Source: a virus (Duplodnaviria; Caudoviricetes). From it: a stretch of DNA of 64,000 nucleotides. The stretch spans positions 128,001-192,000 of IMG/VR virus record IMGVR_UViG_3300037067_003400; one strand, given 5' to 3'. The number at the start of each line of letters is the position of its first letter. Within the stretch, counting starts at the first letter, position 1. The position numbers were made by a program, and so were the translations under genes. The notes beneath the pieces are model-generated. The model saw only the letters and a program-made list of their open reading frames with translations, was not told the origin of the DNA and made no database searches. Below, one piece after another: positions 1-64,000 of this stretch.

Positions 1-460
1 ATCCATTTATGTGTGTCTTTTCTAATTTAATAAACTCTCTTCTGGTTTCAAAATAATCTTCTGGGATAGATTCCCTCTCGAGTTTTAAGTCATTCCTTAT
101 TTTAATCCAGTCCTGTATCTTAATAGCATAAGCAACAACATCTCTTTTTAATACCAGTCGCTTCTTCTTAGTTTTCCTATTGATAGTAGCTACTTTTTTG
201 CTCCTGAAAGAAATAACTACGTAAGCTTTTCCTCCTTCTTTACTACATCTTAGTAACCCCTCCTGTTGATGATCTACTAATCTATCAAAAGGAAAAGAGC
301 TTAATAGCTTTGTGCTCTTTGCTTCAAATGCATAGTATGTTCCATTTACTAAAGCCCAAAAATCATATGGTTGCCTATGTCTTATTACTGCAAGCTTACC
401 ACCATGCCAATCTAAGGCAGTAAATGCATTTGTTATTTCATTTTCTAAGTAGTTTGCCAT
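1..460 (-). CDS. recU: RecU-like Holliday junction resolvase (3' end runs off the window)
   Basis: Manual translation, absent from the ORF track: MANYLENEITNAF...QPYDFWALVNGTYYAFEAKSTKLLSSFPFDRLVDHQQEGL...GGKAYVVISF. Matches the RecU D...FEAK.T...SFP...HQ pattern. Confidence 0.8.
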   Translation of the reverse strand, partial: MANYLENEITNAFTALDWHGGKLAVIRHRQPYDFWALVNGTYYAFEAKSTKLLSSFPFDRLVDHQQEGLLRCSKEGGKAYVVISFRSKKVATINRKTKKKRLVLKRDVVAYAIKIQDWIKIRNDLKLERESIPEDYFETRREFIKLEKTHING

Positions 461-468
461 ATTATCTT

Positions 469-636
469 CTATTCATCTATTATTAATTCTTTGTTACATT
501 TTATGCAGGTATATATTTTTTTAGTTTCTAATATTTCTAGGTTATGTTTAGTCTTCTTAGATTTCTGTATGGTAGCCACTTCTTTTACTTCGAAGTTATC
601 TGGAGGTTTAAGCCCACACCCTGGGCAAGATATCAT
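469..636 (-). CDS. small zinc-ribbon protein (55 aa)
   Basis: Manual translation MISCPGCG...YTCIKCNKELIIDE; two CxxC pairs; fills the intergenic gap. Confidence 0.6.
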   Translation of the reverse strand: MISCPGCGLKPPDNFEVKEVATIQKSKKTKHNLEILETKKIYTCIKCNKELIIDE

Positions 637-677
637 ATTTGTATCCCCATAGTTTGTATTTATCCTCCATCATATTA

Positions 678-684
678 ATTATAC
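678..684 (-). promoter_or_regulatory. putative promoter -10 motif (GTATAAT)
   Basis: TGGTATAATTAATATG on the minus strand; the same motif recurs in several other intergenic gaps. Confidence 0.5.
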
Positions 685-698
685 CATATTTGTAAATA

Positions 699-1415
699 TT
701 ATTCCATTCTTTTCGTTCCCAGTTCTTTTTCTTTGCCATGTCTTATATAATCTGTATACATATTGTCATGAAATACGAAGACATCTGTGGTATAATCTAC
801 TGGTTCTATAGGCCCTGCTACTTTAATGAGTCTCCTAAAGTAATCAGCATCTTTTGCAACAGCTAACTCTCTATCTTCAGCGGTAGGAAACTCTGTATCC
901 CAGAGCCCTACTATATTAACAAGATACCTTCTATGCATTATCTGGTTATGATCTAACCAACAGAATGGGTCTGATACTGTACCATAGTTTCCTCTGAAGT
1001 TTACCCCATACCAAGGGGGGCTATTTATAATTTGTTGGTTGCCATAGCAAATACCTATTTCTGGGTTTCTGTCTAAATAGTTAGACATTACTTCAAGCTT
1101 TATATTTCTATAGTAGCAATCATCAGTTAAGTATGTAATGTAATTACTATACCCCTCCACTAAAGCTATATTTATCATATCTGCATAGCGCACTTTTAAA
1201 AGTCTTTCCTCTAATGTAGTGGTAGATATAATTAATTTAATTCTGTCATCAGAATTTGCAAACTTATGTAGGATCTCTTGTGTTTCATCATCACTATTGT
1301 CATCCATTATCCATAAAGTAAAGTCTTCCATAGTTTGTGTTAGTACTGACTTAATAGCTTTTGTAACCATCTTAGGTCTATTGTAACTTGTTAATATTAC
1401 ATCTACTTTACTCAT
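699..1415 (-). CDS. GT2-family glycosyltransferase
   Basis: VILTSYNR...IMDDNSDD...YLTDD GT-A motifs. Confidence 0.85.
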   Translation of the reverse strand: MSKVDVILTSYNRPKMVTKAIKSVLTQTMEDFTLWIMDDNSDDETQEILHKFANSDDRIKLIISTTTLEERLLKVRYADMINIALVEGYSNYITYLTDDCYYRNIKLEVMSNYLDRNPEIGICYGNQQIINSPPWYGVNFRGNYGTVSDPFCWLDHNQIMHRRYLVNIVGLWDTEFPTAEDRELAVAKDADYFRRLIKVAGPIEPVDYTTDVFVFHDNMYTDYIRHGKEKELGTKRME

Positions 1416-2373
1416 TATATACTACCTCACTTCTTATATCACTAAATTTAAAAGGTATCCTTACCCACGGGCTTAGTACACTATCTATTATATCCAAATA
1501 CTTAGGACTTGTAAACACTAAGAAGCTACCACCACACCCACCACCTAATAACTTTCCACCTAAAGCTCCTACTTTCTTTATCATAGTATACTTTTCATCT
1601 ATTTCTGGGAGTGTTATTTCCGAACTTACTTTCTTTTTAGCTGCCCAAGTTTTATCAAGCAAATAACCTACTCGGTCTATCTTATTATTCCAGATAGCTT
1701 CTTTAGCTTCAAGTGCTATCTCTTGTATATCTGTTACATATGTATTATCACACAGACTATTACTATATTGTTTAACTATATCACAAGAATTTCTTTGGAT
1801 ACCTGTATAGTATAGGTGTAGTTTTGATTCTAATTCTTCAACTCCAAAGTATCTTTCTCTTTTGTAACTTCCATCTGTATTTATATCTATAAAGTTTAAT
1901 CCTGAATTAGCTGCAAAGATTTGGTCTTGTATTCCACCAGGTTCTTTTAGTATATGTCGTTCTATCTCTATAGCTTCTTTTACTAATTGCTGAGTCATTA
2001 TAAAGTATTGTCTTTTATACCAGTGTAACGCATTTAGTAAACCTACTACAAAAGAAGAACTTGAACCTAACCCAGATCGGGACGGAAGATCCCCAGAATA
2101 AACTATTTCTAATCTATCAGTGATGCCTAAGTATTCTAAACATGCTTTTATAGCTGGGTGCTCTATATCGTCTACATTATCTACAAGTTCTATGTTTCTG
2201 TATGCTACTCTATAATTATTATTAAAAGCTTTGTTATAGGGTTTCACCATTATATAGCAGTAGTGGTTAATAGCTCCCCCTAATACGCATCCTCCATTTT
2301 TTTCGTACCAGTTTTCATAGTCTGTACATCCACCAAATAAGGATACTCTATAGGGAGTCTTACTTATTAACAT
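1408..2373 (-). CDS. hddA: GHMP kinase, D-glycero-alpha-D-manno-heptose 7-phosphate kinase (HddA)-like
   Basis: KTPYRVSLFGGCTD, PSRSGLGSSS, GIQDQ, GGKLLGGGCGG motifs. Confidence 0.8.
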   Translation of the reverse strand: MLISKTPYRVSLFGGCTDYENWYEKNGGCVLGGAINHYCYIMVKPYNKAFNNNYRVAYRNIELVDNVDDIEHPAIKACLEYLGITDRLEIVYSGDLPSRSGLGSSSSFVVGLLNALHWYKRQYFIMTQQLVKEAIEIERHILKEPGGIQDQIFAANSGLNFIDINTDGSYKRERYFGVEELESKLHLYYTGIQRNSCDIVKQYSNSLCDNTYVTDIQEIALEAKEAIWNNKIDRVGYLLDKTWAAKKKVSSEITLPEIDEKYTMIKKVGALGGKLLGGGCGGSFLVFTSPKYLDIIDSVLSPWVRIPFKFSDIRSEVVYNE

Positions 2374-3035
2374 AATAACTTTTGTGCCTCTCTATAAGAG
2401 TCTGGAGTGCCTATATCAATAAAGGATTCTTGACTATGATACCCATGTAAACATTTGCCAGCATTTATATAAGCAGGGAATATATCTCTTTCTAAAGAAG
2501 ATCTACCATCTGGTATAAAAGAAATGAACTCTGTATTAAGTATATAGATTCCAGCACTTATCCATCTTGATATTGGATTCTTCTCTACAAACTGAACTAT
2601 TCTATTTATATCAAGCACTACAGAACCATATCTACTTTCATCTTTAGCTTGTGTTAGTAGCATGGAACAACTATACTTTTTTCCCCAGTCCACATATTCT
2701 ATCAGGTTACCAAAATAGAAGGTATCCCCATTCATTACAATGAACTTATCATCTGTAATAAATTGTGCTGCATTCTTAACAGCTCCACCAGTTCCTAATG
2801 TCTCTTCTTCTACTATTACTTCTACCCCTGGGATATCTATAACCTGTCTACTTATTTCGTCGGCAAGGTACCCAGCTGCTACTACTATTTTTTCTATACC
2901 TATTTTTAATAGCTCATCTATATTACGCTGTAATACAGACCTTCCAGCTATAACAGTAGCACACTTCTGATGCTTCCCTATTGTTGGTTGAAGTCTCACG
3001 CCAGAACCACCAGCTAATATAATTGCTTGTTTCAT
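2367..3035 (-). CDS. hddC: sugar-1-phosphate nucleotidyltransferase, HddC (heptose-1-P guanylyltransferase)-like
   Basis: AIILAGGSGVRL, EEETLGTGGA, VMNGDT, SLERDIFP, FIDIGTP; adjacent to the HddA-like kinase. Confidence 0.7.
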   Translation of the reverse strand: MKQAIILAGGSGVRLQPTIGKHQKCATVIAGRSVLQRNIDELLKIGIEKIVVAAGYLADEISRQVIDIPGVEVIVEEETLGTGGAVKNAAQFITDDKFIVMNGDTFYFGNLIEYVDWGKKYSCSMLLTQAKDESRYGSVVLDINRIVQFVEKNPISRWISAGIYILNTEFISFIPDGRSSLERDIFPAYINAGKCLHGYHSQESFIDIGTPDSYREAQKLLC

Positions 3036-4129
3036 AATTCGAACCTTTCGAAGAATTTATTTAGTAGTACCTCCGAGGTTAGTTTTTCTTTTACTACATC
3101 TAAGGCATTAGCTGCTAAAGTATTTCTATAGTCTTGGTTATCTAATAGAGTAATACATTTTCTTACTTCTGTTGTATCTCCACTTATGATATGCGGGGGG
3201 TTATCATTATAAAGTAGTATATTTTTTTCATGTGTAAATGTAGCATTAGCCTCTGGTCTATCTGGAACTACCCAAGCTACTACAGGTACACCAGCAATCA
3301 TACTTTCTACTACTCTACTTGTATATCCTAAGAATGTAGATGGTAACCCAAGTACAGCTTTATACTGCCTCATCTCATTCATTAATACAGCTTCTACCCC
3401 AAGACGTATATCTCTATTTTCATCTATGTAGTTTCTCATTATTTTATTAGACATACTATTTGTTATGAATGCTCTACAAGTATTAGTTGCTAATCTATCG
3501 AATTGCTCTGGGAGAGTTGTTTTGTTCTCTGCTGGCTCTGGTATCTCAACTAAGTCCTTTAGTTGCTGTAACATAGAAGCTCTTCGTTGATACTGCTTTC
3601 CAAAGAACAAGCATTTATTTATTTTGTATGGCTTTATTTCTTTTACTAAAAACTTTTCTGGCATGTTGCAAGGAAACCACATAGTATTATTTATATTATG
3701 TGTTCCTAAAAGTTTTATATCATACTCATCTAATGGTAGTACATGTGTAATAAAGTTTAGTTTTCTTAATATATGCTCCATAGATAAACCATAGCATTGT
3801 GATGTAGTCATTGATTCTATCAAGTATGCTACACGTACTGGTATTAGGTCTGCTAATCCAGCTAATATTTGCTCACTTGCTCTTGCATGCATTAGTTCTA
3901 TAAACATCATATCAAACTTTATATCTTTATATAAATAGTTTACCCCATACACTACCCATTGATCTGGATTTATAGTACCATCTCCTTGGACTACTATAGT
4001 ATATACATTGTGCCCAAGTGCTTTTAGCCCGTCCTCTATAGCCCAGTTAGCAGTATAGGCTAATGGTCTCGACTGGTCCCATGTTGGTCTCTCAGTTATA
4101 ATAAGTAACACATTCTTAGAAGTTCCCAC
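3032..4129 (-). CDS. GT-B fold glycosyltransferase (CgeB/Glyco_trans_1_2-like)
   Basis: LKALGHNV N-terminus; SRVVESMIAGVPVV; C-terminal RNTLAANA helix. Confidence 0.65.
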   Translation of the reverse strand: MGTSKNVLLIITERPTWDQSRPLAYTANWAIEDGLKALGHNVYTIVVQGDGTINPDQWVVYGVNYLYKDIKFDMMFIELMHARASEQILAGLADLIPVRVAYLIESMTTSQCYGLSMEHILRKLNFITHVLPLDEYDIKLLGTHNINNTMWFPCNMPEKFLVKEIKPYKINKCLFFGKQYQRRASMLQQLKDLVEIPEPAENKTTLPEQFDRLATNTCRAFITNSMSNKIMRNYIDENRDIRLGVEAVLMNEMRQYKAVLGLPSTFLGYTSRVVESMIAGVPVVAWVVPDRPEANATFTHEKNILLYNDNPPHIISGDTTEVRKCITLLDNQDYRNTLAANALDVVKEKLTSEVLLNKFFERFEL

Positions 4130-5045
4130 GGTGCTCCTCTCCTATTATAGAATAAGCAGTGATAAGTTCTTCTATTCCAGTATCTAAACTACGTTGTGCC
4201 TTGAATCCTTTGTTAGCTAACTTAGTAGAAGATACAATATAATTCCTTTTATCTGGGTCTCTCTTTTCTGTGTTAGTAGTTATCTTAAATGATGGTATGT
4301 GTTCTTTTACTTTGTAGGCAAGGTCTATCTTTGACATATTTATATCATCATTACCCAGGTTGTATACATTATTTTTTACAATGTCATAATTATTTATGCA
4401 GTAGCTAAAACAATCTGCTACATCCTGGATATGTACATAGTTTCTCATGAAGTGCCCTTCGAATATATCAACACCTTTATTAAAGACTGCTTTCCTTACG
4501 AAGTCATTAACTAATAAATCTGTTCTCATTCTCTGGGATACTCCAAATACTGTAGCAAGTCTTAGTACTACACAATTTGTACATTCTACTATAGCATATT
4601 CTGCACACATTTTTGTTTTACCATAGTGCGTAATTGGTTCTAAGCAAGTTTCTTCTGTACATAGTAAACTTCCATCTGTATTTCCGTAACCGCTATTAGT
4701 GTTAGGGAATATAAGCAGCTGGTCTTTACTTTTAATAGATACTATATTTTCTATTACCTTTGAATTTACTATATGAGCTTCGTCTTTGTGTTTGTCACAT
4801 ATTCCTGCACCTACGTATGCTGCTAATGGTATAATCACATCTGATTGTTCTACTAATTTGTCTAAAGTATTATCTACTACTGACATCTTAGCAAAGGCAA
4901 AGCTCTCTCTACCACATAAATGAAGTAAACTATCCTGATTGTAAAGTAGGTTGTCTACTACAGTTACATAGTGCCCCTCATCTAATAATGTTCGTGTTAG
5001 TACCGAGCCTATATAGCCAGCCCCCCCAGTTATAAGTACTCGCAT
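4116..5045 (-). CDS. NAD-dependent nucleotide-sugar epimerase/dehydratase/reductase (extended SDR)
   Basis: TGGAGYIG, YGKTK, LRLATVFG, RNYVHIQDV. Confidence 0.9.
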   Translation of the reverse strand: MRVLITGGAGYIGSVLTRTLLDEGHYVTVVDNLLYNQDSLLHLCGRESFAFAKMSVVDNTLDKLVEQSDVIIPLAAYVGAGICDKHKDEAHIVNSKVIENIVSIKSKDQLLIFPNTNSGYGNTDGSLLCTEETCLEPITHYGKTKMCAEYAIVECTNCVVLRLATVFGVSQRMRTDLLVNDFVRKAVFNKGVDIFEGHFMRNYVHIQDVADCFSYCINNYDIVKNNVYNLGNDDINMSKIDLAYKVKEHIPSFKITTNTEKRDPDKRNYIVSSTKLANKGFKAQRSLDTGIEELITAYSIIGEEHRGNF

Positions 5046-5401
5046 AGTCCAACGTTCCTTTCAGGAGAAATAGCAATAGCCATATCCTCAGTACCATCTG
5101 GTTTCTTATCATTAACTACTATCCTTGGTCCTCTGGGTAGTCCCATTATAAGCATGTCGTATTGAATATGATGGTCTGATAGTAATTGTACAGTTTTCTC
5201 TCTATCAGATTCTTTCCTACCAGTAGTTATTATAATCTTGTAGTTTAATAGGGCATATTTTTCTATGAATTCTCTGACTCCATTTAATAGCCATATTGGT
5301 ACAACATTCTTTGGTGTACCATGTACTTGCCATTCATAGTTACCTGTATGATACAGTAATGTGCCATCTATATCTAAGAATAAAGTTCCTGGATGTTCCA
5401 T
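5030..5401 (-). CDS. small capless HAD-family phosphatase
   Basis: FLDIDGT, IITTGR motifs. Confidence 0.75.
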   Translation of the reverse strand: MEHPGTLFLDIDGTLLYHTGNYEWQVHGTPKNVVPIWLLNGVREFIEKYALLNYKIIITTGRKESDREKTVQLLSDHHIQYDMLIMGLPRGPRIVVNDKKPDGTEDMAIAISPERNVGLCEYL

Positions 5402-6135
5402 TATGTCCTCCTGTTAATTTCTGCTTCTACTGCAGTCCTTAACTTTATTATATCGTTAATTCTATTTTCTGTATACCATTTATAGTAAGCATCTTGCTGG
5501 TCGTTGTATACTTTATTTTGATGATAGTGAGTTGGGTCTCCCCAATGCCTCTTGTATGTTTCATCAAACTCTGATTTATTAGAAGTAGATGCTATAAAAT
5601 GATTATGATTAATTATTACATCTGGTACGTATATGTATAGTCCTAATGGTTCTGTAATATCTTTTAGTATATGATCTTGGAATAGGTGCATTACATCTGG
5701 GTTATGTATCCATCCTATTGTCTTTATAAATCTATAACCAACCATTGGAACTACACAAAGATAATTCCCATGGTATCCGTCACTTGGAAACACTACCCCC
5801 CAGTAACCTATCTCCTTCATAGCATCAAGTAAAATAGTATCCCAGTTTTTAGTTAGTATAGCGTTGTCGTCTGCCAATAAAGTAAAGGCTACATATTTAT
5901 TTATATTTTTATGACATACTTCATTCATCATTACTGGAACTGTTTTATTATCAAAGACTTCATAAGTTACTTTTGTTTTATCAAGAACTTCTTTGTAGTT
6001 GTCTACATCATCACTATCTAATAGAACTACTATATCAGTCATATCTGAAGTAGTTTCCTTTATGTTATTAAGAAGTTCTTCTAACTTATTGGGCCTTCCT
6101 CTTGATGGTATTAAAGCTAATATTTTTTCTTCCAT
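5401..6135 (-). CDS. GT2-like glycosyltransferase
   Basis: LIPSRGRP, LLDSDD, LLADD motifs. Confidence 0.75.
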   Translation of the reverse strand: MEEKILALIPSRGRPNKLEELLNNIKETTSDMTDIVVLLDSDDVDNYKEVLDKTKVTYEVFDNKTVPVMMNEVCHKNINKYVAFTLLADDNAILTKNWDTILLDAMKEIGYWGVVFPSDGYHGNYLCVVPMVGYRFIKTIGWIHNPDVMHLFQDHILKDITEPLGLYIYVPDVIINHNHFIASTSNKSEFDETYKRHWGDPTHYHQNKVYNDQQDAYYKWYTENRINDIIKLRTAVEAEINRRT

Positions 6136-7292
6136 TATATAGCACTCAACTTAATAGCAAGGTCTACTATCTTTTCTGCTTCTAATCCTGGGTAGTTGCC
6201 AATGTAGAAGCCATACTTATGCACGTGCTCCACGTTCTTATACTCCCAGTACTTGAATTTATATTCTGACAGGTAAGGTTGTCTTAGTTGGTTACCACCA
6301 CCAGACATACCACGTCTATATTCTATACCTTCATCTTGTAGTAGCTTAATTGTTTTAGCGAGTAGTTCATCATTAGGTTCCCTTAATAGTAAAGTAAAAG
6401 CATAATTAGAGCAACCTTCTAATTTATAATCAGTGTAGAACTTATCTGAGTTTAAGTTATCTAAGAATAGTTTAAGATTCTTATTTCTAAGCTTTATGTT
6501 CTTATCTAAGTATTGTAATTGTGAAAGTCCTAAGATAGCATTGAGTTCAGTTGATCTCATGTTATATCCAGTAACTGGAAATATAAATTCAGGATGTAAC
6601 TCTGGGAAATCTTTTTCGTAAGCTGCCTTGAGACTATCAGATGTACTTTCACGTAGCATACCATGAGATCGAAGCATTCTTGCTGCATCAATGATAATTG
6701 GCTCCCTTGAAGATATCATACCGCCCTCTATTGTGCTCATATGATGCGCAAAGTAGAAAGAAAAGTTAGATACACTTCCAAAGGTTCCTACTTTCTTTCC
6801 ATTCATAGTAGCACCATGACTCTCACAAACATCTTCAACTAAATAGGTATCTATCTTATCTAAGAACCAAGGCTCTAATGCATTGTATCCTAAAATATGT
6901 GTCAAGAGTATGGCTATTGTGTCATTAGTTTGTGCAGCTATTACTTTGTGTAAATCTAAACCAAGTGTAGTAAGGTCTATGTCTACAAAGATGGGCGTAA
7001 ACCCATTACGTATTACAGATGTAACATCGGATACCCAATTCAAAGGAGAGAGTATTACTTCTCCACCTTTTGGGTAAGCTTCTCGTAGTATGCTAAACGT
7101 AATCATATTAGCTGAAGCTCCAGAGTTAACCATTACATTATAGGGTGTGCCTAACCAATTACCCCAAGCCCCTTCAAACTCTTTTACTTTAGGACCATTA
7201 GTGAGTCTAGGGTCTTCCTGCTTTAGATATTTGATTAAAGTATTAATATCTTTTCTTGTTATGTTACTTCTCATTAATGGCCACGTTAGCAT
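6135..7292 (-). CDS. PLP/PMP-dependent DegT-family enzyme, ColD-like NDP-4-keto-6-deoxysugar C3-dehydratase
   Basis: VNSGASAN, EDVCESHGA, SFYFAHHMSTIEGG (His in place of the catalytic Lys), GYNMR; lacks the E1 GRDCxC iron-sulfur motif. Confidence 0.75.
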   Translation of the reverse strand: MLTWPLMRSNITRKDINTLIKYLKQEDPRLTNGPKVKEFEGAWGNWLGTPYNVMVNSGASANMITFSILREAYPKGGEVILSPLNWVSDVTSVIRNGFTPIFVDIDLTTLGLDLHKVIAAQTNDTIAILLTHILGYNALEPWFLDKIDTYLVEDVCESHGATMNGKKVGTFGSVSNFSFYFAHHMSTIEGGMISSREPIIIDAARMLRSHGMLRESTSDSLKAAYEKDFPELHPEFIFPVTGYNMRSTELNAILGLSQLQYLDKNIKLRNKNLKLFLDNLNSDKFYTDYKLEGCSNYAFTLLLREPNDELLAKTIKLLQDEGIEYRRGMSGGGNQLRQPYLSEYKFKYWEYKNVEHVHKYGFYIGNYPGLEAEKIVDLAIKLSAI

Positions 7293-8002
7293 GTGACAAA
7301 CTCCTTACTTTTAACATTGCCTGTGTCAACCCAATTTGGAAAAGCTCGTGTATATATAGGTATATTCATATGCTCATAGATATCAGTATCGCATGGAGAT
7401 ACTATATTACTTTTTAGTAATTGTTCTGTAGCTTTCCAGAAGGTAGTATAATCATGTATATATGATAGAGCTATATAAGTATCCATATGAGAGTTAACAC
7501 AAGGGTATGTTTTGCTTAGTATTTGTTGTAATAATCCTTTATCATCCTTTATTACTTTAGAGTAGTTACAGTCTACCTCTACATTACATATCCCTATCCA
7601 ATTACGATATACACTTTCTCCTTCGAGAAGAAGTTCTGGTATAACATGTTTGTTAGGAAGTGTATCACAAGAGTTAAAGAAAAAGGGGCATTGTAATTTA
7701 TCTTTAGCACAATTAAGGCTATATGCTAACCCAGACCCCACATCATTATAATTATCTACTTCTACAAATGTAATATCTCTATGTGCATAATTTTTTAGTA
7801 AATAAGTTTTTACTTGGCTACCACACCATCCTAATGTAATTACTATAGAAGTATCTTTATTATAACTGTCTATTATAGAATCTATTATTATTTTTCCATT
7901 TACTTTTAATAAAGCTTTATTGGTAGATTTTGTTAGTTCACCTAATCTACTTCCTATTCCAGATGTTGGTATTAGTAATTTATAATTCATAGTAATTACC
8001 AT
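7286..8002 (-). CDS. nucleotidyltransferase (LicC/NTP_transferase-like)
   Basis: IPTSGIGSRL...NKALLKV, WVDTGN. Confidence 0.75.
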   Translation of the reverse strand: MVITMNYKLLIPTSGIGSRLGELTKSTNKALLKVNGKIIIDSIIDSYNKDTSIVITLGWCGSQVKTYLLKNYAHRDITFVEVDNYNDVGSGLAYSLNCAKDKLQCPFFFNSCDTLPNKHVIPELLLEGESVYRNWIGICNVEVDCNYSKVIKDDKGLLQQILSKTYPCVNSHMDTYIALSYIHDYTTFWKATEQLLKSNIVSPCDTDIYEHMNIPIYTRAFPNWVDTGNVKSKEFVTC

Positions 8003-9024
8003 CCATGTGTTAGTCTATCTATTGTTACTTCTAAACTATTGTTTGCTTTGTTAGCATTTAAAATACTTGCTGTTTCAATAGCTTTAGTTATTGTAGCAAT
8101 AACTTCTTGCTTATCTACTATATTAGGTATGGAAAACATACTTTCATTAGTTACTCCTCCGCCAATGTGACTAAAGAATATAGACATATCTAAATCTGAT
8201 GCCATCTTTATAAGATCTTCTACTTGTTTATAAGTAGACTTCATTATAATAGAATTTATATTAAGTCTCCAGTTAGGATGTAGCTTTGCAGTTTCACTTA
8301 ACACTTTTAAATTCGAGTACAATTTATCCCAGGAAAAATGTCTTATGCTTTCATAAGTTTCTTTCATACCATCTACTCTTACAGTAATGAATAGGTTATC
8401 TATCTTTTCAAGTGTTTCTAAATTTTCTGGGATAAGAGTTCCGTTAGTTGTTAAATAGATACATGTTCCTTTAGTGTCTTCTTCGGAGACTAACTTTAAT
8501 AAGTCTTTACCATCAGGACTTACAAAAGATTCTCCACCTATAAAACCGAAGCGGTCTAATTTTTCCCAGCCTATTTCATGTACTACATTAATTATGTTTT
8601 CCACAGGAAATAGCTTTGTTGCTCTTCTATCCCTTGGGCACATCTTACAAGATAGATTACATATCTCAGAATGTGCTACATACAATTCTATAGGAGGGTG
8701 TTTTAATGTTACCATACCATACTGATATTCTTTATTGACAGTGTTAAAATACTCTATTGTTTCTTGTGTCTTGTTAATAGAGAATAGTGGTATGTTTTCT
8801 CCAATACCTAATATGTCATGATGATTATTATATTTTTGGTTTGGGCAGTTAGAACATTTATTTAGTCTTAGGTTCTTATATGTAGGCCCATTCCAAATTC
8901 TCATTACTTCTTCTAATGATTTTGGTGTAAGTCCAAATTGTATATTGGAATGGTAGCAACAAGGGCCACCTGTATTATTAATAGTCATGGATAATGTAGT
9001 CCATGGAAAAGAACAACTTATCAT
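7996..9024 (-). CDS. radical SAM protein with N-terminal SPASM/twitch-like Cys module
   Basis: CNLSCKMC, GGE, TTNGT; N-terminal CSFPW..PCC..WNG..CSNC. Confidence 0.85.
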   Translation of the reverse strand: MISCSFPWTTLSMTINNTGGPCCYHSNIQFGLTPKSLEEVMRIWNGPTYKNLRLNKCSNCPNQKYNNHHDILGIGENIPLFSINKTQETIEYFNTVNKEYQYGMVTLKHPPIELYVAHSEICNLSCKMCPRDRRATKLFPVENIINVVHEIGWEKLDRFGFIGGESFVSPDGKDLLKLVSEEDTKGTCIYLTTNGTLIPENLETLEKIDNLFITVRVDGMKETYESIRHFSWDKLYSNLKVLSETAKLHPNWRLNINSIIMKSTYKQVEDLIKMASDLDMSIFFSHIGGGVTNESMFSIPNIVDKQEVIATITKAIETASILNANKANNSLEVTIDRLTHGW

Positions 9025-9923
9025 TTTATATCCTTTAGTTTATTTTCTATATCATTCCAAAATGTATTAGGTGATGCAATAGCTGGTAGTTTTGTGTATC
9101 CATTTTTTTGTATTGTAGTTAGTAAGGTGCTATCATTTACATATGTAACAAGTTCATTAATATTATTAAATGCTATATAATCTACCATTGGTTTTAGAAA
9201 CTTCTCAGTAAAACTACATTGAGGTTCTGCCAATACTGTACCGCACATTAGTACTTCTGATACCCTACCTTTCCTATGTGGTATGTTATCGCATGCCCAT
9301 GGAAAGTTTAAAGCTATCTTTGATCTTTGTAGTATATTAGCATAGGTTTCTATTGGCTTTAGCCCATCTCTTTTTCTATCTGATATTAATACGTTTAAGT
9401 TGTTATCTAAGTTTTTTAAAATACTAAACCTATCTTCTCGTATACTTCCTACAAAACTTATATCTATATCTTTTTCAACATTTATAGGTTGAAAATATTG
9501 TTGTGAGTGTGGGTGTGTTGTAAATAATACTCTACCCGGTTTCTTAGCTATTTTCTCATAATCAGGGTTATCCATTACTATTACACAATCACATAAGCTT
9601 TCTAACATTTTTGCTTGTTTTATATTTTCATCTGAAATAGAATCCCATACTATTCCAAAGGTTGGTATACCATAATTTTTTCTTACTCTTACTATATTTA
9701 CTGGTTTATATGGGTAGTGTGAGTACACTATCGTATCTGGTTTAAAATTTTCACAGGCCTCATTAATTTTTGTTATATAATCTTCTGCTTCATCATAAAA
9801 TATAGTATGTATTTCCAAGCCAGCTACAGTAGTGGCTGGTTGATAGATAGCTAAGTATGGTGTGGATAGCATACTATTTCTATTACAGTCTGTATATTTA
9901 TCTAATATTAATAAGGCCTTCAT
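9021..9923 (-). CDS. CgeB/Glyco_trans_1_2-like glycosyltransferase
   Basis: KDIDISFVGS, SKIALNF, KGRVSEVLMCG. Confidence 0.75.
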   Translation of the reverse strand: MKALLILDKYTDCNRNSMLSTPYLAIYQPATTVAGLEIHTIFYDEAEDYITKINEACENFKPDTIVYSHYPYKPVNIVRVRKNYGIPTFGIVWDSISDENIKQAKMLESLCDCVIVMDNPDYEKIAKKPGRVLFTTHPHSQQYFQPINVEKDIDISFVGSIREDRFSILKNLDNNLNVLISDRKRDGLKPIETYANILQRSKIALNFPWACDNIPHRKGRVSEVLMCGTVLAEPQCSFTEKFLKPMVDYIAFNNINELVTYVNDSTLLTTIQKNGYTKLPAIASPNTFWNDIENKLKDIK

Positions 9924-9926
9924 ATA

Positions 9927-11699
9927 TTAATCTACTATTATGTTAGCTTCGTACTCATCCCTTGGAAGTTTAGGAGCCTGGTCATGTATTGGTGTGCCCC
10001 AACCTAATTTAGGTGAGTACTCATAAAAGTCTTTCATATCTAAGTTGATTACTACTGGTCCTACCATTTCAAGTATCTCAGGTAGATACTCTAACTCTTT
10101 ATGATTAGCAAGTGTTACCGTCTTTAATCCAAAAGCTTTAGCTACTTTTACTACATCTGGGAATGCAAGCCCATGATCAGTATCGGCTCCAGCAAAGTTA
10201 CTATCACAGTTTGTTTGTCTAAAAGCATGTGTGATCCCATAACCACTGTTGTTGTAAATAAACAATTTAACATTTAGGTTCTTCATATTAAGAGTTGCAA
10301 GTTCCTGTATGTTAAAGTTTAAACCCCCATCTCCATTTAGACAAATGACTCTTTTACCAGTTGCAATAGCTGCCCCTATAGAAGCAGGTAGAGCATACCC
10401 TAGTGAAGCATTACCGTTGTTAGCAAATAGAATCTGTCCTTCCTTTGCCTTAAATGCTTGTGCTGTAGTGACACCATTTCCACCAATATCTGTCACAATA
10501 ATATCATCTTTAGAAAGTACTTTAGATAATTCCTCTATGAATACATATGGATTAATATGTTCTTTCTGCTCATAGTATTTAGGTAATACCACTGGGTACT
10601 TCGCCTTCCACTCTTTTACTTTGTCTACCCACCATTGTATAGATGGTACTTTAATTTCTACTGCGTTCATTGTCTTCACAAATGTTTTAGCATCTGAGAC
10701 TATTGGGATATCTGGTGTTACCATATTATATCTTAGTTCTGCCTCATCTACATTTACAAAGACTTTCTTTGCATTCTGAGCAAACGTAGGTACTTCCCCT
10801 CCCGTAATCCTTCCAGAAATTCTTGAGCCAATAGCAATAAGTAAATCAGAATTTTGTATGCCAAAGTTTCTACCGTCTCCTCCGAATGTTCCAACTCTTC
10901 CGCCGAATAATGGGTGTGTGTCATCACAGAAGTCTACTGCATTCCAGGTTTCAAAGAAAGGTATGCCCCATTTTTCTATAAGGTCTAATACTTCTCTCTT
11001 ATTCCACTTTACACCACCACCTACTAATATAGCTGGTCTCTTAGAGTTTTCTATGAACTCTTTTATTTTATCTATATCCTTTTTAGAGATTTCATAGTTA
11101 GGTTCTGGTGACATAGTATAGAAACCACTTACTGGGTATGTTCCGGTTTCTGTAAAGTGGAGTCCAAAGAGTGTGAAGTCATATATATCTTGATGCTGTA
11201 TATTCATTGGTATATCTAACAGCACTGGGCCAGGTCTTCCTTCTTGTGCTATTCTCCAGGCTTTTTCTAACTCTTCTTTGATGTCATCTTTCTTTTTAAT
11301 CTGCACAGCATACTTAGTAATTGGTTCCACTATAGAAACTACATCAGTTTCCTGGAATCCTACCTGTCTGAGTTTAGGATTAGTATTTATAAAGTTAGAG
11401 TTAATTTGTCCTGTTAAGAATATAGCTGGTGTGCCATCATAATAGCATGTGGCTATTCCAGTTACTAAGTTCTCTGCTCCAGGTCCTGAAGTTGCAATCA
11501 TAACTGACATTCTACCAGAAGCTTTCTGGTAACCATCAATCATAAATGCTCCTGCCTGTTCATGTAATGGACAGTGATATGGCAGTCCTGCATCAGCTAC
11601 TGCACATATTAAGTGAGCACATGCTGCGCCATCAATTAAGAAAACATCCTTGATTTCTTTTTCTTTTAAGAAACCTGCTACGTAATTTGCTACTTTCAT
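9927..11699 (-). CDS. ThDP-dependent enzyme of acetolactate-synthase type (YerE-like by context)
   Basis: HEQAG, TSGPG, GRPGPVLLDIP, GDGG...NN ThDP motif; embedded among nucleotide-sugar genes with no small regulatory subunit. Confidence 0.85.
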   Translation of the reverse strand: MKVANYVAGFLKEKEIKDVFLIDGAACAHLICAVADAGLPYHCPLHEQAGAFMIDGYQKASGRMSVMIATSGPGAENLVTGIATCYYDGTPAIFLTGQINSNFINTNPKLRQVGFQETDVVSIVEPITKYAVQIKKKDDIKEELEKAWRIAQEGRPGPVLLDIPMNIQHQDIYDFTLFGLHFTETGTYPVSGFYTMSPEPNYEISKKDIDKIKEFIENSKRPAILVGGGVKWNKREVLDLIEKWGIPFFETWNAVDFCDDTHPLFGGRVGTFGGDGRNFGIQNSDLLIAIGSRISGRITGGEVPTFAQNAKKVFVNVDEAELRYNMVTPDIPIVSDAKTFVKTMNAVEIKVPSIQWWVDKVKEWKAKYPVVLPKYYEQKEHINPYVFIEELSKVLSKDDIIVTDIGGNGVTTAQAFKAKEGQILFANNGNASLGYALPASIGAAIATGKRVICLNGDGGLNFNIQELATLNMKNLNVKLFIYNNSGYGITHAFRQTNCDSNFAGADTDHGLAFPDVVKVAKAFGLKTVTLANHKELEYLPEILEMVGPVVINLDMKDFYEYSPKLGWGTPIHDQAPKLPRDEYEANIIVD

Positions 11700-13144
11700 C
11701 TATTGAGCTCCCGTTGTGTAAGTTGTTTTACATTTTCAAATATTGTTTCCCCAAACTTATCTTTAATCATATTAAGATAGTCTGGGTTTCTAAAGTATAT
11801 ATTAAAAGCTTTGTCTCTAAACTTTACCACTTTTTCTCCAGAGAGATGTTTAGTAGGTAATGGCTTTGAATATTTAGAGTATTGTGTATATCCTTCCCAT
11901 GACTCTGGGAGGTTTTCCTTTGGTGTGTCCTCATAGAGTTTACTACCTGGGTAGGCCATGGCACAATTAAAGTTAGCCCACTCTGCATTGATGTCTATAG
12001 CCATATCAAGAGTAGCTTGCATAGTTTTATAGTTATCTTCTGGTAGCCCAAAGATGTAGTTTGCACATATATAGGCGCCTGTGTCTTGTAGAATTTTTAC
12101 ACCCTTCTTTATTTTATCTAAAGAAGATTTCTTATTTACATCTGCAAGTACTACTTCACTACCAGACTCTATACCAATGGCAAACCATTTAATACCAGCC
12201 TTAATTAATTTCTTTGTAAGTTCTTCATTTAAGGTATCTAATCTTGCATATGCCCAGAAGTTAATATTATAATTTCTTTTTATAAGCCCATCACAGATAT
12301 CATTGATTCTTTTAGTATCCATTACAAATAGCTCGTCTGCTATCTTTATATTCTTTATGCCATATTTTTTATGGAGTACATCTATCTCTCTTAGTACCCA
12401 ATCTGCAGAGAAGGTTCTATAAGAAGGTCTTGTCATTCCACGTGTATACTCTCCTTCTTTAAATGGAGCTTGTATACAGCAGAAGCTACAAGACATAGGA
12501 CATCCTAAAGATGTATAGATAGACGCATACGAATTGATAGTATCTGGATTCTCGAAACAATGCCAGTTGTGTGCTCTATACTTAGTCATGTCTAATAGGT
12601 GCCACGGTAATGAAGGGTATACTTCATCTAAGTTTTCTATAAGAGCTGCTGTGCATCTAGAAGAACATGTGTCACCAAATCTATTAATATATATAAGCCC
12701 AGGAACATTAGTTATATCTACACCATTTAATAGTGCAGCTATAGTTATTGGTCCTTCTCCTGTGCAGCAGTAGTCTGCTTTAGTTTCTAATAGTGACTTT
12801 CTTGGTAAAGCAGCTATGTGCCCCCCAACAAGTAGCACCTTTATCGAGCCTCCCAGTTGTTGTACTAATTCTTTTGTGTAAGGCATCAACTGAGTAGATG
12901 CAGATGGGTTATGTCCATATACTACAATTACTACCAGCTTTGGGTTTATGTCTGTTATCTTAGCAGCACAAGTTGCTGGGTCATAGTTGTTAGCATGTGC
13001 ATCTATTATTTGTACAGTGTGCCTATTCTTAAGTATATTAGATGCAAGCATGAGACACCAGATAGGCGGTTCTTTAGCCATTAGGTCATGAGCTAAATTG
13101 TCATACATCTTAGTTGCATTTGGATTTACTAAAACTACATCCAC
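11696..13144 (-). CDS. cobalamin-binding radical SAM protein (class B methyltransferase-like)
   Basis: N-terminal B12-binding domain (VGGH...GEG), SLGCPMSCSFC, GIESG, IFGLP. Confidence 0.85.
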   Translation of the reverse strand: MDVVLVNPNATKMYDNLAHDLMAKEPPIWCLMLASNILKNRHTVQIIDAHANNYDPATCAAKITDINPKLVVIVVYGHNPSASTQLMPYTKELVQQLGGSIKVLLVGGHIAALPRKSLLETKADYCCTGEGPITIAALLNGVDITNVPGLIYINRFGDTCSSRCTAALIENLDEVYPSLPWHLLDMTKYRAHNWHCFENPDTINSYASIYTSLGCPMSCSFCCIQAPFKEGEYTRGMTRPSYRTFSADWVLREIDVLHKKYGIKNIKIADELFVMDTKRINDICDGLIKRNYNINFWAYARLDTLNEELTKKLIKAGIKWFAIGIESGSEVVLADVNKKSSLDKIKKGVKILQDTGAYICANYIFGLPEDNYKTMQATLDMAIDINAEWANFNCAMAYPGSKLYEDTPKENLPESWEGYTQYSKYSKPLPTKHLSGEKVVKFRDKAFNIYFRNPDYLNMIKDKFGETIFENVKQLTQRELNR

Positions 13145-13764
13145 TGGATTTCTCCGTTACGAACTACATCCCAGACATTAATTAGAACTCCAATACCACA
13201 GTGACACTGATTAGGTTCACTTATAAATTCTTTGTATTCAAACTTATCTTTGTATTCATTCCAGAATAAATCTACTTTACAGAACTCTCCTTGATGTAGG
13301 TGTGGTAGTATGTCATGAAATACTACCAGCCCATCCTTTGCTACTAATGGTCCATACATTAGAAAGTCTTGTTCTATTCCTTTATGTGTATGGTCACCAT
13401 CTAAGAAGATGAAGTCATATTCTGGAGAGAACTTCTTTATAGTTTCAAGAGTTCCTGGGTTATGTGAGTCCGCCTGAAGAAAATGAAAGTCTATATCAAA
13501 GTTCTTTACTGTATTTTCATGTAGTCTATTCTTCTTTATATCACAGGCTATCACAAGTGCTCCAGGCTGTGAGTGTTTAGCCCACTGGAATAGTGTGCCA
13601 CCCTGGTCAGTGCCTACTTCTAATACTCTTGTTGGTTTTAGTTCTTGATACATGTGTAACAAAGCTTCAAACTCTTCCTTCATTTGATAAGGCATAACAT
13701 ATTGAGGACAGTCTGGATCTTTGAATGTATACTCTATAACCATTAGGCATCCCCACAAATACAA
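13135..13764 (-). CDS. class I SAM-dependent methyltransferase (Methyltransf_24-like)
   Basis: VLEVGT, YDFIFLDGDH, GLVVFHD. Confidence 0.85.
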   Translation of the reverse strand: MYLWGCLMVIEYTFKDPDCPQYVMPYQMKEEFEALLHMYQELKPTRVLEVGTDQGGTLFQWAKHSQPGALVIACDIKKNRLHENTVKNFDIDFHFLQADSHNPGTLETIKKFSPEYDFIFLDGDHTHKGIEQDFLMYGPLVAKDGLVVFHDILPHLHQGEFCKVDLFWNEYKDKFEYKEFISEPNQCHCGIGVLINVWDVVRNGEIQWM

Positions 13765-14141
13765 GCTAATATATCTATAGATACTTCGTTGCTATTACTA
13801 ACACATAGCACATCTTTCATTTCTGGAAACTGATTATGTAAAGCCACAACCTTACACTCTTCTGGTAATAGTCCCATGTTCTTAGCACAGGTAGCTAATA
13901 CATACTCATAACTACTTGTTTCTACACTTGACACGATACTATTAACTAAATGATTTATATTTAGTTTATTAATTATATTTTGCATTACTCCTAAAGGTTC
14001 TTTAGAGTATACACATTTCTGTAATCCAAGCAAAGCAAGTTCTATAAAGAGTCTTGACTTATCTTTATTTTCTTTTATCTCAGATATATTAACAGGTATA
14101 TCTGTTATAGTATCTAATCCAAAGATTACTCCCTTAATCAT
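13743..14141 (-). CDS. degenerate HAD-like protein
   Basis: MIKGVIFGLD resembles HAD motif I with the nucleophilic Asp replaced by Gly; GLLPEEC is HAD-like. Confidence 0.5.
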   Translation of the reverse strand: MIKGVIFGLDTITDIPVNISEIKENKDKSRLFIELALLGLQKCVYSKEPLGVMQNIINKLNINHLVNSIVSSVETSSYEYVLATCAKNMGLLPEECKVVALHNQFPEMKDVLCVSNSNEVSIDILACICGDA

Positions 14142-14779
14142 TTTTTCCCTCCAAGCTGTTTTACTGGTACAGCTTTTTTAATAAGTTCCTCAAAGTTTTT
14201 GTTATTGTTATCTGTCATCCCATAATGTAAGTTTAGTATTTCACCGTCAGCTATTCTTCCTTGTGCGGCAGGGTCTGGGGTACATAATTTCCTATCACTA
14301 CTTAGATTGATTCTTAATGTAGATGAAAAGATTATTGGCTTAGAATCTAAAGCAAAACAAACACCCTCCTTATAGACATTATATATCATCTTGTCTATGG
14401 GGGGTGTTACGTCACTAACCATTTCATATTGTGTTGGCTTTATTATTGTTGCGCCGAGTTGCTGATGCCTTCTTAATCTTTTTAGTAGGTCTTTGTGAAA
14501 AATAAACTCATTAGGCTCTGTTACTATAACCCAGTCTACAGCTTTAGAATGTATTTGATACATTGTGTTCATTAAGTTTGTTATAGTTTGCTCATTTATA
14601 GTGTTTAGTTTTACATTCTTTAAAATTGCATTAGGATATTGAGCAACTAAGTCTACTATGTTGTCTGTAGAATCTGCATCAAATATGAACATCTTTTCAG
14701 TAAACTTGCTATAATGCCTAAGCCACTGCTCTAACATAGCAGCATTGTTGTAGCAATGCGTATATGCATGAACTATCAT
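14138..14779 (-). CDS. GT2-like glycosyltransferase (Glyco_tranf_2_4-like)
   Basis: THCYN...WLRHY...FDADSTD...DWVIVTEPNEF (DxD motif altered). Confidence 0.65.
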   Translation of the reverse strand: MIVHAYTHCYNNAAMLEQWLRHYSKFTEKMFIFDADSTDNIVDLVAQYPNAILKNVKLNTINEQTITNLMNTMYQIHSKAVDWVIVTEPNEFIFHKDLLKRLRRHQQLGATIIKPTQYEMVSDVTPPIDKMIYNVYKEGVCFALDSKPIIFSSTLRINLSSDRKLCTPDPAAQGRIADGEILNLHYGMTDNNNKNFEELIKKAVPVKQLGGKK

Positions 14780-14815
14780 TAATTGTCCTCCAACAAGAAT
14801 AAAATTTATTCTCTA

Positions 14816-14827
14816 ATTATATTATAC
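14816..14827 (-). promoter_or_regulatory. putative promoter of the glycan operon (GTATAATATAAT)
   Basis: Tandem TATAAT immediately downstream of a terminator and upstream of the GGAGGA RBS of the first operon gene. Confidence 0.55.
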
Positions 14828-14837
14828 AAATTGACAC

Positions 14838-14866
14838 AAAAAAATTCCAGTATTAACATACTGGAA
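14838..14866 (-). terminator. intrinsic terminator after the helicase
   Basis: TTCCAGTAT-GTTA-ATACTGGAA hairpin followed by T7 on the minus strand. Confidence 0.75.
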
Positions 14867-14876
14867 ATAAATGTTG

Positions 14877-17270
14877 CTATTTTTTAACAGGTTTTTTTAT
14901 GTTCTTAGAGTATATTAAATCTCTCCAGAAGTTTTGCCATGTTGGGTCAGCCTCTTCTACTAAACAAAATGCAGGGTAGTGTTCAAAGAATATGATAGAG
15001 TTAAACTCTGATGTTTTATTTTTTACTATATCTAATTCTATTATAGGAAACTTATCTTTTACTACAGTCCCATCTTCATTGTTTATAATAACTTCACCAA
15101 AAACTTCTGCATTCTCTCTGTTAATCTTGTAGTCAGAATAAAGAGCTCCCATTATCTTAGCATCATATCCAGCTGCTACTGAGCCTTTAACTGATTCTTG
15201 GTCTAACCCCCTACGTAAAGATCCCTTTGGTGTATGGGATGTTACTATAATACTACACTTTTCTGATTCTGCTAACGTTACTAATTCATTAGAGGTGTAT
15301 GCTTCAATCTGTATCTTATCATTATATCCTCCCCTAAAGTCATCAGCTACTATATTATGAAACCCATCTATTGTTACTACAAGCTTTTTATCCCCATACA
15401 TATCTCTCTGTGCTTGCACTATAGTTTTTATCTGGGATAGATTACGTGCGTTCTTGTTGAAATCTGTGCACTCTACTATAGTAAGTCTCGGAGCAATAGC
15501 ATCAAACCAATAAGTTTCAGCATCAAAGACTCTTTTGTTTTCTTCTTCAGTTCTTGTGAATGCATATCTTACTTTGTTAATCTTTACTTTAGATAGTCTT
15601 GCTATAGAGTTTCTAAATCTTGTAGCAAAATCATCATCCAAAGATACATCTAATACTTGTACTTCTGGTGTATGTTCTATTAAATGTGTGTAAGCATTTA
15701 ATTGAATAGTACTATTATGCACTATAAAACCATTGGCTATAAAGTTATGCGTTTTTGGTACCATTATATCATATGTCTTTTTTGGACCTACTGACTCTAT
15801 ACTTACTATTGTGTCCCATACTATGTCGGAGTTTCCTAAATTTATTAAGTAGTCATCTTTTATATATTTCCCTAAATCCACAGCGATGCTTCTATGCAAT
15901 GCTCTATTGTACCCACGCACAGAGTCTATACTACGTTTAGATATTTTTGTGTTTCGTAATTTTTGGTTTATGTATTCTCTAATTTCTTTTGGTATGTTTT
16001 GTAGTGCACTATTCCTTGATTTTCTTAATATAGGTGTTTCTATTATTTGTTTTAATTTTTCTTCTTTTTCAGCAATACCTATTTGTTCTATAAAGTTCAC
16101 AATATTTATTCTGTCTAAAATATCTAACTGGAAAGCATAACATATTTTTCCATTACATTTTATTTTCCTTGGTTTTTTTGATGATTGTATACCAAATTTT
16201 GATAATAGAAATTGTAGCTGGTCTACTAATTTTTCAGACTTTGATGTATATGTAATACCACAATCACCTCTTTTATTTATGTATGCTGAGCCATCACAAG
16301 CATATAAATACTTTATAAATGTGGCTACTTTGTCTTTTGGTGCATTCATTACCTGTTCTGGTATATCTTTATTACCAGATACCTTTGAGTATACATTATA
16401 CTTTTTAAGGAATCTTACTAATTCACATGTAGTATCTTGCTCTGACATTGGTATATAGTTTAATTCTTTTGCAACGTCTATTATTTTTTGCCGTGTAAGT
16501 TCATTACACCTTTTTCCAGTTAAAGCATTTAGTACACTAACAGTACAAAGTCCTAATTTTTTAGCTATATCAGCATATGTTACTGCTTTTACGTTTTTTG
16601 GCTTACTAAATACGTAAGAGCTTGCTTTGTTGTTTTTCTTTGTGTACACTGCTATATGGTGTACTCCACACTCTATAGTTATTGCTTGTTGCAATTGTAA
16701 AACTAAATTTGTATTTGCTGTAGTAAAAGATGGGTTTACATCTATTACACTTCCATCTCCGATTAGTAGCCCTAATATTATACAAGCATTATCTGTTATT
16801 TCTTCTGTACCAAACAAAGGTATTTCTCTTGCTAATGCTATTCTATCCTTTATTTGTAAATCTTTTAATGCTGTCCAGCCACTTAGTTTTAAAAATGGGT
16901 GGTTGTCAGAGGTAAGTATACTTCTACCTGTAGCCGTTGTTACTTTATAGCACTCTTTTATACCACTATATGTACTTTTAGAAGCAGGAATTAGCTTTAG
17001 CTTATAATTTTCTGCTAAAGATAATACATTTGTTTCTAAAAAGTTTTCTATTGGTACTAACTTTCCGTTAAGGTCTGGTATTACTGTACCTTCTGCTAAG
17101 CATTTACCAATGTTAGGTGGAGCTGGTAAGAAGAATACTCCATAGTCATATCCTTCAGTTGCTGCATTCATTGTCTCCCAACCAAAGTCTAAGTATCTTT
17201 CTTTTCTTTCTGCATCTTGCTCTCTTACTTCTTGAGCTTTCTTAAATATGCTTGGAAATTCTATAGTCAT
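14877..17270 (-). CDS. DnaB/SF4-type replicative helicase with an intein in the P-loop
   Basis: Walker A APPNIGK|S split by the intein; Walker B VVTIDGFH; SVKGS...YDA and KNK motifs; spliced product about 334 aa. Confidence 0.8.
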   Translation of the reverse strand: MTIEFPSIFKKAQEVREQDAERKERYLDFGWETMNAATEGYDYGVFFLPAPPNIGKCLAEGTVIPDLNGKLVPIENFLETNVLSLAENYKLKLIPASKSTYSGIKECYKVTTATGRSILTSDNHPFLKLSGWTALKDLQIKDRIALAREIPLFGTEEITDNACIILGLLIGDGSVIDVNPSFTTANTNLVLQLQQAITIECGVHHIAVYTKKNNKASSYVFSKPKNVKAVTYADIAKKLGLCTVSVLNALTGKRCNELTRQKIIDVAKELNYIPMSEQDTTCELVRFLKKYNVYSKVSGNKDIPEQVMNAPKDKVATFIKYLYACDGSAYINKRGDCGITYTSKSEKLVDQLQFLLSKFGIQSSKKPRKIKCNGKICYAFQLDILDRINIVNFIEQIGIAEKEEKLKQIIETPILRKSRNSALQNIPKEIREYINQKLRNTKISKRSIDSVRGYNRALHRSIAVDLGKYIKDDYLINLGNSDIVWDTIVSIESVGPKKTYDIMVPKTHNFIANGFIVHNSTIQLNAYTHLIEHTPEVQVLDVSLDDDFATRFRNSIARLSKVKINKVRYAFTRTEEENKRVFDAETYWFDAIAPRLTIVECTDFNKNARNLSQIKTIVQAQRDMYGDKKLVVTIDGFHNIVADDFRGGYNDKIQIEAYTSNELVTLAESEKCSIIVTSHTPKGSLRRGLDQESVKGSVAAGYDAKIMGALYSDYKINRENAEVFGEVIINNEDGTVVKDKFPIIELDIVKNKTSEFNSIIFFEHYPAFCLVEEADPTWQNFWRDLIYSKNIKKPVKK
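15714..17102 (-). mobile_element. intein (463 aa) with LAGLIDADG endonuclease and an inserted LacI-type HTH
   Basis: Starts CLAEGT, block B TSDNHPF, LGLLIGDGS and YLYACDGS motifs, ends TYDIMVPKTHNFIANGFIVHN followed by Ser. Confidence 0.92.
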
Positions 17271-17926
17271 TACCTACTCATCCTTTCATCTATTACTTCT
17301 CTTGCTTTCTGTAAATAATTTTGGAGATCTAATGGTTTATGTATTTTATAACCATCCTCGTCTTGTTCTGCAATATCTATAGCATAAAGTATTGTATCTA
17401 AATTACTAATAGATAGTAGATAATTGAACTGACCTACATAAGATTTTATTTCTTTGTGTAATATAGTTTGTGTTAGCTTAGTTTTATAATATTCTAATAA
17501 GTCATTCATTGTAAAAGAGTTTACTAATTCTACTGTTGGCACAGCTGTTGTTCTTGATATAACCCCATCCTTAAACGTAAAGGATGGTATCTCTATATGC
17601 TTTAGTATATGATGAAAATGTATTTCATCTAATAGGAGCTCTCTATCAATATCATTTGTTTCTTCTACTATTAACTCACTAATCCATTCATACTTTCTTC
17701 TTGGTACAGCCTTTAATGAAGCCCTACAGTTTTCTACTAATGTAGTAAGGTTAATCTTTTTAGTTTTTAAATCTCTAAGGATCTCAAGGTTTTTAATATA
17801 AAGGGGATTAGTTTCATAACTACTAACAAAATCTGTTTTCCCAGAATCCCACAAACCAAGAGATATACCTGCTGTTCTAAAGAATACTTTTAATATATCC
17901 AGTTCTTCTTTGGATGCTTTTCTCAT
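17270..17926 (-). CDS. hypothetical protein coupled to the helicase (possible replication accessory factor)
   Basis: Start moved from the track's 17983 to MRKASKEEL, which follows a GGAGG RBS; stop overlaps the helicase ATG. Confidence 0.6.
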   Translation of the reverse strand: MRKASKEELDILKVFFRTAGISLGLWDSGKTDFVSSYETNPLYIKNLEILRDLKTKKINLTTLVENCRASLKAVPRRKYEWISELIVEETNDIDRELLLDEIHFHHILKHIEIPSFTFKDGVISRTTAVPTVELVNSFTMNDLLEYYKTKLTQTILHKEIKSYVGQFNYLLSISNLDTILYAIDIAEQDEDGYKIHKPLDLQNYLQKAREVIDERMSR

Positions 17927-17947
17927 ATGATACCTCCACTTATACCT

Positions 17948-17959
17948 ATTATAGTATAC
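17948..17959 (-). promoter_or_regulatory. putative promoter (GTATACTATAAT)
   Basis: Lies between a terminator and the GGAGG RBS; variant of the recurrent motif. Confidence 0.5.
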
Positions 17960-17981
17960 CCAGTTGACTGATACCTTAAAC

Positions 17982-18021
17982 AAAAAGGGGGTTACTTAGA
18001 TTGTGGACTCTAAGCAACCCC
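17982..18021 (-). terminator. intrinsic terminator after the holin-like gene
   Basis: GGGGTTGCTTAGA-loop-TCTAAGTAACCCC followed by CTTTTT on the minus strand. Confidence 0.8.
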
Positions 18022-18047
18022 GTACGATTAATATGGAATTAAAATCT

Positions 18048-18380
18048 TTATTTGTTTTTATTAATAAGTTTTTTGTATTGATTGTAGAAGAACTCAACTA
18101 ACAAGTTAGCTACAGCATCTGGCATATTACATCCATTGTTTGCGGCTATCTCTTTAAGTTGTTTGGCTGCCCAATCTTTCTTCTGCTCATCATTATACTC
18201 TGATAGTGTTGCTGCCATAAGTAGTACTTCAAGAATCTTTTCTTTACCACCAATTAGCTTAGCCCACTTCTGAGACTCTTTTGTAAGTGCTGGCCAATAC
18301 CGTGCAATTACAATACCACCTAAACTAAGAAAGAAGCTTATGAGCTCCCAATTCTTAATAATTCCGCTGAGAAAATCCAT
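18048..18380 (-). CDS. holin-like membrane protein (LL-H holin-like)
   Basis: Start MDFLSGIIKNW after a GGAGGT RBS; one N-terminal TM helix, EQKKDWA...ANLLVE tail and basic C-terminus. Confidence 0.5.
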   Translation of the reverse strand: MDFLSGIIKNWELISFFLSLGGIVIARYWPALTKESQKWAKLIGGKEKILEVLLMAATLSEYNDEQKKDWAAKQLKEIAANNGCNMPDAVANLLVEFFYNQYKKLINKNK

Positions 18381-18792
18381 TATTACCTCCTGAGGTATAG
18401 CTCCTATTCTGGTTATTCCCATATTGATTGTTCTGCTGGGAGTATCCATAGTTCTGATAACCTTGCTGGTTATTATATTGGGATCCATTGTTACCATATT
18501 GAGAACTATTGTTACCATATTGGGAACTGTTCCCATATAATATACTTACTATGTAATATGGATCAGTGTAAAGCAATGGTATTTTTTCCCACTGCACTTC
18601 ATTATATTGTGTAGCTCCAGTAGTTGTTACTGGTTCTATAGTTTTCTTTTCTGGGGTAGTTTTTGCCGGCGTAGTGGTAGGTGCTGGTGTTACTTGTGTT
18701 ACCTGTGTAACAGCTCCAGGCTCTTTAGATTCTTGTGCAAGTAATCCAACTGAACCTATCATTAGCAAGAATATAGTTAAACAGTGTTTCAT
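18355..18792 (-). CDS. exported protein with Thr/Pro linker and N/Q/Y/G/S-rich low-complexity tail
   Basis: Signal peptide MKHCLTIFLLMIGSVGLLA; SSQYGNN repeats. Confidence 0.7.
   Translation of the reverse strand: MKHCLTIFLLMIGSVGLLAQESKEPGAVTQVTQVTPAPTTTPAKTTPEKKTIEPVTTTGATQYNEVQWEKIPLLYTDPYYIVSILYGNSSQYGNNSSQYGNNGSQYNNQQGYQNYGYSQQNNQYGNNQNRSYTSGGNNGFSQRNY
18487..18528. repeat. 21-bp tandem repeat (2 copies plus degenerate flanks)
   Basis: ATTGTTACCATATTG(A/G)GAACT twice; encodes SSQYGNN on the minus strand. Confidence 0.85.
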
Positions 18793-18802
18793 TGTTGTCT
18801 CC

Positions 18803-19321
18803 TTAAGAGAACTGGCTTACTAACTGAGCTGCCATATCTGCTCTATAGTTTTTATTCTTATCTAACAAGTTATTCATTACTACTCTTAAAGGTGATCTAT
18901 ATACTAATCTAAATGTAACGAAGTGACTTATGCTATCATTAGGAGCTACTACTTTTATTCTTAGGGTTCCATCAGTTTGTATTTTTACTTCACCTTCTGG
19001 TGTAGATACTGGAGCTTCTAAGTTAAGTAAAGATGTTAAGGCTGTTTTAGTTGTCCAATATTTGTTGATAACATTAGCCCCTACTGCTAGAGATGCTGTT
19101 ACATCTGTTGGAGCTGTAGTTGCTGGTATCCCATCAATCTCATAAGTCTCTGTTAGAACAAGTCCGATAGTTGACCCTGCTACAGGGTTAGGGTTAGTGT
19201 ATGCTGCCTTTATAGTCCAGCCCCCAGATTCCCATGTCGCTGTCACTCCCTGAGATAGAGAGGGGAGCACTGAGAGAACCAAGAGGGTTAGAGATAGTAA
19301 AACGTTCTTCAGATATTTCAT
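18803..19321 (-). CDS. exported beta-rich hypothetical protein
   Basis: Signal peptide MKYLKNVLLSLTLLVLSVLPSLS. Confidence 0.7.
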   Translation of the reverse strand: MKYLKNVLLSLTLLVLSVLPSLSQGVTATWESGGWTIKAAYTNPNPVAGSTIGLVLTETYEIDGIPATTAPTDVTASLAVGANVINKYWTTKTALTSLLNLEAPVSTPEGEVKIQTDGTLRIKVVAPNDSISHFVTFRLVYRSPLRVVMNNLLDKNKNYRADMAAQLVSQFS

Positions 19322-19622
19322 TGTATATTCCTTTCACGTGTGTTATTATATTATGTGTTGTTGTTTCAGTGGTACTAACTACTATCTTTAGGACAGCTCC
19401 TGGTGGAAGAGGATCCATAGATACAAATTTTAGAGTCTGTATTGAAGTCTGGGTGTTGTTAGATATCTCTATGTCACAAGGATATTGATACATCCAGACC
19501 TCATAGTGTGAGCCAGCTACTAAAGTTTCATTGTAAAGTTCAACACCTACATCAAAGTTCACTTCATAGCAAAGAGCTGGTATACTTAATATTAATAAAA
19601 GTATAGTTAGTAATATTTTTAT
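19194..19622 (-). CDS. exported hypothetical protein with apparent ATA start (possible pseudogene)
   Basis: AGGAG RBS, 6 nt, then ATA-AAA-ATA-TTA giving (M)KILLTILLLILSIPALC signal peptide in frame with track ORF 19194..19562; 128-nt overlap with the next gene. Confidence 0.5.
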   Translation of the reverse strand: MKILLTILLLILSIPALCYEVNFDVGVELYNETLVAGSHYEVWMYQYPCDIEISNNTQTSIQTLKFVSMDPLPPGAVLKIVVSTTETTTHNIITHVKGIYNEISEERFTISNPLGSLSAPLSISGSDSDMGIWGLDYKGSIH

Positions 19623-19631
19623 TAGAGTCTC

Positions 19632-19709
19632 CTAAATCCTTTTGATAAGATATATAGCAAGTGCTACTCCTACAACTATTAGAACTACAGTAAGTACTGT
19701 TGTTAACAT
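19632..19709 (-). CDS. 25-aa single-TM peptide
   Basis: AGGAGA RBS; MLTTVLTVVLIVVGVALAIYLIKRI. Confidence 0.6.
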   Translation of the reverse strand: MLTTVLTVVLIVVGVALAIYLIKRI

Positions 19710-19740
19710 GTTAATCTCCTTTCTAAATTTCTCCTCCCTA

Positions 19741-19884
19741 TTATTTACTTTTTCTAACTCTATTAGGTAGTTTTCTACCACGGCTTGCATCATCCCAGTG
19801 TTTTACTTGAGCTTTTCCTCCTAAAGCTTTAGTCCCAGAACGGCTATGTGCCCATTTTCTCTGTTGGTTGCTGCGATAAGGCGT
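19741..19884 (-). CDS. small basic phage protein (47 aa) with apparent ACG start
   Basis: GAGGTG RBS, 6 nt, ACG then PYRSNQQRKWAHSRSGTKALGGKAQVKHWDDASRGRKLPNRVRKSK. Confidence 0.55.
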   Translation of the reverse strand, partial: TPYRSNQQRKWAHSRSGTKALGGKAQVKHWDDASRGRKLPNRVRKSK

Positions 19885-19902
19885 TAGTATCACCTCACTT
19901 TA

Positions 19903-19978
19903 TGGTGGAAGTTAGCAGATTCGAACTGCTGACCTATTCCTTGCAAAAGAATTGCTCTCCCAACTGAGCTAAACCCCC
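19903..19978 (-). tRNA. tRNA-Ala(UGC)
   Basis: Cloverleaf, anticodon loop TT-TGC-AA, G3:U70, TTCGAAT T-loop, encoded CCA. Confidence 0.93.
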
Positions 19979-19983
19979 ATACT

Positions 19984-20067
19984 TGGTAGGGATGATAGGA
20001 CTTGAACCTACAAGCTAAAAGCGACACGTTCTAAGCGTGTTATGTCTGCCAGTTTCATCACATCCCT
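19984..20067 (-). tRNA. tRNA-Leu(UAG)
   Basis: Cloverleaf with long variable arm, loop CT-TAG-AA, encoded CCA. Confidence 0.92.
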
Positions 20068-20068
20068 A

Positions 20069-20142
20069 TGGAGCCCCATCTAAGAATTGAACTCAGGTCC
20101 ACGGTTTACAAAACCGTTGCTTTACCACTAAGCTAAAAGGGC
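20069..20142 (-). tRNA. tRNA-Thr(UGU)
   Basis: GCCCTTT acceptor, loop TT-TGT-AA, TTCAATT T-loop, CCA. Confidence 0.9.
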
Positions 20143-20508
20143 GTCTTGTTTCTTTATATATTTATTTAGTACTGATTCTATTTCTTTAGAAAAGGTATCG
20201 AAGGTAGCATCTACTATACCAGTGCCTTCACAATATATACAGGTAACTGAGTAATGTCCAGCATGGCATTCTCCATGCCGCCATTTACTTTCATTACACT
20301 CAGGACACTTAACCTTTAGAGCTGGCATAATAGGGTGATCCTCTTGGTTATACATACTTAGTAATTCTTTAATTTCTGTTTCTAAGCTTCTTCTTACTAA
20401 TCCACCTTGACAAGCGTCACAAGTTCTTGTATAAGAACCAGCCTCAACTACTCCTGATATAACACCTGTACCATTACATTTACTACATGTTCTCATATTG
20501 TCCCCCAC
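20128..20508 (-). CDS. DnaJ-type (CxxCxGxG) zinc-finger protein without J domain
   Basis: CSKCNGTG, CDACQGG, CPEC, CIYCEGTG. Confidence 0.7.
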   Translation of the reverse strand: MGDNMRTCSKCNGTGVISGVVEAGSYTRTCDACQGGLVRRSLETEIKELLSMYNQEDHPIMPALKVKCPECNESKWRHGECHAGHYSVTCIYCEGTGIVDATFDTFSKEIESVLNKYIKKQDALLA

Positions 20509-20512
20509 TATT

Positions 20513-20586
20513 TGGATTCAGGAGAAGGAGTCGAACCTTCATTAAGTGGTCCAAGGCCACTTGTCCTGCCATTAGACTATCCTGAA
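20513..20586 (-). tRNA. tRNA-Gln(UUG), atypical C33
   Basis: TTCAGGA/TCCTGAA acceptor with U1-A72, anticodon stem AGTGG/CCACT, loop CC-TTG-GA, TTCGACT, CCA. Confidence 0.8.
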
Positions 20587-20904
20587 TTAATCTTTTAATT
20601 CACTTACGTCAAAGCATACCATGCCAAGAGTTTCGAAGACTATATCTAAACTAACAGAGTACGCTGATGCACTTAAATATAATTTACGATCTTCTATTAA
20701 AGTATAGTGCCCATTGGTAACATCTATTGGTATATCTATTACTCTTTGTATACTTGTATAGAAGTCATCCTTTGCAGTAAACTTATCTAAAGTGTCAACT
20801 ATATCTTTTACTAAAGGTCTTAATATTTTCTCGTCTACTTGTAAGGTTAAGTCACCCTCAATAATTTTCTGGTCTATTATTGGCATTTGGTTTGTAAATT
20901 TCAT
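20587..20904 (-). CDS. hypothetical protein
   Basis: ORF coupled to the upstream gene; no recognisable motif. Confidence 0.55.
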   Translation of the reverse strand: MKFTNQMPIIDQKIIEGDLTLQVDEKILRPLVKDIVDTLDKFTAKDDFYTSIQRVIDIPIDVTNGHYTLIEDRKLYLSASAYSVSLDIVFETLGMVCFDVSELKD

Positions 20905-21194
20905 TAGAACTTACCAGGTGCCCATTCTTCCCACTGTCCATCAGGAATCTTTAAGTTATGTCTTCTATATTTAAGGTATCTTACTGGTAATCCACAGAAT
21001 GGACAGTATCTGGGCATTCTCCACTCGATTGGTGTGCTATAGTATTGTTGGTCTGCTCCAGTATCCTGCTCTACACATCCTACTATATATTGTCTACCTT
21101 CTGTTGGTGTGGGGTCTGCTATTTTCCAATCACAGAAAGCCTCTTCACACTTACAGGGTTCTTTTTTATTTAGTTTGTTTGATTTCTTTCCCAT
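20904..21194 (-). CDS. hypothetical protein with CPFCG zinc-ribbon motif
   Basis: GAGG RBS; CKC...YCPFCG. Confidence 0.6.
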   Translation of the reverse strand: MGKKSNKLNKKEPCKCEEAFCDWKIADPTPTEGRQYIVGCVEQDTGADQQYYSTPIEWRMPRYCPFCGLPVRYLKYRRHNLKIPDGQWEEWAPGKF

Positions 21195-21204
21195 TTAGTC
21201 CTCA

Positions 21205-21465
21205 CTAATCTTTCTTAATAAAGTCTCGTATTCTAATCTCTTCTTCACTCCACACAACACCAGTGCCATTACATGTTCTACAGGTTTCAGGTAACGTTGA
21301 GCCTGTGCTCCAGTTATTACTTCCTATAGTCCTGTAAAATCCATTTGGTACTGATTGGTGCCCTTTACAAACTGGGCATGTGTGTGGTATCTTCACTTTA
21401 TATCCTGCAGATTTATTACGTTGATTAAAGTTCTTAATCAAAAACTTATTCATCTCCCAGTGCAA
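21205..21465 (-). CDS. DnaJ-type zinc-finger protein
   Basis: CPVCKG...CRTCNGTG. Confidence 0.65.
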   Translation of the reverse strand: MHWEMNKFLIKNFNQRNKSAGYKVKIPHTCPVCKGHQSVPNGFYRTIGSNNWSTGSTLPETCRTCNGTGVVWSEEEIRIRDFIKKD

Positions 21466-21709
21466 TATACTTTAAGAAAACTTCTTCTGACATTCTACCA
21501 AGACTATCTAATGCGTCCAGTACTTCATCATCTTCAATCCACTCTCGGATTATATCTTTTACTATTGTTTCATTCTCAAGTTTGTATTGGTAAGCTTTTT
21601 CTACAGCAACAGCTGTATTATCCCCTGCATATAAGTTAATACCTCTTATCCCATCAGTTGCCCAAGTCTCAGTCCAATCATCGGATTCAAGTATGTATAC
21701 TTTAGTCAT
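21446..21709 (-). CDS. acidic hypothetical protein
   Basis: Start reassigned to MTKVYILES after a GGAGGA RBS; the track's upstream extension overlaps a structured leader. Confidence 0.55.
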   Translation of the reverse strand: MTKVYILESDDWTETWATDGIRGINLYAGDNTAVAVEKAYQYKLENETIVKDIIREWIEDDEVLDALDSLGRMSEEVFLKYIALGDE

Positions 21710-21727
21710 GATATCCTCCAGTTGTGT

Positions 21728-21790
21728 AGGACGCTGCCCCTGGTTGGGGATTAGTGGTATAAGTGCAGGGGCAGATTTAATAATCGTCCT
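21728..21790 (-). ncRNA. candidate structured leader/small RNA
   Basis: AGGACG/CGTCCT outer stem plus CTGCCCCTG/CAGGGGCAG inner stem with a 23-nt loop, just downstream of a GTATAAT motif. Confidence 0.45.
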
Positions 21791-21797
21791 CATTTAT

Positions 21798-21804
21798 ATT
21801 ATAC
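21798..21804 (-). promoter_or_regulatory. putative promoter -10 motif
   Basis: GGGTATAATATAAAT in the intergenic gap. Confidence 0.5.
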
Positions 21805-21828
21805 CCACTAATTATAGTTTTAACCACT

Positions 21829-22089
21829 TTATCTAACCATACGACTTAAACAATCTAACTTGTTATTTATAGATTTTAAAGTAGCTATTACTTCAGTAAG
21901 TAGGGTTCCTATAGTATTTCCTTCTTCATCATAAGGAACATATTTTTTAACTATAGCCTGTTCTTGTTGGTTATTTACTGGGACTAATCCTTTTCCTCCA
22001 CAACTTTTACAGTCTGCTTGTTTGCCTTTACATTCTGGGCAGGACTTAAAAAGTTTACTATTTAGTAATCCATTATTTAGCATAGTCAT
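21829..22089 (-). CDS. DnaJ-type zinc-finger protein with C-terminal coiled coil
   Basis: CPECKG...CKSCGGKG. Confidence 0.65.
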   Translation of the reverse strand: MTMLNNGLLNSKLFKSCPECKGKQADCKSCGGKGLVPVNNQQEQAIVKKYVPYDEEGNTIGTLLTEVIATLKSINNKLDCLSRMVR

Positions 22090-22951
22090 CTTCCTCCACT
22101 AACGAGAGTAGGTAGTTAGTATATATTACTGAGTTGTAGTTCATTGCTATTTTTTTAAGTTGTTCTTTACTTATGTAACCAAGTTTGTATGCTACTTCAC
22201 CTGGGCAGCAAACAGGTTGCCCCTGTCTATGTTCTATAGTATGTACGAACTGACTGGCTTCCAAAAGAGAATCAGGTGTACCTGTATCAAGCCAGGCGAA
22301 TCCTCTTCCCAGAAATATTGTATTAAGCTTTTTATATTTTAAGTATAAGTTATTAAGATCTGTTATCTCAAGTTCTTGTCTATCAGAATAAGCTAATGAT
22401 TTCACTAACTCTACTACATCTGAATCATAATGATATAAACCAGTTACAGCCCAATCTGATTTGGGATGTGTAGGTTTTTCTTGTATCTCTATAACACGTC
22501 CATCTATGTCTAATGTAGCTACACCGTATTCACTTGGGTCACTAACTTTATATAGGAATATAGTAGCCCCAGGATTATTATTAGCTTCTTTTATTTTGTC
22601 TGAGATACCATCTCCATAAAATATATTGTCACCAAGTATAAGTGTGCATGGATTGTTTCCTATAAAGTTTTTTCCTATTATAAAAGCTTCTGCTATACCT
22701 CGTGGGTGTTCTTGAATAGCATAAGTTAGTTTTATACCTAATGCTTCTCCAGATCCTAATAGCTCATTAAACTTAGGAAGGTCTTGTCGTGTAGATATGA
22801 TAAGTATATCTCTTATTCCCCCAAGCATTAGTATACTTAGTGGGTAGTATATCATTGGCTTATTATATACTGGTAATAACTGTTTGCTAACTACTTTAGT
22901 TAGTGGGTAGAGTCGTGTTCCTGAACCTCCTGCTAATATGATTCCTTTCAT
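22073..22951 (-). CDS. rfbA: glucose-1-phosphate thymidylyltransferase (RmlA)
   Basis: MKGIILAGGSGTRLYPLT...SKQLLPVYNKPMIYYPL, LGDNIFYG, ELEITD, GRGFAWLDTGT. Confidence 0.95.
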   Translation of the reverse strand: MKGIILAGGSGTRLYPLTKVVSKQLLPVYNKPMIYYPLSILMLGGIRDILIISTRQDLPKFNELLGSGEALGIKLTYAIQEHPRGIAEAFIIGKNFIGNNPCTLILGDNIFYGDGISDKIKEANNNPGATIFLYKVSDPSEYGVATLDIDGRVIEIQEKPTHPKSDWAVTGLYHYDSDVVELVKSLAYSDRQELEITDLNNLYLKYKKLNTIFLGRGFAWLDTGTPDSLLEASQFVHTIEHRQGQPVCCPGEVAYKLGYISKEQLKKIAMNYNSVIYTNYLLSLVEEDDYAK

Positions 22952-22960
22952 GATATTCTC

Positions 22961-23074
22961 CTAAATTACATTAGTAGATTTCTTGGCAGCATCCTTTGCT
23001 TTTTTTGCAAGCTTACGTTCTTTAGGTGTTTTCTTTAAAGCTTTACTGTCTCGTTTAATTGATTTTTCAGCCAT
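22961..23074 (-). CDS. 37-aa Lys-rich peptide
   Basis: GGAGG RBS; MAEKSIKRDSKALKKTPKERKLAKKAKDAAKKSTNVI. Confidence 0.6.
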   Translation of the reverse strand: MAEKSIKRDSKALKKTPKERKLAKKAKDAAKKSTNVI

Positions 23075-23083
23075 GTATTCCTC

Positions 23084-23254
23084 CTAAGTTTTTTCAGTAG
23101 ATGCTAATGTTGGGTTTCCATATATATTTCGTTCTTGTACTTTAGTAAGTTCGCCATCTACGTAGTATTTAATCTCGTTACCTTCTATCATCTGTATTAG
23201 ATGAACCCATTTACCATCTATAAAATGCCATGTGTTAAGTTTTTCTATTAACAT
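23084..23254 (-). CDS. 56-aa protein resembling a LamG/ConA-like beta-hairpin fragment
   Basis: AGGAGG RBS; GKWVHL...IKYYVDGEL. Confidence 0.55.
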   Translation of the reverse strand: MLIEKLNTWHFIDGKWVHLIQMIEGNEIKYYVDGELTKVQERNIYGNPTLASTEKT

Positions 23255-23270
23255 AATATCCTCCTAATTA

Positions 23271-23412
23271 TACACTGGGATAGGGAGTAGTCGCTCTACT
23301 TCCACCCAGTGTGTGCCCACATAAGTGGGGTTTTCAGACTGTATACCCGAAGGTATACAACTGTAGCACAACGCTCACGTCATGCTGTGTCCAGTTACCG
23401 AAGCTTCTGGAG
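23271..23412 (-). ncRNA. candidate multi-hairpin ncRNA
   Basis: Five consecutive hairpins including two C(UUCG)G tetraloops on the minus strand, in a GC-richer intergenic gap. Confidence 0.6.
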
Positions 23413-23415
23413 GGA

Positions 23416-23706
23416 TCAATTGTGAAAGGCATCTAATAGTACTCGTTGTCCCTCTTTAGAACTGAGTAATTTATTTAGAAGTCTTTGCGCTTTACATAGT
23501 TTATCCATGTCTAATGTTTTACCATTAGTATCTTCTTCTATGCCTTTTGCTATTAGAGCATTTAGTTTATCTTTGTTCTTTTCTATATCAGCGTAGAATT
23601 GTTCATCTGTGTATTCATCATCTACACCAATTTCTATAGCAGGTTCCCCATCCATAGAAATGAATGCTCCATATTTGCGTCTAAATTGATCTTCTGTTAC
23701 TAACAT
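23416..23706 (-). CDS. hypothetical protein
   Basis: 96-aa ORF with AGGA RBS. Confidence 0.55.
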   Translation of the reverse strand: MLVTEDQFRRKYGAFISMDGEPAIEIGVDDEYTDEQFYADIEKNKDKLNALIAKGIEEDTNGKTLDMDKLCKAQRLLNKLLSSKEGQRVLLDAFHN

Positions 23707-23721
23707 TTTTACAGTCCTATC

Positions 23722-26040
23722 CTAAAACAAGTAATTTAAATCAAGTCTCATTATAGTATTACCCTCTTCTGGGTCTATGTTAAACCTATCTGTTATACTT
23801 TTCTTTGTGACGGAGAATTGAATAAAATAATCTTTACTTAATATATAGTCTATATCTATGTTAAAGTTACTATCTACTACTGGGGAACTCTGCGTCCACA
23901 TCTTATTAAGTCCATAGTATACTTTGTAGGTGGTCTTGCTATTTGTTACACATGTAACACCAGCTCCTATTGAGTACTTAGACTCATTACAAAGTTCATC
24001 ATTACTAATATTATAGTCTGTATATATAGAAGTCTTAGGTGTTATGTTCTTAGAGAGTCTATAGGTGGTGCCACTTATTGGAAGCACTCGCCCCTTTTTA
24101 TTTTCTTTCCCATCAAAGGAGTTTATTCCCAGAGTGGCTACACCTAAATTAATGTTAGCATTAATAGAAGTCTTAGCTGCTGGGGTTCCTGTAGTATCTG
24201 TAAGATGTTGTATTAGATAGTCTAACTTTATAAACTTGTTCTCTTTAGAATACTTTAAGATTCTACTATTATAATATATTCCAGTCTTAGGGTCTAACTT
24301 CTCTGAGTTATCTAATGTAGCTGTGCCACCTAATGCTTTAGCTTGTAACTTTAGTGAGTTATTCACATCAGTCTCTACTGCGTTAGTTTCTTTAGTGTTT
24401 ACTGAAGAGCCAATAGTTATATCTTTTAATCCTAAGAATTCTTTAGCTAATAGTCCATTGAGATTAAAGATTCTACCTGCTTGTCTGACATCTCCCTTTA
24501 GTTTATTGTCTGTCAAAAATGTCATCTTTAGTTTATCAGATAAAGTATAGTCAAATCCAAATGCGTAGTTTCTTTCGAAGTATTCTTCAGATTTAGCAAG
24601 ATTGTATATGTTTCCAGTCATAGAGAAGTTCTTATATAGTGGAGCATTTATATTAATAGCTTCACTGTTAATTTCTTTATCTTCTATTGTTGCTCTCTTT
24701 ATATCTGATTTAATAGCTACCTTAGTTAGGTCTGACTCTACGTGAATACTTGAAACTTTGTTCTTATAAGGTAGACTATCTTTATCTTTTACATACTTAG
24801 TATCAAGTAGATAACTAACTGATAGAGCTTTCCCGAATGTATTAGAGAAGTTTATTGTATTGGTTAAATAACTTAGTAGATTTTCTAAGTTCTTGTTATT
24901 ATTAAAGTCGTCTATGTTTATATTAAAGTTAGTAGTCTTAGATGTATACCCTATACTATATTTAGACTGACTCTTTTTATTAGTTAAACTCTGGGAAGCT
25001 ATGTTATATGCATCGAAACTTAGATACTTATTAGCCTGTAGTTTATAGGTCAGCTCTTTAGTGGAGCCCCCCAGGGTAGTAGTATTATTAGAATCGAAAG
25101 CAAACTTTCCCTGTAATAAGTTAACCCACCCTCCCAAGTTTACTCTACTAATTCCTTTGTCTGTTATCTTAAGAAACTTGCTTTCAGCTAATTCATCTGT
25201 GCCTTTAGCTGAGTAGTATACTCCAAACTTTTTAGTATCTACTGTTATACTTTTAGATTCTTTGTTTCCAGTATTAGTTTTATTTTGTGCACTTGCTATA
25301 TTAATAGTTAAATCTTTGCTCTTTACTTTTAAATCTACATTCCTACTACTTAGAGATTCTCCTTTATCATCATTTGTTTTCTTGTTAGAGAATGTAAGTG
25401 TAGTCTCTTTACTTAATTTAGAAGTAAGGTTTAAATTCTTTTCAATTATATTATCTTTATCAGTTTCTGTTTTAGTATAGCCCATATCTATATCTAATAT
25501 GCCAAGTGTAGTAGATAAGTCTTGATGCAACTGTCTACTCTTACTACCAGAAGCAGCTGTTAGTATTGGTTTAAGGTATGTCTTTTTATCCTGGGATAAT
25601 ATTATCGAACTATCTTTTCTGGTATCAGTTTCAGTTAGAAACCCAGAGAACTTTACTTTGTTACCAAAGCTATTTGTTATATTAAATGTTCCTTCTTCTA
25701 ATGTAAGACCTACATTGTTTGTAGTGCTACCAAAAGAAAGAGCAAGTGGATTTGTTTTAGTAGCTACCTTTTCTGTGTTACACGTGTATTCCACTCGTAT
25801 ACTATCAGAAGCTTTTACTTTTGTTAACACTATTATCATGCCTGTGTCATAGTTTATACTATATTCTATATCTCTTCGTAAGGTTTTAATTCCTACGCTG
25901 ACGGAATCACTCCCAGATACTATACTTTTATTTAGTGAGTAGACGTTAGAAGGTGTAGCCTTTAATACTTCTATAGTCTGTTGACAGTGGACTATAGATG
26001 CAAAAGCTAATAGTAGTAAGATTGTTAATAACCATTTCAT
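23722..26040 (-). CDS. exported, probably outer-membrane beta-barrel-like protein
   Basis: Signal peptide; N-terminal GSDSV...LRRDIEYSINYDTG module; long runs of alternating beta strands; C-terminus MRLDLNYLF with terminal Phe. Confidence 0.65.
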   Translation of the reverse strand: MKWLLTILLLLAFASIVHCQQTIEVLKATPSNVYSLNKSIVSGSDSVSVGIKTLRRDIEYSINYDTGMIIVLTKVKASDSIRVEYTCNTEKVATKTNPLALSFGSTTNNVGLTLEEGTFNITNSFGNKVKFSGFLTETDTRKDSSIILSQDKKTYLKPILTAASGSKSRQLHQDLSTTLGILDIDMGYTKTETDKDNIIEKNLNLTSKLSKETTLTFSNKKTNDDKGESLSSRNVDLKVKSKDLTINIASAQNKTNTGNKESKSITVDTKKFGVYYSAKGTDELAESKFLKITDKGISRVNLGGWVNLLQGKFAFDSNNTTTLGGSTKELTYKLQANKYLSFDAYNIASQSLTNKKSQSKYSIGYTSKTTNFNINIDDFNNNKNLENLLSYLTNTINFSNTFGKALSVSYLLDTKYVKDKDSLPYKNKVSSIHVESDLTKVAIKSDIKRATIEDKEINSEAININAPLYKNFSMTGNIYNLAKSEEYFERNYAFGFDYTLSDKLKMTFLTDNKLKGDVRQAGRIFNLNGLLAKEFLGLKDITIGSSVNTKETNAVETDVNNSLKLQAKALGGTATLDNSEKLDPKTGIYYNSRILKYSKENKFIKLDYLIQHLTDTTGTPAAKTSINANINLGVATLGINSFDGKENKKGRVLPISGTTYRLSKNITPKTSIYTDYNISNDELCNESKYSIGAGVTCVTNSKTTYKVYYGLNKMWTQSSPVVDSNFNIDIDYILSKDYFIQFSVTKKSITDRFNIDPEEGNTIMRLDLNYLF

Positions 26041-26243
26041 CTTGATATTACTTCTGTAAATCCACCCTCTCCATTTGGTACCATTTCTACTACCATCTCA
26101 GTAGGTTCTACTGGTTGTGGTAGTTCCTCTGGAGGTACTGGTATTTCTACAGTAACATATGTTCTGTTTTTTAATCCAGTTAATCCTGTAAATTCTTTTG
26201 TAGCGTTCATAGTGTATCTAAACAGCTCCTGCGTATTTTCCAC
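26037..26243 (-). CDS. hypothetical protein
   Basis: 68-aa ORF overlapping both neighbours. Confidence 0.5.
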   Translation of the reverse strand: MENTQELFRYTMNATKEFTGLTGLKNRTYVTVEIPVPPEELPQPVEPTEMVVEMVPNGEGGFTEVISR

Positions 26244-27156
26244 TTTCCTGTGCTTCTAGCATTTCTTTTGCTAATGCTTTATCTTCTGGTGAGGCAGCAT
26301 CCCATTGTTGGTGTAACCAGTATATTATTATATCCATAAGGTTTCTACCATCTTCTAATATATATTCTATTTCTTTATAATCAATTAAACCTCTTTTGTT
26401 TAATTCTTTAAATAGGTTTAGCGTATTAAAACCTATATGAATACCTATATCTGGTGATTGATTATATTGTCTTTGCTTTACTAATACATTTTTTAGCAAT
26501 GCACATCTATTGTTATGTAGTGCTTCTACTAATATAGCAGTATGTGACCATCTACTATTGTGTTGACTATATTCTTTATAATCTACTGCTGAGAATAAAG
26601 ATTTTTTTACTATACTTGTAGATATAAAACAGAAGTTATCATGTAGTCCTACGTCTTTCATTATGTCTTTTGCACATTGATATTCTACAATATTACTATC
26701 TACATTTTTATAGTATCTACTATCATTTTTCATTTTTTGAAAATAGTTATTACACAACTCTGTAGATAGATCTTTAGAGACTATACTTCTATTGGTAATA
26801 ATATAGTCATATATAGGTAGGTTGTTAAATACTGTTTCTATAGCTTCTGGTAACATTATATCGTCATCAGAAAAAATCCATACGTATTCACCAGTAGCTG
26901 CATTTGTTGTTTCTATTACATTACGCTCTGGATCACTATAATCTCTTCTTAGTAAAGTTATTGGAACTCCACAATTGCTAAGAGTATTTACATAGTCTAT
27001 ATATTCTTGTGGGGTATCTGAGCCACCATCTTTTATAATAATATTAATGTCACTTTTATGTGTACTTTGATTTATAGAAGTTAATATGCTTTCTATAGTC
27101 TGTGGTAAGAAAGCCATACGATTTCTTGACGGTATACATATACTTAAAGTTGGCAA
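26218..27156 (-). CDS. GT2 glycosyltransferase (RfbV/WbaV dideoxyhexosyltransferase-like)
   Basis: LSICIPSRNR, GEYVWIFSDDD, FCFISTSIVKK. Confidence 0.75.
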   Translation of the reverse strand: MPTLSICIPSRNRMAFLPQTIESILTSINQSTHKSDINIIIKDGGSDTPQEYIDYVNTLSNCGVPITLLRRDYSDPERNVIETTNAATGEYVWIFSDDDIMLPEAIETVFNNLPIYDYIITNRSIVSKDLSTELCNNYFQKMKNDSRYYKNVDSNIVEYQCAKDIMKDVGLHDNFCFISTSIVKKSLFSAVDYKEYSQHNSRWSHTAILVEALHNNRCALLKNVLVKQRQYNQSPDIGIHIGFNTLNLFKELNKRGLIDYKEIEYILEDGRNLMDIIIYWLHQQWDAASPEDKALAKEMLEAQESGKYAGAV

Positions 27157-27168
27157 ATGTCCTCTCCT

Positions 27169-27300
27169 TTATTTAGATACAAGTACTACTATAGTTAAAG
27201 CTATTATAGCTAAAACAAATCCTATTTCTACTTCATACGTAATAAGATATGCTCCTACTCTACTGAATAAACTTTCTCTCTTCTGCATTCTTTTCTTCAT
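27169..27300 (-). CDS. 43-aa membrane peptide
   Basis: Manual translation MKKRMQKRESLFSRVGAYLITYEVEIGFVLAIIALTIVVLVSK. Confidence 0.5.
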   Translation of the reverse strand: MKKRMQKRESLFSRVGAYLITYEVEIGFVLAIIALTIVVLVSK

Positions 27301-27313
27301 TGATTTACCCTTT

Positions 27314-27964
27314 TTAAATGTGGTCTGGGTGGAAAGACTCGTTTTCATCTACAAATATAAGTTTTAGGTAACTCTTTCTTGTACCTAGTAGTACTCTTTG
27401 TATGGAACGTTTCACACTTTCTTGTTTTTGCCCTACTGCTATGTTATTTTCTAGCAAATACTTAGCAGCATCTGCCGTAGTTTCAAATGATATGTCTAAT
27501 GTTGTACAACATATAGGTCTAGAAAAATCTCGTTCTATGCTTATATTATTTCCCCTTAGTATGTTTCTTATGGTATCTGTAGTACAGTTATAATGAGTAG
27601 CTGTATGTTTAACAGATTTTAGGTTAGTGTATGTCTGTATTACATCTTCATCAGCATGTGCAAAGTATCTAGTACCATCACCACCTAATGTTAGATTATA
27701 TCCATTTTTAAACGTAGCATATAATGATATATATTCTATTTCTTTTTCTTCAAGTATACCATTTTCGAATGTTCCTAAGAGCTCTACTGTAAAGTTGTCT
27801 GGTCCATATTTTTTAAATGCTTTATATAAGAGTCTATTATTATTTCTCTCTTTTTTACTATCATTTATATGTATAGCAAATCTTTTGGTTATGCTCATAT
27901 AAGTTTTGCCTATATAGCTTTTACTATTAATTCTGTTAGTTATTTTATAAATACTTCCAATCAT
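27314..27964 (-). mobile_element. free-standing GIY-YIG homing endonuclease (Seg-like) with C-terminal NUMOD1-like HTH
   Basis: GSIYKITNRINSKSYIGKT, KEIEYI, GYNLTLGGDG; C-terminal FETTADAAKYL. Confidence 0.88.
27321..27341 (-). repeat. relic tRNA-Pro 3' end (direct repeat of 28001..28013)
   Basis: Minus strand CGAGTCTTTCCACCCAGACCA; 13-bp exact match GTGGAAAGACTCG at 27329..27341 and 28001..28013. Confidence 0.8.
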
Positions 27965-27995
27965 ATGTGTCTCTTATAAGTTATGAATGATAGCG

Positions 27996-28069
27996 TCGGA
28001 GTGGAAAGACTCGAACTTTCAAAATTTCACGGTCCCAAGCCGTGTGCCTTACCATTTGGCCACACCCCG
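27996..28069 (-). tRNA. tRNA-Pro(UGG), no encoded CCA
   Basis: CGGGGTG/CACTCCG acceptor, loop CT-TGG-GA, TTCGAGT; ends A-CGC. Confidence 0.88.
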
Positions 28070-28070
28070 A

Positions 28071-28144
28071 TGGAGCAGATTACCAGAATCAAACTGGTAC
28101 TAAATGCTTGGAAGGCATTTGTGCTACCACTACACCAAATCTGC
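28071..28144 (-). tRNA. tRNA-Gly(UCC)
   Basis: GCAGATT/AATCTGC acceptor, loop CT-TCC-AA, U73-CCA; T-loop TTTGATT. Confidence 0.88.
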
Positions 28145-28175
28145 ATTGATAGTAAAACCTTATACCCCTATATAT

Positions 28176-28182
28176 ATTATAC
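28176..28182 (-). promoter_or_regulatory. putative promoter upstream of tRNA-Gly
   Basis: GGGTATAATATA about 30 nt upstream of the tRNA, after a terminator. Confidence 0.55.
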
Positions 28183-28242
28183 CCGTTACATAGAAATTTA
28201 AACAGTTTATATCTTATTGTACTATTTCTATTTATAAAACTT

Positions 28243-28273
28243 AAACAAAATAAGGGGCAGATAGTCTGCCCCT
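28243..28273 (-). terminator. intrinsic terminator ending the structural operon
   Basis: AGGGGCAGA-CTA-TCTGCCCCT then TATTTTGTTT on the minus strand. Confidence 0.8.
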
Positions 28274-28303
28274 GTTAGAGTTACTTGTGTTAATAGAAGT
28301 TAG

Positions 28304-28345
28304 TTAACCCCCACCTCCACCTTTCTTTCGTTTCTTGCAAGCCAT
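28304..28345 (-). CDS. 13-aa mini-ORF MACKKRKKGGGGG
   Basis: Near-perfect SD TAAGGAGGTGA followed by ATG; last ORF before the terminator. Confidence 0.5.
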   Translation of the reverse strand: MACKKRKKGGGGG

Positions 28346-28357
28346 TAGGTCACCTCC

Positions 28358-29464
28358 TTATACCCAGGTAGATTCAACTGCTGTAATTACTGGAGAAGCT
28401 CCAGCCATATTTTGTGTCAGGTTAAACTCTACCGTCTTGGTTGATATAGTATTTGAGATATAGGCAAGTGTGGTTTCATCCTTTCCTCTAACTGTATACA
28501 CTGGGCTACTGTACGTTGCGGCTCCTACGATAGGTGTGAAGTCCAATGTCAGTTTAGAGTTAGCCGCAAACTCAGTCATCTTTGCTTCTAATGCAATGAA
28601 TCCCCAGTAGAGATTGCTTGCATCTGGAAGTTCTAAATGAATTAATATATCTGAAACTTTAGATGGTGGGAAGAATAGTCTACTATTTCCAAAAGCTAAT
28701 ACTTTATCTACACTATAGTTAGGTAGATAAGATAGATCGCAGGCTATCCAACTTGAACCATAAGGTCTATAGTATACACCTTTTAGGTTTTGTGTAAGGG
28801 CTGGGTATGGGTGGATGGCTATTGTATTAACATAATCATTAGTGAATACTTCTACTGGTAACTGTACTTTAATCCATACATCTGTAACTTCAGAAGCTTT
28901 CTCTACCCAGGCAGTTTCATTCTTTATATCTAAAGCATATTTATAGTCTACTGCTTTTGTATATTCATAATCTTGTGGGGGTGTTGAGCCAGCTGGTTTA
29001 TAACAGTACCCTACACTTACAGACTCTGGTATCCATGCGTCTCCATTAGCATCTTCTGTTATTAGTTTATTAGTCTCATTATTTATATGTAATGTAGCTT
29101 GTCCATAAGTAGTAGATATATCTGCTGCTGTACTGATACCATCTAATACTGCCGTTTGACATTCTAAAGAATACATTGAGACTATAGTAGCATTAGAAGA
29201 TAATGCAAACGTAGTTAGTAGTGCACTTAGTTGACTTGACAAAGCTGATACTTTAGATGATATAGCTGCTGCTTGCATAGTAAATACTTCAGTAGCTTTT
29301 GCTAATGTGTCTCCTATATCAGAAGCATAACTATATAAAGTAAGTATATCTGCTCTTAAGTTAGTGTTCATTATATTAAGTATGTCTGAATTAGATTGGC
29401 CACCATACTTTATAATTGGATTGCTTGGAGTCTCTAATATAGACTCTGTAGATTTAATTGACAT
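28358..29464 (-). CDS. putative virion structural (baseplate/fibre-associated) protein
   Basis: N-terminal coiled coil, beta-sandwich-like remainder; in the structural operon. Confidence 0.55.
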   Translation of the reverse strand: MSIKSTESILETPSNPIIKYGGQSNSDILNIMNTNLRADILTLYSYASDIGDTLAKATEVFTMQAAAISSKVSALSSQLSALLTTFALSSNATIVSMYSLECQTAVLDGISTAADISTTYGQATLHINNETNKLITEDANGDAWIPESVSVGYCYKPAGSTPPQDYEYTKAVDYKYALDIKNETAWVEKASEVTDVWIKVQLPVEVFTNDYVNTIAIHPYPALTQNLKGVYYRPYGSSWIACDLSYLPNYSVDKVLAFGNSRLFFPPSKVSDILIHLELPDASNLYWGFIALEAKMTEFAANSKLTLDFTPIVGAATYSSPVYTVRGKDETTLAYISNTISTKTVEFNLTQNMAGASPVITAVESTWV

Positions 29465-29699
29465 ACGTTTTTCTCCTAATGAATTCTGATATTACACGAG
29501 CCTTCTGTATTACTGGGGTATATGTAGAAGAGAATGCTGTGAAACAATCTGGGATATCTGTGTCGTAAGTAGTGTGGTGGGTATTCAATGTATTTTGTAT
29601 AGTTCTTAGATCTGCTATACCCCCTCCTACTTGTGTTACCAATTTAACAGACTCTCTTGGTCCTCTATATCTGAAGTTTATATCTGGTGTATGAATCAT
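29454..29699 (-). CDS. small putative structural protein
   Basis: NFRYRGPRES motif; coupled within the operon. Confidence 0.5.
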   Translation of the reverse strand: MIHTPDINFRYRGPRESVKLVTQVGGGIADLRTIQNTLNTHHTTYDTDIPDCFTAFSSTYTPVIQKARVISEFIRRKTYVN

Positions 29700-29708
29700 A
29701 ATAACCCC

Positions 29709-31949
29709 TTAATTAATATGTAACTCGTAACCATGTAGCTTAGGTGTAGTTGTTACATCTGTATCTTTTGTGAAATCAAATCTTAGTCTAACTGTATCTA
29801 TAACTGAACCTTCTATTGTGCTACACTGTAGATTTAATGCTGGTGCTACTGGGATATTTTGTGCGTCAAATGCTGAGGCAGCTACTCCTATAGTAGGATT
29901 GTAGTTAAATAATATAGAAGCTGTTGTAGCTGATGGTATTGTAGTTAGTGCCCAACAGGAGTTATTATTTACTGGAGTGATTTGTCGTAGTTCGAATTCA
30001 GAAACTTTCTTCTGGAATCCTAATGTAGCTTGTGCTCTATATATAGATGAGTCTAATGATATAGGGTTAAAGTTTGTATAGAACCCGATAGCACTTTTAT
30101 ATATACCTTCTTGAAGTCCTTGTGCATCTAAATCAGTATTGTTTGATAGGCCTGGATAGTATATATAAATTTGTAATTTGTTCCAGCCTTTTTCTAATTT
30201 GTAGTTAGCTCTATTAGATAGTACAGTGTCATCTGATATAGTAGTCTTAGCTGTTGCCATATACTTAGAAGACATTATATACTTATCATTTAGATATATA
30301 CTAAATGGTGCTGCTACTTTACTACCTACTAAAGCTGGGCCAGATACTAAAGCTTTCTTTCTATAGTATACTTTTTCTTCTGGTGCATATACGTAGATAG
30401 TAAACCTGTAATTTCCTTTTTCGGCAAGAAGATCATTCCCAGAATAATCTACAATTCCTATCTGTAAGAATTCTTTATCTCCTGTGGAGCCATCAGTATA
30501 TTTAGCATCTTGCATACATAGCATGTTTCCACTTGATATTAATGTAGATGTATTAGAGGCTACTAAATCTATATTCTTACTATACGCTGGTGTAAAGAAT
30601 CCATTTACTATACCTACTCTGTTTTCGTAATCATCTGGTGTAGGTATATGGTCTGAGCCATCATGATAGCTCCAGTCATAATTAAAGTATTCTACATAGA
30701 CTTGGTTACTACCTTTTACTATACTCTCTGAGCCATTAACTAATTGAGCTGGTACTCCATTGAACCGATAGAACTTAATAACAGCATCTTCTGCTGTATA
30801 GTCGTCAATAACTATGCTATTAGTATCTATAGGAATGTTAGAGATGTTAGTATTATTAAGTATTAGGTCACTATTATTAATAGCTATCCAATTATTTTCT
30901 CCTGCCTTTTCAATAAAAGCTTTTATATTAGTTCCCTTAGGTGAGAACATTTCCATCTTTAGATTAGCAGTTATTATATTGGCTTTCACTAATGGGTTTA
31001 TAGATGATACTTGTAATGGTAATGTGTATAAGCTTCCATAGTTATTGAAGCCTAAGCGTAGTAGTTGTAGTTTCTTTATACCAACATCCCCTCCGCTTAC
31101 TGTTAACTTTATGTAAGAAGCTTGTATTTGTTCGAAGGAATATGTTTTATTTGTTTTAATATTTTCTGATATAAGTGGGTAGTAGTTAAGGCTATCATTA
31201 GACCATTCTATTTTTAATGATAAAGGTGTGGCTATTTCAATATAGATACCATCTATTGTGTGCATGTCTATATTTGGAGTGTTAGTATTTATATTATTAA
31301 GATGTATTATTGCTTCATATGAGTTAGTACCAAGTGATGCTACCCATACATTGTTTGTATTGTCATTAAAGATATTAGCTATTGGAGAGAATACTTTACC
31401 ATTAGCAGATTCTTTTATTACCTCTGCATTTTGCATAGCATAGGCATATGTGTTATTCTTTGATTTAGCTAATGTAACGACGCCTTCATCTACATCTATA
31501 TCTACTGTAGAAGATATCAAATCTATATTATCTACATTATTAAAAGTATCGAATAAAGAATATGTATAGTTATTTGTTACACCTGTAATAAGTCTATCTA
31601 CTTCTTGCTCTAACTTTAGTGCTTTCTTTTTGACATAAGTTGATTGGGAGTCAAACATTTGATATGTTGTTAACATATTATCTGAAACATATACTAAAGA
31701 GTTATATAAGAATGTAAGGTCTTCCTTTATATCTTCGAAAGTTCTTTGAATATCCTTACCATCTTTTCCTCCTATAGTGTCATTGTATATAGCAGGTCTT
31801 AATTTAGTTAAAGGTTTTCCCCAAGACTTACCAGCCATCTTAGTAGATATGTTATTGAGAAGCACACCTATAGATGGAAAGATTCCTTTTTGTAGTAGGG
31901 TCTTTACCGTGTTATTAATTACTATTGTCTTTTGTCTAATTGATATCAT
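29709..31949 (-). CDS. putative virion structural protein
   Basis: N-terminal coiled coil, then DTFNN..IDL..STVDID; architecture shared with neighbours (ends TPKLHGYEL). Confidence 0.6.
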   Translation of the reverse strand: MISIRQKTIVINNTVKTLLQKGIFPSIGVLLNNISTKMAGKSWGKPLTKLRPAIYNDTIGGKDGKDIQRTFEDIKEDLTFLYNSLVYVSDNMLTTYQMFDSQSTYVKKKALKLEQEVDRLITGVTNNYTYSLFDTFNNVDNIDLISSTVDIDVDEGVVTLAKSKNNTYAYAMQNAEVIKESANGKVFSPIANIFNDNTNNVWVASLGTNSYEAIIHLNNINTNTPNIDMHTIDGIYIEIATPLSLKIEWSNDSLNYYPLISENIKTNKTYSFEQIQASYIKLTVSGGDVGIKKLQLLRLGFNNYGSLYTLPLQVSSINPLVKANIITANLKMEMFSPKGTNIKAFIEKAGENNWIAINNSDLILNNTNISNIPIDTNSIVIDDYTAEDAVIKFYRFNGVPAQLVNGSESIVKGSNQVYVEYFNYDWSYHDGSDHIPTPDDYENRVGIVNGFFTPAYSKNIDLVASNTSTLISSGNMLCMQDAKYTDGSTGDKEFLQIGIVDYSGNDLLAEKGNYRFTIYVYAPEEKVYYRKKALVSGPALVGSKVAAPFSIYLNDKYIMSSKYMATAKTTISDDTVLSNRANYKLEKGWNKLQIYIYYPGLSNNTDLDAQGLQEGIYKSAIGFYTNFNPISLDSSIYRAQATLGFQKKVSEFELRQITPVNNNSCWALTTIPSATTASILFNYNPTIGVAASAFDAQNIPVAPALNLQCSTIEGSVIDTVRLRFDFTKDTDVTTTPKLHGYELHIN

Positions 31950-33966
31950 CTGCTGGTAATCCTTTTATTGCGTAATAACTTAACACAGGAGATTCTGTTG
32001 GTTTATCTACTGGACGAGAAAGTATAGCCCTAAAGTAAATTATATTAGTGTTAGGTATTGCTATTACTGATTTTTCTATATCATTTTTCTGGGGTATTAT
32101 TTCTGTCCAGTTAGTTCCATCTGGACTTACTTCATAACGGATCCACTTCTTAGAAGTATCCCAAGTTTCTGGTATAAACTCTCCTACTATAAGCGATACT
32201 GCTTTTACATCTTTACCAAAGTACATTGGTTTAGAGGTGAACACTGAAGTATTTGCATAAAGTCTTTTGTATATTCCTAAGTCTCGTATACCAATAGAAT
32301 ATCTGTATGCATTAAATATGTCATAGTATTCATCAATACCTACAACACTTCTTCTTACACCAGTACCTCCTAAAAATGAAGCTGCTATTCCAGCCCACAT
32401 ACCTATTCCAGGTATCATTGATGCCACACCTAACACTGTTTTTAAAGCACCAGTCCCACCAGTTGTACTTTCATAGGTATCTATCTCATCATCTGAAACT
32501 CTTGCATACTCTGTCCAATCATGCCTATGCCCCCACATACTGGTTTCTGTAGCTGCTGTTTTCTTTCTATAGAACTTATGAGCTATCTTTGTTTTGTATG
32601 CCTCTGCTTGAGTTAGTGTAAATCTTATATACTTAACTTTCTTTTTATTACAAGGAACTATTGCTAAGCCATTAGAACTCTTAACAGGTATACCTGTTTC
32701 ATTTCCAATAGGTGAGTTAAGATTCTTATTTAGTATAATAGGTTTTGTTAATACGTTAGTCCAAACAGTACTATCCTCACCTCTTACTTCTACTGTATCT
32801 AATGAGTATGGTAAGCCACTGTCTAAGAATGGATTTAACTCTATCCATGTAATTTCTCTTTCCATATCAAATTCTATAGTAAACATTAGTGTAAGAGAAT
32901 TTTTAGGTGTACCCATACAAGTATGAACTGTTTTATATGGGCCTTCTGGTGCTGCTGCTCCTGGGAATGCTATTTGTGCTTTCCATCCATAGTCTTTAGT
33001 TAGTGTATTCTTTCCATTATCTCTAAAGTTGGATTGCTCTCCAGCATATGCATACCACTTATCAGCAACGTAAGCTTCTGTGCTTTTAGAAATGTCCCCA
33101 GGATTTATTGATAAGATAGCTTGTTCTTTTCCACTATCTGAAGCTACATAACCACTTCGAGCTACTACCTTCTGAACCACAGGCACTACATATTTTTCCC
33201 ACTCAAACCATGTAGATGTGTCGGAATCAAACATCCCAGTTATATTAGATGAGTCTTTCTGTGAAGCGTTTCTTAATACAGGTGTGATAGGTGTATTAAA
33301 TTCTTCGTCTGAAGCTTTATACTCATTAGCATTTTCAAAGTCTTTATTCAAAACTTCTAAATTATTTCCAGGCATTCCTTCAGGTACTTTATCTTTTGAT
33401 AATGGATGTTCTACTGAAACACTTTTTATCTTTGATATTAATTCTTCTTCACCATCTAACTTAAGTTGTACTATTCCTTTTGATGCTTCTACTGTTACTG
33501 TAGAATTAGTTAAGTCTATAGAATCTGTAGTAGTAAAGGAGTCTCCTACCCATTGGTAGGTTGGGTCTGAATCTGATATCCAGAGCTGTAGTTTATCTAC
33601 TTTAGAATTTAATCCAGCTAATAGTTTTCTTAATCCTACTCTCTCTATACCACAAAGATTAACAACAGCTTTAGCAGCAAGTCTTAATCTATCTATCTGC
33701 TGGTAACCTATTGATAAGTCTGTGTCAATTTGTCCTAAAGGTAACTGTATGATATCAGTTTTTAGAAACTCTCCTTTAGTTGTTTCTATTGGTGATATAC
33801 TTGGTTTGCCAATGTTATCGTAGAAGTTAGCATACTCATTAGTTACAAAAGCCAGTAATCTATTTTCTATAGAAAGTTGTCCTGTGTTAAAAGTATCTGC
33901 TATATTACTTAGAGCTACCTTAGCACGTTCTTTATTCATTGTTAGTGTATGTTCGTGAATTGACAT
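31936..33966 (-). CDS. putative virion structural protein
   Basis: Architecture paralogous to 29709..31949 (DSFTT..IDL..STVTVE; ends SPVLSYYAI). Confidence 0.6.
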   Translation of the reverse strand: MSIHEHTLTMNKERAKVALSNIADTFNTGQLSIENRLLAFVTNEYANFYDNIGKPSISPIETTKGEFLKTDIIQLPLGQIDTDLSIGYQQIDRLRLAAKAVVNLCGIERVGLRKLLAGLNSKVDKLQLWISDSDPTYQWVGDSFTTTDSIDLTNSTVTVEASKGIVQLKLDGEEELISKIKSVSVEHPLSKDKVPEGMPGNNLEVLNKDFENANEYKASDEEFNTPITPVLRNASQKDSSNITGMFDSDTSTWFEWEKYVVPVVQKVVARSGYVASDSGKEQAILSINPGDISKSTEAYVADKWYAYAGEQSNFRDNGKNTLTKDYGWKAQIAFPGAAAPEGPYKTVHTCMGTPKNSLTLMFTIEFDMEREITWIELNPFLDSGLPYSLDTVEVRGEDSTVWTNVLTKPIILNKNLNSPIGNETGIPVKSSNGLAIVPCNKKKVKYIRFTLTQAEAYKTKIAHKFYRKKTAATETSMWGHRHDWTEYARVSDDEIDTYESTTGGTGALKTVLGVASMIPGIGMWAGIAASFLGGTGVRRSVVGIDEYYDIFNAYRYSIGIRDLGIYKRLYANTSVFTSKPMYFGKDVKAVSLIVGEFIPETWDTSKKWIRYEVSPDGTNWTEIIPQKNDIEKSVIAIPNTNIIYFRAILSRPVDKPTESPVLSYYAIKGLPADDIN

Positions 33967-33969
33967 TTG

Positions 33970-36900
33970 TTACTTCCTAATGTTTAGTAAGACTGTGTAG
34001 TCGTAGATTACAGGTGATCCTGTTATAACCTGATCTCTTAAGTTGGAATCCATTTCAATTACTATACGAGGATTCACTCCCAGAGTTTGATAGTCTACAG
34101 TTATTTCGGCAGGAGTATCTCCTAAATAGAATAAGTCATTTGCAAAGACTATCTCTCCAAATTCATTTATGTAGTACTCATAGACAGGATAGTATTTTTC
34201 TGGGTTACTCTTATCGTCATTGAATAGTTTTAGTGTTGGAGTAGTACCATTTACATAGTCTGTCATATTTCTTGTTACTGGGTATGATTGTGATAGTAGA
34301 GGAGAGAGCCCCTCTACTTGTGTAGTATCTAATACAAACTCTTCACCAGCTAAATACCCAGCTGCTGAGACTCTGGTTCTATAGTATGCAATCACTATAT
34401 AAGTATCTTCTATATCTGTGTCTGTGATTCCAGCAGGTATCTGACTAAATCCAGCTGACTTCATTATGATTCTTGTTTTATTATAGTAAGAAGCTGTTGA
34501 GTCGCTCTTTGTAGAAGCTACCCCTACTACATCATAGTTAGATGGCTTAATAAGTATATCATTAGTATGGTCCATTGCTGTTCCAACAATGTCTCCTACT
34601 TTATGCCAGTATAAAGCAACTCTATTACCACGCTTACTTACGTCATCCCACTCTATAGGATACTTAGTAATGTATGTAGTAGATGAAAGTTTATGCTCTT
34701 CTATTATTTTTCTGGATATAGTATTGTCTCTTGTAGCAACAGTCTTATCAGTAGTACTCGTATCTGTAATAACAGAGCCATCAGTTTCTATATCTAATAC
34801 TTCTCTGCTTACTAACTTAGATAATTGGTTCTCTGCTCTACCTAATATATCTGGGAAGATAAGTTTATTATTTATTTTTAGTTTTACTTCTATTGGTTTA
34901 TATCCTGGGATTGTTTTTATTATCGTCTCGCACAGTTGCCAGTAGTCACTATTTGCCGCTGACGGAACATATGTAGAAGCTGGTGTAGAAGCAGAATTAT
35001 GCCCACGGATACACGTGTAATACGTGCCATCAGTAGGGTATGCTACTCTATTTCCAAAGACATACGTAGATGCATTATTCCAGACTCCAGAGTTAGAGGA
35101 ACTGTTAACTGTATATAATACATTTGTAGTATTAGGATCATAAGTAAATAGTTTTAATGAGTCGTAGCTATCTAATGTATTTTTTATAGTAGCTATCTTT
35201 TCTCTACTTATGTATGGGAATAAAGATAGCTTTGCTTTATGGTATCTGTCAGTTCCATTAATAATATCTTTTGTTTGCTTTGGAGCAATTGATATATAAC
35301 TGTCGGGTCCTGGTTCTCCTACTGCTTTGAGCTTAAGATTATAGTTTGGAGCTTCAAGTTTTTTTAGATTATTAAGAGCTATTGATTCATCTTCTGATAG
35401 AGATACATAAAATCTAATATCAGTTTCATTACTATCTCCAGTATTCATAGTAGGTAGTAATGTTAACTCTCTAATCTCTCCTGGTAAATTAAAAGATTGT
35501 GATACCCAGTAGCCAGACTTAATAAATTCTCTGTAACGTAAATCTAATTCCCAGCCCCCAAGTATGTATTCATATTTAGTTAGATTAACAAGTTCCTCTG
35601 TTGGGTTAGCTATATGATATAGCTTAACTATTAAATCTTTTATCTTTCCACCAAGTCTATTAACTATTATATTTAAGTCATTATCTTCTGGTAGGTTGTA
35701 ACGCAAATCAGATTGTATAGTAGTTCCACTTGCTGATGAATCTGTTAACACATTATCTTCTGATACTAATACCATATTCCATAAGTCTTGTTCAGCAAGA
35801 TATGATCTTGGAATATTGTATTGCTTTAGTGTATAGTGTGGCTGTGCTAATGTTAACCACAATGTTTTACAAGCAATATTCTTACCACGTGACTGAGATA
35901 GATTAACTATTTTGTCACCTGATATTTCTGTGTCTAAAAGAAGTTGTTCTGAGTAATCTGTTGACAATTGTATGTTATCTATATAAGTTGTAGTAGTATC
36001 TCCAAAGACTTGGAACTCTAACATTAGTTTTTTGTAGGTTATATTATCTACTATATTAATAAACTTATTTACTTGTGCCCACTCTTTATTATATTTATAT
36101 GGTTGAGATATAATCTGGGAAAATAAAGTGAGTACTCCAGAAGTAGCTGTCTCTCCTTTTAGTAATACTTTTACTGTAGTCTCTGGGGTTGTTTGTTTTA
36201 ACAATAAACTTAAAGAAAGTAATCGTGGCATATCAGTTGTGTAGTCTGTTTGTATACCACCACTTAAAAAGATTATGTCTCGTGTAAATGTACAATTAGC
36301 AGTATCGCTTCCTGTTATAACTTCTAAGCATTGGCTTCCATCCATACCAGAGCCTGTTGCTACTTGAGCTGTAGCTGTAGTAGTTGTTATAGTCCACCCT
36401 GTAGTATCGTCTTTGAAGTTTCCATTTATTGGGATCATGCCTCCACTTGTTTTGTCGGTAACAAGATTCCCAGTCCAGTCTATAGCAAGTAACTTCATTG
36501 GGTATGGTGATAATGGTTTAAAACTTAATTCATTTATTGGTGTAAGATAATCAAAGTCTACTCTTAACCTAACAACAGCCCCGCCTTTATAGTTAGCTGG
36601 TAACCAGTTTATATTTTCTATGTTTGCTGCTATTGGGGCATCTGCTAATATAACCTCTCTCCAAAAGGAGTTATAGTTTCCATCTACTAATTCAGTTATA
36701 CTATGTCGTGTTTCTGTGGATATACCAAGCATATTCTCTATTGATATCTTACACATTTTTCTATCTGCAACTGATATTGTTCTTGATATGTCACCTATTA
36801 GTTGTCTACGTAGTGACATAGATACTGGGTCTACCCATAATTTATTTTTATCAGTTGGAATCTTAGTGTTATCACAAGTATCAGTAGAGAAGGTTTCTGT

Positions 36901-37290
36901 TAATATATTTGTGTAATTTAATGCGCTTCTATTTACAAGAACTTTATTTCTAATAGTTCTTTCTACAGTATCTAAGTCTTTAGTTAGTTTAGCAATCTCT
37001 GCATTGTTAAGTGAGTTGGTAGCTTCTACAGCCGTAGATATATTATCAAGTTCTGCATATAAAGAAGTCAGATCAGTTATAATAGCCATTATAGTTTTGT
37101 TATATTCATTTGGATCAGTTACATTTGTTGGAATCTTAAATAACTTTTCTCCAACCTTCTTTAATAAATCCATTGGGTCTTGTGCGTTTATATTCAATCC
37201 ACTATTATTAGCTTGTGTTATAAAGCTATTAAGTGTATCTCTTTGTGTAGTAGATATAACTGATTTATAAATGTCAACAAATTCTTGCAT
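33970..37290 (-). CDS. large virion protein with CBM4/9-like and CBM5/12-like modules
   Basis: INGNFKDDTTGW; VWNNASTYVFGNRVAY...YYTCIRGH...YWQL; ends SPVIYDYTV like its neighbours. Confidence 0.6.
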   Translation of the reverse strand: MQEFVDIYKSVISTTQRDTLNSFITQANNSGLNINAQDPMDLLKKVGEKLFKIPTNVTDPNEYNKTIMAIITDLTSLYAELDNISTAVEATNSLNNAEIAKLTKDLDTVERTIRNKVLVNRSALNYTNILTETFSTDTCDNTKIPTDKNKLWVDPVSMSLRRQLIGDISRTISVADRKMCKISIENMLGISTETRHSITELVDGNYNSFWREVILADAPIAANIENINWLPANYKGGAVVRLRVDFDYLTPINELSFKPLSPYPMKLLAIDWTGNLVTDKTSGGMIPINGNFKDDTTGWTITTTTATAQVATGSGMDGSQCLEVITGSDTANCTFTRDIIFLSGGIQTDYTTDMPRLLSLSLLLKQTTPETTVKVLLKGETATSGVLTLFSQIISQPYKYNKEWAQVNKFINIVDNITYKKLMLEFQVFGDTTTTYIDNIQLSTDYSEQLLLDTEISGDKIVNLSQSRGKNIACKTLWLTLAQPHYTLKQYNIPRSYLAEQDLWNMVLVSEDNVLTDSSASGTTIQSDLRYNLPEDNDLNIIVNRLGGKIKDLIVKLYHIANPTEELVNLTKYEYILGGWELDLRYREFIKSGYWVSQSFNLPGEIRELTLLPTMNTGDSNETDIRFYVSLSEDESIALNNLKKLEAPNYNLKLKAVGEPGPDSYISIAPKQTKDIINGTDRYHKAKLSLFPYISREKIATIKNTLDSYDSLKLFTYDPNTTNVLYTVNSSSNSGVWNNASTYVFGNRVAYPTDGTYYTCIRGHNSASTPASTYVPSAANSDYWQLCETIIKTIPGYKPIEVKLKINNKLIFPDILGRAENQLSKLVSREVLDIETDGSVITDTSTTDKTVATRDNTISRKIIEEHKLSSTTYITKYPIEWDDVSKRGNRVALYWHKVGDIVGTAMDHTNDILIKPSNYDVVGVASTKSDSTASYYNKTRIIMKSAGFSQIPAGITDTDIEDTYIVIAYYRTRVSAAGYLAGEEFVLDTTQVEGLSPLLSQSYPVTRNMTDYVNGTTPTLKLFNDDKSNPEKYYPVYEYYINEFGEIVFANDLFYLGDTPAEITVDYQTLGVNPRIVIEMDSNLRDQVITGSPVIYDYTVLLNIRK

Positions 37291-37291
37291 A

Positions 37292-38503
37292 TTATTGTCC
37301 TATAGCTAATATGGAAACTACAAAGTCTCCCATATTTAATAGCCCATCATCATTCATTTTTTTCTTTACGTTCTTACCTGGTATAATTCTTAGTGACATA
37401 CTCGAAGATGTAGCCCACCACCATTTAGTAGTGTAAAGAGGCTGTGGTCTATCTGGTATTATAACACTGGCATCATCTATACTATTAAACTCTATAGACT
37501 CGAATCCTATACTATAAATTGCTGGCGATATACTTGAATCATTTATGCATATATATTTAACGCTATCTGTAGTAGATGCTATTGGGAATGTTACATCTAT
37601 TGTTTTATCAGAGTCTACTCCAGTAATAAATGGAATATATTGTATTGCATTTCCTATGTAATGCCCATTACCCGAGTTGTCTCCAGGTGTATACTCATTG
37701 AATAAGAATAGTTCTAAGTATTGTAGGTTTCTTGCATAGTATACTTTTAGCTTCATTGTTATTGCACGAATACCTGTTAAATCTATAGCTGAAGGAAACT
37801 CTATATAGTATGGGTAGGATGTGTATATTCCTTTGTCTTTAAGACATGCTATACTTTGTATTGGCTTGTCTACTGTTTTTGTAAACTTAACGCAACCAGT
37901 AGAACTTCGTGCTATTATATCATAGTAACCATAGAAGCCAACAGTAAGTTTAGAGTTTCCAGTATATGCAAAGTTAGAAGAAACGTAACCATCGTCAGCT
38001 TTGGTATATGGTATTTCTAATAGTTCTAATGCAGCTGTTACATCTGGTCTGTATGTAGCAAACTGTGGCCCATATGTTGGGCGTAATCCATCTGTTTGCC
38101 CTACTGTAAATTCTGTGTCTAAATATGTTTTTAGTGTGAACCCATCTGAAGACTTATACACAGTTCTACCATCTGAAGTTCGTTCATTATTAGATATGTT
38201 TCTTAATGTGTCGTTTACTATACTTACTCTTCCAGTGTAGGTTTCAGCTAATACATCCTTTGCCATTACAGGTCTTGCATCTATTAAGAATCTTGTGCTT
38301 CCACTTACTCCTTTTGAATTTGCATCAATAAACTCATTCATGCTACAGGTTTCTGCTGTAGAGGCATTTATACTGATAGTATATGTAGTACTTGGAACAA
38401 CACTTGTTAATAAAACTGTTGCAGTAGATAGTTTACTTATTCCAGATAGTGCTACTGGTGCATCTATTAGTTGTGTTTCTAACATAAATACATCATCTAT
38501 CAT
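37292..38503 (-). CDS. putative fibre protein, C-terminal part of a frameshifted gene beginning at 38628
   Basis: Frame is open upstream to TDKIPSTWTNK-MIDDVFMLETQL, the fibre-anchor-like motif shared with 38628..39254 and 39967..40647. Confidence 0.6.
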   Translation of the reverse strand: MIDDVFMLETQLIDAPVALSGISKLSTATVLLTSVVPSTTYTISINASTAETCSMNEFIDANSKGVSGSTRFLIDARPVMAKDVLAETYTGRVSIVNDTLRNISNNERTSDGRTVYKSSDGFTLKTYLDTEFTVGQTDGLRPTYGPQFATYRPDVTAALELLEIPYTKADDGYVSSNFAYTGNSKLTVGFYGYYDIIARSSTGCVKFTKTVDKPIQSIACLKDKGIYTSYPYYIEFPSAIDLTGIRAITMKLKVYYARNLQYLELFLFNEYTPGDNSGNGHYIGNAIQYIPFITGVDSDKTIDVTFPIASTTDSVKYICINDSSISPAIYSIGFESIEFNSIDDASVIIPDRPQPLYTTKWWWATSSSMSLRIIPGKNVKKKMNDDGLLNMGDFVVSILAIGQ

Positions 38504-38628
38504 TTTATTAGTCCATGTAGATGGTATCTTGTCAGTTCATTTACAAAAGTTGGATAGGAACTCACAGCATATGGGAAAGATGAGCGTGTTCCCGAAGATA
38601 GTTTCGGGAAGTTAGTGTTATCTGCCAT
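38500..38628 (-). CDS. 42-aa ORF, N-terminal part of the frameshifted fibre gene
   Basis: MADNTNFPKLSSGTRSSFPYAVSSYPTFVN...; ATG overlaps the upstream TAA; resembles SGKTSFP in 39967..40647. Confidence 0.55.
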   Translation of the reverse strand: MADNTNFPKLSSGTRSSFPYAVSSYPTFVNELTRYHLHGLIK

Positions 38629-39254
38629 TAGTAATTCCTACCTTTTAATAAGCTTGCTGTAACTGATACTTTGTAGGTTCCAGTTAGTAACACAGTTTTT
38701 ACTCCAAGGACTCCTACTATATCATGTATCATAGCTGTTATATCCATATAGATTCCAGTGTATGTTCTATCATTCCAGGTTATGCCAAAAAACTGTGGAT
38801 GTAAAGTAACGTTTTCATTATATGCTGTTGGTCCTGTGTTACCCCCATCATAAGTAAAGGGTATATTAGTTTCCACATTTAGAATCATATTATTAAGGTC
38901 TACACAGTAACCTTCTCCATGATAAATATTAACATAAGTTGTAATACTATCTGCTGTAGAAGCTTGAGTTATTATTTTGTAATTAGAGGATAAATGTTTC
39001 CATGTATCTGGGTTTATTTGATTCTGTCCTCTAAGTGAATCTACTAAACAAGATCCTCCGGTATGCACCCCAGAACTACTTAGATAGGTTTGTGTATTTT
39101 GTATAACTGTAGTTATATCATTCCATATAGTAGCATCTACTGGGTTAGAGTTCTGTGAGTTTGGGTCACTACCATAGTAGTTCACAAATGGATGCGTCTT
39201 TACCCCATATACATTATTTCTAAGATCAGATATTGAACCTGTTAATACACTCAT
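38628..39254 (-). CDS. putative fibre/structural protein
   Basis: PVDATIWNDITTVIQNTQTYL anchor-like motif. Confidence 0.55.
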   Translation of the reverse strand: MSVLTGSISDLRNNVYGVKTHPFVNYYGSDPNSQNSNPVDATIWNDITTVIQNTQTYLSSSGVHTGGSCLVDSLRGQNQINPDTWKHLSSNYKIITQASTADSITTYVNIYHGEGYCVDLNNMILNVETNIPFTYDGGNTGPTAYNENVTLHPQFFGITWNDRTYTGIYMDITAMIHDIVGVLGVKTVLLTGTYKVSVTASLLKGRNY

Positions 39255-39964
39255 GTTGCTTTCCTAACTAATATAACATCATCTATATAAAGTAGTGTTG
39301 CTTCTCGTGCTGATTCTGTAATTTCTCCATAGGTTGGTTTTACTACTAACTGCATGGTTAATCTCATTGTAGCAATAGAACTCGGTACAGCTGTAACAGT
39401 TTTAGTTACATATGTCCAGTTTGTATTACTATTGTATGGTTGTTCTGGAAGGTCTATATACCCAGAAGAAACATCACTCCATACCCAAGCTGGTATAATA
39501 GAATCTATAGAACTCAGTGATGCTGTGATAGCTGTTGTTGTATAACCATGTAGGTATAGTCTAATGTTAGCTGGTTTATTATAATCATAAATATTTTTGG
39601 GGTATTGTATCCTATAGTAAAAACTAAGGTCAAAGTTTTTAACCCCTGAGGTTTCTGCCGATAATGAAACTACTTGCGTTAAAGCTACTGGCTGAGTTAA
39701 TGTAACCATCCAGAAATCTAAAGCTGTAGGTAATACTGAAACTGCAGAAACTGATGTAGCTTTCATTACTGCACAGTAGTCTCCTCTATAAGGATGTTCT
39801 GTTGTTATAGTAGCTTGTTTAAAAGGCATAGCTACTAAACCAGATGGGTTATCTGGAACCACCCCACTTGCAGTATAAGACAATGGTATGAAAGGCCTTG
39901 TTGTTAACCAACTTCCTGATGTTTCAAAAGAAAAATTGTTTACTAAGTTATCTAAATATGACAT
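39251..39964 (-). CDS. putative structural protein with CBM4/9-like beta-sandwich
   Basis: NLVNNFSFE...W start and LYIDDVIL end. Confidence 0.55.
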   Translation of the reverse strand: MSYLDNLVNNFSFETSGSWLTTRPFIPLSYTASGVVPDNPSGLVAMPFKQATITTEHPYRGDYCAVMKATSVSAVSVLPTALDFWMVTLTQPVALTQVVSLSAETSGVKNFDLSFYYRIQYPKNIYDYNKPANIRLYLHGYTTTAITASLSSIDSIIPAWVWSDVSSGYIDLPEQPYNSNTNWTYVTKTVTAVPSSIATMRLTMQLVVKPTYGEITESAREATLLYIDDVILVRKAT

Positions 39965-39966
39965 AG

Positions 39967-40647
39967 TTACAATGTTACCTGTTCCTTTGAATTAGTTACT
40001 ATTAAAACCTTAGCATGCAATCTGGTAGTTATATCTGGAACTACAAATCTTAGTCTTACTGAAGCTAATAGTTTACCACTTCCTGGGTCTGGATGGTATA
40101 CCATTTCAAGAGGTGTTCCTTGTACTGTGCGCTTTGTGCTAAATGGATCTTGTAAGTAGTCTGTTAGTTCTGCTATACCCATTACAAATATTGCTGTGTT
40201 ATTATCATCAAAGAATGTTTCTAATGTAGTAGTTAGCCCAGCTGCTGTTGGTGTGTATTTAAACTTTACTTGTAAAGGAAAGTCTACATCTACTATACTA
40301 TGATAATACTTAGGCCCCGTTAGTCCAGATGTATTAGCATTACTAAGTAGAAGAGCTGACATTGGGTTATTAGTTACTGGAAATCCTGCTGTTACAAACC
40401 CTTCACTACGATGTAGTGCAAAGTCTCGTGAGTCTGGTATGTTTAAGTTAGTATAAGTTCTATGGTGATAGTCAGTTTTAACAGAAGCTAATGTTCTTCT
40501 TTGTACTTCGTATAATGCTTCCATTATAATATTAATACTATTAGCATCTACTATTGTATTACCGTAGACACTTCCAACTAATTCTAAGGTATCTATTTGT
40601 TGTGGGAAACTTGTTTTTCCTGATTGTATATTAGACATATCTAACAA
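39967..40647 (-). CDS. putative fibre/structural protein
   Basis: TSFPQQID...VDANSINIIMEALYEVQ anchor-like motif. Confidence 0.55.
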   Translation of the reverse strand: MLDMSNIQSGKTSFPQQIDTLELVGSVYGNTIVDANSINIIMEALYEVQRRTLASVKTDYHHRTYTNLNIPDSRDFALHRSEGFVTAGFPVTNNPMSALLLSNANTSGLTGPKYYHSIVDVDFPLQVKFKYTPTAAGLTTTLETFFDDNNTAIFVMGIAELTDYLQDPFSTKRTVQGTPLEMVYHPDPGSGKLLASVRLRFVVPDITTRLHAKVLIVTNSKEQVTL

Positions 40648-42214
40648 TACCTTTCACTCCAGCTGCTACGTGACTATCTACAATTGCTTGAACCTCAGCT
40701 TCTGTGAACTTCTTTAAGCCTGCTGTTCCAGTTAGTATTTCCTTTGGAACTTCTACTACTATAACTCCATTGAGCATAGCAGGTTCTCCATCCCAGGTAG
40801 ATATATCAAAGTAAGAGGAAAGTTCTTGTAGTTGTGTTCCAGAAAGTTTTAGTCTTCTAATTTCAGCATCTTCTGGGACTCCTCCGCCCCGAGTTCTGGT
40901 ATCTACTACTCTTACTGTTTCTATGGTTCCATTTGGACTTACATACAATTTAGCTAATACTATTGCAAATGGATATCTTGTTAAAGAACCAACTCCTCCA
41001 GCTTGTAGGTTTTCTCCTACACTACCATCTTCATTAAATATCATAGAGCTATCTGTTGGGAAGGTACTTACAAATTTGTTCTTATCATAAATAGCTTTTC
41101 CAAATACAGAGAATGGTAAGTCTTCTTCTCCTGTTGTATTGTCAGTTACACCAGAAGCTCTTATAGCATCTAATGTAATTGCTGGTCCTGATTCCCAACG
41201 CACAAATTGATTAGTATATCTAAGTCCTGTTTTTAGTTTTAGATTACCACTTGCTACTGGTGAATAAGCATATGCTGCTGAAGGTAATAAAAAGATATAA
41301 ACTACAGAAGCTAATAGGTTTCTACTTTCTTTTCCATTATCATAAGTATGCCCATAGCTTGGGTTTAAATCTAAGTCACAATATTTTTGTAGGACATCAT
41401 CATAGTATCCTCTAAAGATATAACTATCTTGAGTATACTTATAAGATACTTCTACTGTATCTTGTATGTCTATACTGGTTTTAAGTTTTATTATACCATT
41501 AGCCCAATCTATATTTTGTATAGTTTCTGGGAGAACTTGCGTCAAGTATGTTACAGGTGTAACTAATAATTCTTGTGTATTAACTTTGATACTACTTACT
41601 TCATAAAGCTTTCCATTATTAGTAGCTATGTTAAAGTCATCTACAAATGCAGCTACTTCATCTACTATAGGCAATCCTTTCAGTCCGTAGTCTGTTAGAG
41701 TCCCATAATCCGTAAATACATTTCCTATTGTATCAGAGAGATAAGGTTGTGCTGTTATTTCTGGGATAGTATATATTAAAACTATATCCTGTCCTACTAC
41801 CCATCCCTCTTCAGTTGCTGCTTTGTCTAACCAACACTGAGAGGAAGCTGTTGTAGTATGTATAGATGTAGTATACTTTGTTTTTATTCTAAAGAGGCCG
41901 TCTGTAATTCTTACATGCCAAGCGTCGGTTTCATCAGCTACTGGTTCTACTATATTCATCTTAGAAGATATAAATGTAAACTCTTTTAAGTTAGCATCTA
42001 TTCCTATAATAGTTTCATCTTCGTAGCGTGCGGACAATGCCCCAGTGTATAGTACAATATCTTTTACAGTTCCTGGAACATTAGCTGGTAGTATAGTAAC
42101 TGCATTAGTTATAAGACAGTTCTCATTTGGTGTTAGAGGAGGTGGTGCTATCCAGGCTAAGTTTATCCCTGAGGAGTTAACAGTTTTGCCATATTGTAGA
42201 TTAAAAGTTGACAT
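40631..42214 (-). CDS. putative baseplate/virion structural protein
   Basis: LDLNPSYGH, DTRTRGGG, ends VDSHVAAGV (baseplate-like). Confidence 0.55.
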   Translation of the reverse strand: MSTFNLQYGKTVNSSGINLAWIAPPPLTPNENCLITNAVTILPANVPGTVKDIVLYTGALSARYEDETIIGIDANLKEFTFISSKMNIVEPVADETDAWHVRITDGLFRIKTKYTTSIHTTTASSQCWLDKAATEEGWVVGQDIVLIYTIPEITAQPYLSDTIGNVFTDYGTLTDYGLKGLPIVDEVAAFVDDFNIATNNGKLYEVSSIKVNTQELLVTPVTYLTQVLPETIQNIDWANGIIKLKTSIDIQDTVEVSYKYTQDSYIFRGYYDDVLQKYCDLDLNPSYGHTYDNGKESRNLLASVVYIFLLPSAAYAYSPVASGNLKLKTGLRYTNQFVRWESGPAITLDAIRASGVTDNTTGEEDLPFSVFGKAIYDKNKFVSTFPTDSSMIFNEDGSVGENLQAGGVGSLTRYPFAIVLAKLYVSPNGTIETVRVVDTRTRGGGVPEDAEIRRLKLSGTQLQELSSYFDISTWDGEPAMLNGVIVVEVPKEILTGTAGLKKFTEAEVQAIVDSHVAAGVKGIVRYV

Positions 42215-43881
42215 TATATTCCTATTGAAACCTCATTTGAGAATATTACTGAGCCAGCCCAGTTATCATATATACTTGCTCTTATAGTATCTTGACCAGT
42301 TGCGTTACACGTTAGTGAAGCTATACCATTTCTATCTGTTCTTGCTTCTAATTCTTGTAGTGAATTGTTTCTGGAAATAAATCTTATACGTATACCCGGG
42401 TTTGTAGCTATAACTCCATCAGCTCTTGTAATACAAGCTTTTAGTTTTATTCTCTCTGTGGAACCTTCTATACTTTCAGCCATTAGTAATACCTTTGGGG
42501 TAAAGCTTGCTGAGGTATACATTATATCTTTTACACTAACACCTAAAGCTGTTGCTGTTTTGGTTAATGCTGGTAATGTGCTTGCTGTTATAGTAGCAGC
42601 TATTGCTCCAGCTCCAGACGGTCTCCATGAGAATGTTACTTCTCCGAGATAGTTTGTAATAAATGGATCTGGGAATGAATGGGTAATTTCTCCTGCTCCA
42701 GTAATAGAAGCTATTAGCTGAACACCAGCTACTGGGTTGTTGTCCTTATCTGTTATAGTAGCTTTAATTCTTACTGGGCAAGCATCCCCACTTATAATTG
42801 TTACACGTGTAGGAGATATAGCTAAATATAAATTTGCTGCTTCATTGTATGGTGAAATAGTTGGTGCTAAATATAAGAAACCATTTTCTATTCCAGAGTA
42901 CATTGGATTCAATTGTATATATGATAAATCTGAAGTGAGTACTTCTGATAAATCTTGGTAGTTATCCATACTGTCTTCGAAAGATAGTGTGTAAGATGTA
43001 GCAGAATCTGTATAAGTATGAACATCTCGTGTTGTTATACCAAAAGAATTCTTAACTACATACCCTACGCCCACTATATCTCTTGGTGCAAAGTTGCTAT
43101 TTAATAGAATTACATTTCCACTTACAGCTCCTGAAGTAACTTCTACTCTGTATAATCCCGATGTTGTCATCTTACTAACAGCGGGGAGTCTTAATGGGTC
43201 TCTATTTTCTATATCTTGATATCGTAGTCTTATTTTATTATTACGATCTACTACTACCATCTCTTGTTGGTTTAGTATTTCGCTTCCTGTAGGTGTTCTT
43301 GTATATGTAAACACAATAGCAGTAGTTGGATCTGTGTATGCAGCAATGTAAAGAGTTAATGTAGCTGAGTCAAAATAAAAGTTCCTATCTGTTGTTACTA
43401 AAGCAGCATCAGGAACTTCATATAAACTATCGTATTTTGTGCTTATTACTTGTTCTATATTTCCAGGAACTACAGTTGACCATAGACTTCCACTTCCAGA
43501 TGTCCAGGTTCCAGAAGCCAATATAGTCATTGACCCACAAACCCTGGTAAGGTTTTCTCCGGCAGGCCCAGTACAAAAGATAGGGCCGTAGTGTGTGATG
43601 GCCGATGTATCTATAGTTTCACCAATTATATAACTTGTAGTGTACTCATATGGATTTGAAGTAGTTACTGTATGCGTTTGCTTCTTAGCAAATAAGTAGC
43701 GTTCTTCAGCTCCATAGTAATACCATCCCTTGTGTATCATAGGATACCATTTACCATCTGCTGTTTTCTTAATCTTAACAGCAAGATCATCCCCAGAACC
43801 TATACCTGGTTTTAGTATAGCTGATAGTGGATTGTTTGCTAAAGTTATTCCTGCACTGCCTGATTCGAATATTGTAGCCAT
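42214..43881 (-). CDS. virion protein with C-terminal Big_1 (invasin-type Ig-like) domains
   Basis: IKATITDKDNNPVAGVQL...TNYLGEV; RTDRNGIA. Confidence 0.6.
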   Translation of the reverse strand: MATIFESGSAGITLANNPLSAILKPGIGSGDDLAVKIKKTADGKWYPMIHKGWYYYGAEERYLFAKKQTHTVTTSNPYEYTTSYIIGETIDTSAITHYGPIFCTGPAGENLTRVCGSMTILASGTWTSGSGSLWSTVVPGNIEQVISTKYDSLYEVPDAALVTTDRNFYFDSATLTLYIAAYTDPTTAIVFTYTRTPTGSEILNQQEMVVVDRNNKIRLRYQDIENRDPLRLPAVSKMTTSGLYRVEVTSGAVSGNVILLNSNFAPRDIVGVGYVVKNSFGITTRDVHTYTDSATSYTLSFEDSMDNYQDLSEVLTSDLSYIQLNPMYSGIENGFLYLAPTISPYNEAANLYLAISPTRVTIISGDACPVRIKATITDKDNNPVAGVQLIASITGAGEITHSFPDPFITNYLGEVTFSWRPSGAGAIAATITASTLPALTKTATALGVSVKDIMYTSASFTPKVLLMAESIEGSTERIKLKACITRADGVIATNPGIRIRFISRNNSLQELEARTDRNGIASLTCNATGQDTIRASIYDNWAGSVIFSNEVSIGI

Positions 43882-43889
43882 GAAAGATC

Positions 43890-46613
43890 CTATGAAAAAG
43901 TTATTGGTATATTAGATAGATTAGGTAGGACTTCTAATTCTGAAAACCATTTTGAGTTTTCATTCCAAGAAGCTACTCCTAAAAGCATTGGTAAAGAAGA
44001 AGAAATAAATTCTCTTATATCTTGTAACACATCATCTGGGATGTATACGTTATCAATTAAGTTATCTGTGTTTAGTGGTTTCCAAGTTGTAATATTTTTT
44101 AGTAAAGTTATATAGTATGTTCCTGGTGTAACATTATAAGTATCTGGTATAATAGATGATACATAGTCTCCAGTAGTTGATAGAGTATAGTTATTATAAG
44201 AATAGTTAGCTGTTACTTTTCCTGATGGGCTTGTATCGTTAAGTGTTAGTGTCCCATTGTTAAAACTAATATTTGGGAAGGACTTTGAACCTATCTGTTT
44301 TCCATCTAAGAATATTACGTAGTCATTATTCCAGTTCTTCTTCTGGGAATAGTATATTCCTCCACTACCAGAAAAGGTTAGAAGTTCCGATGTAACATAC
44401 TGAGTATCTGGAAGGTCTTTTATATATACATCAACAACATTAGTATAGCCTGAAGTTATTAAATCTACAACACTTGTCCCAGCCCATGTTAATACACTTA
44501 TTAGTCCAAGGTCTATACCAATCATAAAAGGTATACTTCCAAGGTTGGTTCCATTTGGTGACTGTGAGAAAGCTTGTATACGTTCTGCTAAGTCTTTATT
44601 ACTTTCATATTCTATACGTTCTATTCCAAAAGGAGAAGCTATATCATCTAATGCATTTGGAAGTTTTCTACATAATAGATCTTTAGTGTTTAGTTTGTAA
44701 GTTACTTTACTTGATAATGCTGTTGAGGTTAGGCTATTAAGTAATACTTGACTTTTATATATAGCACTGGTAGGAGTAGCTTTAGAAACTGTGAATATAG
44801 CAGAGCTCCCTAATGATATTATAGAGGTAGGTCTTACTTTTGTCCACTTTAGAACATCAGGAGTATCCCAAGAAGCTAAGGTATCTTCCCATAAGTATAT
44901 AGGAGAATCTTCTGTGATAGCTGTTGTGTTTACATTTATGACACCATATGCTCCAGAAGTAGAAGTTAGTACTTTTACATTCTCTAAGTTTCTAAGGTAT
45001 ATATGTCTCGGAGGAGTTATAGAACTTTCTGAATCCCATCGGTCTAAGAACATCCCAGGATACCATACAGGTTCTACACTATCAAAGAAGTCTTTCTCAG
45101 TTAGTGCTCTTGTAGCTATTATACTATATGGTCCTGAAGATACAGATACAGTTCCTACACTATCATATGTAGTATCTATATTAGCAAACCATAGATATGA
45201 GTCTGTTGATATATCAAATGTTCTGGGAGATTTATTCCGAGCGGTTTGACTTACAATGTTTTCTATTTCTTTATATGGATATGAGGTACTTCTAATCCAC
45301 CTACGAATAAGTGGCTCAATTAAAGTAGTTGCTTTGCTTCCTTTGAATCCTGCGATACCATCAAAGATTATAATATCATCATTAGTCATTATATATCCAG
45401 AGGTCTCTGCCATTCCAGTAGAGCCTGGTGTATATGTTGGAATTATGTTTATATAATTATAATGTGTATGGCTTCCTTCAGTACTTCCACTACTTCCACT
45501 TGTAGCTCCAGTTGTATATCCTGTAGTTAGTTTATTAACTAAGTCCATAGCAGAAGAAGAACTTGTGAATGAGTATGCTTTCCAATGGCCATGTCGATAT
45601 GGGTAATCTGTGTAAGCTGTTCCTGTATATGCTGTATCAAAGTTGTGATAGTATACAACTCGGCATCCATGAGATGGTGATAGGTAATGTGAACCACCAG
45701 ACATATATAGTCCAGTTGTAAAGGTAGAACTTACAAGTTCATTATAAAATGCAGATGCTCCATCTGCACTATTACTAAAAATAGATAATGCATATTGTGT
45801 TCCACGAGCTATGGTTGTTGTATATACATGATAGCAATGGGCTGAATCAAAGTAACCACTAACTGTTGCAGTGTTTGCGCTATTGGTAGCTGTTTTAAGT
45901 ACCTGGGTTTCTGAGCTGGAACCTGCTGTTTTAGAATAGTTTATTCCTGTATTTGCACTTACTAATCCATCCCAAGTTGCAAAGGATATTGGGTTACCTG
46001 GAGCCATTTGGTCTACTGTTACAGCCGAATAGCCCCACAGTGGGCCCTCTTCAAAAGCTGATGGGTCTAAATTAGCAAATGGGTCTCCTGGACTTCCTGG
46101 GTCTCCACTACTTGAAGGTGTTGGTGTTATAATAGTCCAAGCATCTCCAGGGGTAGGTATCCATATAAGGTCTCCATCTACTGGAAAAACTGTCGTTTCA
46201 TCTATGTTTCCAGAGATAGGTGTGCCTGTTAGCCACGGTGTTGGTAAAACAAATACAGTTCCATCTTCTGCCCATAATACAGTAGAAGTAGATGAGGTTG
46301 TTATTCCAGAAACTGTTACTGTGTAGTATGTAGTAAATCCAAGTAGTGAAGTGTTACCATCTCCTACTGGTTTATATTCTAATCCTCTATATGAACTACT
46401 TCCTACCCAGTCTAATACTTTTCCACTATGTGGATTTCCTGGGGTAGTTAGTCCATAGATTCCTGGTAGGTTAATGTTATTATAATCACTTAATACATAG
46501 CTTTCTAAAGTTCCGCTTGGAATCCAGGTATATGTACTTGGAGCTGAGGTTAGTCTATACCAGTTTTCTGAATAGCCTGGTGAAAGGAGTTCATAGAAAT
46601 TCTCGTAAGCCAT
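43890..46613 (-). CDS. baseplate wedge-like protein with Ser/Thr-rich N-terminal extension
   Basis: NALDDIASPFGIERIEYESNKDLAERI wedge motif; C-terminal half paralogous to 47050..48444. Confidence 0.6.
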   Translation of the reverse strand: MAYENFYELLSPGYSENWYRLTSAPSTYTWIPSGTLESYVLSDYNNINLPGIYGLTTPGNPHSGKVLDWVGSSSYRGLEYKPVGDGNTSLLGFTTYYTVTVSGITTSSTSTVLWAEDGTVFVLPTPWLTGTPISGNIDETTVFPVDGDLIWIPTPGDAWTIITPTPSSSGDPGSPGDPFANLDPSAFEEGPLWGYSAVTVDQMAPGNPISFATWDGLVSANTGINYSKTAGSSSETQVLKTATNSANTATVSGYFDSAHCYHVYTTTIARGTQYALSIFSNSADGASAFYNELVSSTFTTGLYMSGGSHYLSPSHGCRVVYYHNFDTAYTGTAYTDYPYRHGHWKAYSFTSSSSAMDLVNKLTTGYTTGATSGSSGSTEGSHTHYNYINIIPTYTPGSTGMAETSGYIMTNDDIIIFDGIAGFKGSKATTLIEPLIRRWIRSTSYPYKEIENIVSQTARNKSPRTFDISTDSYLWFANIDTTYDSVGTVSVSSGPYSIIATRALTEKDFFDSVEPVWYPGMFLDRWDSESSITPPRHIYLRNLENVKVLTSTSGAYGVINVNTTAITEDSPIYLWEDTLASWDTPDVLKWTKVRPTSIISLGSSAIFTVSKATPTSAIYKSQVLLNSLTSTALSSKVTYKLNTKDLLCRKLPNALDDIASPFGIERIEYESNKDLAERIQAFSQSPNGTNLGSIPFMIGIDLGLISVLTWAGTSVVDLITSGYTNVVDVYIKDLPDTQYVTSELLTFSGSGGIYYSQKKNWNNDYVIFLDGKQIGSKSFPNISFNNGTLTLNDTSPSGKVTANYSYNNYTLSTTGDYVSSIIPDTYNVTPGTYYITLLKNITTWKPLNTDNLIDNVYIPDDVLQDIREFISSSLPMLLGVASWNENSKWFSELEVLPNLSNIPITFS

Positions 46614-47047
46614 TACTTAAACAACCTTTCAGTAGCAGTTAGTCTAACTGGAGCCAATGTCCATATAGGATACATGCTGGCATAGCGTTCAATAAATGGG
46701 GAGATAGGTAAGTTATATTCTTTAATAACTCCACTTGGATTTACATATCCATCAATGCTATCATAACTTCCCACTGTAATAATTCCTCTTATATTATAAT
46801 AGCAATCATAATCTGTTGGTGCAGTTCTATCTACGTAGCTCGTTGTCTTACTTCCTAACGTTTCTATTGTTACATATGTATCAGTAGATAATCTTTTCCT
46901 TTGAATCTCTATCCCAGTAAAAGTATTTACTTGTGCATAAAGCCAGTCAGTCCAATCTATTAGTATTCTACCTTTTTCCATTAGGGTAAATACTAAGACT
47001 AAGTCTCTATCTGGGTTGTTTAATAAGTATTCTTCGTATGTAGTCAT
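46613..47047 (-). CDS. FN3-like small structural protein
   Basis: IEIQRK...TSYVD...YYNIRG. Confidence 0.5.
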   Translation of the reverse strand: MTTYEEYLLNNPDRDLVLVFTLMEKGRILIDWTDWLYAQVNTFTGIEIQRKRLSTDTYVTIETLGSKTTSYVDRTAPTDYDCYYNIRGIITVGSYDSIDGYVNPSGVIKEYNLPISPFIERYASMYPIWTLAPVRLTATERLFK

Positions 47048-47049
47048 AG

Positions 47050-48444
47050 TTAAGAGAAAGCAATAGGTATAGTGGTTAGTCGTGGTGTTGTTTCATCATT
47101 CTTAAACCAGTAAGTTATACTGCTCCAGCTTGCCTCCCCTATTAGTATTGGTAGTGTATCTTTCAAGTTTCTTATTATCTCTTTGTATTCTGGTAATCTA
47201 TATGTATCAACTATATCAACATCATTTAGTCCTACTTCTTCTGGGTCTAAGTGTGACAAAGATACGTCTTTTATGTAAAGTATTCTATATTCTCCAGAAG
47301 CTAAATTAGATGTTGGAGCTAATATAGTGCTTGTTCCAGTTGTTGTTATAGTATAATTTGTATAAGAGTAATCTGCTACTACTCTTCTAAAGTTGGACGT
47401 ATCTGTTCCAGATGGAAACACTATTCTATTAGTTATAATAGAGGGGTATATGTCTTCTTCTGGATCTATTAGTAGAGAGTTTACGTATATGTTCCAGCTT
47501 GGCTCCCAGTCATGTGTTTTAGAATGCCAGGCTGTATTATTTATATTAGGTGTTAGTTGCTCATTAGATATATAAACTACTTCTGGAACTTCTGGGATAA
47601 ATATTTCCGTTATACCTGAGGAACTTAAGTTTATTGTATCTACTCCATTCCAGTAGAAGCTACCCATTAGTCCAAGGTCTCTTGCTATAGATACTAATAA
47701 ACCATCCTTTATAGTGGATGGTGGTTTTATATAAACTGTTTTTATTCTATCTAACAGTTCTGAATTAGTTTCATCTGTTAGCCTTGATATATCTACTTCT
47801 AAAGCTCTCTCATCTATTAAGTTCCACAAGTTATATCTTACTGGTGTATGTATATTATTTTTATTTTGATATATACAAGGTTCTTCTAATTCAAATATTC
47901 TTGTAATAGAGGGATAGTAAAGTAATGTGGAGCCTGTAGTTTCTGTAGATGTAATAGTTCCAGCTATTGTATCTATGAACTCACTGCCTCCAGGTATCTT
48001 TTCCCATTTATTAGTTTCGTATTGAACCCAGATAGGTTCGTCTGGTTGAATATCATTTGCAGTAACTGAATAAGTATATGTAGAAGATGAAGCAGATATA
48101 GTTATGTGTGCTATGTTTCTTAAGTATGTCTCAATGCCATTAGTTATATAGACTGGGTCTCTCGTATAGAAAAAATCGAATAAGCTTTTTGCATTTCTAA
48201 TATAAGTATAATCAGTATCGGAACTTGTTTTTATTTCTAATAGTAAGTCTTCACCAGAGGGATCTAACTCAGGAAGAGTCCATAGTAATCTTGGGTCTCC
48301 CTTTGATAGATTAGCCAGAGCCACGGAATCACCAACACGATCTACTATTTCTAATATGTAATCATGTGTTGGTATAGATTGTATTGCCCACTTATAAAGT
48401 AAGGAGCTGGTTTGTATGGTACTGGTGTAATGTATATCTTGCAT
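47050..48444 (-). CDS. baseplate wedge-like protein
   Basis: NLIDERALEVDISRLTDETNSELLDRI...IARDLGL. Confidence 0.6.
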   Translation of the reverse strand: MQDIHYTSTIQTSSLLYKWAIQSIPTHDYILEIVDRVGDSVALANLSKGDPRLLWTLPELDPSGEDLLLEIKTSSDTDYTYIRNAKSLFDFFYTRDPVYITNGIETYLRNIAHITISASSSTYTYSVTANDIQPDEPIWVQYETNKWEKIPGGSEFIDTIAGTITSTETTGSTLLYYPSITRIFELEEPCIYQNKNNIHTPVRYNLWNLIDERALEVDISRLTDETNSELLDRIKTVYIKPPSTIKDGLLVSIARDLGLMGSFYWNGVDTINLSSSGITEIFIPEVPEVVYISNEQLTPNINNTAWHSKTHDWEPSWNIYVNSLLIDPEEDIYPSIITNRIVFPSGTDTSNFRRVVADYSYTNYTITTTGTSTILAPTSNLASGEYRILYIKDVSLSHLDPEEVGLNDVDIVDTYRLPEYKEIIRNLKDTLPILIGEASWSSITYWFKNDETTPRLTTIPIAFS

Positions 48445-48447
48445 TGA

Positions 48448-49554
48448 TTAGATTATGGAGATTGGTTTACGGAGAAAGAACTTATCACCTTTGTTAGCAT
48501 ACTGGTCAACGTTAAGAGCGGCTTGGCCATTTACTTTTATTACTACACTTACATTCCTTATATCTGAGTGAGCATCCATTAATCTCGAAACTAATTCGTA
48601 GAATATGAAGCTTCCAATTCCTATTCCATCACCTACTGGTAGGTTATCTATATAGGCAGCAGCAGCTGCAGCTACTAAAGATCCTGCTGTAGCTGAGTCT
48701 AAGGTATCTTTGAGACTTAATTTAATAGTTAGGTCAATAGGTATTTCTTTAGGGGATTTTGCTATTGCTGATATTCCAAAAGCTACTGTATTATCTAAAA
48801 CTGATTGAGCTTGATCTAATAGTGCCTGGCTTACTCTTGTATCTACTGAAGTTATAATAACGTCTATAGTTCCAGTGCCTCTTGCTAAAGGTAAAGGGAA
48901 CACATCTTTTACCCCAGGAATTTCCATTAGCTTCATTCTAATAGATTCTTCTGTTGCTCCTTGTATTATACTAAAGGCTTTTGATATTCTATATCTATAG
49001 TTATCATCAGATTCTACAGCTGTTCCATTTACTACTGGAAGAATATTAGTAACTGTAACTAAAGCATTACCTAAGTCGTGTTTACTAATAGCCCCTATAC
49101 CTACGTTGTAGCCAGAGCCGTCACCTAAAGCAGTTATATCAATATAACCATCAGCTCCTGATGCTAATGTTAAAGCATCATTAGTTGAGAATGCTACTCT
49201 GGGATCTGCCTCCGACCATATTCTTGTAAGGGCTGGGATTGTTACAGATGTATCACTATTGTTTCTAAATTGAACCGCCGCTCCCATCCCAGCAGTAGTA
49301 GCTGCTTTAGCTGGTAATCTTTTTATACCAAAGAGTTCACCTATGTTATCTAAGTTAGTTCCAGTAGCTGTTGATAGGTTTCCCTGATTGTATATATCTA
49401 AAAGTTGATGGTATAAATCAATTACTCTGGCAGAAGCTATTTTAATTAGTGAGCCAGCAACGCTTGACTCACTAAAGTTTGTTATGCCTGTTTCATTTTT
49501 TACTATAGTTTGTGCTTCTTCTACTAATTCTTCATAGCTTGGAATGGCAATCAT
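48448..49554 (-). CDS. baseplate J/gp47-like protein
   Basis: STATGTNLDNIG...GIKR, GSGYNV, ESDDNYRYRI, IPGV, GTGTIDV. Confidence 0.88.
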   Translation of the reverse strand: MIAIPSYEELVEEAQTIVKNETGITNFSESSVAGSLIKIASARVIDLYHQLLDIYNQGNLSTATGTNLDNIGELFGIKRLPAKAATTAGMGAAVQFRNNSDTSVTIPALTRIWSEADPRVAFSTNDALTLASGADGYIDITALGDGSGYNVGIGAISKHDLGNALVTVTNILPVVNGTAVESDDNYRYRISKAFSIIQGATEESIRMKLMEIPGVKDVFPLPLARGTGTIDVIITSVDTRVSQALLDQAQSVLDNTVAFGISAIAKSPKEIPIDLTIKLSLKDTLDSATAGSLVAAAAAAYIDNLPVGDGIGIGSFIFYELVSRLMDAHSDIRNVSVVIKVNGQAALNVDQYANKGDKFFLRKPISII

Positions 49555-49572
49555 ACTAATTCCTCATTTCAG

Positions 49573-50742
49573 TTACTGCCCATAGGCTGGGTAGCAACAC
49601 TTCTTATATTTCTTGTTTGATCCACATGGGCAAGGGTCATTACGCTTAACGTTTAAGTCAAGTTCTGGCCCTGGTCCAAGGTCTCCCATTGATCCTTTAA
49701 ATCTAATATCCTCCCAAGCTCTTACCCATTTATCTACTGACGTTTTATAGTCGTAGTTTGTTCTTACGTATTCTTGTCCTGCTTGCCCTTGTTCTTTTCT
49801 GTAGGTTTCATCTTCTATTAGGCGGGACAATTGTTGTTCCCATTCATAAGTATTAGTAGCTACATAAGCTCCAGCTGGGCACTCTCTTGCAAAGCGAGCA
49901 TAAGGAGCAACCTTACTACCTACTATAGGAATGCCATGAGCTAAATGCTCTAAGTACTTTAGGGAACTCTTAGCCATATTAAATGCTGTACAAGCTATTG
50001 GTGCTAATCCTATATCAAAATGTGTTAGCATCTTAGGATAGTTGTCTAACCCAACAGCTGGAAGTATAATTATTCTATCTTTAAATTTTTCTATCTCTGG
50101 ATTTAAGCAGAACCGTTGTACCATCTCTGGTGAAGATTGTATGGCAAACTTAATATGATCATACTTTCGTAATATATTTAACACAATTGGCCATAGTAGG
50201 TTTATATCTTTTTGGTGAGTATTACCACCACTCCACCCAACTGTTAAACTCTTGTCTCTATTCTCTACTTTAGTTTCCCAGTCTCTTATATCAAAGTCTA
50301 CACAGTTTGATATTACATATGTATTCTTATTAAGAGCTAAATAGAAAGCTGCAAGTTCATGCGTAGTTACTGTGATACCATGACAAGAAGATAGCCCACG
50401 TTCTGCATTAGCAAGTTCCTTAGTTCCCTTTTTATATACAGGGAATGCAGGAGAGTCTGCGTGTACACCATGCAGGTAGTCATCAACTTCATAGATAACT
50501 GTCTTACCTTTTTCTCTTAAGGCATCCATCATATCAAGAACTTCTGGTCTGTATTGTCTTTGAGCTAATACATAATCATAGGGTTCTATTTCTGCCATGC
50601 TAACTTCATTAATTATTTTAGTCATAGCTCCGTGTCTTTGTGCGTATTCTAAAGGATACTGTATTCTTAAGTAGCCACAAGCACTTTCGTCAGCACGGAA
50701 TCCAATGATCTTTAGACCATTGAATTTGTTAGAGTATTGCAT
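49573..50742 (-). CDS. GT4-like glycosyltransferase with C-terminal SEC-C motif
   Basis: CGYLRI..P, YEVDD, VGWSGG..H, DIGLAP...FN..KS.LKYLE; ends KRNDPCPCGSNKKYKKCC. Confidence 0.85.
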   Translation of the reverse strand: MQYSNKFNGLKIIGFRADESACGYLRIQYPLEYAQRHGAMTKIINEVSMAEIEPYDYVLAQRQYRPEVLDMMDALREKGKTVIYEVDDYLHGVHADSPAFPVYKKGTKELANAERGLSSCHGITVTTHELAAFYLALNKNTYVISNCVDFDIRDWETKVENRDKSLTVGWSGGNTHQKDINLLWPIVLNILRKYDHIKFAIQSSPEMVQRFCLNPEIEKFKDRIIILPAVGLDNYPKMLTHFDIGLAPIACTAFNMAKSSLKYLEHLAHGIPIVGSKVAPYARFARECPAGAYVATNTYEWEQQLSRLIEDETYRKEQGQAGQEYVRTNYDYKTSVDKWVRAWEDIRFKGSMGDLGPGPELDLNVKRNDPCPCGSNKKYKKCCYPAYGQ

Positions 50743-50767
50743 ATTGTCCTCCGTCGTTATACTTTAG

Positions 50768-51163
50768 TTATTGTACTTCTAATATTCCTGTTGTTATATC
50801 TAACGATGCTGTTATAGCATAGTCATGTTCTGTAGAGTGATATGTTACCATTACTAATAGCTTTGTTGCAGATAGAGGAGATACTCTTACGTTGATTTCA
50901 TTTATAGATAAGAAGCCATCATGTGTTAGCGCATTAGTTACCATATCTTCTACTACGGCTCCTGTGTCTGGTATGTTAGGATAACCAATGACATCTTCTA
51001 ATGGAGTTCCACATTCTGGTTCTAATTCAAAGTCTCCCTTGTAGGTCTTTAGTCTAAAGAGTATATTATCTACTATGACATCATCTCCTGTAGAGAGTGC
51101 CAAGTCCCCATCATACCCTATCTCTATATCTCCATCTGTATTTAGATGTACATCTTTTAACAT
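50768..51163 (-). CDS. gp25-like baseplate wedge protein
   Basis: GDLAL...ILFRLKTYKGDFELEPECG. Confidence 0.75.
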   Translation of the reverse strand: MLKDVHLNTDGDIEIGYDGDLALSTGDDVIVDNILFRLKTYKGDFELEPECGTPLEDVIGYPNIPDTGAVVEDMVTNALTHDGFLSINEINVRVSPLSATKLLVMVTYHSTEHDYAITASLDITTGILEVQ

Positions 51164-51166
51164 ATC

Positions 51167-51670
51167 TTATACGTCTCCAATAAGGTCTTTTAGTTTTTGT
51201 AATGCATCCACTTGTACTGGAGGCTTTGGTATGAATAATGGTGTTGTTCCAAAGTTTACTGCTAAAGTCATTAGTAGGTTCTGTAAGTCTGAAGCCATAA
51301 TAGTGTAGTCTTTATCTGGTTCTATTGGAACCTTTCCAAGACTCTCAGCGGCCTCCTTGAGGAATCTTGATAGTGGAGCTACAAGCTTTGTCCATTCTGG
51401 ATTAAGTTTACCCTCATTGAACTCTAAGCCTGTTGGAGTTGTGTACGTAGCATTTCTCCCAGAGTTTGTTACCATGGTAGGAGAGTCTACTGTTATCTGT
51501 CCAGTGGCACCATCTATTATAATACAAGCATTCCCTGCTTTCATTACAATAACATTATCATCTGTTACATCTACTCTTGCTCCAGATATTTTATTTACTA
51601 AACCTACTGAGGTTTTAGATGGGTATTGTTTTTCTGTTACTATCTGCTCTACTTTATCCATTAAAGCCAC
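51167..51670 (-). CDS. putative spike beta-helix protein
   Basis: Repeating beta-turn pattern GARVDVTDDNVIVMKAGNACIIIDG; position between the OB-fold and gp25-like genes. Confidence 0.5.
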   Translation of the reverse strand: MALMDKVEQIVTEKQYPSKTSVGLVNKISGARVDVTDDNVIVMKAGNACIIIDGATGQITVDSPTMVTNSGRNATYTTPTGLEFNEGKLNPEWTKLVAPLSRFLKEAAESLGKVPIEPDKDYTIMASDLQNLLMTLAVNFGTTPLFIPKPPVQVDALQKLKDLIGDV

Positions 51671-52017
51671 CTTGTAGGAGCTATAGGTTTTCTACCTTCA
51701 TCTCTATAACTTTCTTTTAATGCTATACTATCACTTATAAAAACCCCAGAGATGATTGGTTTTGTAGGATCTCCATCACAAAAAGAAATAGAAACTAAAG
51801 TTCCTACTTCTGGGGCAGCAGTTTTTATTCCGTTAGTTTGTACAGGCCATGGTAATATAGTAGATTTAACTATCCTGCTATCTGTATTGTTTCTAATTGA
51901 TACTCTTACCATATTAGCATCATTAAGAACTTCTGTTATAATGCCTTGGGTATTTATTGCAACAGAGCCTATGTTTTTTTGTATGTGGTTTTCTACTGCT
52001 TCACGAAATTTATTCAT
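51661..52017 (-). CDS. baseplate spike OB-fold (gpV/gp5 N-terminal-like) protein
   Basis: GIITEV...PEVGTLVSISFCDGDPTKPIISG. Confidence 0.7.
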   Translation of the reverse strand: MNKFREAVENHIQKNIGSVAINTQGIITEVLNDANMVRVSIRNNTDSRIVKSTILPWPVQTNGIKTAAPEVGTLVSISFCDGDPTKPIISGVFISDSIALKESYRDEGRKPIAPTRWL

Positions 52018-52038
52018 AATTTAAATCTTTCTATATTA

Positions 52039-52045
52039 ATTATAC
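52039..52045 (-). promoter_or_regulatory. putative promoter -10 motif for the baseplate operon
   Basis: TGTATAATTAATATAG in the intergenic gap. Confidence 0.5.
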
Positions 52046-52068
52046 ATCGTTAATGCTAATTTGACTAC

Positions 52069-53571
52069 CTATTTTGAGGAGTATTTTGGCATTGCTGCCC
52101 ATTCTATTATAGCACCATGCTTATCAAGGTCAGCTTGAATAGATCTATTAGCTGTACCTATTCCTCCAGTAAGACTTTCATTATAAACATAAGTCTCTGG
52201 TTTACCATCTATTCCACCAACTACTGCAAAGTGCCCACTCTTATATGCTGGTGTTCCTATTCTAATATGTACTACCATTCCAGGATGCAGTTGATTTATA
52301 GTAGTTGGTCCTATATTACGAACTACATTACCTGTTCTCAAGCTTGCATTCTGCTCTACTGCTGATGGGTGAGCATCATTACTTTTACCCATACTACAAG
52401 GTTTATCATATCCAGCAGCTCCCATCATATATAGTAAATCATGTGTATATCTTCCACACTGTCCAGCTGCGTATTGTCTTCCAAGGTTAGAAGTAGTTGT
52501 GAAATTTCCACCTACATTACTAACAAATCTTGAACGTGTTTGCAATAGTTCTCCACCCCTTCTTGTATCTATTGGTGAGTAATCTAATTTACCTTGAGCT
52601 TTAAATAACCCATTCTCACTATCTTCTGTATCTTCAGTTGAGTACTCCGGTGCTTCTATTCCCAGACCAAAGATAGCTCCAGCTACTACAGCTTGTAAAG
52701 CTTCTACACTAAACCAATGCCCCATAGCTCCACGTGTAACTCCAGCTGTAGCCCACTTATCAAATGCTGAGTTAACACCAAAGGAACTAATGACATTATC
52801 CCAGAACCCCTGTGGATCTCCTATTACACATCCCATATGCCCGTTAATTCCAGCAACATAGTTTCTTTTATTAACTGTTAATGGCATCATGATAAGGCAT
52901 TGTCTGGATATAAGGTATCTATTAATCCAGTCTACTATAGAAGAAGCAAGTATATACCAAATACTCATCCTTGTTATATTTTTTATAGTGTTAGATTTTG
53001 CTATAGTTTTATTGAATACATCTTCTATACTTGTAACGCCTGTTTGCTTTGCTATTCTTTTTCCTACAAGATCTAATTCACTTTGTACTTGTTCTAATTT
53101 TTGTGCTACTCCAGGCTGTCCAAATTCTCCATAGGTAGCACCTAAATCTTTTCCTGCTATTTGTTCTGCTTTAACTTGTATTTTAAGAGATTCAGCTGTA
53201 GCTCGTAGCTTAACCCATTTAGCTACATTAGCCCCTACAGTATCTCCACTCATACCAGCTTTCTTTAGCATATTAGTTAGTTTATTAGCTTCAATGAACT
53301 CTGATATCTTGGCTTTCAAATCTTTTATATTCTTTACTATAGCTCCTACATGTTCATTCTCCTCTAAAGCGTCTATTAACTTAGTACCTGCACTTGTTTT
53401 TTCGAGGATGCTTTCAATTATTTTAGTAGACTTCCCAGACTCAATTAAACTTGTAAACCAATCTTTGGCTCCAGCTGCTCTTGCTTTTCCACCCTCAATA
53501 AGTCCTAATACTTTTTCATTCTTTATTTTACCTGTAGCATTATCTATTATATCTCTGCTAGTAGCGTTCAT
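52069..53571 (-). CDS. C-terminal part of the giant tail protein, with CHAP/NlpC-P60-like peptidoglycan hydrolase
   Basis: GQCGRY...PGMVV...GHFAVV...E; no SD before the ATG; joins the upstream ORF if one A is removed from the A7 run. Confidence 0.6.
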   Translation of the reverse strand: MNATSRDIIDNATGKIKNEKVLGLIEGGKARAAGAKDWFTSLIESGKSTKIIESILEKTSAGTKLIDALEENEHVGAIVKNIKDLKAKISEFIEANKLTNMLKKAGMSGDTVGANVAKWVKLRATAESLKIQVKAEQIAGKDLGATYGEFGQPGVAQKLEQVQSELDLVGKRIAKQTGVTSIEDVFNKTIAKSNTIKNITRMSIWYILASSIVDWINRYLISRQCLIMMPLTVNKRNYVAGINGHMGCVIGDPQGFWDNVISSFGVNSAFDKWATAGVTRGAMGHWFSVEALQAVVAGAIFGLGIEAPEYSTEDTEDSENGLFKAQGKLDYSPIDTRRGGELLQTRSRFVSNVGGNFTTTSNLGRQYAAGQCGRYTHDLLYMMGAAGYDKPCSMGKSNDAHPSAVEQNASLRTGNVVRNIGPTTINQLHPGMVVHIRIGTPAYKSGHFAVVGGIDGKPETYVYNESLTGGIGTANRSIQADLDKHGAIIEWAAMPKYSSK

Positions 53572-56500
53572 TAGAATGTTTTTTTAGTCGTATAGACGTA
53601 CCAGCAGCTACTCCAGTTCCCCACTTATCTAATTTTAATATGAGGCTAAGTATATATTTAGCACACATTTCAGGGGTTAGAACTTGTGATAGTTTAGATG
53701 CAGTTTGTTGAAGTAGTAATGCTGCTACTGCTTTTTGTCCAGCCCTAACTCCCCAAGCCCATGTTATCTGGTCTCCTGAGTCTACTGCTGATACCATAAG
53801 GTCTGGAGAGATAGTAGTTATCAATCCATTCTCAGCTGATATATGTTGGGTAACTTCTTTTACTTCTATAAGTCCTGCCATCTCTGCATCAGTATCTGCT
53901 ATGTAGCATCTATCATAAGGTTTAATAGATGGGTCGCCAGCTACTATAATGCTACCTTGGTACATATCTTTTACTACTTCTTTTAAGGAACTAATAGCAT
54001 AGTTGTTATCTGGTGTTCTTGATAGGTTACCTAAGACTTTACCCATTCCACCTATAATCCAGTTGGTTATAATATCACCAGCATCCATAGCCCCAGTAGA
54101 ATACAAGCCGCTATTAACAGTTAATAGCTTCTGATACTCTGGTAATATATCAGTGTCTAAGTATGCCTTCATTGTATAGTGTTCGTGGTTATCTCTTGTA
54201 GCCCAGCTATTACTGGTTCCCTTAGCCTGGCATATAGTATAGATATCTTCTGAGCTTGCTATTATTTTATTGGCTATAAGGTTTATACTTGAAGCTACTA
54301 TATGATATTGTTGGAAAGGCTTCCTTAAGAATACAGTTTCTGGCGCTTCTATTATACTCTTTACAAAGTCATCTGGTTTTGCTTCTACTCCACTGGTTCC
54401 AGCATTCATAGCTATAGCTTGCTTTAGCATAAACTCTGTTGTGTATTCATAGTTTAATGGCCAGTATGGTTTACCATAGAACAGTGTGCTTTGTAAATCA
54501 AATGGATATACGGCATGAATATAATCTGGAGCTACTTTGGTACAGGTATCTATTACCTTCCAAGCTGTAGCTTCATCCATGTTTAATCCAATCAGGGATT
54601 CTCCACCTTTGAATCCACGAGACAACCCAAAGATATCATATGTATCCCAGAGAGAAGTATTAGCTATAGACTGGTCTAACTTGAAGGCATCTTCATCAGC
54701 CCTATAAATATTAATACCTATCTCCCCTACATCCTTAGTTGCTCCATATGTAGGTCTTCCAAAGTGCTCTATACCATATGGATTGTTAGCATTATACCCG
54801 CCCTCTGTCATCCACTCTATTACATTAGTAGGAGACATAACAGTTAATATAGCTTCTCTTGGTTCTATACCTGCACCTAACCATGTATAAGATCTGTATG
54901 GTGCTCCTGATTGCTCTAACTGATTAAGTAGTTCTATTCCATCTCCTAATGCTACTACTGTTAGATTCTCTTCTGGTGCTGGGACTTCTGTTATAGTCCC
55001 GTTGAAAACTATAGGCAAGTTATTAGGGTTAGAGCCGAAGCCCATTCTTACATGCACTCTTGCTCCAGGCTTTAATAATAAACTGTTAGCATGCAGGTTC
55101 CACTTATCAAGTATGTTGGATATATTCGGGAAGAGTGTACTCTTTATTCCTCCAAACATATACTCTATTCCCCATTTATAGTTTATACCTTCTAACAATG
55201 GATTCTCTGCTGGCATTTTAGTAAGGTAACCAAACTGATTTGAGAATGTAATAATAGCTGTATCTACTGGAGACTTTCTTGTCTTATGAACATCTATACT
55301 TTGCACTGCTGTCATACCATACCAGTGATCATACATTCTCCAGAAGCGTAGCCATCTTCCACCGTCTACTAATAGTAGACAGTAAGTAGGAAATGCCCTT
55401 AGTAGTCTTCCATAGTTAGAATAGTTTCTCATATCAAAGAACATATCTTTTCCATCTTCTCTATAGAAGGCTTCTGATACAGGTGTAAAGTCTGAACCTT
55501 GCCCACTGTTTAAGTCATTTAATCTATCTGCTTCTTCCTTCTTATCAATGTTAGAGTTTGCAGTCATATCTACTGACCAGGAATTAATACCAGCAGCCGC
55601 TGGAATAGATGGTTCTGGATTTATAGCAGCAGGTTCTTTAGCTTTGTTCTTATCACCTAACCATGCTAATACTTTTGTTAAGTTGGTTCCTGCTTTAGTA
55701 TTTAGTGTATCTGTTATCTGGGAAAATAATCCCGTCCCCTCTTTGTTAGAAGCATATGCACTCTTACAAACTTTTAAAACATAACCTGGACTATTATACG
55801 CAGCAATACAAAGTATCCATACTTCACTGGAGGATAACTTACCCCCAGCTGCTGCAGCTATAGAAGAATAGTGAGACTGTAGATACCCTAAAGAAACATC
55901 TATTATAAACTCTGGGAATCTTCTGGGATCGTTTTTGTCTACTTCATCATTAGAAGCATAGTTTGTTTTTACCGTGAAGTCTAACCAGTCATTACCATTT
56001 CTCCAGGAGTATACACCCCCACCTTTGTCTTTAAACTTATTAGAAGACATTCTACGTAGTTGCCCAAGTAGAGTAGCCGTAGTCATTTGTCCTAAGCCAT
56101 AGGAAAGTCCTTTATCATAAAGAGAGATACTTGCTGCTCCACCTTCTTTTGCAAGTAGGGCTGCAGCTATTCCATATGGTACAGCTGTCGGTTGTTTCTT
56201 CCTAACGTTTTCTATTATCTGTGAATACTGTGAGATTCCTTTTTGTGATAGGTTAGCCTGTAATGATTCTGTAGTAACCATACCATAGCCAGATCCAGAG
56301 GTACTATTTATTAGAGATATTGCTCTGTTGTATTGAGCTTCTGCTGCTTGTGTTTGGGCTACTAAATCTTTAGTAGATTTTATCCCACCCATATAAGGTA
56401 TGGTAGTTTTAATACCTTCCCTATCCATTATCTCCGTGTTGTCTTCACCATTACTTCTTACAACACTTTCTATTAACTCTTTACCATATTGACTAAAAGG

Positions 56501-59389
56501 TACACAGTAGAAGTCTGGGTCTGCGTAAGCATTAGTATTTAAGTCTTTTATTATTTCATAGTTTTCTCTTAGTACAGGGTCAAAGTAAACTCGTAGCTCT
56601 TCAGCATCCCATTGTCTATAACCTTCTGCTGACATTTGTACCATCCAGTTTCTTAGTTCTGGATAGGTAGGAAGCTTCATATCTGGGTAAAGTTCTAACC
56701 CACGAATCTTAGTGTGGAAGTATTCTGAACGTAGAATATTTTTCCCAGTAGCATCTGATGTTCTTTGTAAACCTTCAAAGGTGTTACCATACCATTCTGG
56801 GTCGTCTAAAGCTTTTAAGTTTTCTCTGTTTCTAATAAGAGGATCAAAAGCTACAAAGTTAATTTCGAATTTATGTATCCCAGGAAATCCAGGGTCAGTA
56901 GATATGTTACAGTTTAATGGTAATACAGTTGTAACACCAAGAAGCTGAAAGACTTCATTAGTTATATACATATAACCAGCAAAACCTTTATTACTATCTA
57001 TACCTACTCCTCTATAAGTTCTTGTAAGATAATCTAATTGTTCAAATAGTTCTCTAAGTAACTTAACATCAACTTCATCATTAATGGTTCCATTAATAGT
57101 TATAATAGTATCTCCGCTACCAGTAAACTGGTGAGAGGATTCTTCTCTACCTTTTATAACTTGCTTAACTACATTACATGTCATCCCAGCAGTTATCTGC
57201 TCTATGTTCATTGTAGGTATTTCTAATGTTTGCCATTGAGTAGTTGCGCTCTTAGTTAGTTTCTTTTCTAACTTTGCTAATGTGGCTCCTATATTTGATG
57301 ATGATTGTTTTACACTACTAATTGATTTCTGCCATACACTATCTTTTAGTATCTCTGTTGGGAATGCTACGTAGTAGTTCCCATAGTTACGTTGAGCATC
57401 AATAGCTTTATCTACAAGTTCTTTATTTGTTTCTACGCCTCTTTTAGTTCCAGTCTCTGTAGCAAGTATAGCTCCATAGTCTTGAACCATTTTATCTAAC
57501 TCCGCTTTACTTAAAGGAGTAGATGTTATCTGTATATTATTTCCAGTTCTTGTTAGCTGTACACCTTTACTTGCTACTTGTACATTAGCTGCTTCTCGTT
57601 GTTCCGGTCTAATAGAAGTATCATATATTTTGATGTTGCTATCAGTAGATGCTAACTCTGCATATCTTAATAAGAATCTTGAGCTTTCTACTTTCATTAA
57701 AGCATAAGACTTATTATATATCTGTGGTCTTGATTGTAAATGTTCTCCTACGTAAGAATCCACATACTTTGTTTCTTGTGCAGTATAGTTTATTAACTTA
57801 CCAGTAAAACCATTAGCACCTTCGCTTAATGTGATAGTTGTGTTCTTATCATAGTAAGCTTTAGGCTCTATGTTAGATACCCCAGATGATGCAATAGCTA
57901 ATAGGTCTGCATCTTCCATCTCTCTTTTTAATATAGCTTTTGGATCAAATAGAGTTCCATAATCATATAGAGTTTTTAAGTATCCTTCTGTTGGTATAGC
58001 AAATTGGAAGTAACCATTCATCTTAGGTGAGTTGGTTATTGTATCTATTAGTAGGGGCTTGGTATCTGTATGATCATTACACCATTTTATGAATAGAGGA
58101 TAGCAAAAAGTAGAATCAAAGTTTGGAGCTAATCCCATATAAGCTCTCCAGTCAAACTTGGAAGCTTGTATAATTACATCTAAACTATTAGGATATCCTG
58201 GGGTAGTAGCAATTTGGAATGCTTCTACTGCTATTGCGTCTGTATCATAAAGGTCATTTAGTTCTGCATTTTCTATTGGTAGAAATGGTGTATGTTCTAT
58301 CTGTCTTATCAAAGGTAATACTACATTGTTAATAGCATCACCATTGGCAGCGGTTAGCTTTATCTGAAAGCTACTTTCTACATTTCCAAAACCTTTAGCT
58401 AAACTACCATGTGCTCTTAGTAACGGGCTTAACTCTACCTGATTAACTCTTGTCATTGCTATACTTTCAGGTGGAATCATAAATGGAACCGAGCCGATAC
58501 GCATGTAACCAGGATCTATCTTAGCTTCCCATTCTGAAGTAAGTTCTTTATATGGTATAGGTAAAGGAAACCAGTGTGGCTCTTCTTGGAATAGTTCTGA
58601 GTCATATGTTATGGGAGTCTCTTTTTCGACAGCCTTGTAATTTCTAACAGTTTTTTCTTTGGAAGGTTTCTTAGCTACAGAGGGAATTTTAAATACTCCA
58701 CCAGTCCCAGGATCGTAGTAGTCAATCATATTTTTATCAGAGGTTCCTGGTAAGTGAATGTCTGGGTATATCCAAGCTTTAGCTTCTTCTGCTTTTGTTA
58801 TAGTTACTTTTGCTTTAGTATCTACTATAGGAGTTTGAAGAGTAGCTCCAGTTGCTGGGTCTATATATTCAAGTTGTCTTGATGCTAATGCTTTAGATGG
58901 TTTTACATCTGGGTATATCCAAGCTCTTGGTTTTTCTTCTTTTAAAGTTAACCCAAGTTTTGATATGCCTAAAGAAGCTAAGTATATTGTTGCTTCTTCA
59001 GCAAGTATCTCTAACTTTTCTATGTTTGGTAGTGACTTAGGTATTTCTATTTTACTTTCTTTTGATTTATATGTTACTGTCTTGAAAGTATTAGTTAATA
59101 GTTTAGCTTTAGTTTCAATAGGCACTTCCGAAAGATTGTAAAGTTTAATCCCATTAGTTATATTCTTATTTAGCTCAGCATTGTAATCATTACCATCAAG
59201 TTTAGCAGGGTCACTACCATAGATACTAAGCATAACCCAATCTCCAGTAACTCTAAATCTTTCTGGTTTAGGTATGTTAATAGTTGTCTGTGTTTTACCT
59301 TCTGGGTATGAATAGTGAACAACTTTGGTTGGTTTTCCATTTTTAGTTTCTGCTACATGAGCTAAGACAGTTTTCTTTGGTTGTGCCAT
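53558..59389 (-). CDS. giant tail/baseplate-hub protein with SLT (lytic transglycosylase) domain
   Basis: AAALLAKE...GLGQM...AAYN SLT motifs; LKPGARVHVRMGFG...FNGTITEV and GDPSIKPYD...VTQH hub motifs. Confidence 0.75.
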   Translation of the reverse strand: MAQPKKTVLAHVAETKNGKPTKVVHYSYPEGKTQTTINIPKPERFRVTGDWVMLSIYGSDPAKLDGNDYNAELNKNITNGIKLYNLSEVPIETKAKLLTNTFKTVTYKSKESKIEIPKSLPNIEKLEILAEEATIYLASLGISKLGLTLKEEKPRAWIYPDVKPSKALASRQLEYIDPATGATLQTPIVDTKAKVTITKAEEAKAWIYPDIHLPGTSDKNMIDYYDPGTGGVFKIPSVAKKPSKEKTVRNYKAVEKETPITYDSELFQEEPHWFPLPIPYKELTSEWEAKIDPGYMRIGSVPFMIPPESIAMTRVNQVELSPLLRAHGSLAKGFGNVESSFQIKLTAANGDAINNVVLPLIRQIEHTPFLPIENAELNDLYDTDAIAVEAFQIATTPGYPNSLDVIIQASKFDWRAYMGLAPNFDSTFCYPLFIKWCNDHTDTKPLLIDTITNSPKMNGYFQFAIPTEGYLKTLYDYGTLFDPKAILKREMEDADLLAIASSGVSNIEPKAYYDKNTTITLSEGANGFTGKLINYTAQETKYVDSYVGEHLQSRPQIYNKSYALMKVESSRFLLRYAELASTDSNIKIYDTSIRPEQREAANVQVASKGVQLTRTGNNIQITSTPLSKAELDKMVQDYGAILATETGTKRGVETNKELVDKAIDAQRNYGNYYVAFPTEILKDSVWQKSISSVKQSSSNIGATLAKLEKKLTKSATTQWQTLEIPTMNIEQITAGMTCNVVKQVIKGREESSHQFTGSGDTIITINGTINDEVDVKLLRELFEQLDYLTRTYRGVGIDSNKGFAGYMYITNEVFQLLGVTTVLPLNCNISTDPGFPGIHKFEINFVAFDPLIRNRENLKALDDPEWYGNTFEGLQRTSDATGKNILRSEYFHTKIRGLELYPDMKLPTYPELRNWMVQMSAEGYRQWDAEELRVYFDPVLRENYEIIKDLNTNAYADPDFYCVPFSQYGKELIESVVRSNGEDNTEIMDREGIKTTIPYMGGIKSTKDLVAQTQAAEAQYNRAISLINSTSGSGYGMVTTESLQANLSQKGISQYSQIIENVRKKQPTAVPYGIAAALLAKEGGAASISLYDKGLSYGLGQMTTATLLGQLRRMSSNKFKDKGGGVYSWRNGNDWLDFTVKTNYASNDEVDKNDPRRFPEFIIDVSLGYLQSHYSSIAAAAGGKLSSSEVWILCIAAYNSPGYVLKVCKSAYASNKEGTGLFSQITDTLNTKAGTNLTKVLAWLGDKNKAKEPAAINPEPSIPAAAGINSWSVDMTANSNIDKKEEADRLNDLNSGQGSDFTPVSEAFYREDGKDMFFDMRNYSNYGRLLRAFPTYCLLLVDGGRWLRFWRMYDHWYGMTAVQSIDVHKTRKSPVDTAIITFSNQFGYLTKMPAENPLLEGINYKWGIEYMFGGIKSTLFPNISNILDKWNLHANSLLLKPGARVHVRMGFGSNPNNLPIVFNGTITEVPAPEENLTVVALGDGIELLNQLEQSGAPYRSYTWLGAGIEPREAILTVMSPTNVIEWMTEGGYNANNPYGIEHFGRPTYGATKDVGEIGINIYRADEDAFKLDQSIANTSLWDTYDIFGLSRGFKGGESLIGLNMDEATAWKVIDTCTKVAPDYIHAVYPFDLQSTLFYGKPYWPLNYEYTTEFMLKQAIAMNAGTSGVEAKPDDFVKSIIEAPETVFLRKPFQQYHIVASSINLIANKIIASSEDIYTICQAKGTSNSWATRDNHEHYTMKAYLDTDILPEYQKLLTVNSGLYSTGAMDAGDIITNWIIGGMGKVLGNLSRTPDNNYAISSLKEVVKDMYQGSIIVAGDPSIKPYDRCYIADTDAEMAGLIEVKEVTQHISAENGLITTISPDLMVSAVDSGDQITWAWGVRAGQKAVAALLLQQTASKLSQVLTPEMCAKYILSLILKLDKWGTGVAAGTSIRLKKHSNERY

Positions 59390-62296
59390 TTAATAAGCCA
59401 CGCCTCTCTTGTATGTGTTACTGTATATTTCATCTTTTCTACTTCTTGAAATATCTATGTCATTAAAGTTAACATTCATGTTTAAATTCATAGTGTTTGG
59501 ATTTGCTGGTTCTGAAACTTCTGATACATGTGTAGTAGCTTCAGGTTTTGCCTGATGCTTTACCCCATGATGTATATGATCTACTGCTCTACCTATTGCT
59601 TTGAGCCCTGCGCCTAAGGCAAAGTACACTGGAATAGATAGTAAAGGAGTCAGCCCCAGTTTACCAGTCTGCTTTAAACTTGTTATGATTTCCTGGTCTA
59701 CTGTTTCTTCTAATAAACCCTCTGCTACTCTGTGCCAATCTTGTGCTAAGTTTGCTATAGCTGGTTTACTCATTAGTGTAGGTTTAGAATCTACCATTCT
59801 ATATAAAGAATTTAATACCTTTGCGGCTCCAGCTCTAATAGGCTGCGACTGCATAGCTCTTCCTACTCCAGCACTTACTAATCTATCAGTAAGTGGGTCT
59901 GTAATAGCATAAGCCATACCCCCTAATTTTTGTTCCCAACTACGACCGGTGGCCAAGGATACTACCCCAGAGCCCAGTGCAGCAAAGTATCTTGCTCCTA
60001 TAGTAGTACTAACTGCTCCTGAGTATGCAGCTGCTAATTTATTAGTTAAGTCTCCAGTAGCTGCTTTGTATGCAGTGTATCCACTATAGCCCTGCATTCC
60101 AGCCATGATAGCTATTGCAGTAAATGGTACTATGTTCTGTACTGGGTGTTTTATTGCCTCTATACCTGTCTGGTATTTCTCAGTAGCTGCTGCTATTACG
60201 TCTGTAGTAGAGTGTGGCTTGAATGGCATATGAAATAAGTTTTTGAAAAAGCTACCAGCAGCAGATTCCAGTACTTGGTCTATTTTATTTTCTCCCTCTC
60301 TCTTTATTACAGACTCTGCTACTTCAGTAGCTGAACGTTTCATATTTCCTGCTGCATTTTGTAGAGTGGGTTTGCCTATCTCTGCTAACACAGCTCTTCT
60401 AAAATTCTTGTTGCCATGTATAGCATGTAGCTCTCTTGCTTTATCTGGGTTTCTATTAGTCCATTGTATAATTTTGCTTAGTGGTCCACTACCAGCTGTG
60501 TATCTCATTTGTCTGAGGAGTCCACCCTCTGCTTTTGATACACCTTCTTCAAGTAGGTAGTTTTGTGCCTCTTCTCCTTTTAGGTTTTTAAATAGTTTTA
60601 GTTGAGTCTTTATATCTTCTAACATCGAGCTATAGTAGTCATTTGCCCCTTCAAGTCTACCTATTTTTTCTGGGCTATCTTTTGCTTTACGTATTAAGGC
60701 TTTGTTTTCCTTTATTATATTTCGTATACCTTTTACAGATTTTTGTAAAGTTGCCCCATGTGCTCCTGTAGTCATGTCTAAGTAAAACTTTCGTATGTCA
60801 GTTGATACTCCAGCTTCTATTTCGATACCTAATAAATGTGGTACTCTTGAGTTAAATCGTTTACTAAATCCAAAAGGCTTCATGCCCATCATAGCATTAG
60901 CATCTATGAATGCATACATTTGGTCTCTTTTGTTTGGTATTCTTGAAAGTATTTTTCTCCAACCAACAGCTTCTCCTACTTCATGCCCAACCAAAGCTTC
61001 TATATGTTCTGGATATTTTTTTGCAAATGAGCGTTCTATTAGAATAGCATTACTATTAGTTGATACTTCTGGGAAAGACAATGCTGGATTAGACTTGTCA
61101 TCAAATAAGAAGTAGTCTATATTACCTATACCTTTTATATTAATAGAACTTTTCTCTAATTGTGTAAGGTCTTCTACTCCAAATAGTGTCTTTAGTGTAG
61201 CTGCGTCTGGCATAGGTTGACCATCAGCCATTAAAGCTCTACGTATTATCTCTGGGTCGGTCTGTATGTTATTTATAGTATCTATAGCACCTTCACCAAA
61301 GAGAGCTGCTGCTAATGGGTCTGCTGTAGATTTGAAATGGTAAGGCATCTGGAACAATTTTTTAAAGTACTGCCCTAAACCAGATTCTAAGTTCCTATGT
61401 AGAACTATATTAGGAAGTCTTGAGGCTACTTTCCTTGCCAGTTCCCTATCTGATATATTAGTTCTACCTATTGTAGACATTAGTTCTTTAAGTATATCAG
61501 GTTGACTTCTAAATTCGTGTTTAACTAAGTCAAGGGTTTCTCTATATTGTGATGGTCTTCCTCTTGAAAGCATCCTATTAATACTTACTTTAGCCTCTGG
61601 GTTTCTTCCCCCTAGTGTTTCTGAAAGTAAGTCTGGTTTTAGAAATCTTCTTCCTGCTGTTTGCCGAATTACCTTTTCTTCATTTCTACGAATAGCTTTG
61701 GCTGTTGCTTTTAAATATCTATTATTGGGCATAGACAACGTAGCAACAGGAATCTCCATAGATGGTAGACCAAATCCAGCCATCTGAAGTGGGAGTGGGG
61801 TATTAAAAGTTCTTGGTAGCCTGGCTGTAAGGTATCTTTTAGTTAGTGCTGGGTCTGTATTTTTAAGAGCAAACTCTGGGAATGTTCCCCCAAAACAAGA
61901 GTTAAGATAGGCTGCCTCTTTTTTGTTTACAAGTTCCTCTCCTACTAATACACCTGGATGTTGGAATAGTGCCCTCGTTCTTGAAGTCTCATTTGATAAT
62001 GGTTGCAGTCCTGCAGGACTACCATGTATAGTCAGAACCTGTTGGTTCTGTGGTGTGCGTAATCCTACATGTGTTTTTTCCCCACCAACAAATTCACTAA
62101 AGGCATCCATTTCAGCAGTTGGTTGGTCATCTATAAATGGTAAATGTAGCCCAGCTATTTTTGTCATTTCTCTATCTGGGTCTAACGTGCCTATTCTTCC
62201 AAGCATGCTGTTCCTAGACCTCGCAGTTCCTTTTAGGAACTCTGAGGCAGCATACCATTCATTGTTTGAGGCATTAACTCTAGTGGGCCTAGCCAT
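59390..62296 (-). CDS. large multidomain protein (possible virion-delivered polyvalent protein)
   Basis: IHGSP...LNSC (clan CD protease-like), HEVGE...PH (zincin-like), a duplicated 29-aa segment, hydrophobic C-terminal helices. Confidence 0.5.
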   Translation of the reverse strand: MARPTRVNASNNEWYAASEFLKGTARSRNSMLGRIGTLDPDREMTKIAGLHLPFIDDQPTAEMDAFSEFVGGEKTHVGLRTPQNQQVLTIHGSPAGLQPLSNETSRTRALFQHPGVLVGEELVNKKEAAYLNSCFGGTFPEFALKNTDPALTKRYLTARLPRTFNTPLPLQMAGFGLPSMEIPVATLSMPNNRYLKATAKAIRRNEEKVIRQTAGRRFLKPDLLSETLGGRNPEAKVSINRMLSRGRPSQYRETLDLVKHEFRSQPDILKELMSTIGRTNISDRELARKVASRLPNIVLHRNLESGLGQYFKKLFQMPYHFKSTADPLAAALFGEGAIDTINNIQTDPEIIRRALMADGQPMPDAATLKTLFGVEDLTQLEKSSINIKGIGNIDYFLFDDKSNPALSFPEVSTNSNAILIERSFAKKYPEHIEALVGHEVGEAVGWRKILSRIPNKRDQMYAFIDANAMMGMKPFGFSKRFNSRVPHLLGIEIEAGVSTDIRKFYLDMTTGAHGATLQKSVKGIRNIIKENKALIRKAKDSPEKIGRLEGANDYYSSMLEDIKTQLKLFKNLKGEEAQNYLLEEGVSKAEGGLLRQMRYTAGSGPLSKIIQWTNRNPDKARELHAIHGNKNFRRAVLAEIGKPTLQNAAGNMKRSATEVAESVIKREGENKIDQVLESAAGSFFKNLFHMPFKPHSTTDVIAAATEKYQTGIEAIKHPVQNIVPFTAIAIMAGMQGYSGYTAYKAATGDLTNKLAAAYSGAVSTTIGARYFAALGSGVVSLATGRSWEQKLGGMAYAITDPLTDRLVSAGVGRAMQSQPIRAGAAKVLNSLYRMVDSKPTLMSKPAIANLAQDWHRVAEGLLEETVDQEIITSLKQTGKLGLTPLLSIPVYFALGAGLKAIGRAVDHIHHGVKHQAKPEATTHVSEVSEPANPNTMNLNMNVNFNDIDISRSRKDEIYSNTYKRGVAY

Positions 62297-62329
62297 TTAT
62301 ATCTCCGATATAAGGGGTAACTTAGTGGA

Positions 62330-64000
62330 TTATTTCTTCCAGGTATCTGCTATTTCTATACCTATTTCAATAGGTACATCTGGGAGCCAGGTCTTGGCAG
62401 CCTGAATCATCTTAGTTTCAGTTATTGTGGCTACTTGTTTTATCTTTTCTTCTGGAGCTATTACTACTATTTCATCATGCACCCACATTATAATTCTACA
62501 TTCACCTTCATAGGAGCTTAGCTTTTCTAATTCAGGTGTAACTAATATAGTAGCAAGTTTAATAGCATCTCCATTAGTAGCTTGGATAGGCATATTAGTA
62601 GCTGCACGTTCTATCATCCCCATTATTTTTTTATATCTATCTGGGTCTGTGTTTGCATCTGCAGCTAAAGGAACAGTGTAGTATCTTTTTCTTCCAGCAA
62701 GGCTGGTTGTATAGCCTTCTTTAACAGCTTGCTCTTTTAAGTTGTTTAAGTATTTTTCAACTCTTCTATACATTGCATAGTAAGCATTGATAATCTTTTT
62801 AGCATCATCTTCTGGTATACCAGCTGACTGTGCTACTGTATAATAACTTGCTCCATAAGGTAAAGCAAAGGATATAGACTTAGCTACTGTTCTTTGCTCT
62901 TTAGTTACCTGTCCTGGTGGAACATTATATATAGCTGAGGCTGTCATTCTATGGAAGTCAGTCTCATAAACATCTTGCAGGTATGCAGCAATCTTAGGAT
63001 ACTTAGCTAATAGTTTATTGTAAGCTTCAGGTTCTTTATCTTTATCTGGGATTGAACCTATCTCCATTTCTTCGAGATATAGTTTTAGTTTAGTGTTAGC
63101 CTGAAAACCTTTTATGAAAGCATCTATTAGCTTTTGTTCACCAGAAGCTTGTGCAAGTATTCTAACTTCAAACTGTGATACATCTAAGATACCTACTTTG
63201 AATCCTGATTTTAAAGGTCGTATCATTTGTCTAAACTTATTATCTCGAGGAATGTTCTGGGCATTTGGATCCCTTGAATTCATTCTTCCAGTGTCTGTAA
63301 AGGTTTGCCCATAAGAGGCATGGACGCAATTAGTTTTCTTATTTAGAAAATCTGTGCCCCATTGCTTAGCATAGTCTCTCTCTTTAATGACTCCCCTGAA
63401 GTCCAGTATCTTATTTATTAATACAGCTGCTTCAGATTCTTTATTTGTAAGCTCACTAATATATCTGGAAAGAGTATTTTCGTTAGTATCTTCTACATTG
63501 ATACCACGTTCTGATAATATTTCCTTAAGCTGGTCTGGTGATTGTATATTAATTTGATGTGACTTATAGCCTAAGAAGTCAAGAAGTTCTTTTTCTTTAG
63601 TAGCTATTACACTATTTATTTCTTTCTCAAGGTTCTTAGCATATGCTACATCTACTGGTATACCAAAATGTTTATGTTCTCCAAGTATAGGAATCATTGG
63701 GCGTTCTAACGTTTCCCATATATGGTATAGTTTTTCTTTCTTTAACTTTTCTTCATAGATATCTGCTAATGTTATTAACCAGCAAACGTCTCCTGCACAG
63801 TAAGCTATCTGGGTATTAGTAAGTGGGCTTTCTTCGTCTAAGTCTTGGAAGCTTTTCTGTAGAGTCTTGTCTACTACTATACCTAAGTCTTCTTCCATAC
63901 AATCATCTAAGCCAGCTCTTTTATTTAACTTACCAGCATTAAGCATCTGCCTACCCATCATAGTATCGAAGTAGAAGTTAGTCTTAACATTATAGTGCTG
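62330..64000 (-). CDS. polA: family A DNA polymerase with 3'-5' exonuclease (5' end beyond the window)
   Basis: Frame open to 64000 (FDTM); YCAGD; TGRMNSRDPNAQNIP; motif A DVSQFEVR; motif B RTVAKSISFALPYG; motif C VHDE. Confidence 0.95.
   Translation of the reverse strand, partial: QHYNVKTNFYFDTMMGRQMLNAGKLNKRAGLDDCMEEDLGIVVDKTLQKSFQDLDEESPLTNTQIAYCAGDVCWLITLADIYEEKLKKEKLYHIWETLERPMIPILGEHKHFGIPVDVAYAKNLEKEINSVIATKEKELLDFLGYKSHQINIQSPDQLKEILSERGINVEDTNENTLSRYISELTNKESEAAVLINKILDFRGVIKERDYAKQWGTDFLNKKTNCVHASYGQTFTDTGRMNSRDPNAQNIPRDNKFRQMIRPLKSGFKVGILDVSQFEVRILAQASGEQKLIDAFIKGFQANTKLKLYLEEMEIGSIPDKDKEPEAYNKLLAKYPKIAAYLQDVYETDFHRMTASAIYNVPPGQVTKEQRTVAKSISFALPYGASYYTVAQSAGIPEDDAKKIINAYYAMYRRVEKYLNNLKEQAVKEGYTTSLAGRKRYYTVPLAADANTDPDRYKKIMGMIERAATNMPIQATNGDAIKLATILVTPELEKLSSYEGECRIIMWVHDEIVVIAPEEKIKQVATITETKMIQAAKTWLPDVPIEIGIEIADTWKK

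Follow-up and report, generated by a model that had tools for sequence, protein, structure and literature searches.

The locus lies at 128.7-142.8 kb of the 211 kb of IMG/VR phage record IMGVR_UViG_3300037067_003400, an uncultured jumbo phage of 210,951 bp with a completeness of 98%. The analysed window, a stretch of 64,000 nucleotides of this record, contains 16 ORFs between positions 14779 and 699, all on the minus strand and with adjoining ORFs overlapping by 1-22 nt or spaced by 3 nt (Table 1). Thus the tightly coupled 16-gene operon proposed from the bare sequence is real, and profile matches of the 16 ORFs agreed with the domain content listed in that original prediction. Phage replication genes were found on both flanks as claimed, RecU on one side and an intein-bearing DnaB on the other. 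The GC content of the cluster equals that of the remaining window. A search for a syntenic cluster in another large phage yielded G001, a diverged jumbo phage of 216.9 kb, where 13 of the 16 operon genes occupy the same site between DnaB and RecU and the flanking genes are 24-52% identical.

Table 1. Features of the operon, its flanks and other sugar genes of the phage (window positions unless marked genome; numbers with a negative exponent are E-values)
Feature	Position	Strand	Evidence
RecU, operon flank	2-460		
GT2_a, family-2 glycosyltransferase	699..1415	-	Glycos_transf_2 2.9e-19
HddA-like GHMP sugar kinase	1408..2373	-	NF049969 HddA 1.1e-35 (best NCBIfam match), under equivalog cut-off
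NT1, ManC/HddC-like sugar-1-phosphate nucleotidyltransferase	2367..3035	-	NTP_transferase 1.8e-29; mannose-1-P guanylyltransferase 2.9e-35; HddC 1.9e-25
GT1_b, GT-B (GT4-like) glycosyltransferase	3032..4129	-	AF2 model pLDDT 86; Foldseek matches MshA, BshA, Gtf3
Extended SDR, predicted Cj1427-like NDP-heptose C4-dehydrogenase	4116..5045	-	PDB 6VO6/6VO8 2.5e-84
Small capless HAD phosphatase, GmhB-role candidate	5030..5401	-	Acid_phosphat_B 3.5e-7; HAD_PNKP 2.2e-5; DIDGT motif
GT2_c, phage-type glycosyltransferase	5401..6135	-	phrog_14945 1.9e-30; homologues in G001, L004, L006, L041
Predicted ColD-type PLP-dependent NDP-4-keto-sugar 3-dehydrase	6135..7292	-	DegT 3e-57; ColD structures 3e-47; E1 2.7e-41
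NT2, weak second nucleotidyltransferase	7286..8002	-	NTP_transf_3 6.8e-4; Arch_glmU N-terminal part 1.9e-10; phrog_3980 2.6e-10
Radical SAM enzyme, N-terminal twitch/SPASM domain	7996..9024	-	Radical_SAM 1e-15; SPASM 8e-5; NF033640 2e-24; CxxxCxxC at residue 122
GT_d, putative glycosyltransferase, WaaS/CpsH-like	9021..9923	-	Glyco_trans_1_2 1e-5; NF053598 1.8e-7
Putative YerE-like ThDP-dependent carboligase	9927..11699	-	three TPP domains
B12-binding (class B) radical SAM enzyme	11696..13144	-	B12-binding 1.1e-9; Radical_SAM 7.4e-17; CxxxCxxC at residue 215
SAM methyltransferase, CmcI/rhamnosyl O-methyltransferase-like	13135..13764	-	Methyltransf_24 2.4e-13; RMNT_CmcI 2.6e-10
132-aa HAD-fold protein, degenerate motif I	13743..14141	-	no Pfam match; Atlas structure TM 0.86 to HAD hydrolases
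GT2_e, Glyco_tranf_2_4 glycosyltransferase	14138..14779	-	Pfam 5.9e-11
GGAGG ribosome-binding site, 5' of first gene	14791-14787	-	read from sequence
TATAAT, 5' of first gene	14826-14821	-	read from sequence
Terminator-like hairpin just past DnaB stop codon	14845..14866	-	9-bp stem, 4-nt loop, then TTTTTTT
DnaB helicase with LAGLIDADG intein, operon flank	14877-17270		
RmlA, glucose-1-phosphate thymidylyltransferase, outside operon	22073..22951	-	solved RmlA structures 2e-110; PF00483 2.6e-71
Additional GT2, outside operon	26218..27156	-	Glycos_transf_2 2.9e-12
Baseplate wedge	48448-49554		phrog_6 1.2e-46
Glycosyltransferase in virion module, adjoins baseplate wedge gene	49573..50742	-	phrog_7162 GT 2.6e-44
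RmlB, intein-split	genome 92688-94814		TIGR01181 6e-74

A promoter downstream of a terminator had also been proposed for the operon. The hairpin, the TATAAT motif and the ribosome-binding site are present. Yet, sigma-70-like motifs were not enriched in the region (61 found vs 72.5 expected from shuffled sequence), and because they are no commoner than in the shuffles the promoter call is unproven.

The first genes of the predicted pathway point to a heptose. The four best PDB matches of the kinase were heptose-phosphate kinases or kinases named just putative sugar kinases. The scores of kinase, nucleotidyltransferase and HAD all fell under curated equivalog cut-offs, and their substrates were assigned from relatives and context only. 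Homologues of the small HAD in G001 (59% identity) and in contig L004 (48%) adjoin the SDR or a SIS-like gene. The 132-aa protein, left unnamed in the original prediction, aligned to a 197-aa HAD-like gene of the G001 cluster with 25% identity (E 6e-5). GmhA had been reported missing from the window and proved absent from the whole phage genome; the route would therefore depend on the host. In cells, cassettes that share this core additionally contain GmhA (SIS_2, 4e-31 and 2e-29) and a GmhB-like HAD. The heptose backbone, previously offered as a possibility, is supported by these cassettes, by the solved relatives of the kinase and by the SDR.

The SDR matched 6VO6 and 6VO8 over its full length with about 55% identity, while the next best PDB match reached 4e-21. 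We take 6VO6 to be the GDP-heptose C4-dehydrogenase Cj1427 of C. jejuni, with which the deposited name agrees. Judged by sequence, this enzyme and the SDR are apparent orthologues; homologues of the SDR are 64% identical in G001 and 42-56% in the cellular cassettes. A gene for L-2-hydroxyglutarate oxidase lies about 5 kb from the cassette of S. magneticus pDMC1; a Cj1427-type dehydrogenase forms a by-product that such an oxidase would recycle.

The DegT enzyme carries His183 at the Lys position. His183 aligns with His188 of ColD, so the His-for-Lys substitution noted earlier is genuine. Because the protein has only two Cys, it lacks an E1-type 2Fe-2S site. It is nearer to ColD, which is GDP-specific, than to dehydrases of the CDP or TDP type, and these features together argue for the predicted ColD-type deoxygenation at C3. 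A Cj1427-like SDR would generate the 4-keto group with retention of the C6 hydroxyl, and therefore the predicted intermediate is GDP-3-deoxy-4-keto-heptose; the operon does not predict the 3,6-dideoxy sugar suggested originally.

The ThDP enzyme matched JanthE (8rph, 1e-87) and 5ahk (1.2e-80), presumably PpYerE, ahead of AHAS at 2e-71; its top two solved matches are the only two YerE-like structures. In a tree it fell outside the IlvB/IlvG clade of canonical AHAS with 100/100 support, and the enzymes of this phage and G001 were sister taxa (99/97). An AHAS small subunit (ilvN) was not found in the phage genome. Relatives of this ThDP enzyme had a DegT gene nearby in 128 loci, and in 125 of these the DegT was of the His-type. 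The data support the proposed YerE-like branching at C4. The operon contains no YerF-type reductase, which counts against our preferred reading. Given a Cj1427-like C4-dehydrogenase, a ColD-type DegT enzyme and a YerE-like ThDP enzyme, a 4,6-dehydratase would be unneeded on the heptose route; its reported absence from the window thus loses its weight, and an intein-split RmlB is encoded elsewhere in the genome.

Radical SAM steps and several glycosyltransferases had been predicted and are supported by the operon. A methylase function of the B12 radical SAM enzyme is not established; its best NCBIfam match was HpnJ (1.2e-40). Orthologues in cellular cassettes are 41-48% identical; the gene co-occurs in 76 of 161 loci and in pDMC1 accompanies an E1 alpha/beta-type ThDP enzyme. 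Relatives of the twitch radical SAM enzyme are nearly all viral, the G001 homologue being 38% identical, and the methyltransferase has a G001 homologue with 53% identity.

GT1_b is the transferase conserved with the cassette; it matched the N-terminal domain of a giant protein downstream of Nitrospira cassettes with E-values down to 1e-43. GT_d has four paralogues in G001, and GT2_e has no homologue there. Beyond the operon the phage encodes RmlA, RmlB, a UXS-like SDR and three further glycosyltransferases. Nitrospira, Rhodospirillales, CPR bacteria and archaea likewise have the core of kinase, nucleotidyltransferase, SDR, DegT enzyme, ThDP enzyme and B12 radical SAM enzyme.

From these homologies and gene linkages we infer every catalytic step, and the acceptor, of the following route. 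D-glycero-D-manno-heptose 7-phosphate would be provided by the host GmhA. After oxidation of GDP-heptose at C4 by the SDR and loss of the C3 hydroxyl through the PLP enzyme, the ThDP enzyme would use pyruvate or a longer alpha-keto acid as donor and place its acyl group on the C4 ketone, giving a tertiary alcohol branch. The B12 radical SAM enzyme may then methylate the branched product at carbon or carry out radical C-C chemistry on it, and further tailoring may come from the O-methyltransferase and the twitch radical SAM enzyme. Five soluble glycosyltransferases would assemble a short glycan in the cytoplasm, with RmlA and RmlB probably supplying a second sugar and the UXS-like enzyme probably contributing as well. 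Most likely, the product is a rare 3-deoxy, carbon-branched sugar derived from a seven-carbon sugar and put into this short glycan.

With moderate confidence we favor the view that the phage pathway, complete save GmhA, produces a rare sugar from a heptose and transfers it, most likely to a phage protein bound for the virion. No protein of the cluster is a convincing membrane protein: the SDR and the ThDP enzyme each showed a single 19-residue window just at threshold. This and the glycosyltransferase adjoining the baseplate wedge gene speak for a cytoplasmic acceptor, as does the lack of any large polytopic protein in the genome. Export proteins are likewise absent; because membrane proteins are missing, export of a polysaccharide by the phage alone is unlikely. 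The operon lies in the replication module and not in the structural module, which counts against a virion glycan. Virion proteins, DNA and the host surface had been named as targets side by side; our ranking of virion over host surface over DNA is unproven.

The same chemistry may instead serve to remodel LPS, capsule or an S-layer glycan during infection via host lipid carriers, flippases and ligases, e.g. to block superinfection or to keep progeny from sticking to debris. Lipid-linked intermediates of the host are possible substrates of soluble glycosyltransferases too, and Und-PP-linked acceptors are often used by soluble GT2 and GT4 enzymes. Cellular relatives of the cassette reside in loci of the surface-glycan type, a phospholipid carrier-dependent glycosyltransferase is encoded near the cassette in pDMC1, and GT2_a shows weak similarity to GtrB-like families of O-antigen conversion. 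However, the phage lacks an initiating phosphoglycosyltransferase, a flippase, a polymerase and any large membrane protein, and one of its glycosyltransferases sits within the baseplate module; we consider a host-envelope target unlikely.

Slightly more doubtful is a hexose route. Here dTDP-4-keto-6-deoxyglucose would be the substrate of the ColD-like and YerE-like enzymes and the product a 3,6-dideoxy, yersiniose-like branched hexose, as in the earlier proposal; an unbranched heptose would be made separately by the kinase, nucleotidyltransferase and SDR. RmlA is canonical and with RmlB could provide this dTDP-sugar, on which the dehydrase and the ThDP enzyme might act instead; this counts against the heptose reading. 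The G001 cluster contains an RmlB-like gene, and an RmlC-like gene after the ThDP gene. Yet, in cells the genes for the ThDP enzyme, the His-type DegT enzyme and the B12 radical SAM enzyme accompany a Cj1427-like SDR, an HddA-like kinase and a nucleotidyltransferase, sometimes with GmhA and GmhB, and are not joined by RmlA or RmlB. In this phage RmlA and RmlB are 7 kb and 35 kb away from the operon, and the affinity of the DegT enzyme to ColD also disfavors a dTDP-sugar.

A glycan on a modified base of the phage DNA that evades restriction appears quite improbable. Glycosyltransferases that put diverse glycans on phage DNA have been described (Pyle et al. 2024, as cited in PMC12619734). The operon lies between the replication and recombination genes DnaB and RecU, and T4 alpha-glucosyltransferase ranked 42 among the Foldseek GT-B matches. 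On the other hand, these matches are generic GT4 enzymes and no other base-modification gene was seen; a DNA target is unlikely because the genome, though it encodes ThyX, has no hydroxymethylase of the thymidylate-synthase family. Finally, an artefact, i.e. a host LPS or capsule locus mis-joined to phage DNA or an ordinary acetolactate synthase as auxiliary gene, might be suspected from the cellular nearest protein relatives and from IMG/VR contigs with relatives, many of which may be cellular (L006 is a Prochlorococcus single-cell contig), but is effectively refuted because a distant phage holds 13 of 16 genes at the same locus, in line with the mid-contig position between phage genes, the uniform GC, the placement of the ThDP enzyme outside the AHAS clade and the lack of ilvN.

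We found no published description of a pathway with this enzyme core in the literature; the core is an undescribed pathway common to many uncultured microbes and other phages. The intermediate predicted here has been obtained in vitro, where Cj1427 and the HS:5 C3-dehydratase together produced GDP-3-deoxy-4-keto-heptose (PMC10680097).

The operon lies on a single 210,951-bp IMG/VR virus record with a completeness of 98% (CheckV); the window covers bases 128001-192000 of it. The cluster is located mid-genome with phage genes on either side, and GC content was 30-38% throughout, sugar cluster included. Elsewhere the window contains virion genes, coding for a baseplate wedge, structural proteins of the virion and an endolysin-like domain. 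Sixteen ORFs occupy the minus strand between 14779 and 699, each overlapping the next by 1-22 nt or separated from it by 3 nt. Searches with Pfam, NCBIfam and PHROGs bore out the gene-by-gene assignment of the original prediction: an HddA-like GHMP kinase, a small HAD phosphatase, a clear and a weak nucleotidyltransferase, a DegT enzyme, an extended SDR, a ThDP enzyme of three domains, two radical SAM enzymes (one B12-binding, the other with an N-terminal twitch domain), five glycosyltransferases and a CmcI-like methyltransferase. The remaining gene codes for a 132-aa protein of the HAD fold with a degenerate first motif. Of the glycosyltransferases with the weakest assignments, GT2_c matched a phage glycosyltransferase family of PHROGs (1.9e-30), and a confident AlphaFold model of GT1_b (pLDDT 86) showed a GT-B/GT4 fold.

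The operon is flanked upstream by a DnaB helicase gene and downstream by RecU. We found a T-run hairpin as well as TATAAT and GGAGG sequences ahead of its first gene. A scan for sigma-70-like motifs showed no enrichment over shuffled sequence. Because promoter-like motifs did not rise above chance we claim no promoter. Between the last glycosyltransferase and RecU lies a zinc-ribbon-like ORF of 55 aa with a TTTACA-16-TATGAT motif just upstream at 696-669.

Positions of operon genes and of other features of the phage genome (window coordinates unless marked; positions within loci L168 and L171 in brackets)
Feature	Position	Strand	Remark
55-aa ORF	469-636	-	two CxxC pairs
GT1_b	3032-4129	-	
SDR, Cj1427-like	4116-5045	-	
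GT2_c	5401-6135	-	
DegT enzyme	6135-7292	-	
GT_d	9021-9923	-	
ThDP enzyme	9927-11699	-	
B12 radical SAM enzyme	11696-13144	-	
DnaB replicative helicase	14877-17270	-	intein with LAGLIDADG endonuclease
Small protein	20128-20508	-	DnaJ-type CXXCXGXG zinc-finger repeats
RmlA, canonical	22073-22951	-	matches solved RmlA structures at 2e-110; operon 7 kb away
GIY-YIG nuclease	27314-27964	-	adjoins extra GT2
Glycosyltransferase	49573-50742	-	phrog_7162; C-terminal SEC-C/SWIM-like metal-binding motif; adjoins baseplate wedge gene 48448-49554
UXS-like SDR	genome 28212-29231 (L168:8212-9231)	-	UDP-glucuronate decarboxylase, 3.5e-40
RmlB-type NDP-hexose 4,6-dehydratase	genome 92688-94814 (L171:12688-14814), outside window		intein-split

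The reading of the block as a mis-assembled host locus fails, because related clusters are present in two other large viral contigs. The related IMG/VR phage G001 (216,899 bp, rated 93% complete) has five flanking genes in common with the study phage (34-52% identity; RecU 39%). Of the 16 operon genes, 13 recur there between DnaB and RecU, with their order changed. Starting from DnaB the order is RmlB-like, HAD-like, HAD, Cj1427-like SDR (64% identity), nucleotidyltransferase, GT2_c, GT1_b, kinase and methyltransferase, followed by four GT_d paralogues, the twitch radical SAM enzyme, an SDR, the B12 radical SAM enzyme (46%) and the ThDP enzyme (53%), and finally RmlC-like, a methyltransferase, two SDRs, DegT (57%) and RecU. 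The cluster is split over both contig ends (L003, which belongs to G001, and L185): the B12 radical SAM gene is at 56-1468 and the ThDP gene near 216.3 kb, so that the cluster runs end to end. Because it continues across the ends, the "linear" record is probably a circularly permuted complete genome. The DnaB homologue of G001 (323 aa) is intein-free. A 197-aa gene of this cluster was considered as GmhA and rejected; it is a HAD-like homologue of the 132-aa protein of the window. The second contig, L004 of 142.8 kb, carries a DnaB-like gene and then most of the cassette. From the two loci we concluded that the cluster has long been maintained in a jumbo-phage lineage and is neither a mis-assembly nor a recent pick-up.

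Among deposited phages, megablast with the whole cluster gave no match, and in 50,697 deposited phage records the ThDP enzyme, the B12 radical SAM enzyme and the Cj1427-like SDR were all without an orthologue. DegT alone had a relative there, a 39% identical His-type enzyme in the glycan cluster of a cyanomyovirus (Synechococcus phage ACG-2014f), where it lies among epimerases, glycosyltransferases and a methyltransferase.

The best match of the kinase was HddA (1.1e-35; 124 bits vs. a cut-off of 600), and its best solved relatives in the PDB are heptose-phosphate kinases. The nucleotidyltransferase matched ManC/HddC best, and the small HAD protein has a DxDGT motif; all three proteins scored below the equivalog cut-offs. 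The absence of GmhA, noted originally for the window, extends to the whole 211-kb phage genome and to G001, neither of which had a match to the SIS domain PF13580; a weak SIS-like gene is present in another genome, G002. PF13580 was detected in the cellular cassettes L083 and L111. GmhA and a GmhB-like HAD protein are encoded in the cassettes of Methanoperedens and Chloroflexota, and this links the module with heptose.

Among the key enzymes of the operon the SDR carries the most information. It aligned over its full length (residues 2-304) with PDB 6VO6/6VO8 at 2.5e-84 and about 55% identity, and every other solved SDR scored 4e-21 or worse. We take 6VO6 to be Cj1427 of Campylobacter jejuni, and the deposited name agrees; on this assumption the similarity of the SDR to Cj1427 is full-length and at the level of orthologues.

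Placed against the two dehydrase types named in the original prediction, the DegT enzyme was nearer to ColD (3e-47) than to E1 (2.7e-41). His183 aligned with His188 of ColD, the position of the PLP lysine in aminotransferases, and there are only two cysteines in 385 aa. These features assign the protein, as judged from its sequence, to the ColD-type 3-dehydrases without the Fe-S cysteines of E1. In vitro, Cj1427 and the PLP-dependent C3-dehydratase of serotype HS:5 turn GDP-heptose into GDP-3-deoxy-4-keto-heptose, reported at m/z 616.08 (PMC10680097), and by analogy the phage pair of SDR and DegT enzyme should yield the same compound. Such a route makes a 4,6-dehydratase unnecessary and retains the C6 hydroxyl in the product. 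Thus the missing 4,6-dehydratase ceases to be a puzzle, and the 6-deoxy sugar expected originally is not what this route predicts.

The ThDP enzyme has the N, M and C TPP domains of Pfam with an invariant G456-D457-G458. Its two best solved matches were 8rph, i.e. JanthE, with 298 bits and 5ahk, which we take to be PpYerE, with 275 bits; AHAS reached 244 bits. The identity of 8rph was obtained through PMC12188165, and a 2025 review lists JanthE and PpYerE as the sole YerE-like structures. In a maximum-likelihood tree built without YerE itself, IlvB and IlvG of Salmonella and IlvB of Staphylococcus formed a separate clade (100/100), and the window enzyme was sister to that of the related phage (99/97). 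The gene lies in a nucleotide-sugar cluster with a 3-dehydrase alongside, and the AHAS (ALS) small subunit is absent from the phage genome. By sequence comparison the ThDP enzyme thus appears closer to the YerE-like enzymes than to AHAS, and the alternative of a canonical IlvB has the separate clade, the lower score and the missing partner against it. Matches of about 30% identity in the phage database were rejected as ordinary ilv operons in bacterial sequence.

Both radical SAM enzymes have a CxxxCxxC motif, located at residue 215 in the B12-binding one. The latter has the class B combination of an N-terminal B12-binding domain (PF02310, 1.1e-9) and a radical SAM domain (PF04055, 7.4e-17). 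Its nearest models were HpnJ (1.2e-40) and BchE, far below both cut-offs (140 vs. 578 bits for HpnJ).

From these homologies and gene linkages we infer each of the following reactions. Host heptose 7-phosphate would be converted to GDP-heptose by operon enzymes; the SDR would oxidise C4 and the DegT enzyme would then take off the C3 hydroxyl. The ThDP enzyme would put an acyl branch on C4 of the 3-deoxy-4-keto nucleotide sugar, cobalamin radical SAM chemistry and further tailoring would follow, and soluble transferases would assemble a hetero-oligosaccharide.

A more specific product, which we consider improbable, is a carbocyclic caryose-type nonose made by the conserved core of Cj1427-like dehydrogenase, ColD-like dehydrase, YerE-like ThDP enzyme and HpnJ-like B12 radical SAM enzyme. 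Caryose is a 4,8-cyclo-3,9-dideoxy-nonose and corresponds to a 3-deoxyheptose in which C4 and C7 are both joined to one C2 unit. The bond of the C2 unit to C4 would arise by YerE-type ThDP addition and that to C7 by radical ring closure through the B12 radical SAM enzyme. A review calls the origin and biosynthesis of caryose unknown (PMC9092360). A tblastn search of plasmids with the B12 radical SAM enzyme returned no record of Trinickia, the genus of the caryose producer T. (Burkholderia) caryophylli. Other C-branched sugars that have been solved are ropiose of R. palustris and aurantose of S. aurantia. Were the caryose reading true, phages would carry a carbocyclic sugar as a decoration of their own making, and caryose biosynthesis would become recognisable by the cassette in hundreds of uncultured microbes.

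Relatives of the ThDP enzyme with about 50% identity occur in many uncultured prokaryotes. Confirmed stretches numbered 568 in genomes of species representatives and 132 in IMG/VR, where a single-protein query of the viral contigs was without match and an alignment query gave matches. In a comparison of 161 loci around ThDP relatives, a DegT gene was within 10 kb in 128, and the best DegT match had the dehydrase-type His in 125 of these. The Cj1427-like SDR was present in 83 loci, mostly at 42-56% identity; about a fifth of the 83, with 22-32% identity only, are probably other SDRs. The B12 radical SAM enzyme was found in 76 loci, the kinase in 52 and the nucleotidyltransferase in 41. A giant protein with a first domain homologous to GT1_b (E down to 1e-43) occurred in 23 loci, all labelled Nitrospira-type (two records named Nitrosospira). 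Altogether the pathway is spread over Nitrospira, Rhodospirillales, CPR bacteria, DPANN and other archaea and several phage lineages. Directly downstream of the ThDP gene, one locus of Bacillota and one of cyanobacterial type (L150, L161) have relatives (45-49% identical) of the UXS-like SDR encoded elsewhere in the phage genome.

The cassette on plasmid pDMC1 of S. magneticus RS-1 (L183, 24-38 kb) has an E1 alpha/beta-type ThDP pair in place of the YerE type. In its vicinity are genes for a NUDIX protein and for a phospholipid carrier-dependent glycosyltransferase and, about 5 kb away, the L-2-hydroxyglutarate oxidase gene lhgO, which fits a Cj1427-type dehydrogenase yielding L-2-hydroxyglutarate. 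Dehydrogenases of this type oxidise in a ping-pong manner, with alpha-ketoglutarate and a tightly bound NADH. One "viral" IMG/VR contig of 130,604 bp (L006) is the same sequence as a contig of a Prochlorococcus single-cell genome (L108); hence some IMG/VR matches to the cassette are probably cellular genomic islands.

Further sugar genes lie outside the operon. A LAGLIDADG intein of 362 aa interrupts the RmlB-type dehydratase between Ser and Thr-Asp-Glu of its catalytic Ser-Thr-Asp-Glu motif. The first residue of the intein is Cys and its last two are Gly-Asn, followed by Thr; in a Pfam search at 1e-3 the insert was not recognised as an intein. No RmlC was found in the genome. Instead of being a xylose synthase, the UXS-like SDR could act as a YerF-like reductase of the branch. 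There are three more glycosyltransferases, one of them encoded next to the baseplate wedge.

The proposed mechanism is weakest with regard to the acceptor. Virion proteins, DNA and the host surface had all been named originally, and of these we favor phage proteins because export machinery is lacking and a transferase adjoins the baseplate gene. The hallmarks of O-antigen and capsule loci, i.e. an initiating phosphoglycosyltransferase, Wzx/Wzy or an ABC transporter and other membrane proteins, were absent. By hydropathy scan there was no convincing membrane protein among the 16 cluster proteins, the SDR and the ThDP enzyme each having a single borderline hydrophobic window of 19 residues. In the whole genome the same type of scan yielded multi-TM ORFs of 79-96 aa only and no large polytopic protein. 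The case for virion glycosylation is circumstantial, consisting of the soluble glycosyltransferases and the baseplate-adjacent one; a scan of virion proteins for Ser/Thr-rich tails as possible O-glycosylation sites found nothing distinctive. Host lipid-linked glycans are a possible acceptor. DNA is unlikely, since glycosylation of the T4 type has its acceptor base supplied by a dCMP/dUMP hydroxymethylase and the genome contains ThyX and no thymidylate-synthase-type enzyme (PF00303).

Each enzyme type is already known, and so are phage glycan clusters. A literature search gave no description of a combined heptose and YerE-type pathway or of its presence in phages. The core brings together in one pathway three chemistries that have been studied separately: heptose oxidation and 3-deoxygenation as in Campylobacter, YerE-type ThDP branching, and radical SAM reactions with cobalamin. 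Its product is undescribed. If our reading holds, about 7% of the 211-kb phage genome serves to make a glycan and the rare branched higher sugar from which it is built. The phage copies are compact, soluble and intron-free and therefore a convenient entry point for reconstitution of the pathway and identification of the sugar.

The capsular GDP-heptose pathways of C. jejuni comprise GmhA, HddA, GmhB, HddC, the C4-dehydrogenase Cj1427 and, in HS:5, a PLP-dependent C3-dehydratase (PMC10680097). The phage resembles them in a putative HddA-like kinase, a candidate HAD phosphatase, a putative HddC-like nucleotidyltransferase, the 55% identical Cj1427-type SDR and the ColD-type His dehydrase. It differs by lacking GmhA, a cupin epimerase and a C4-reductase; instead, the 4-keto intermediate is predicted to go to a ThDP carboligase and radical SAM enzymes, and the pathway is carried by a phage, which has no capsule export genes and whose glycosyltransferases are soluble. 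The yersiniose A pathway consists of DdhA-D, YerE and YerF, and YerE-like enzymes include ErwE, MMAR_2332, JanthE and PpYerE (PMC9306805, PMC12247030). As there, a 3-dehydrase gene adjoins that of an AHAS-family ThDP enzyme expected to transfer an acyl anion onto a nucleotide sugar of the 3-deoxy-4-keto type. Yet, the predicted phage backbone is GDP-heptose rather than a CDP-6-deoxyhexose, the dehydrase is of the ColD type (PLP and glutamate) rather than E1/E3 (Fe-S), and the 4-keto group would come from a dehydrogenase and not from a 4,6-dehydratase. Furthermore, YerF is missing from the phage operon, and a B12 radical SAM enzyme belongs to it as an obligate neighbour.

Radical SAM enzymes such as HpnJ and calditol synthase form carbocycles, while GenK and Fom3 are B12 radical SAM C-methylases. 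The phage enzyme shares with these types the B12-binding domain and the CxxxCxxC radical SAM core, but its substrate would be a branched nucleotide heptose. Glycosylation is also encoded by other viruses, e.g. in the rare-sugar pathways of giant viruses and the "LPS" clusters of cyanophages. O-glycosylation of capsid and tail tube is reported for mycobacteriophages (Freeman et al. 2023, as cited in PMC12619734). Like these systems the phage operon keeps genes for nucleotide-sugar synthesis together with glycosyltransferases, yet its chemistry, as read from the genes alone, is much more elaborate. If the reading holds, the virus-encoded glycosylation known from mycobacteriophages and giant viruses would be extended to a far more elaborate sugar chemistry.
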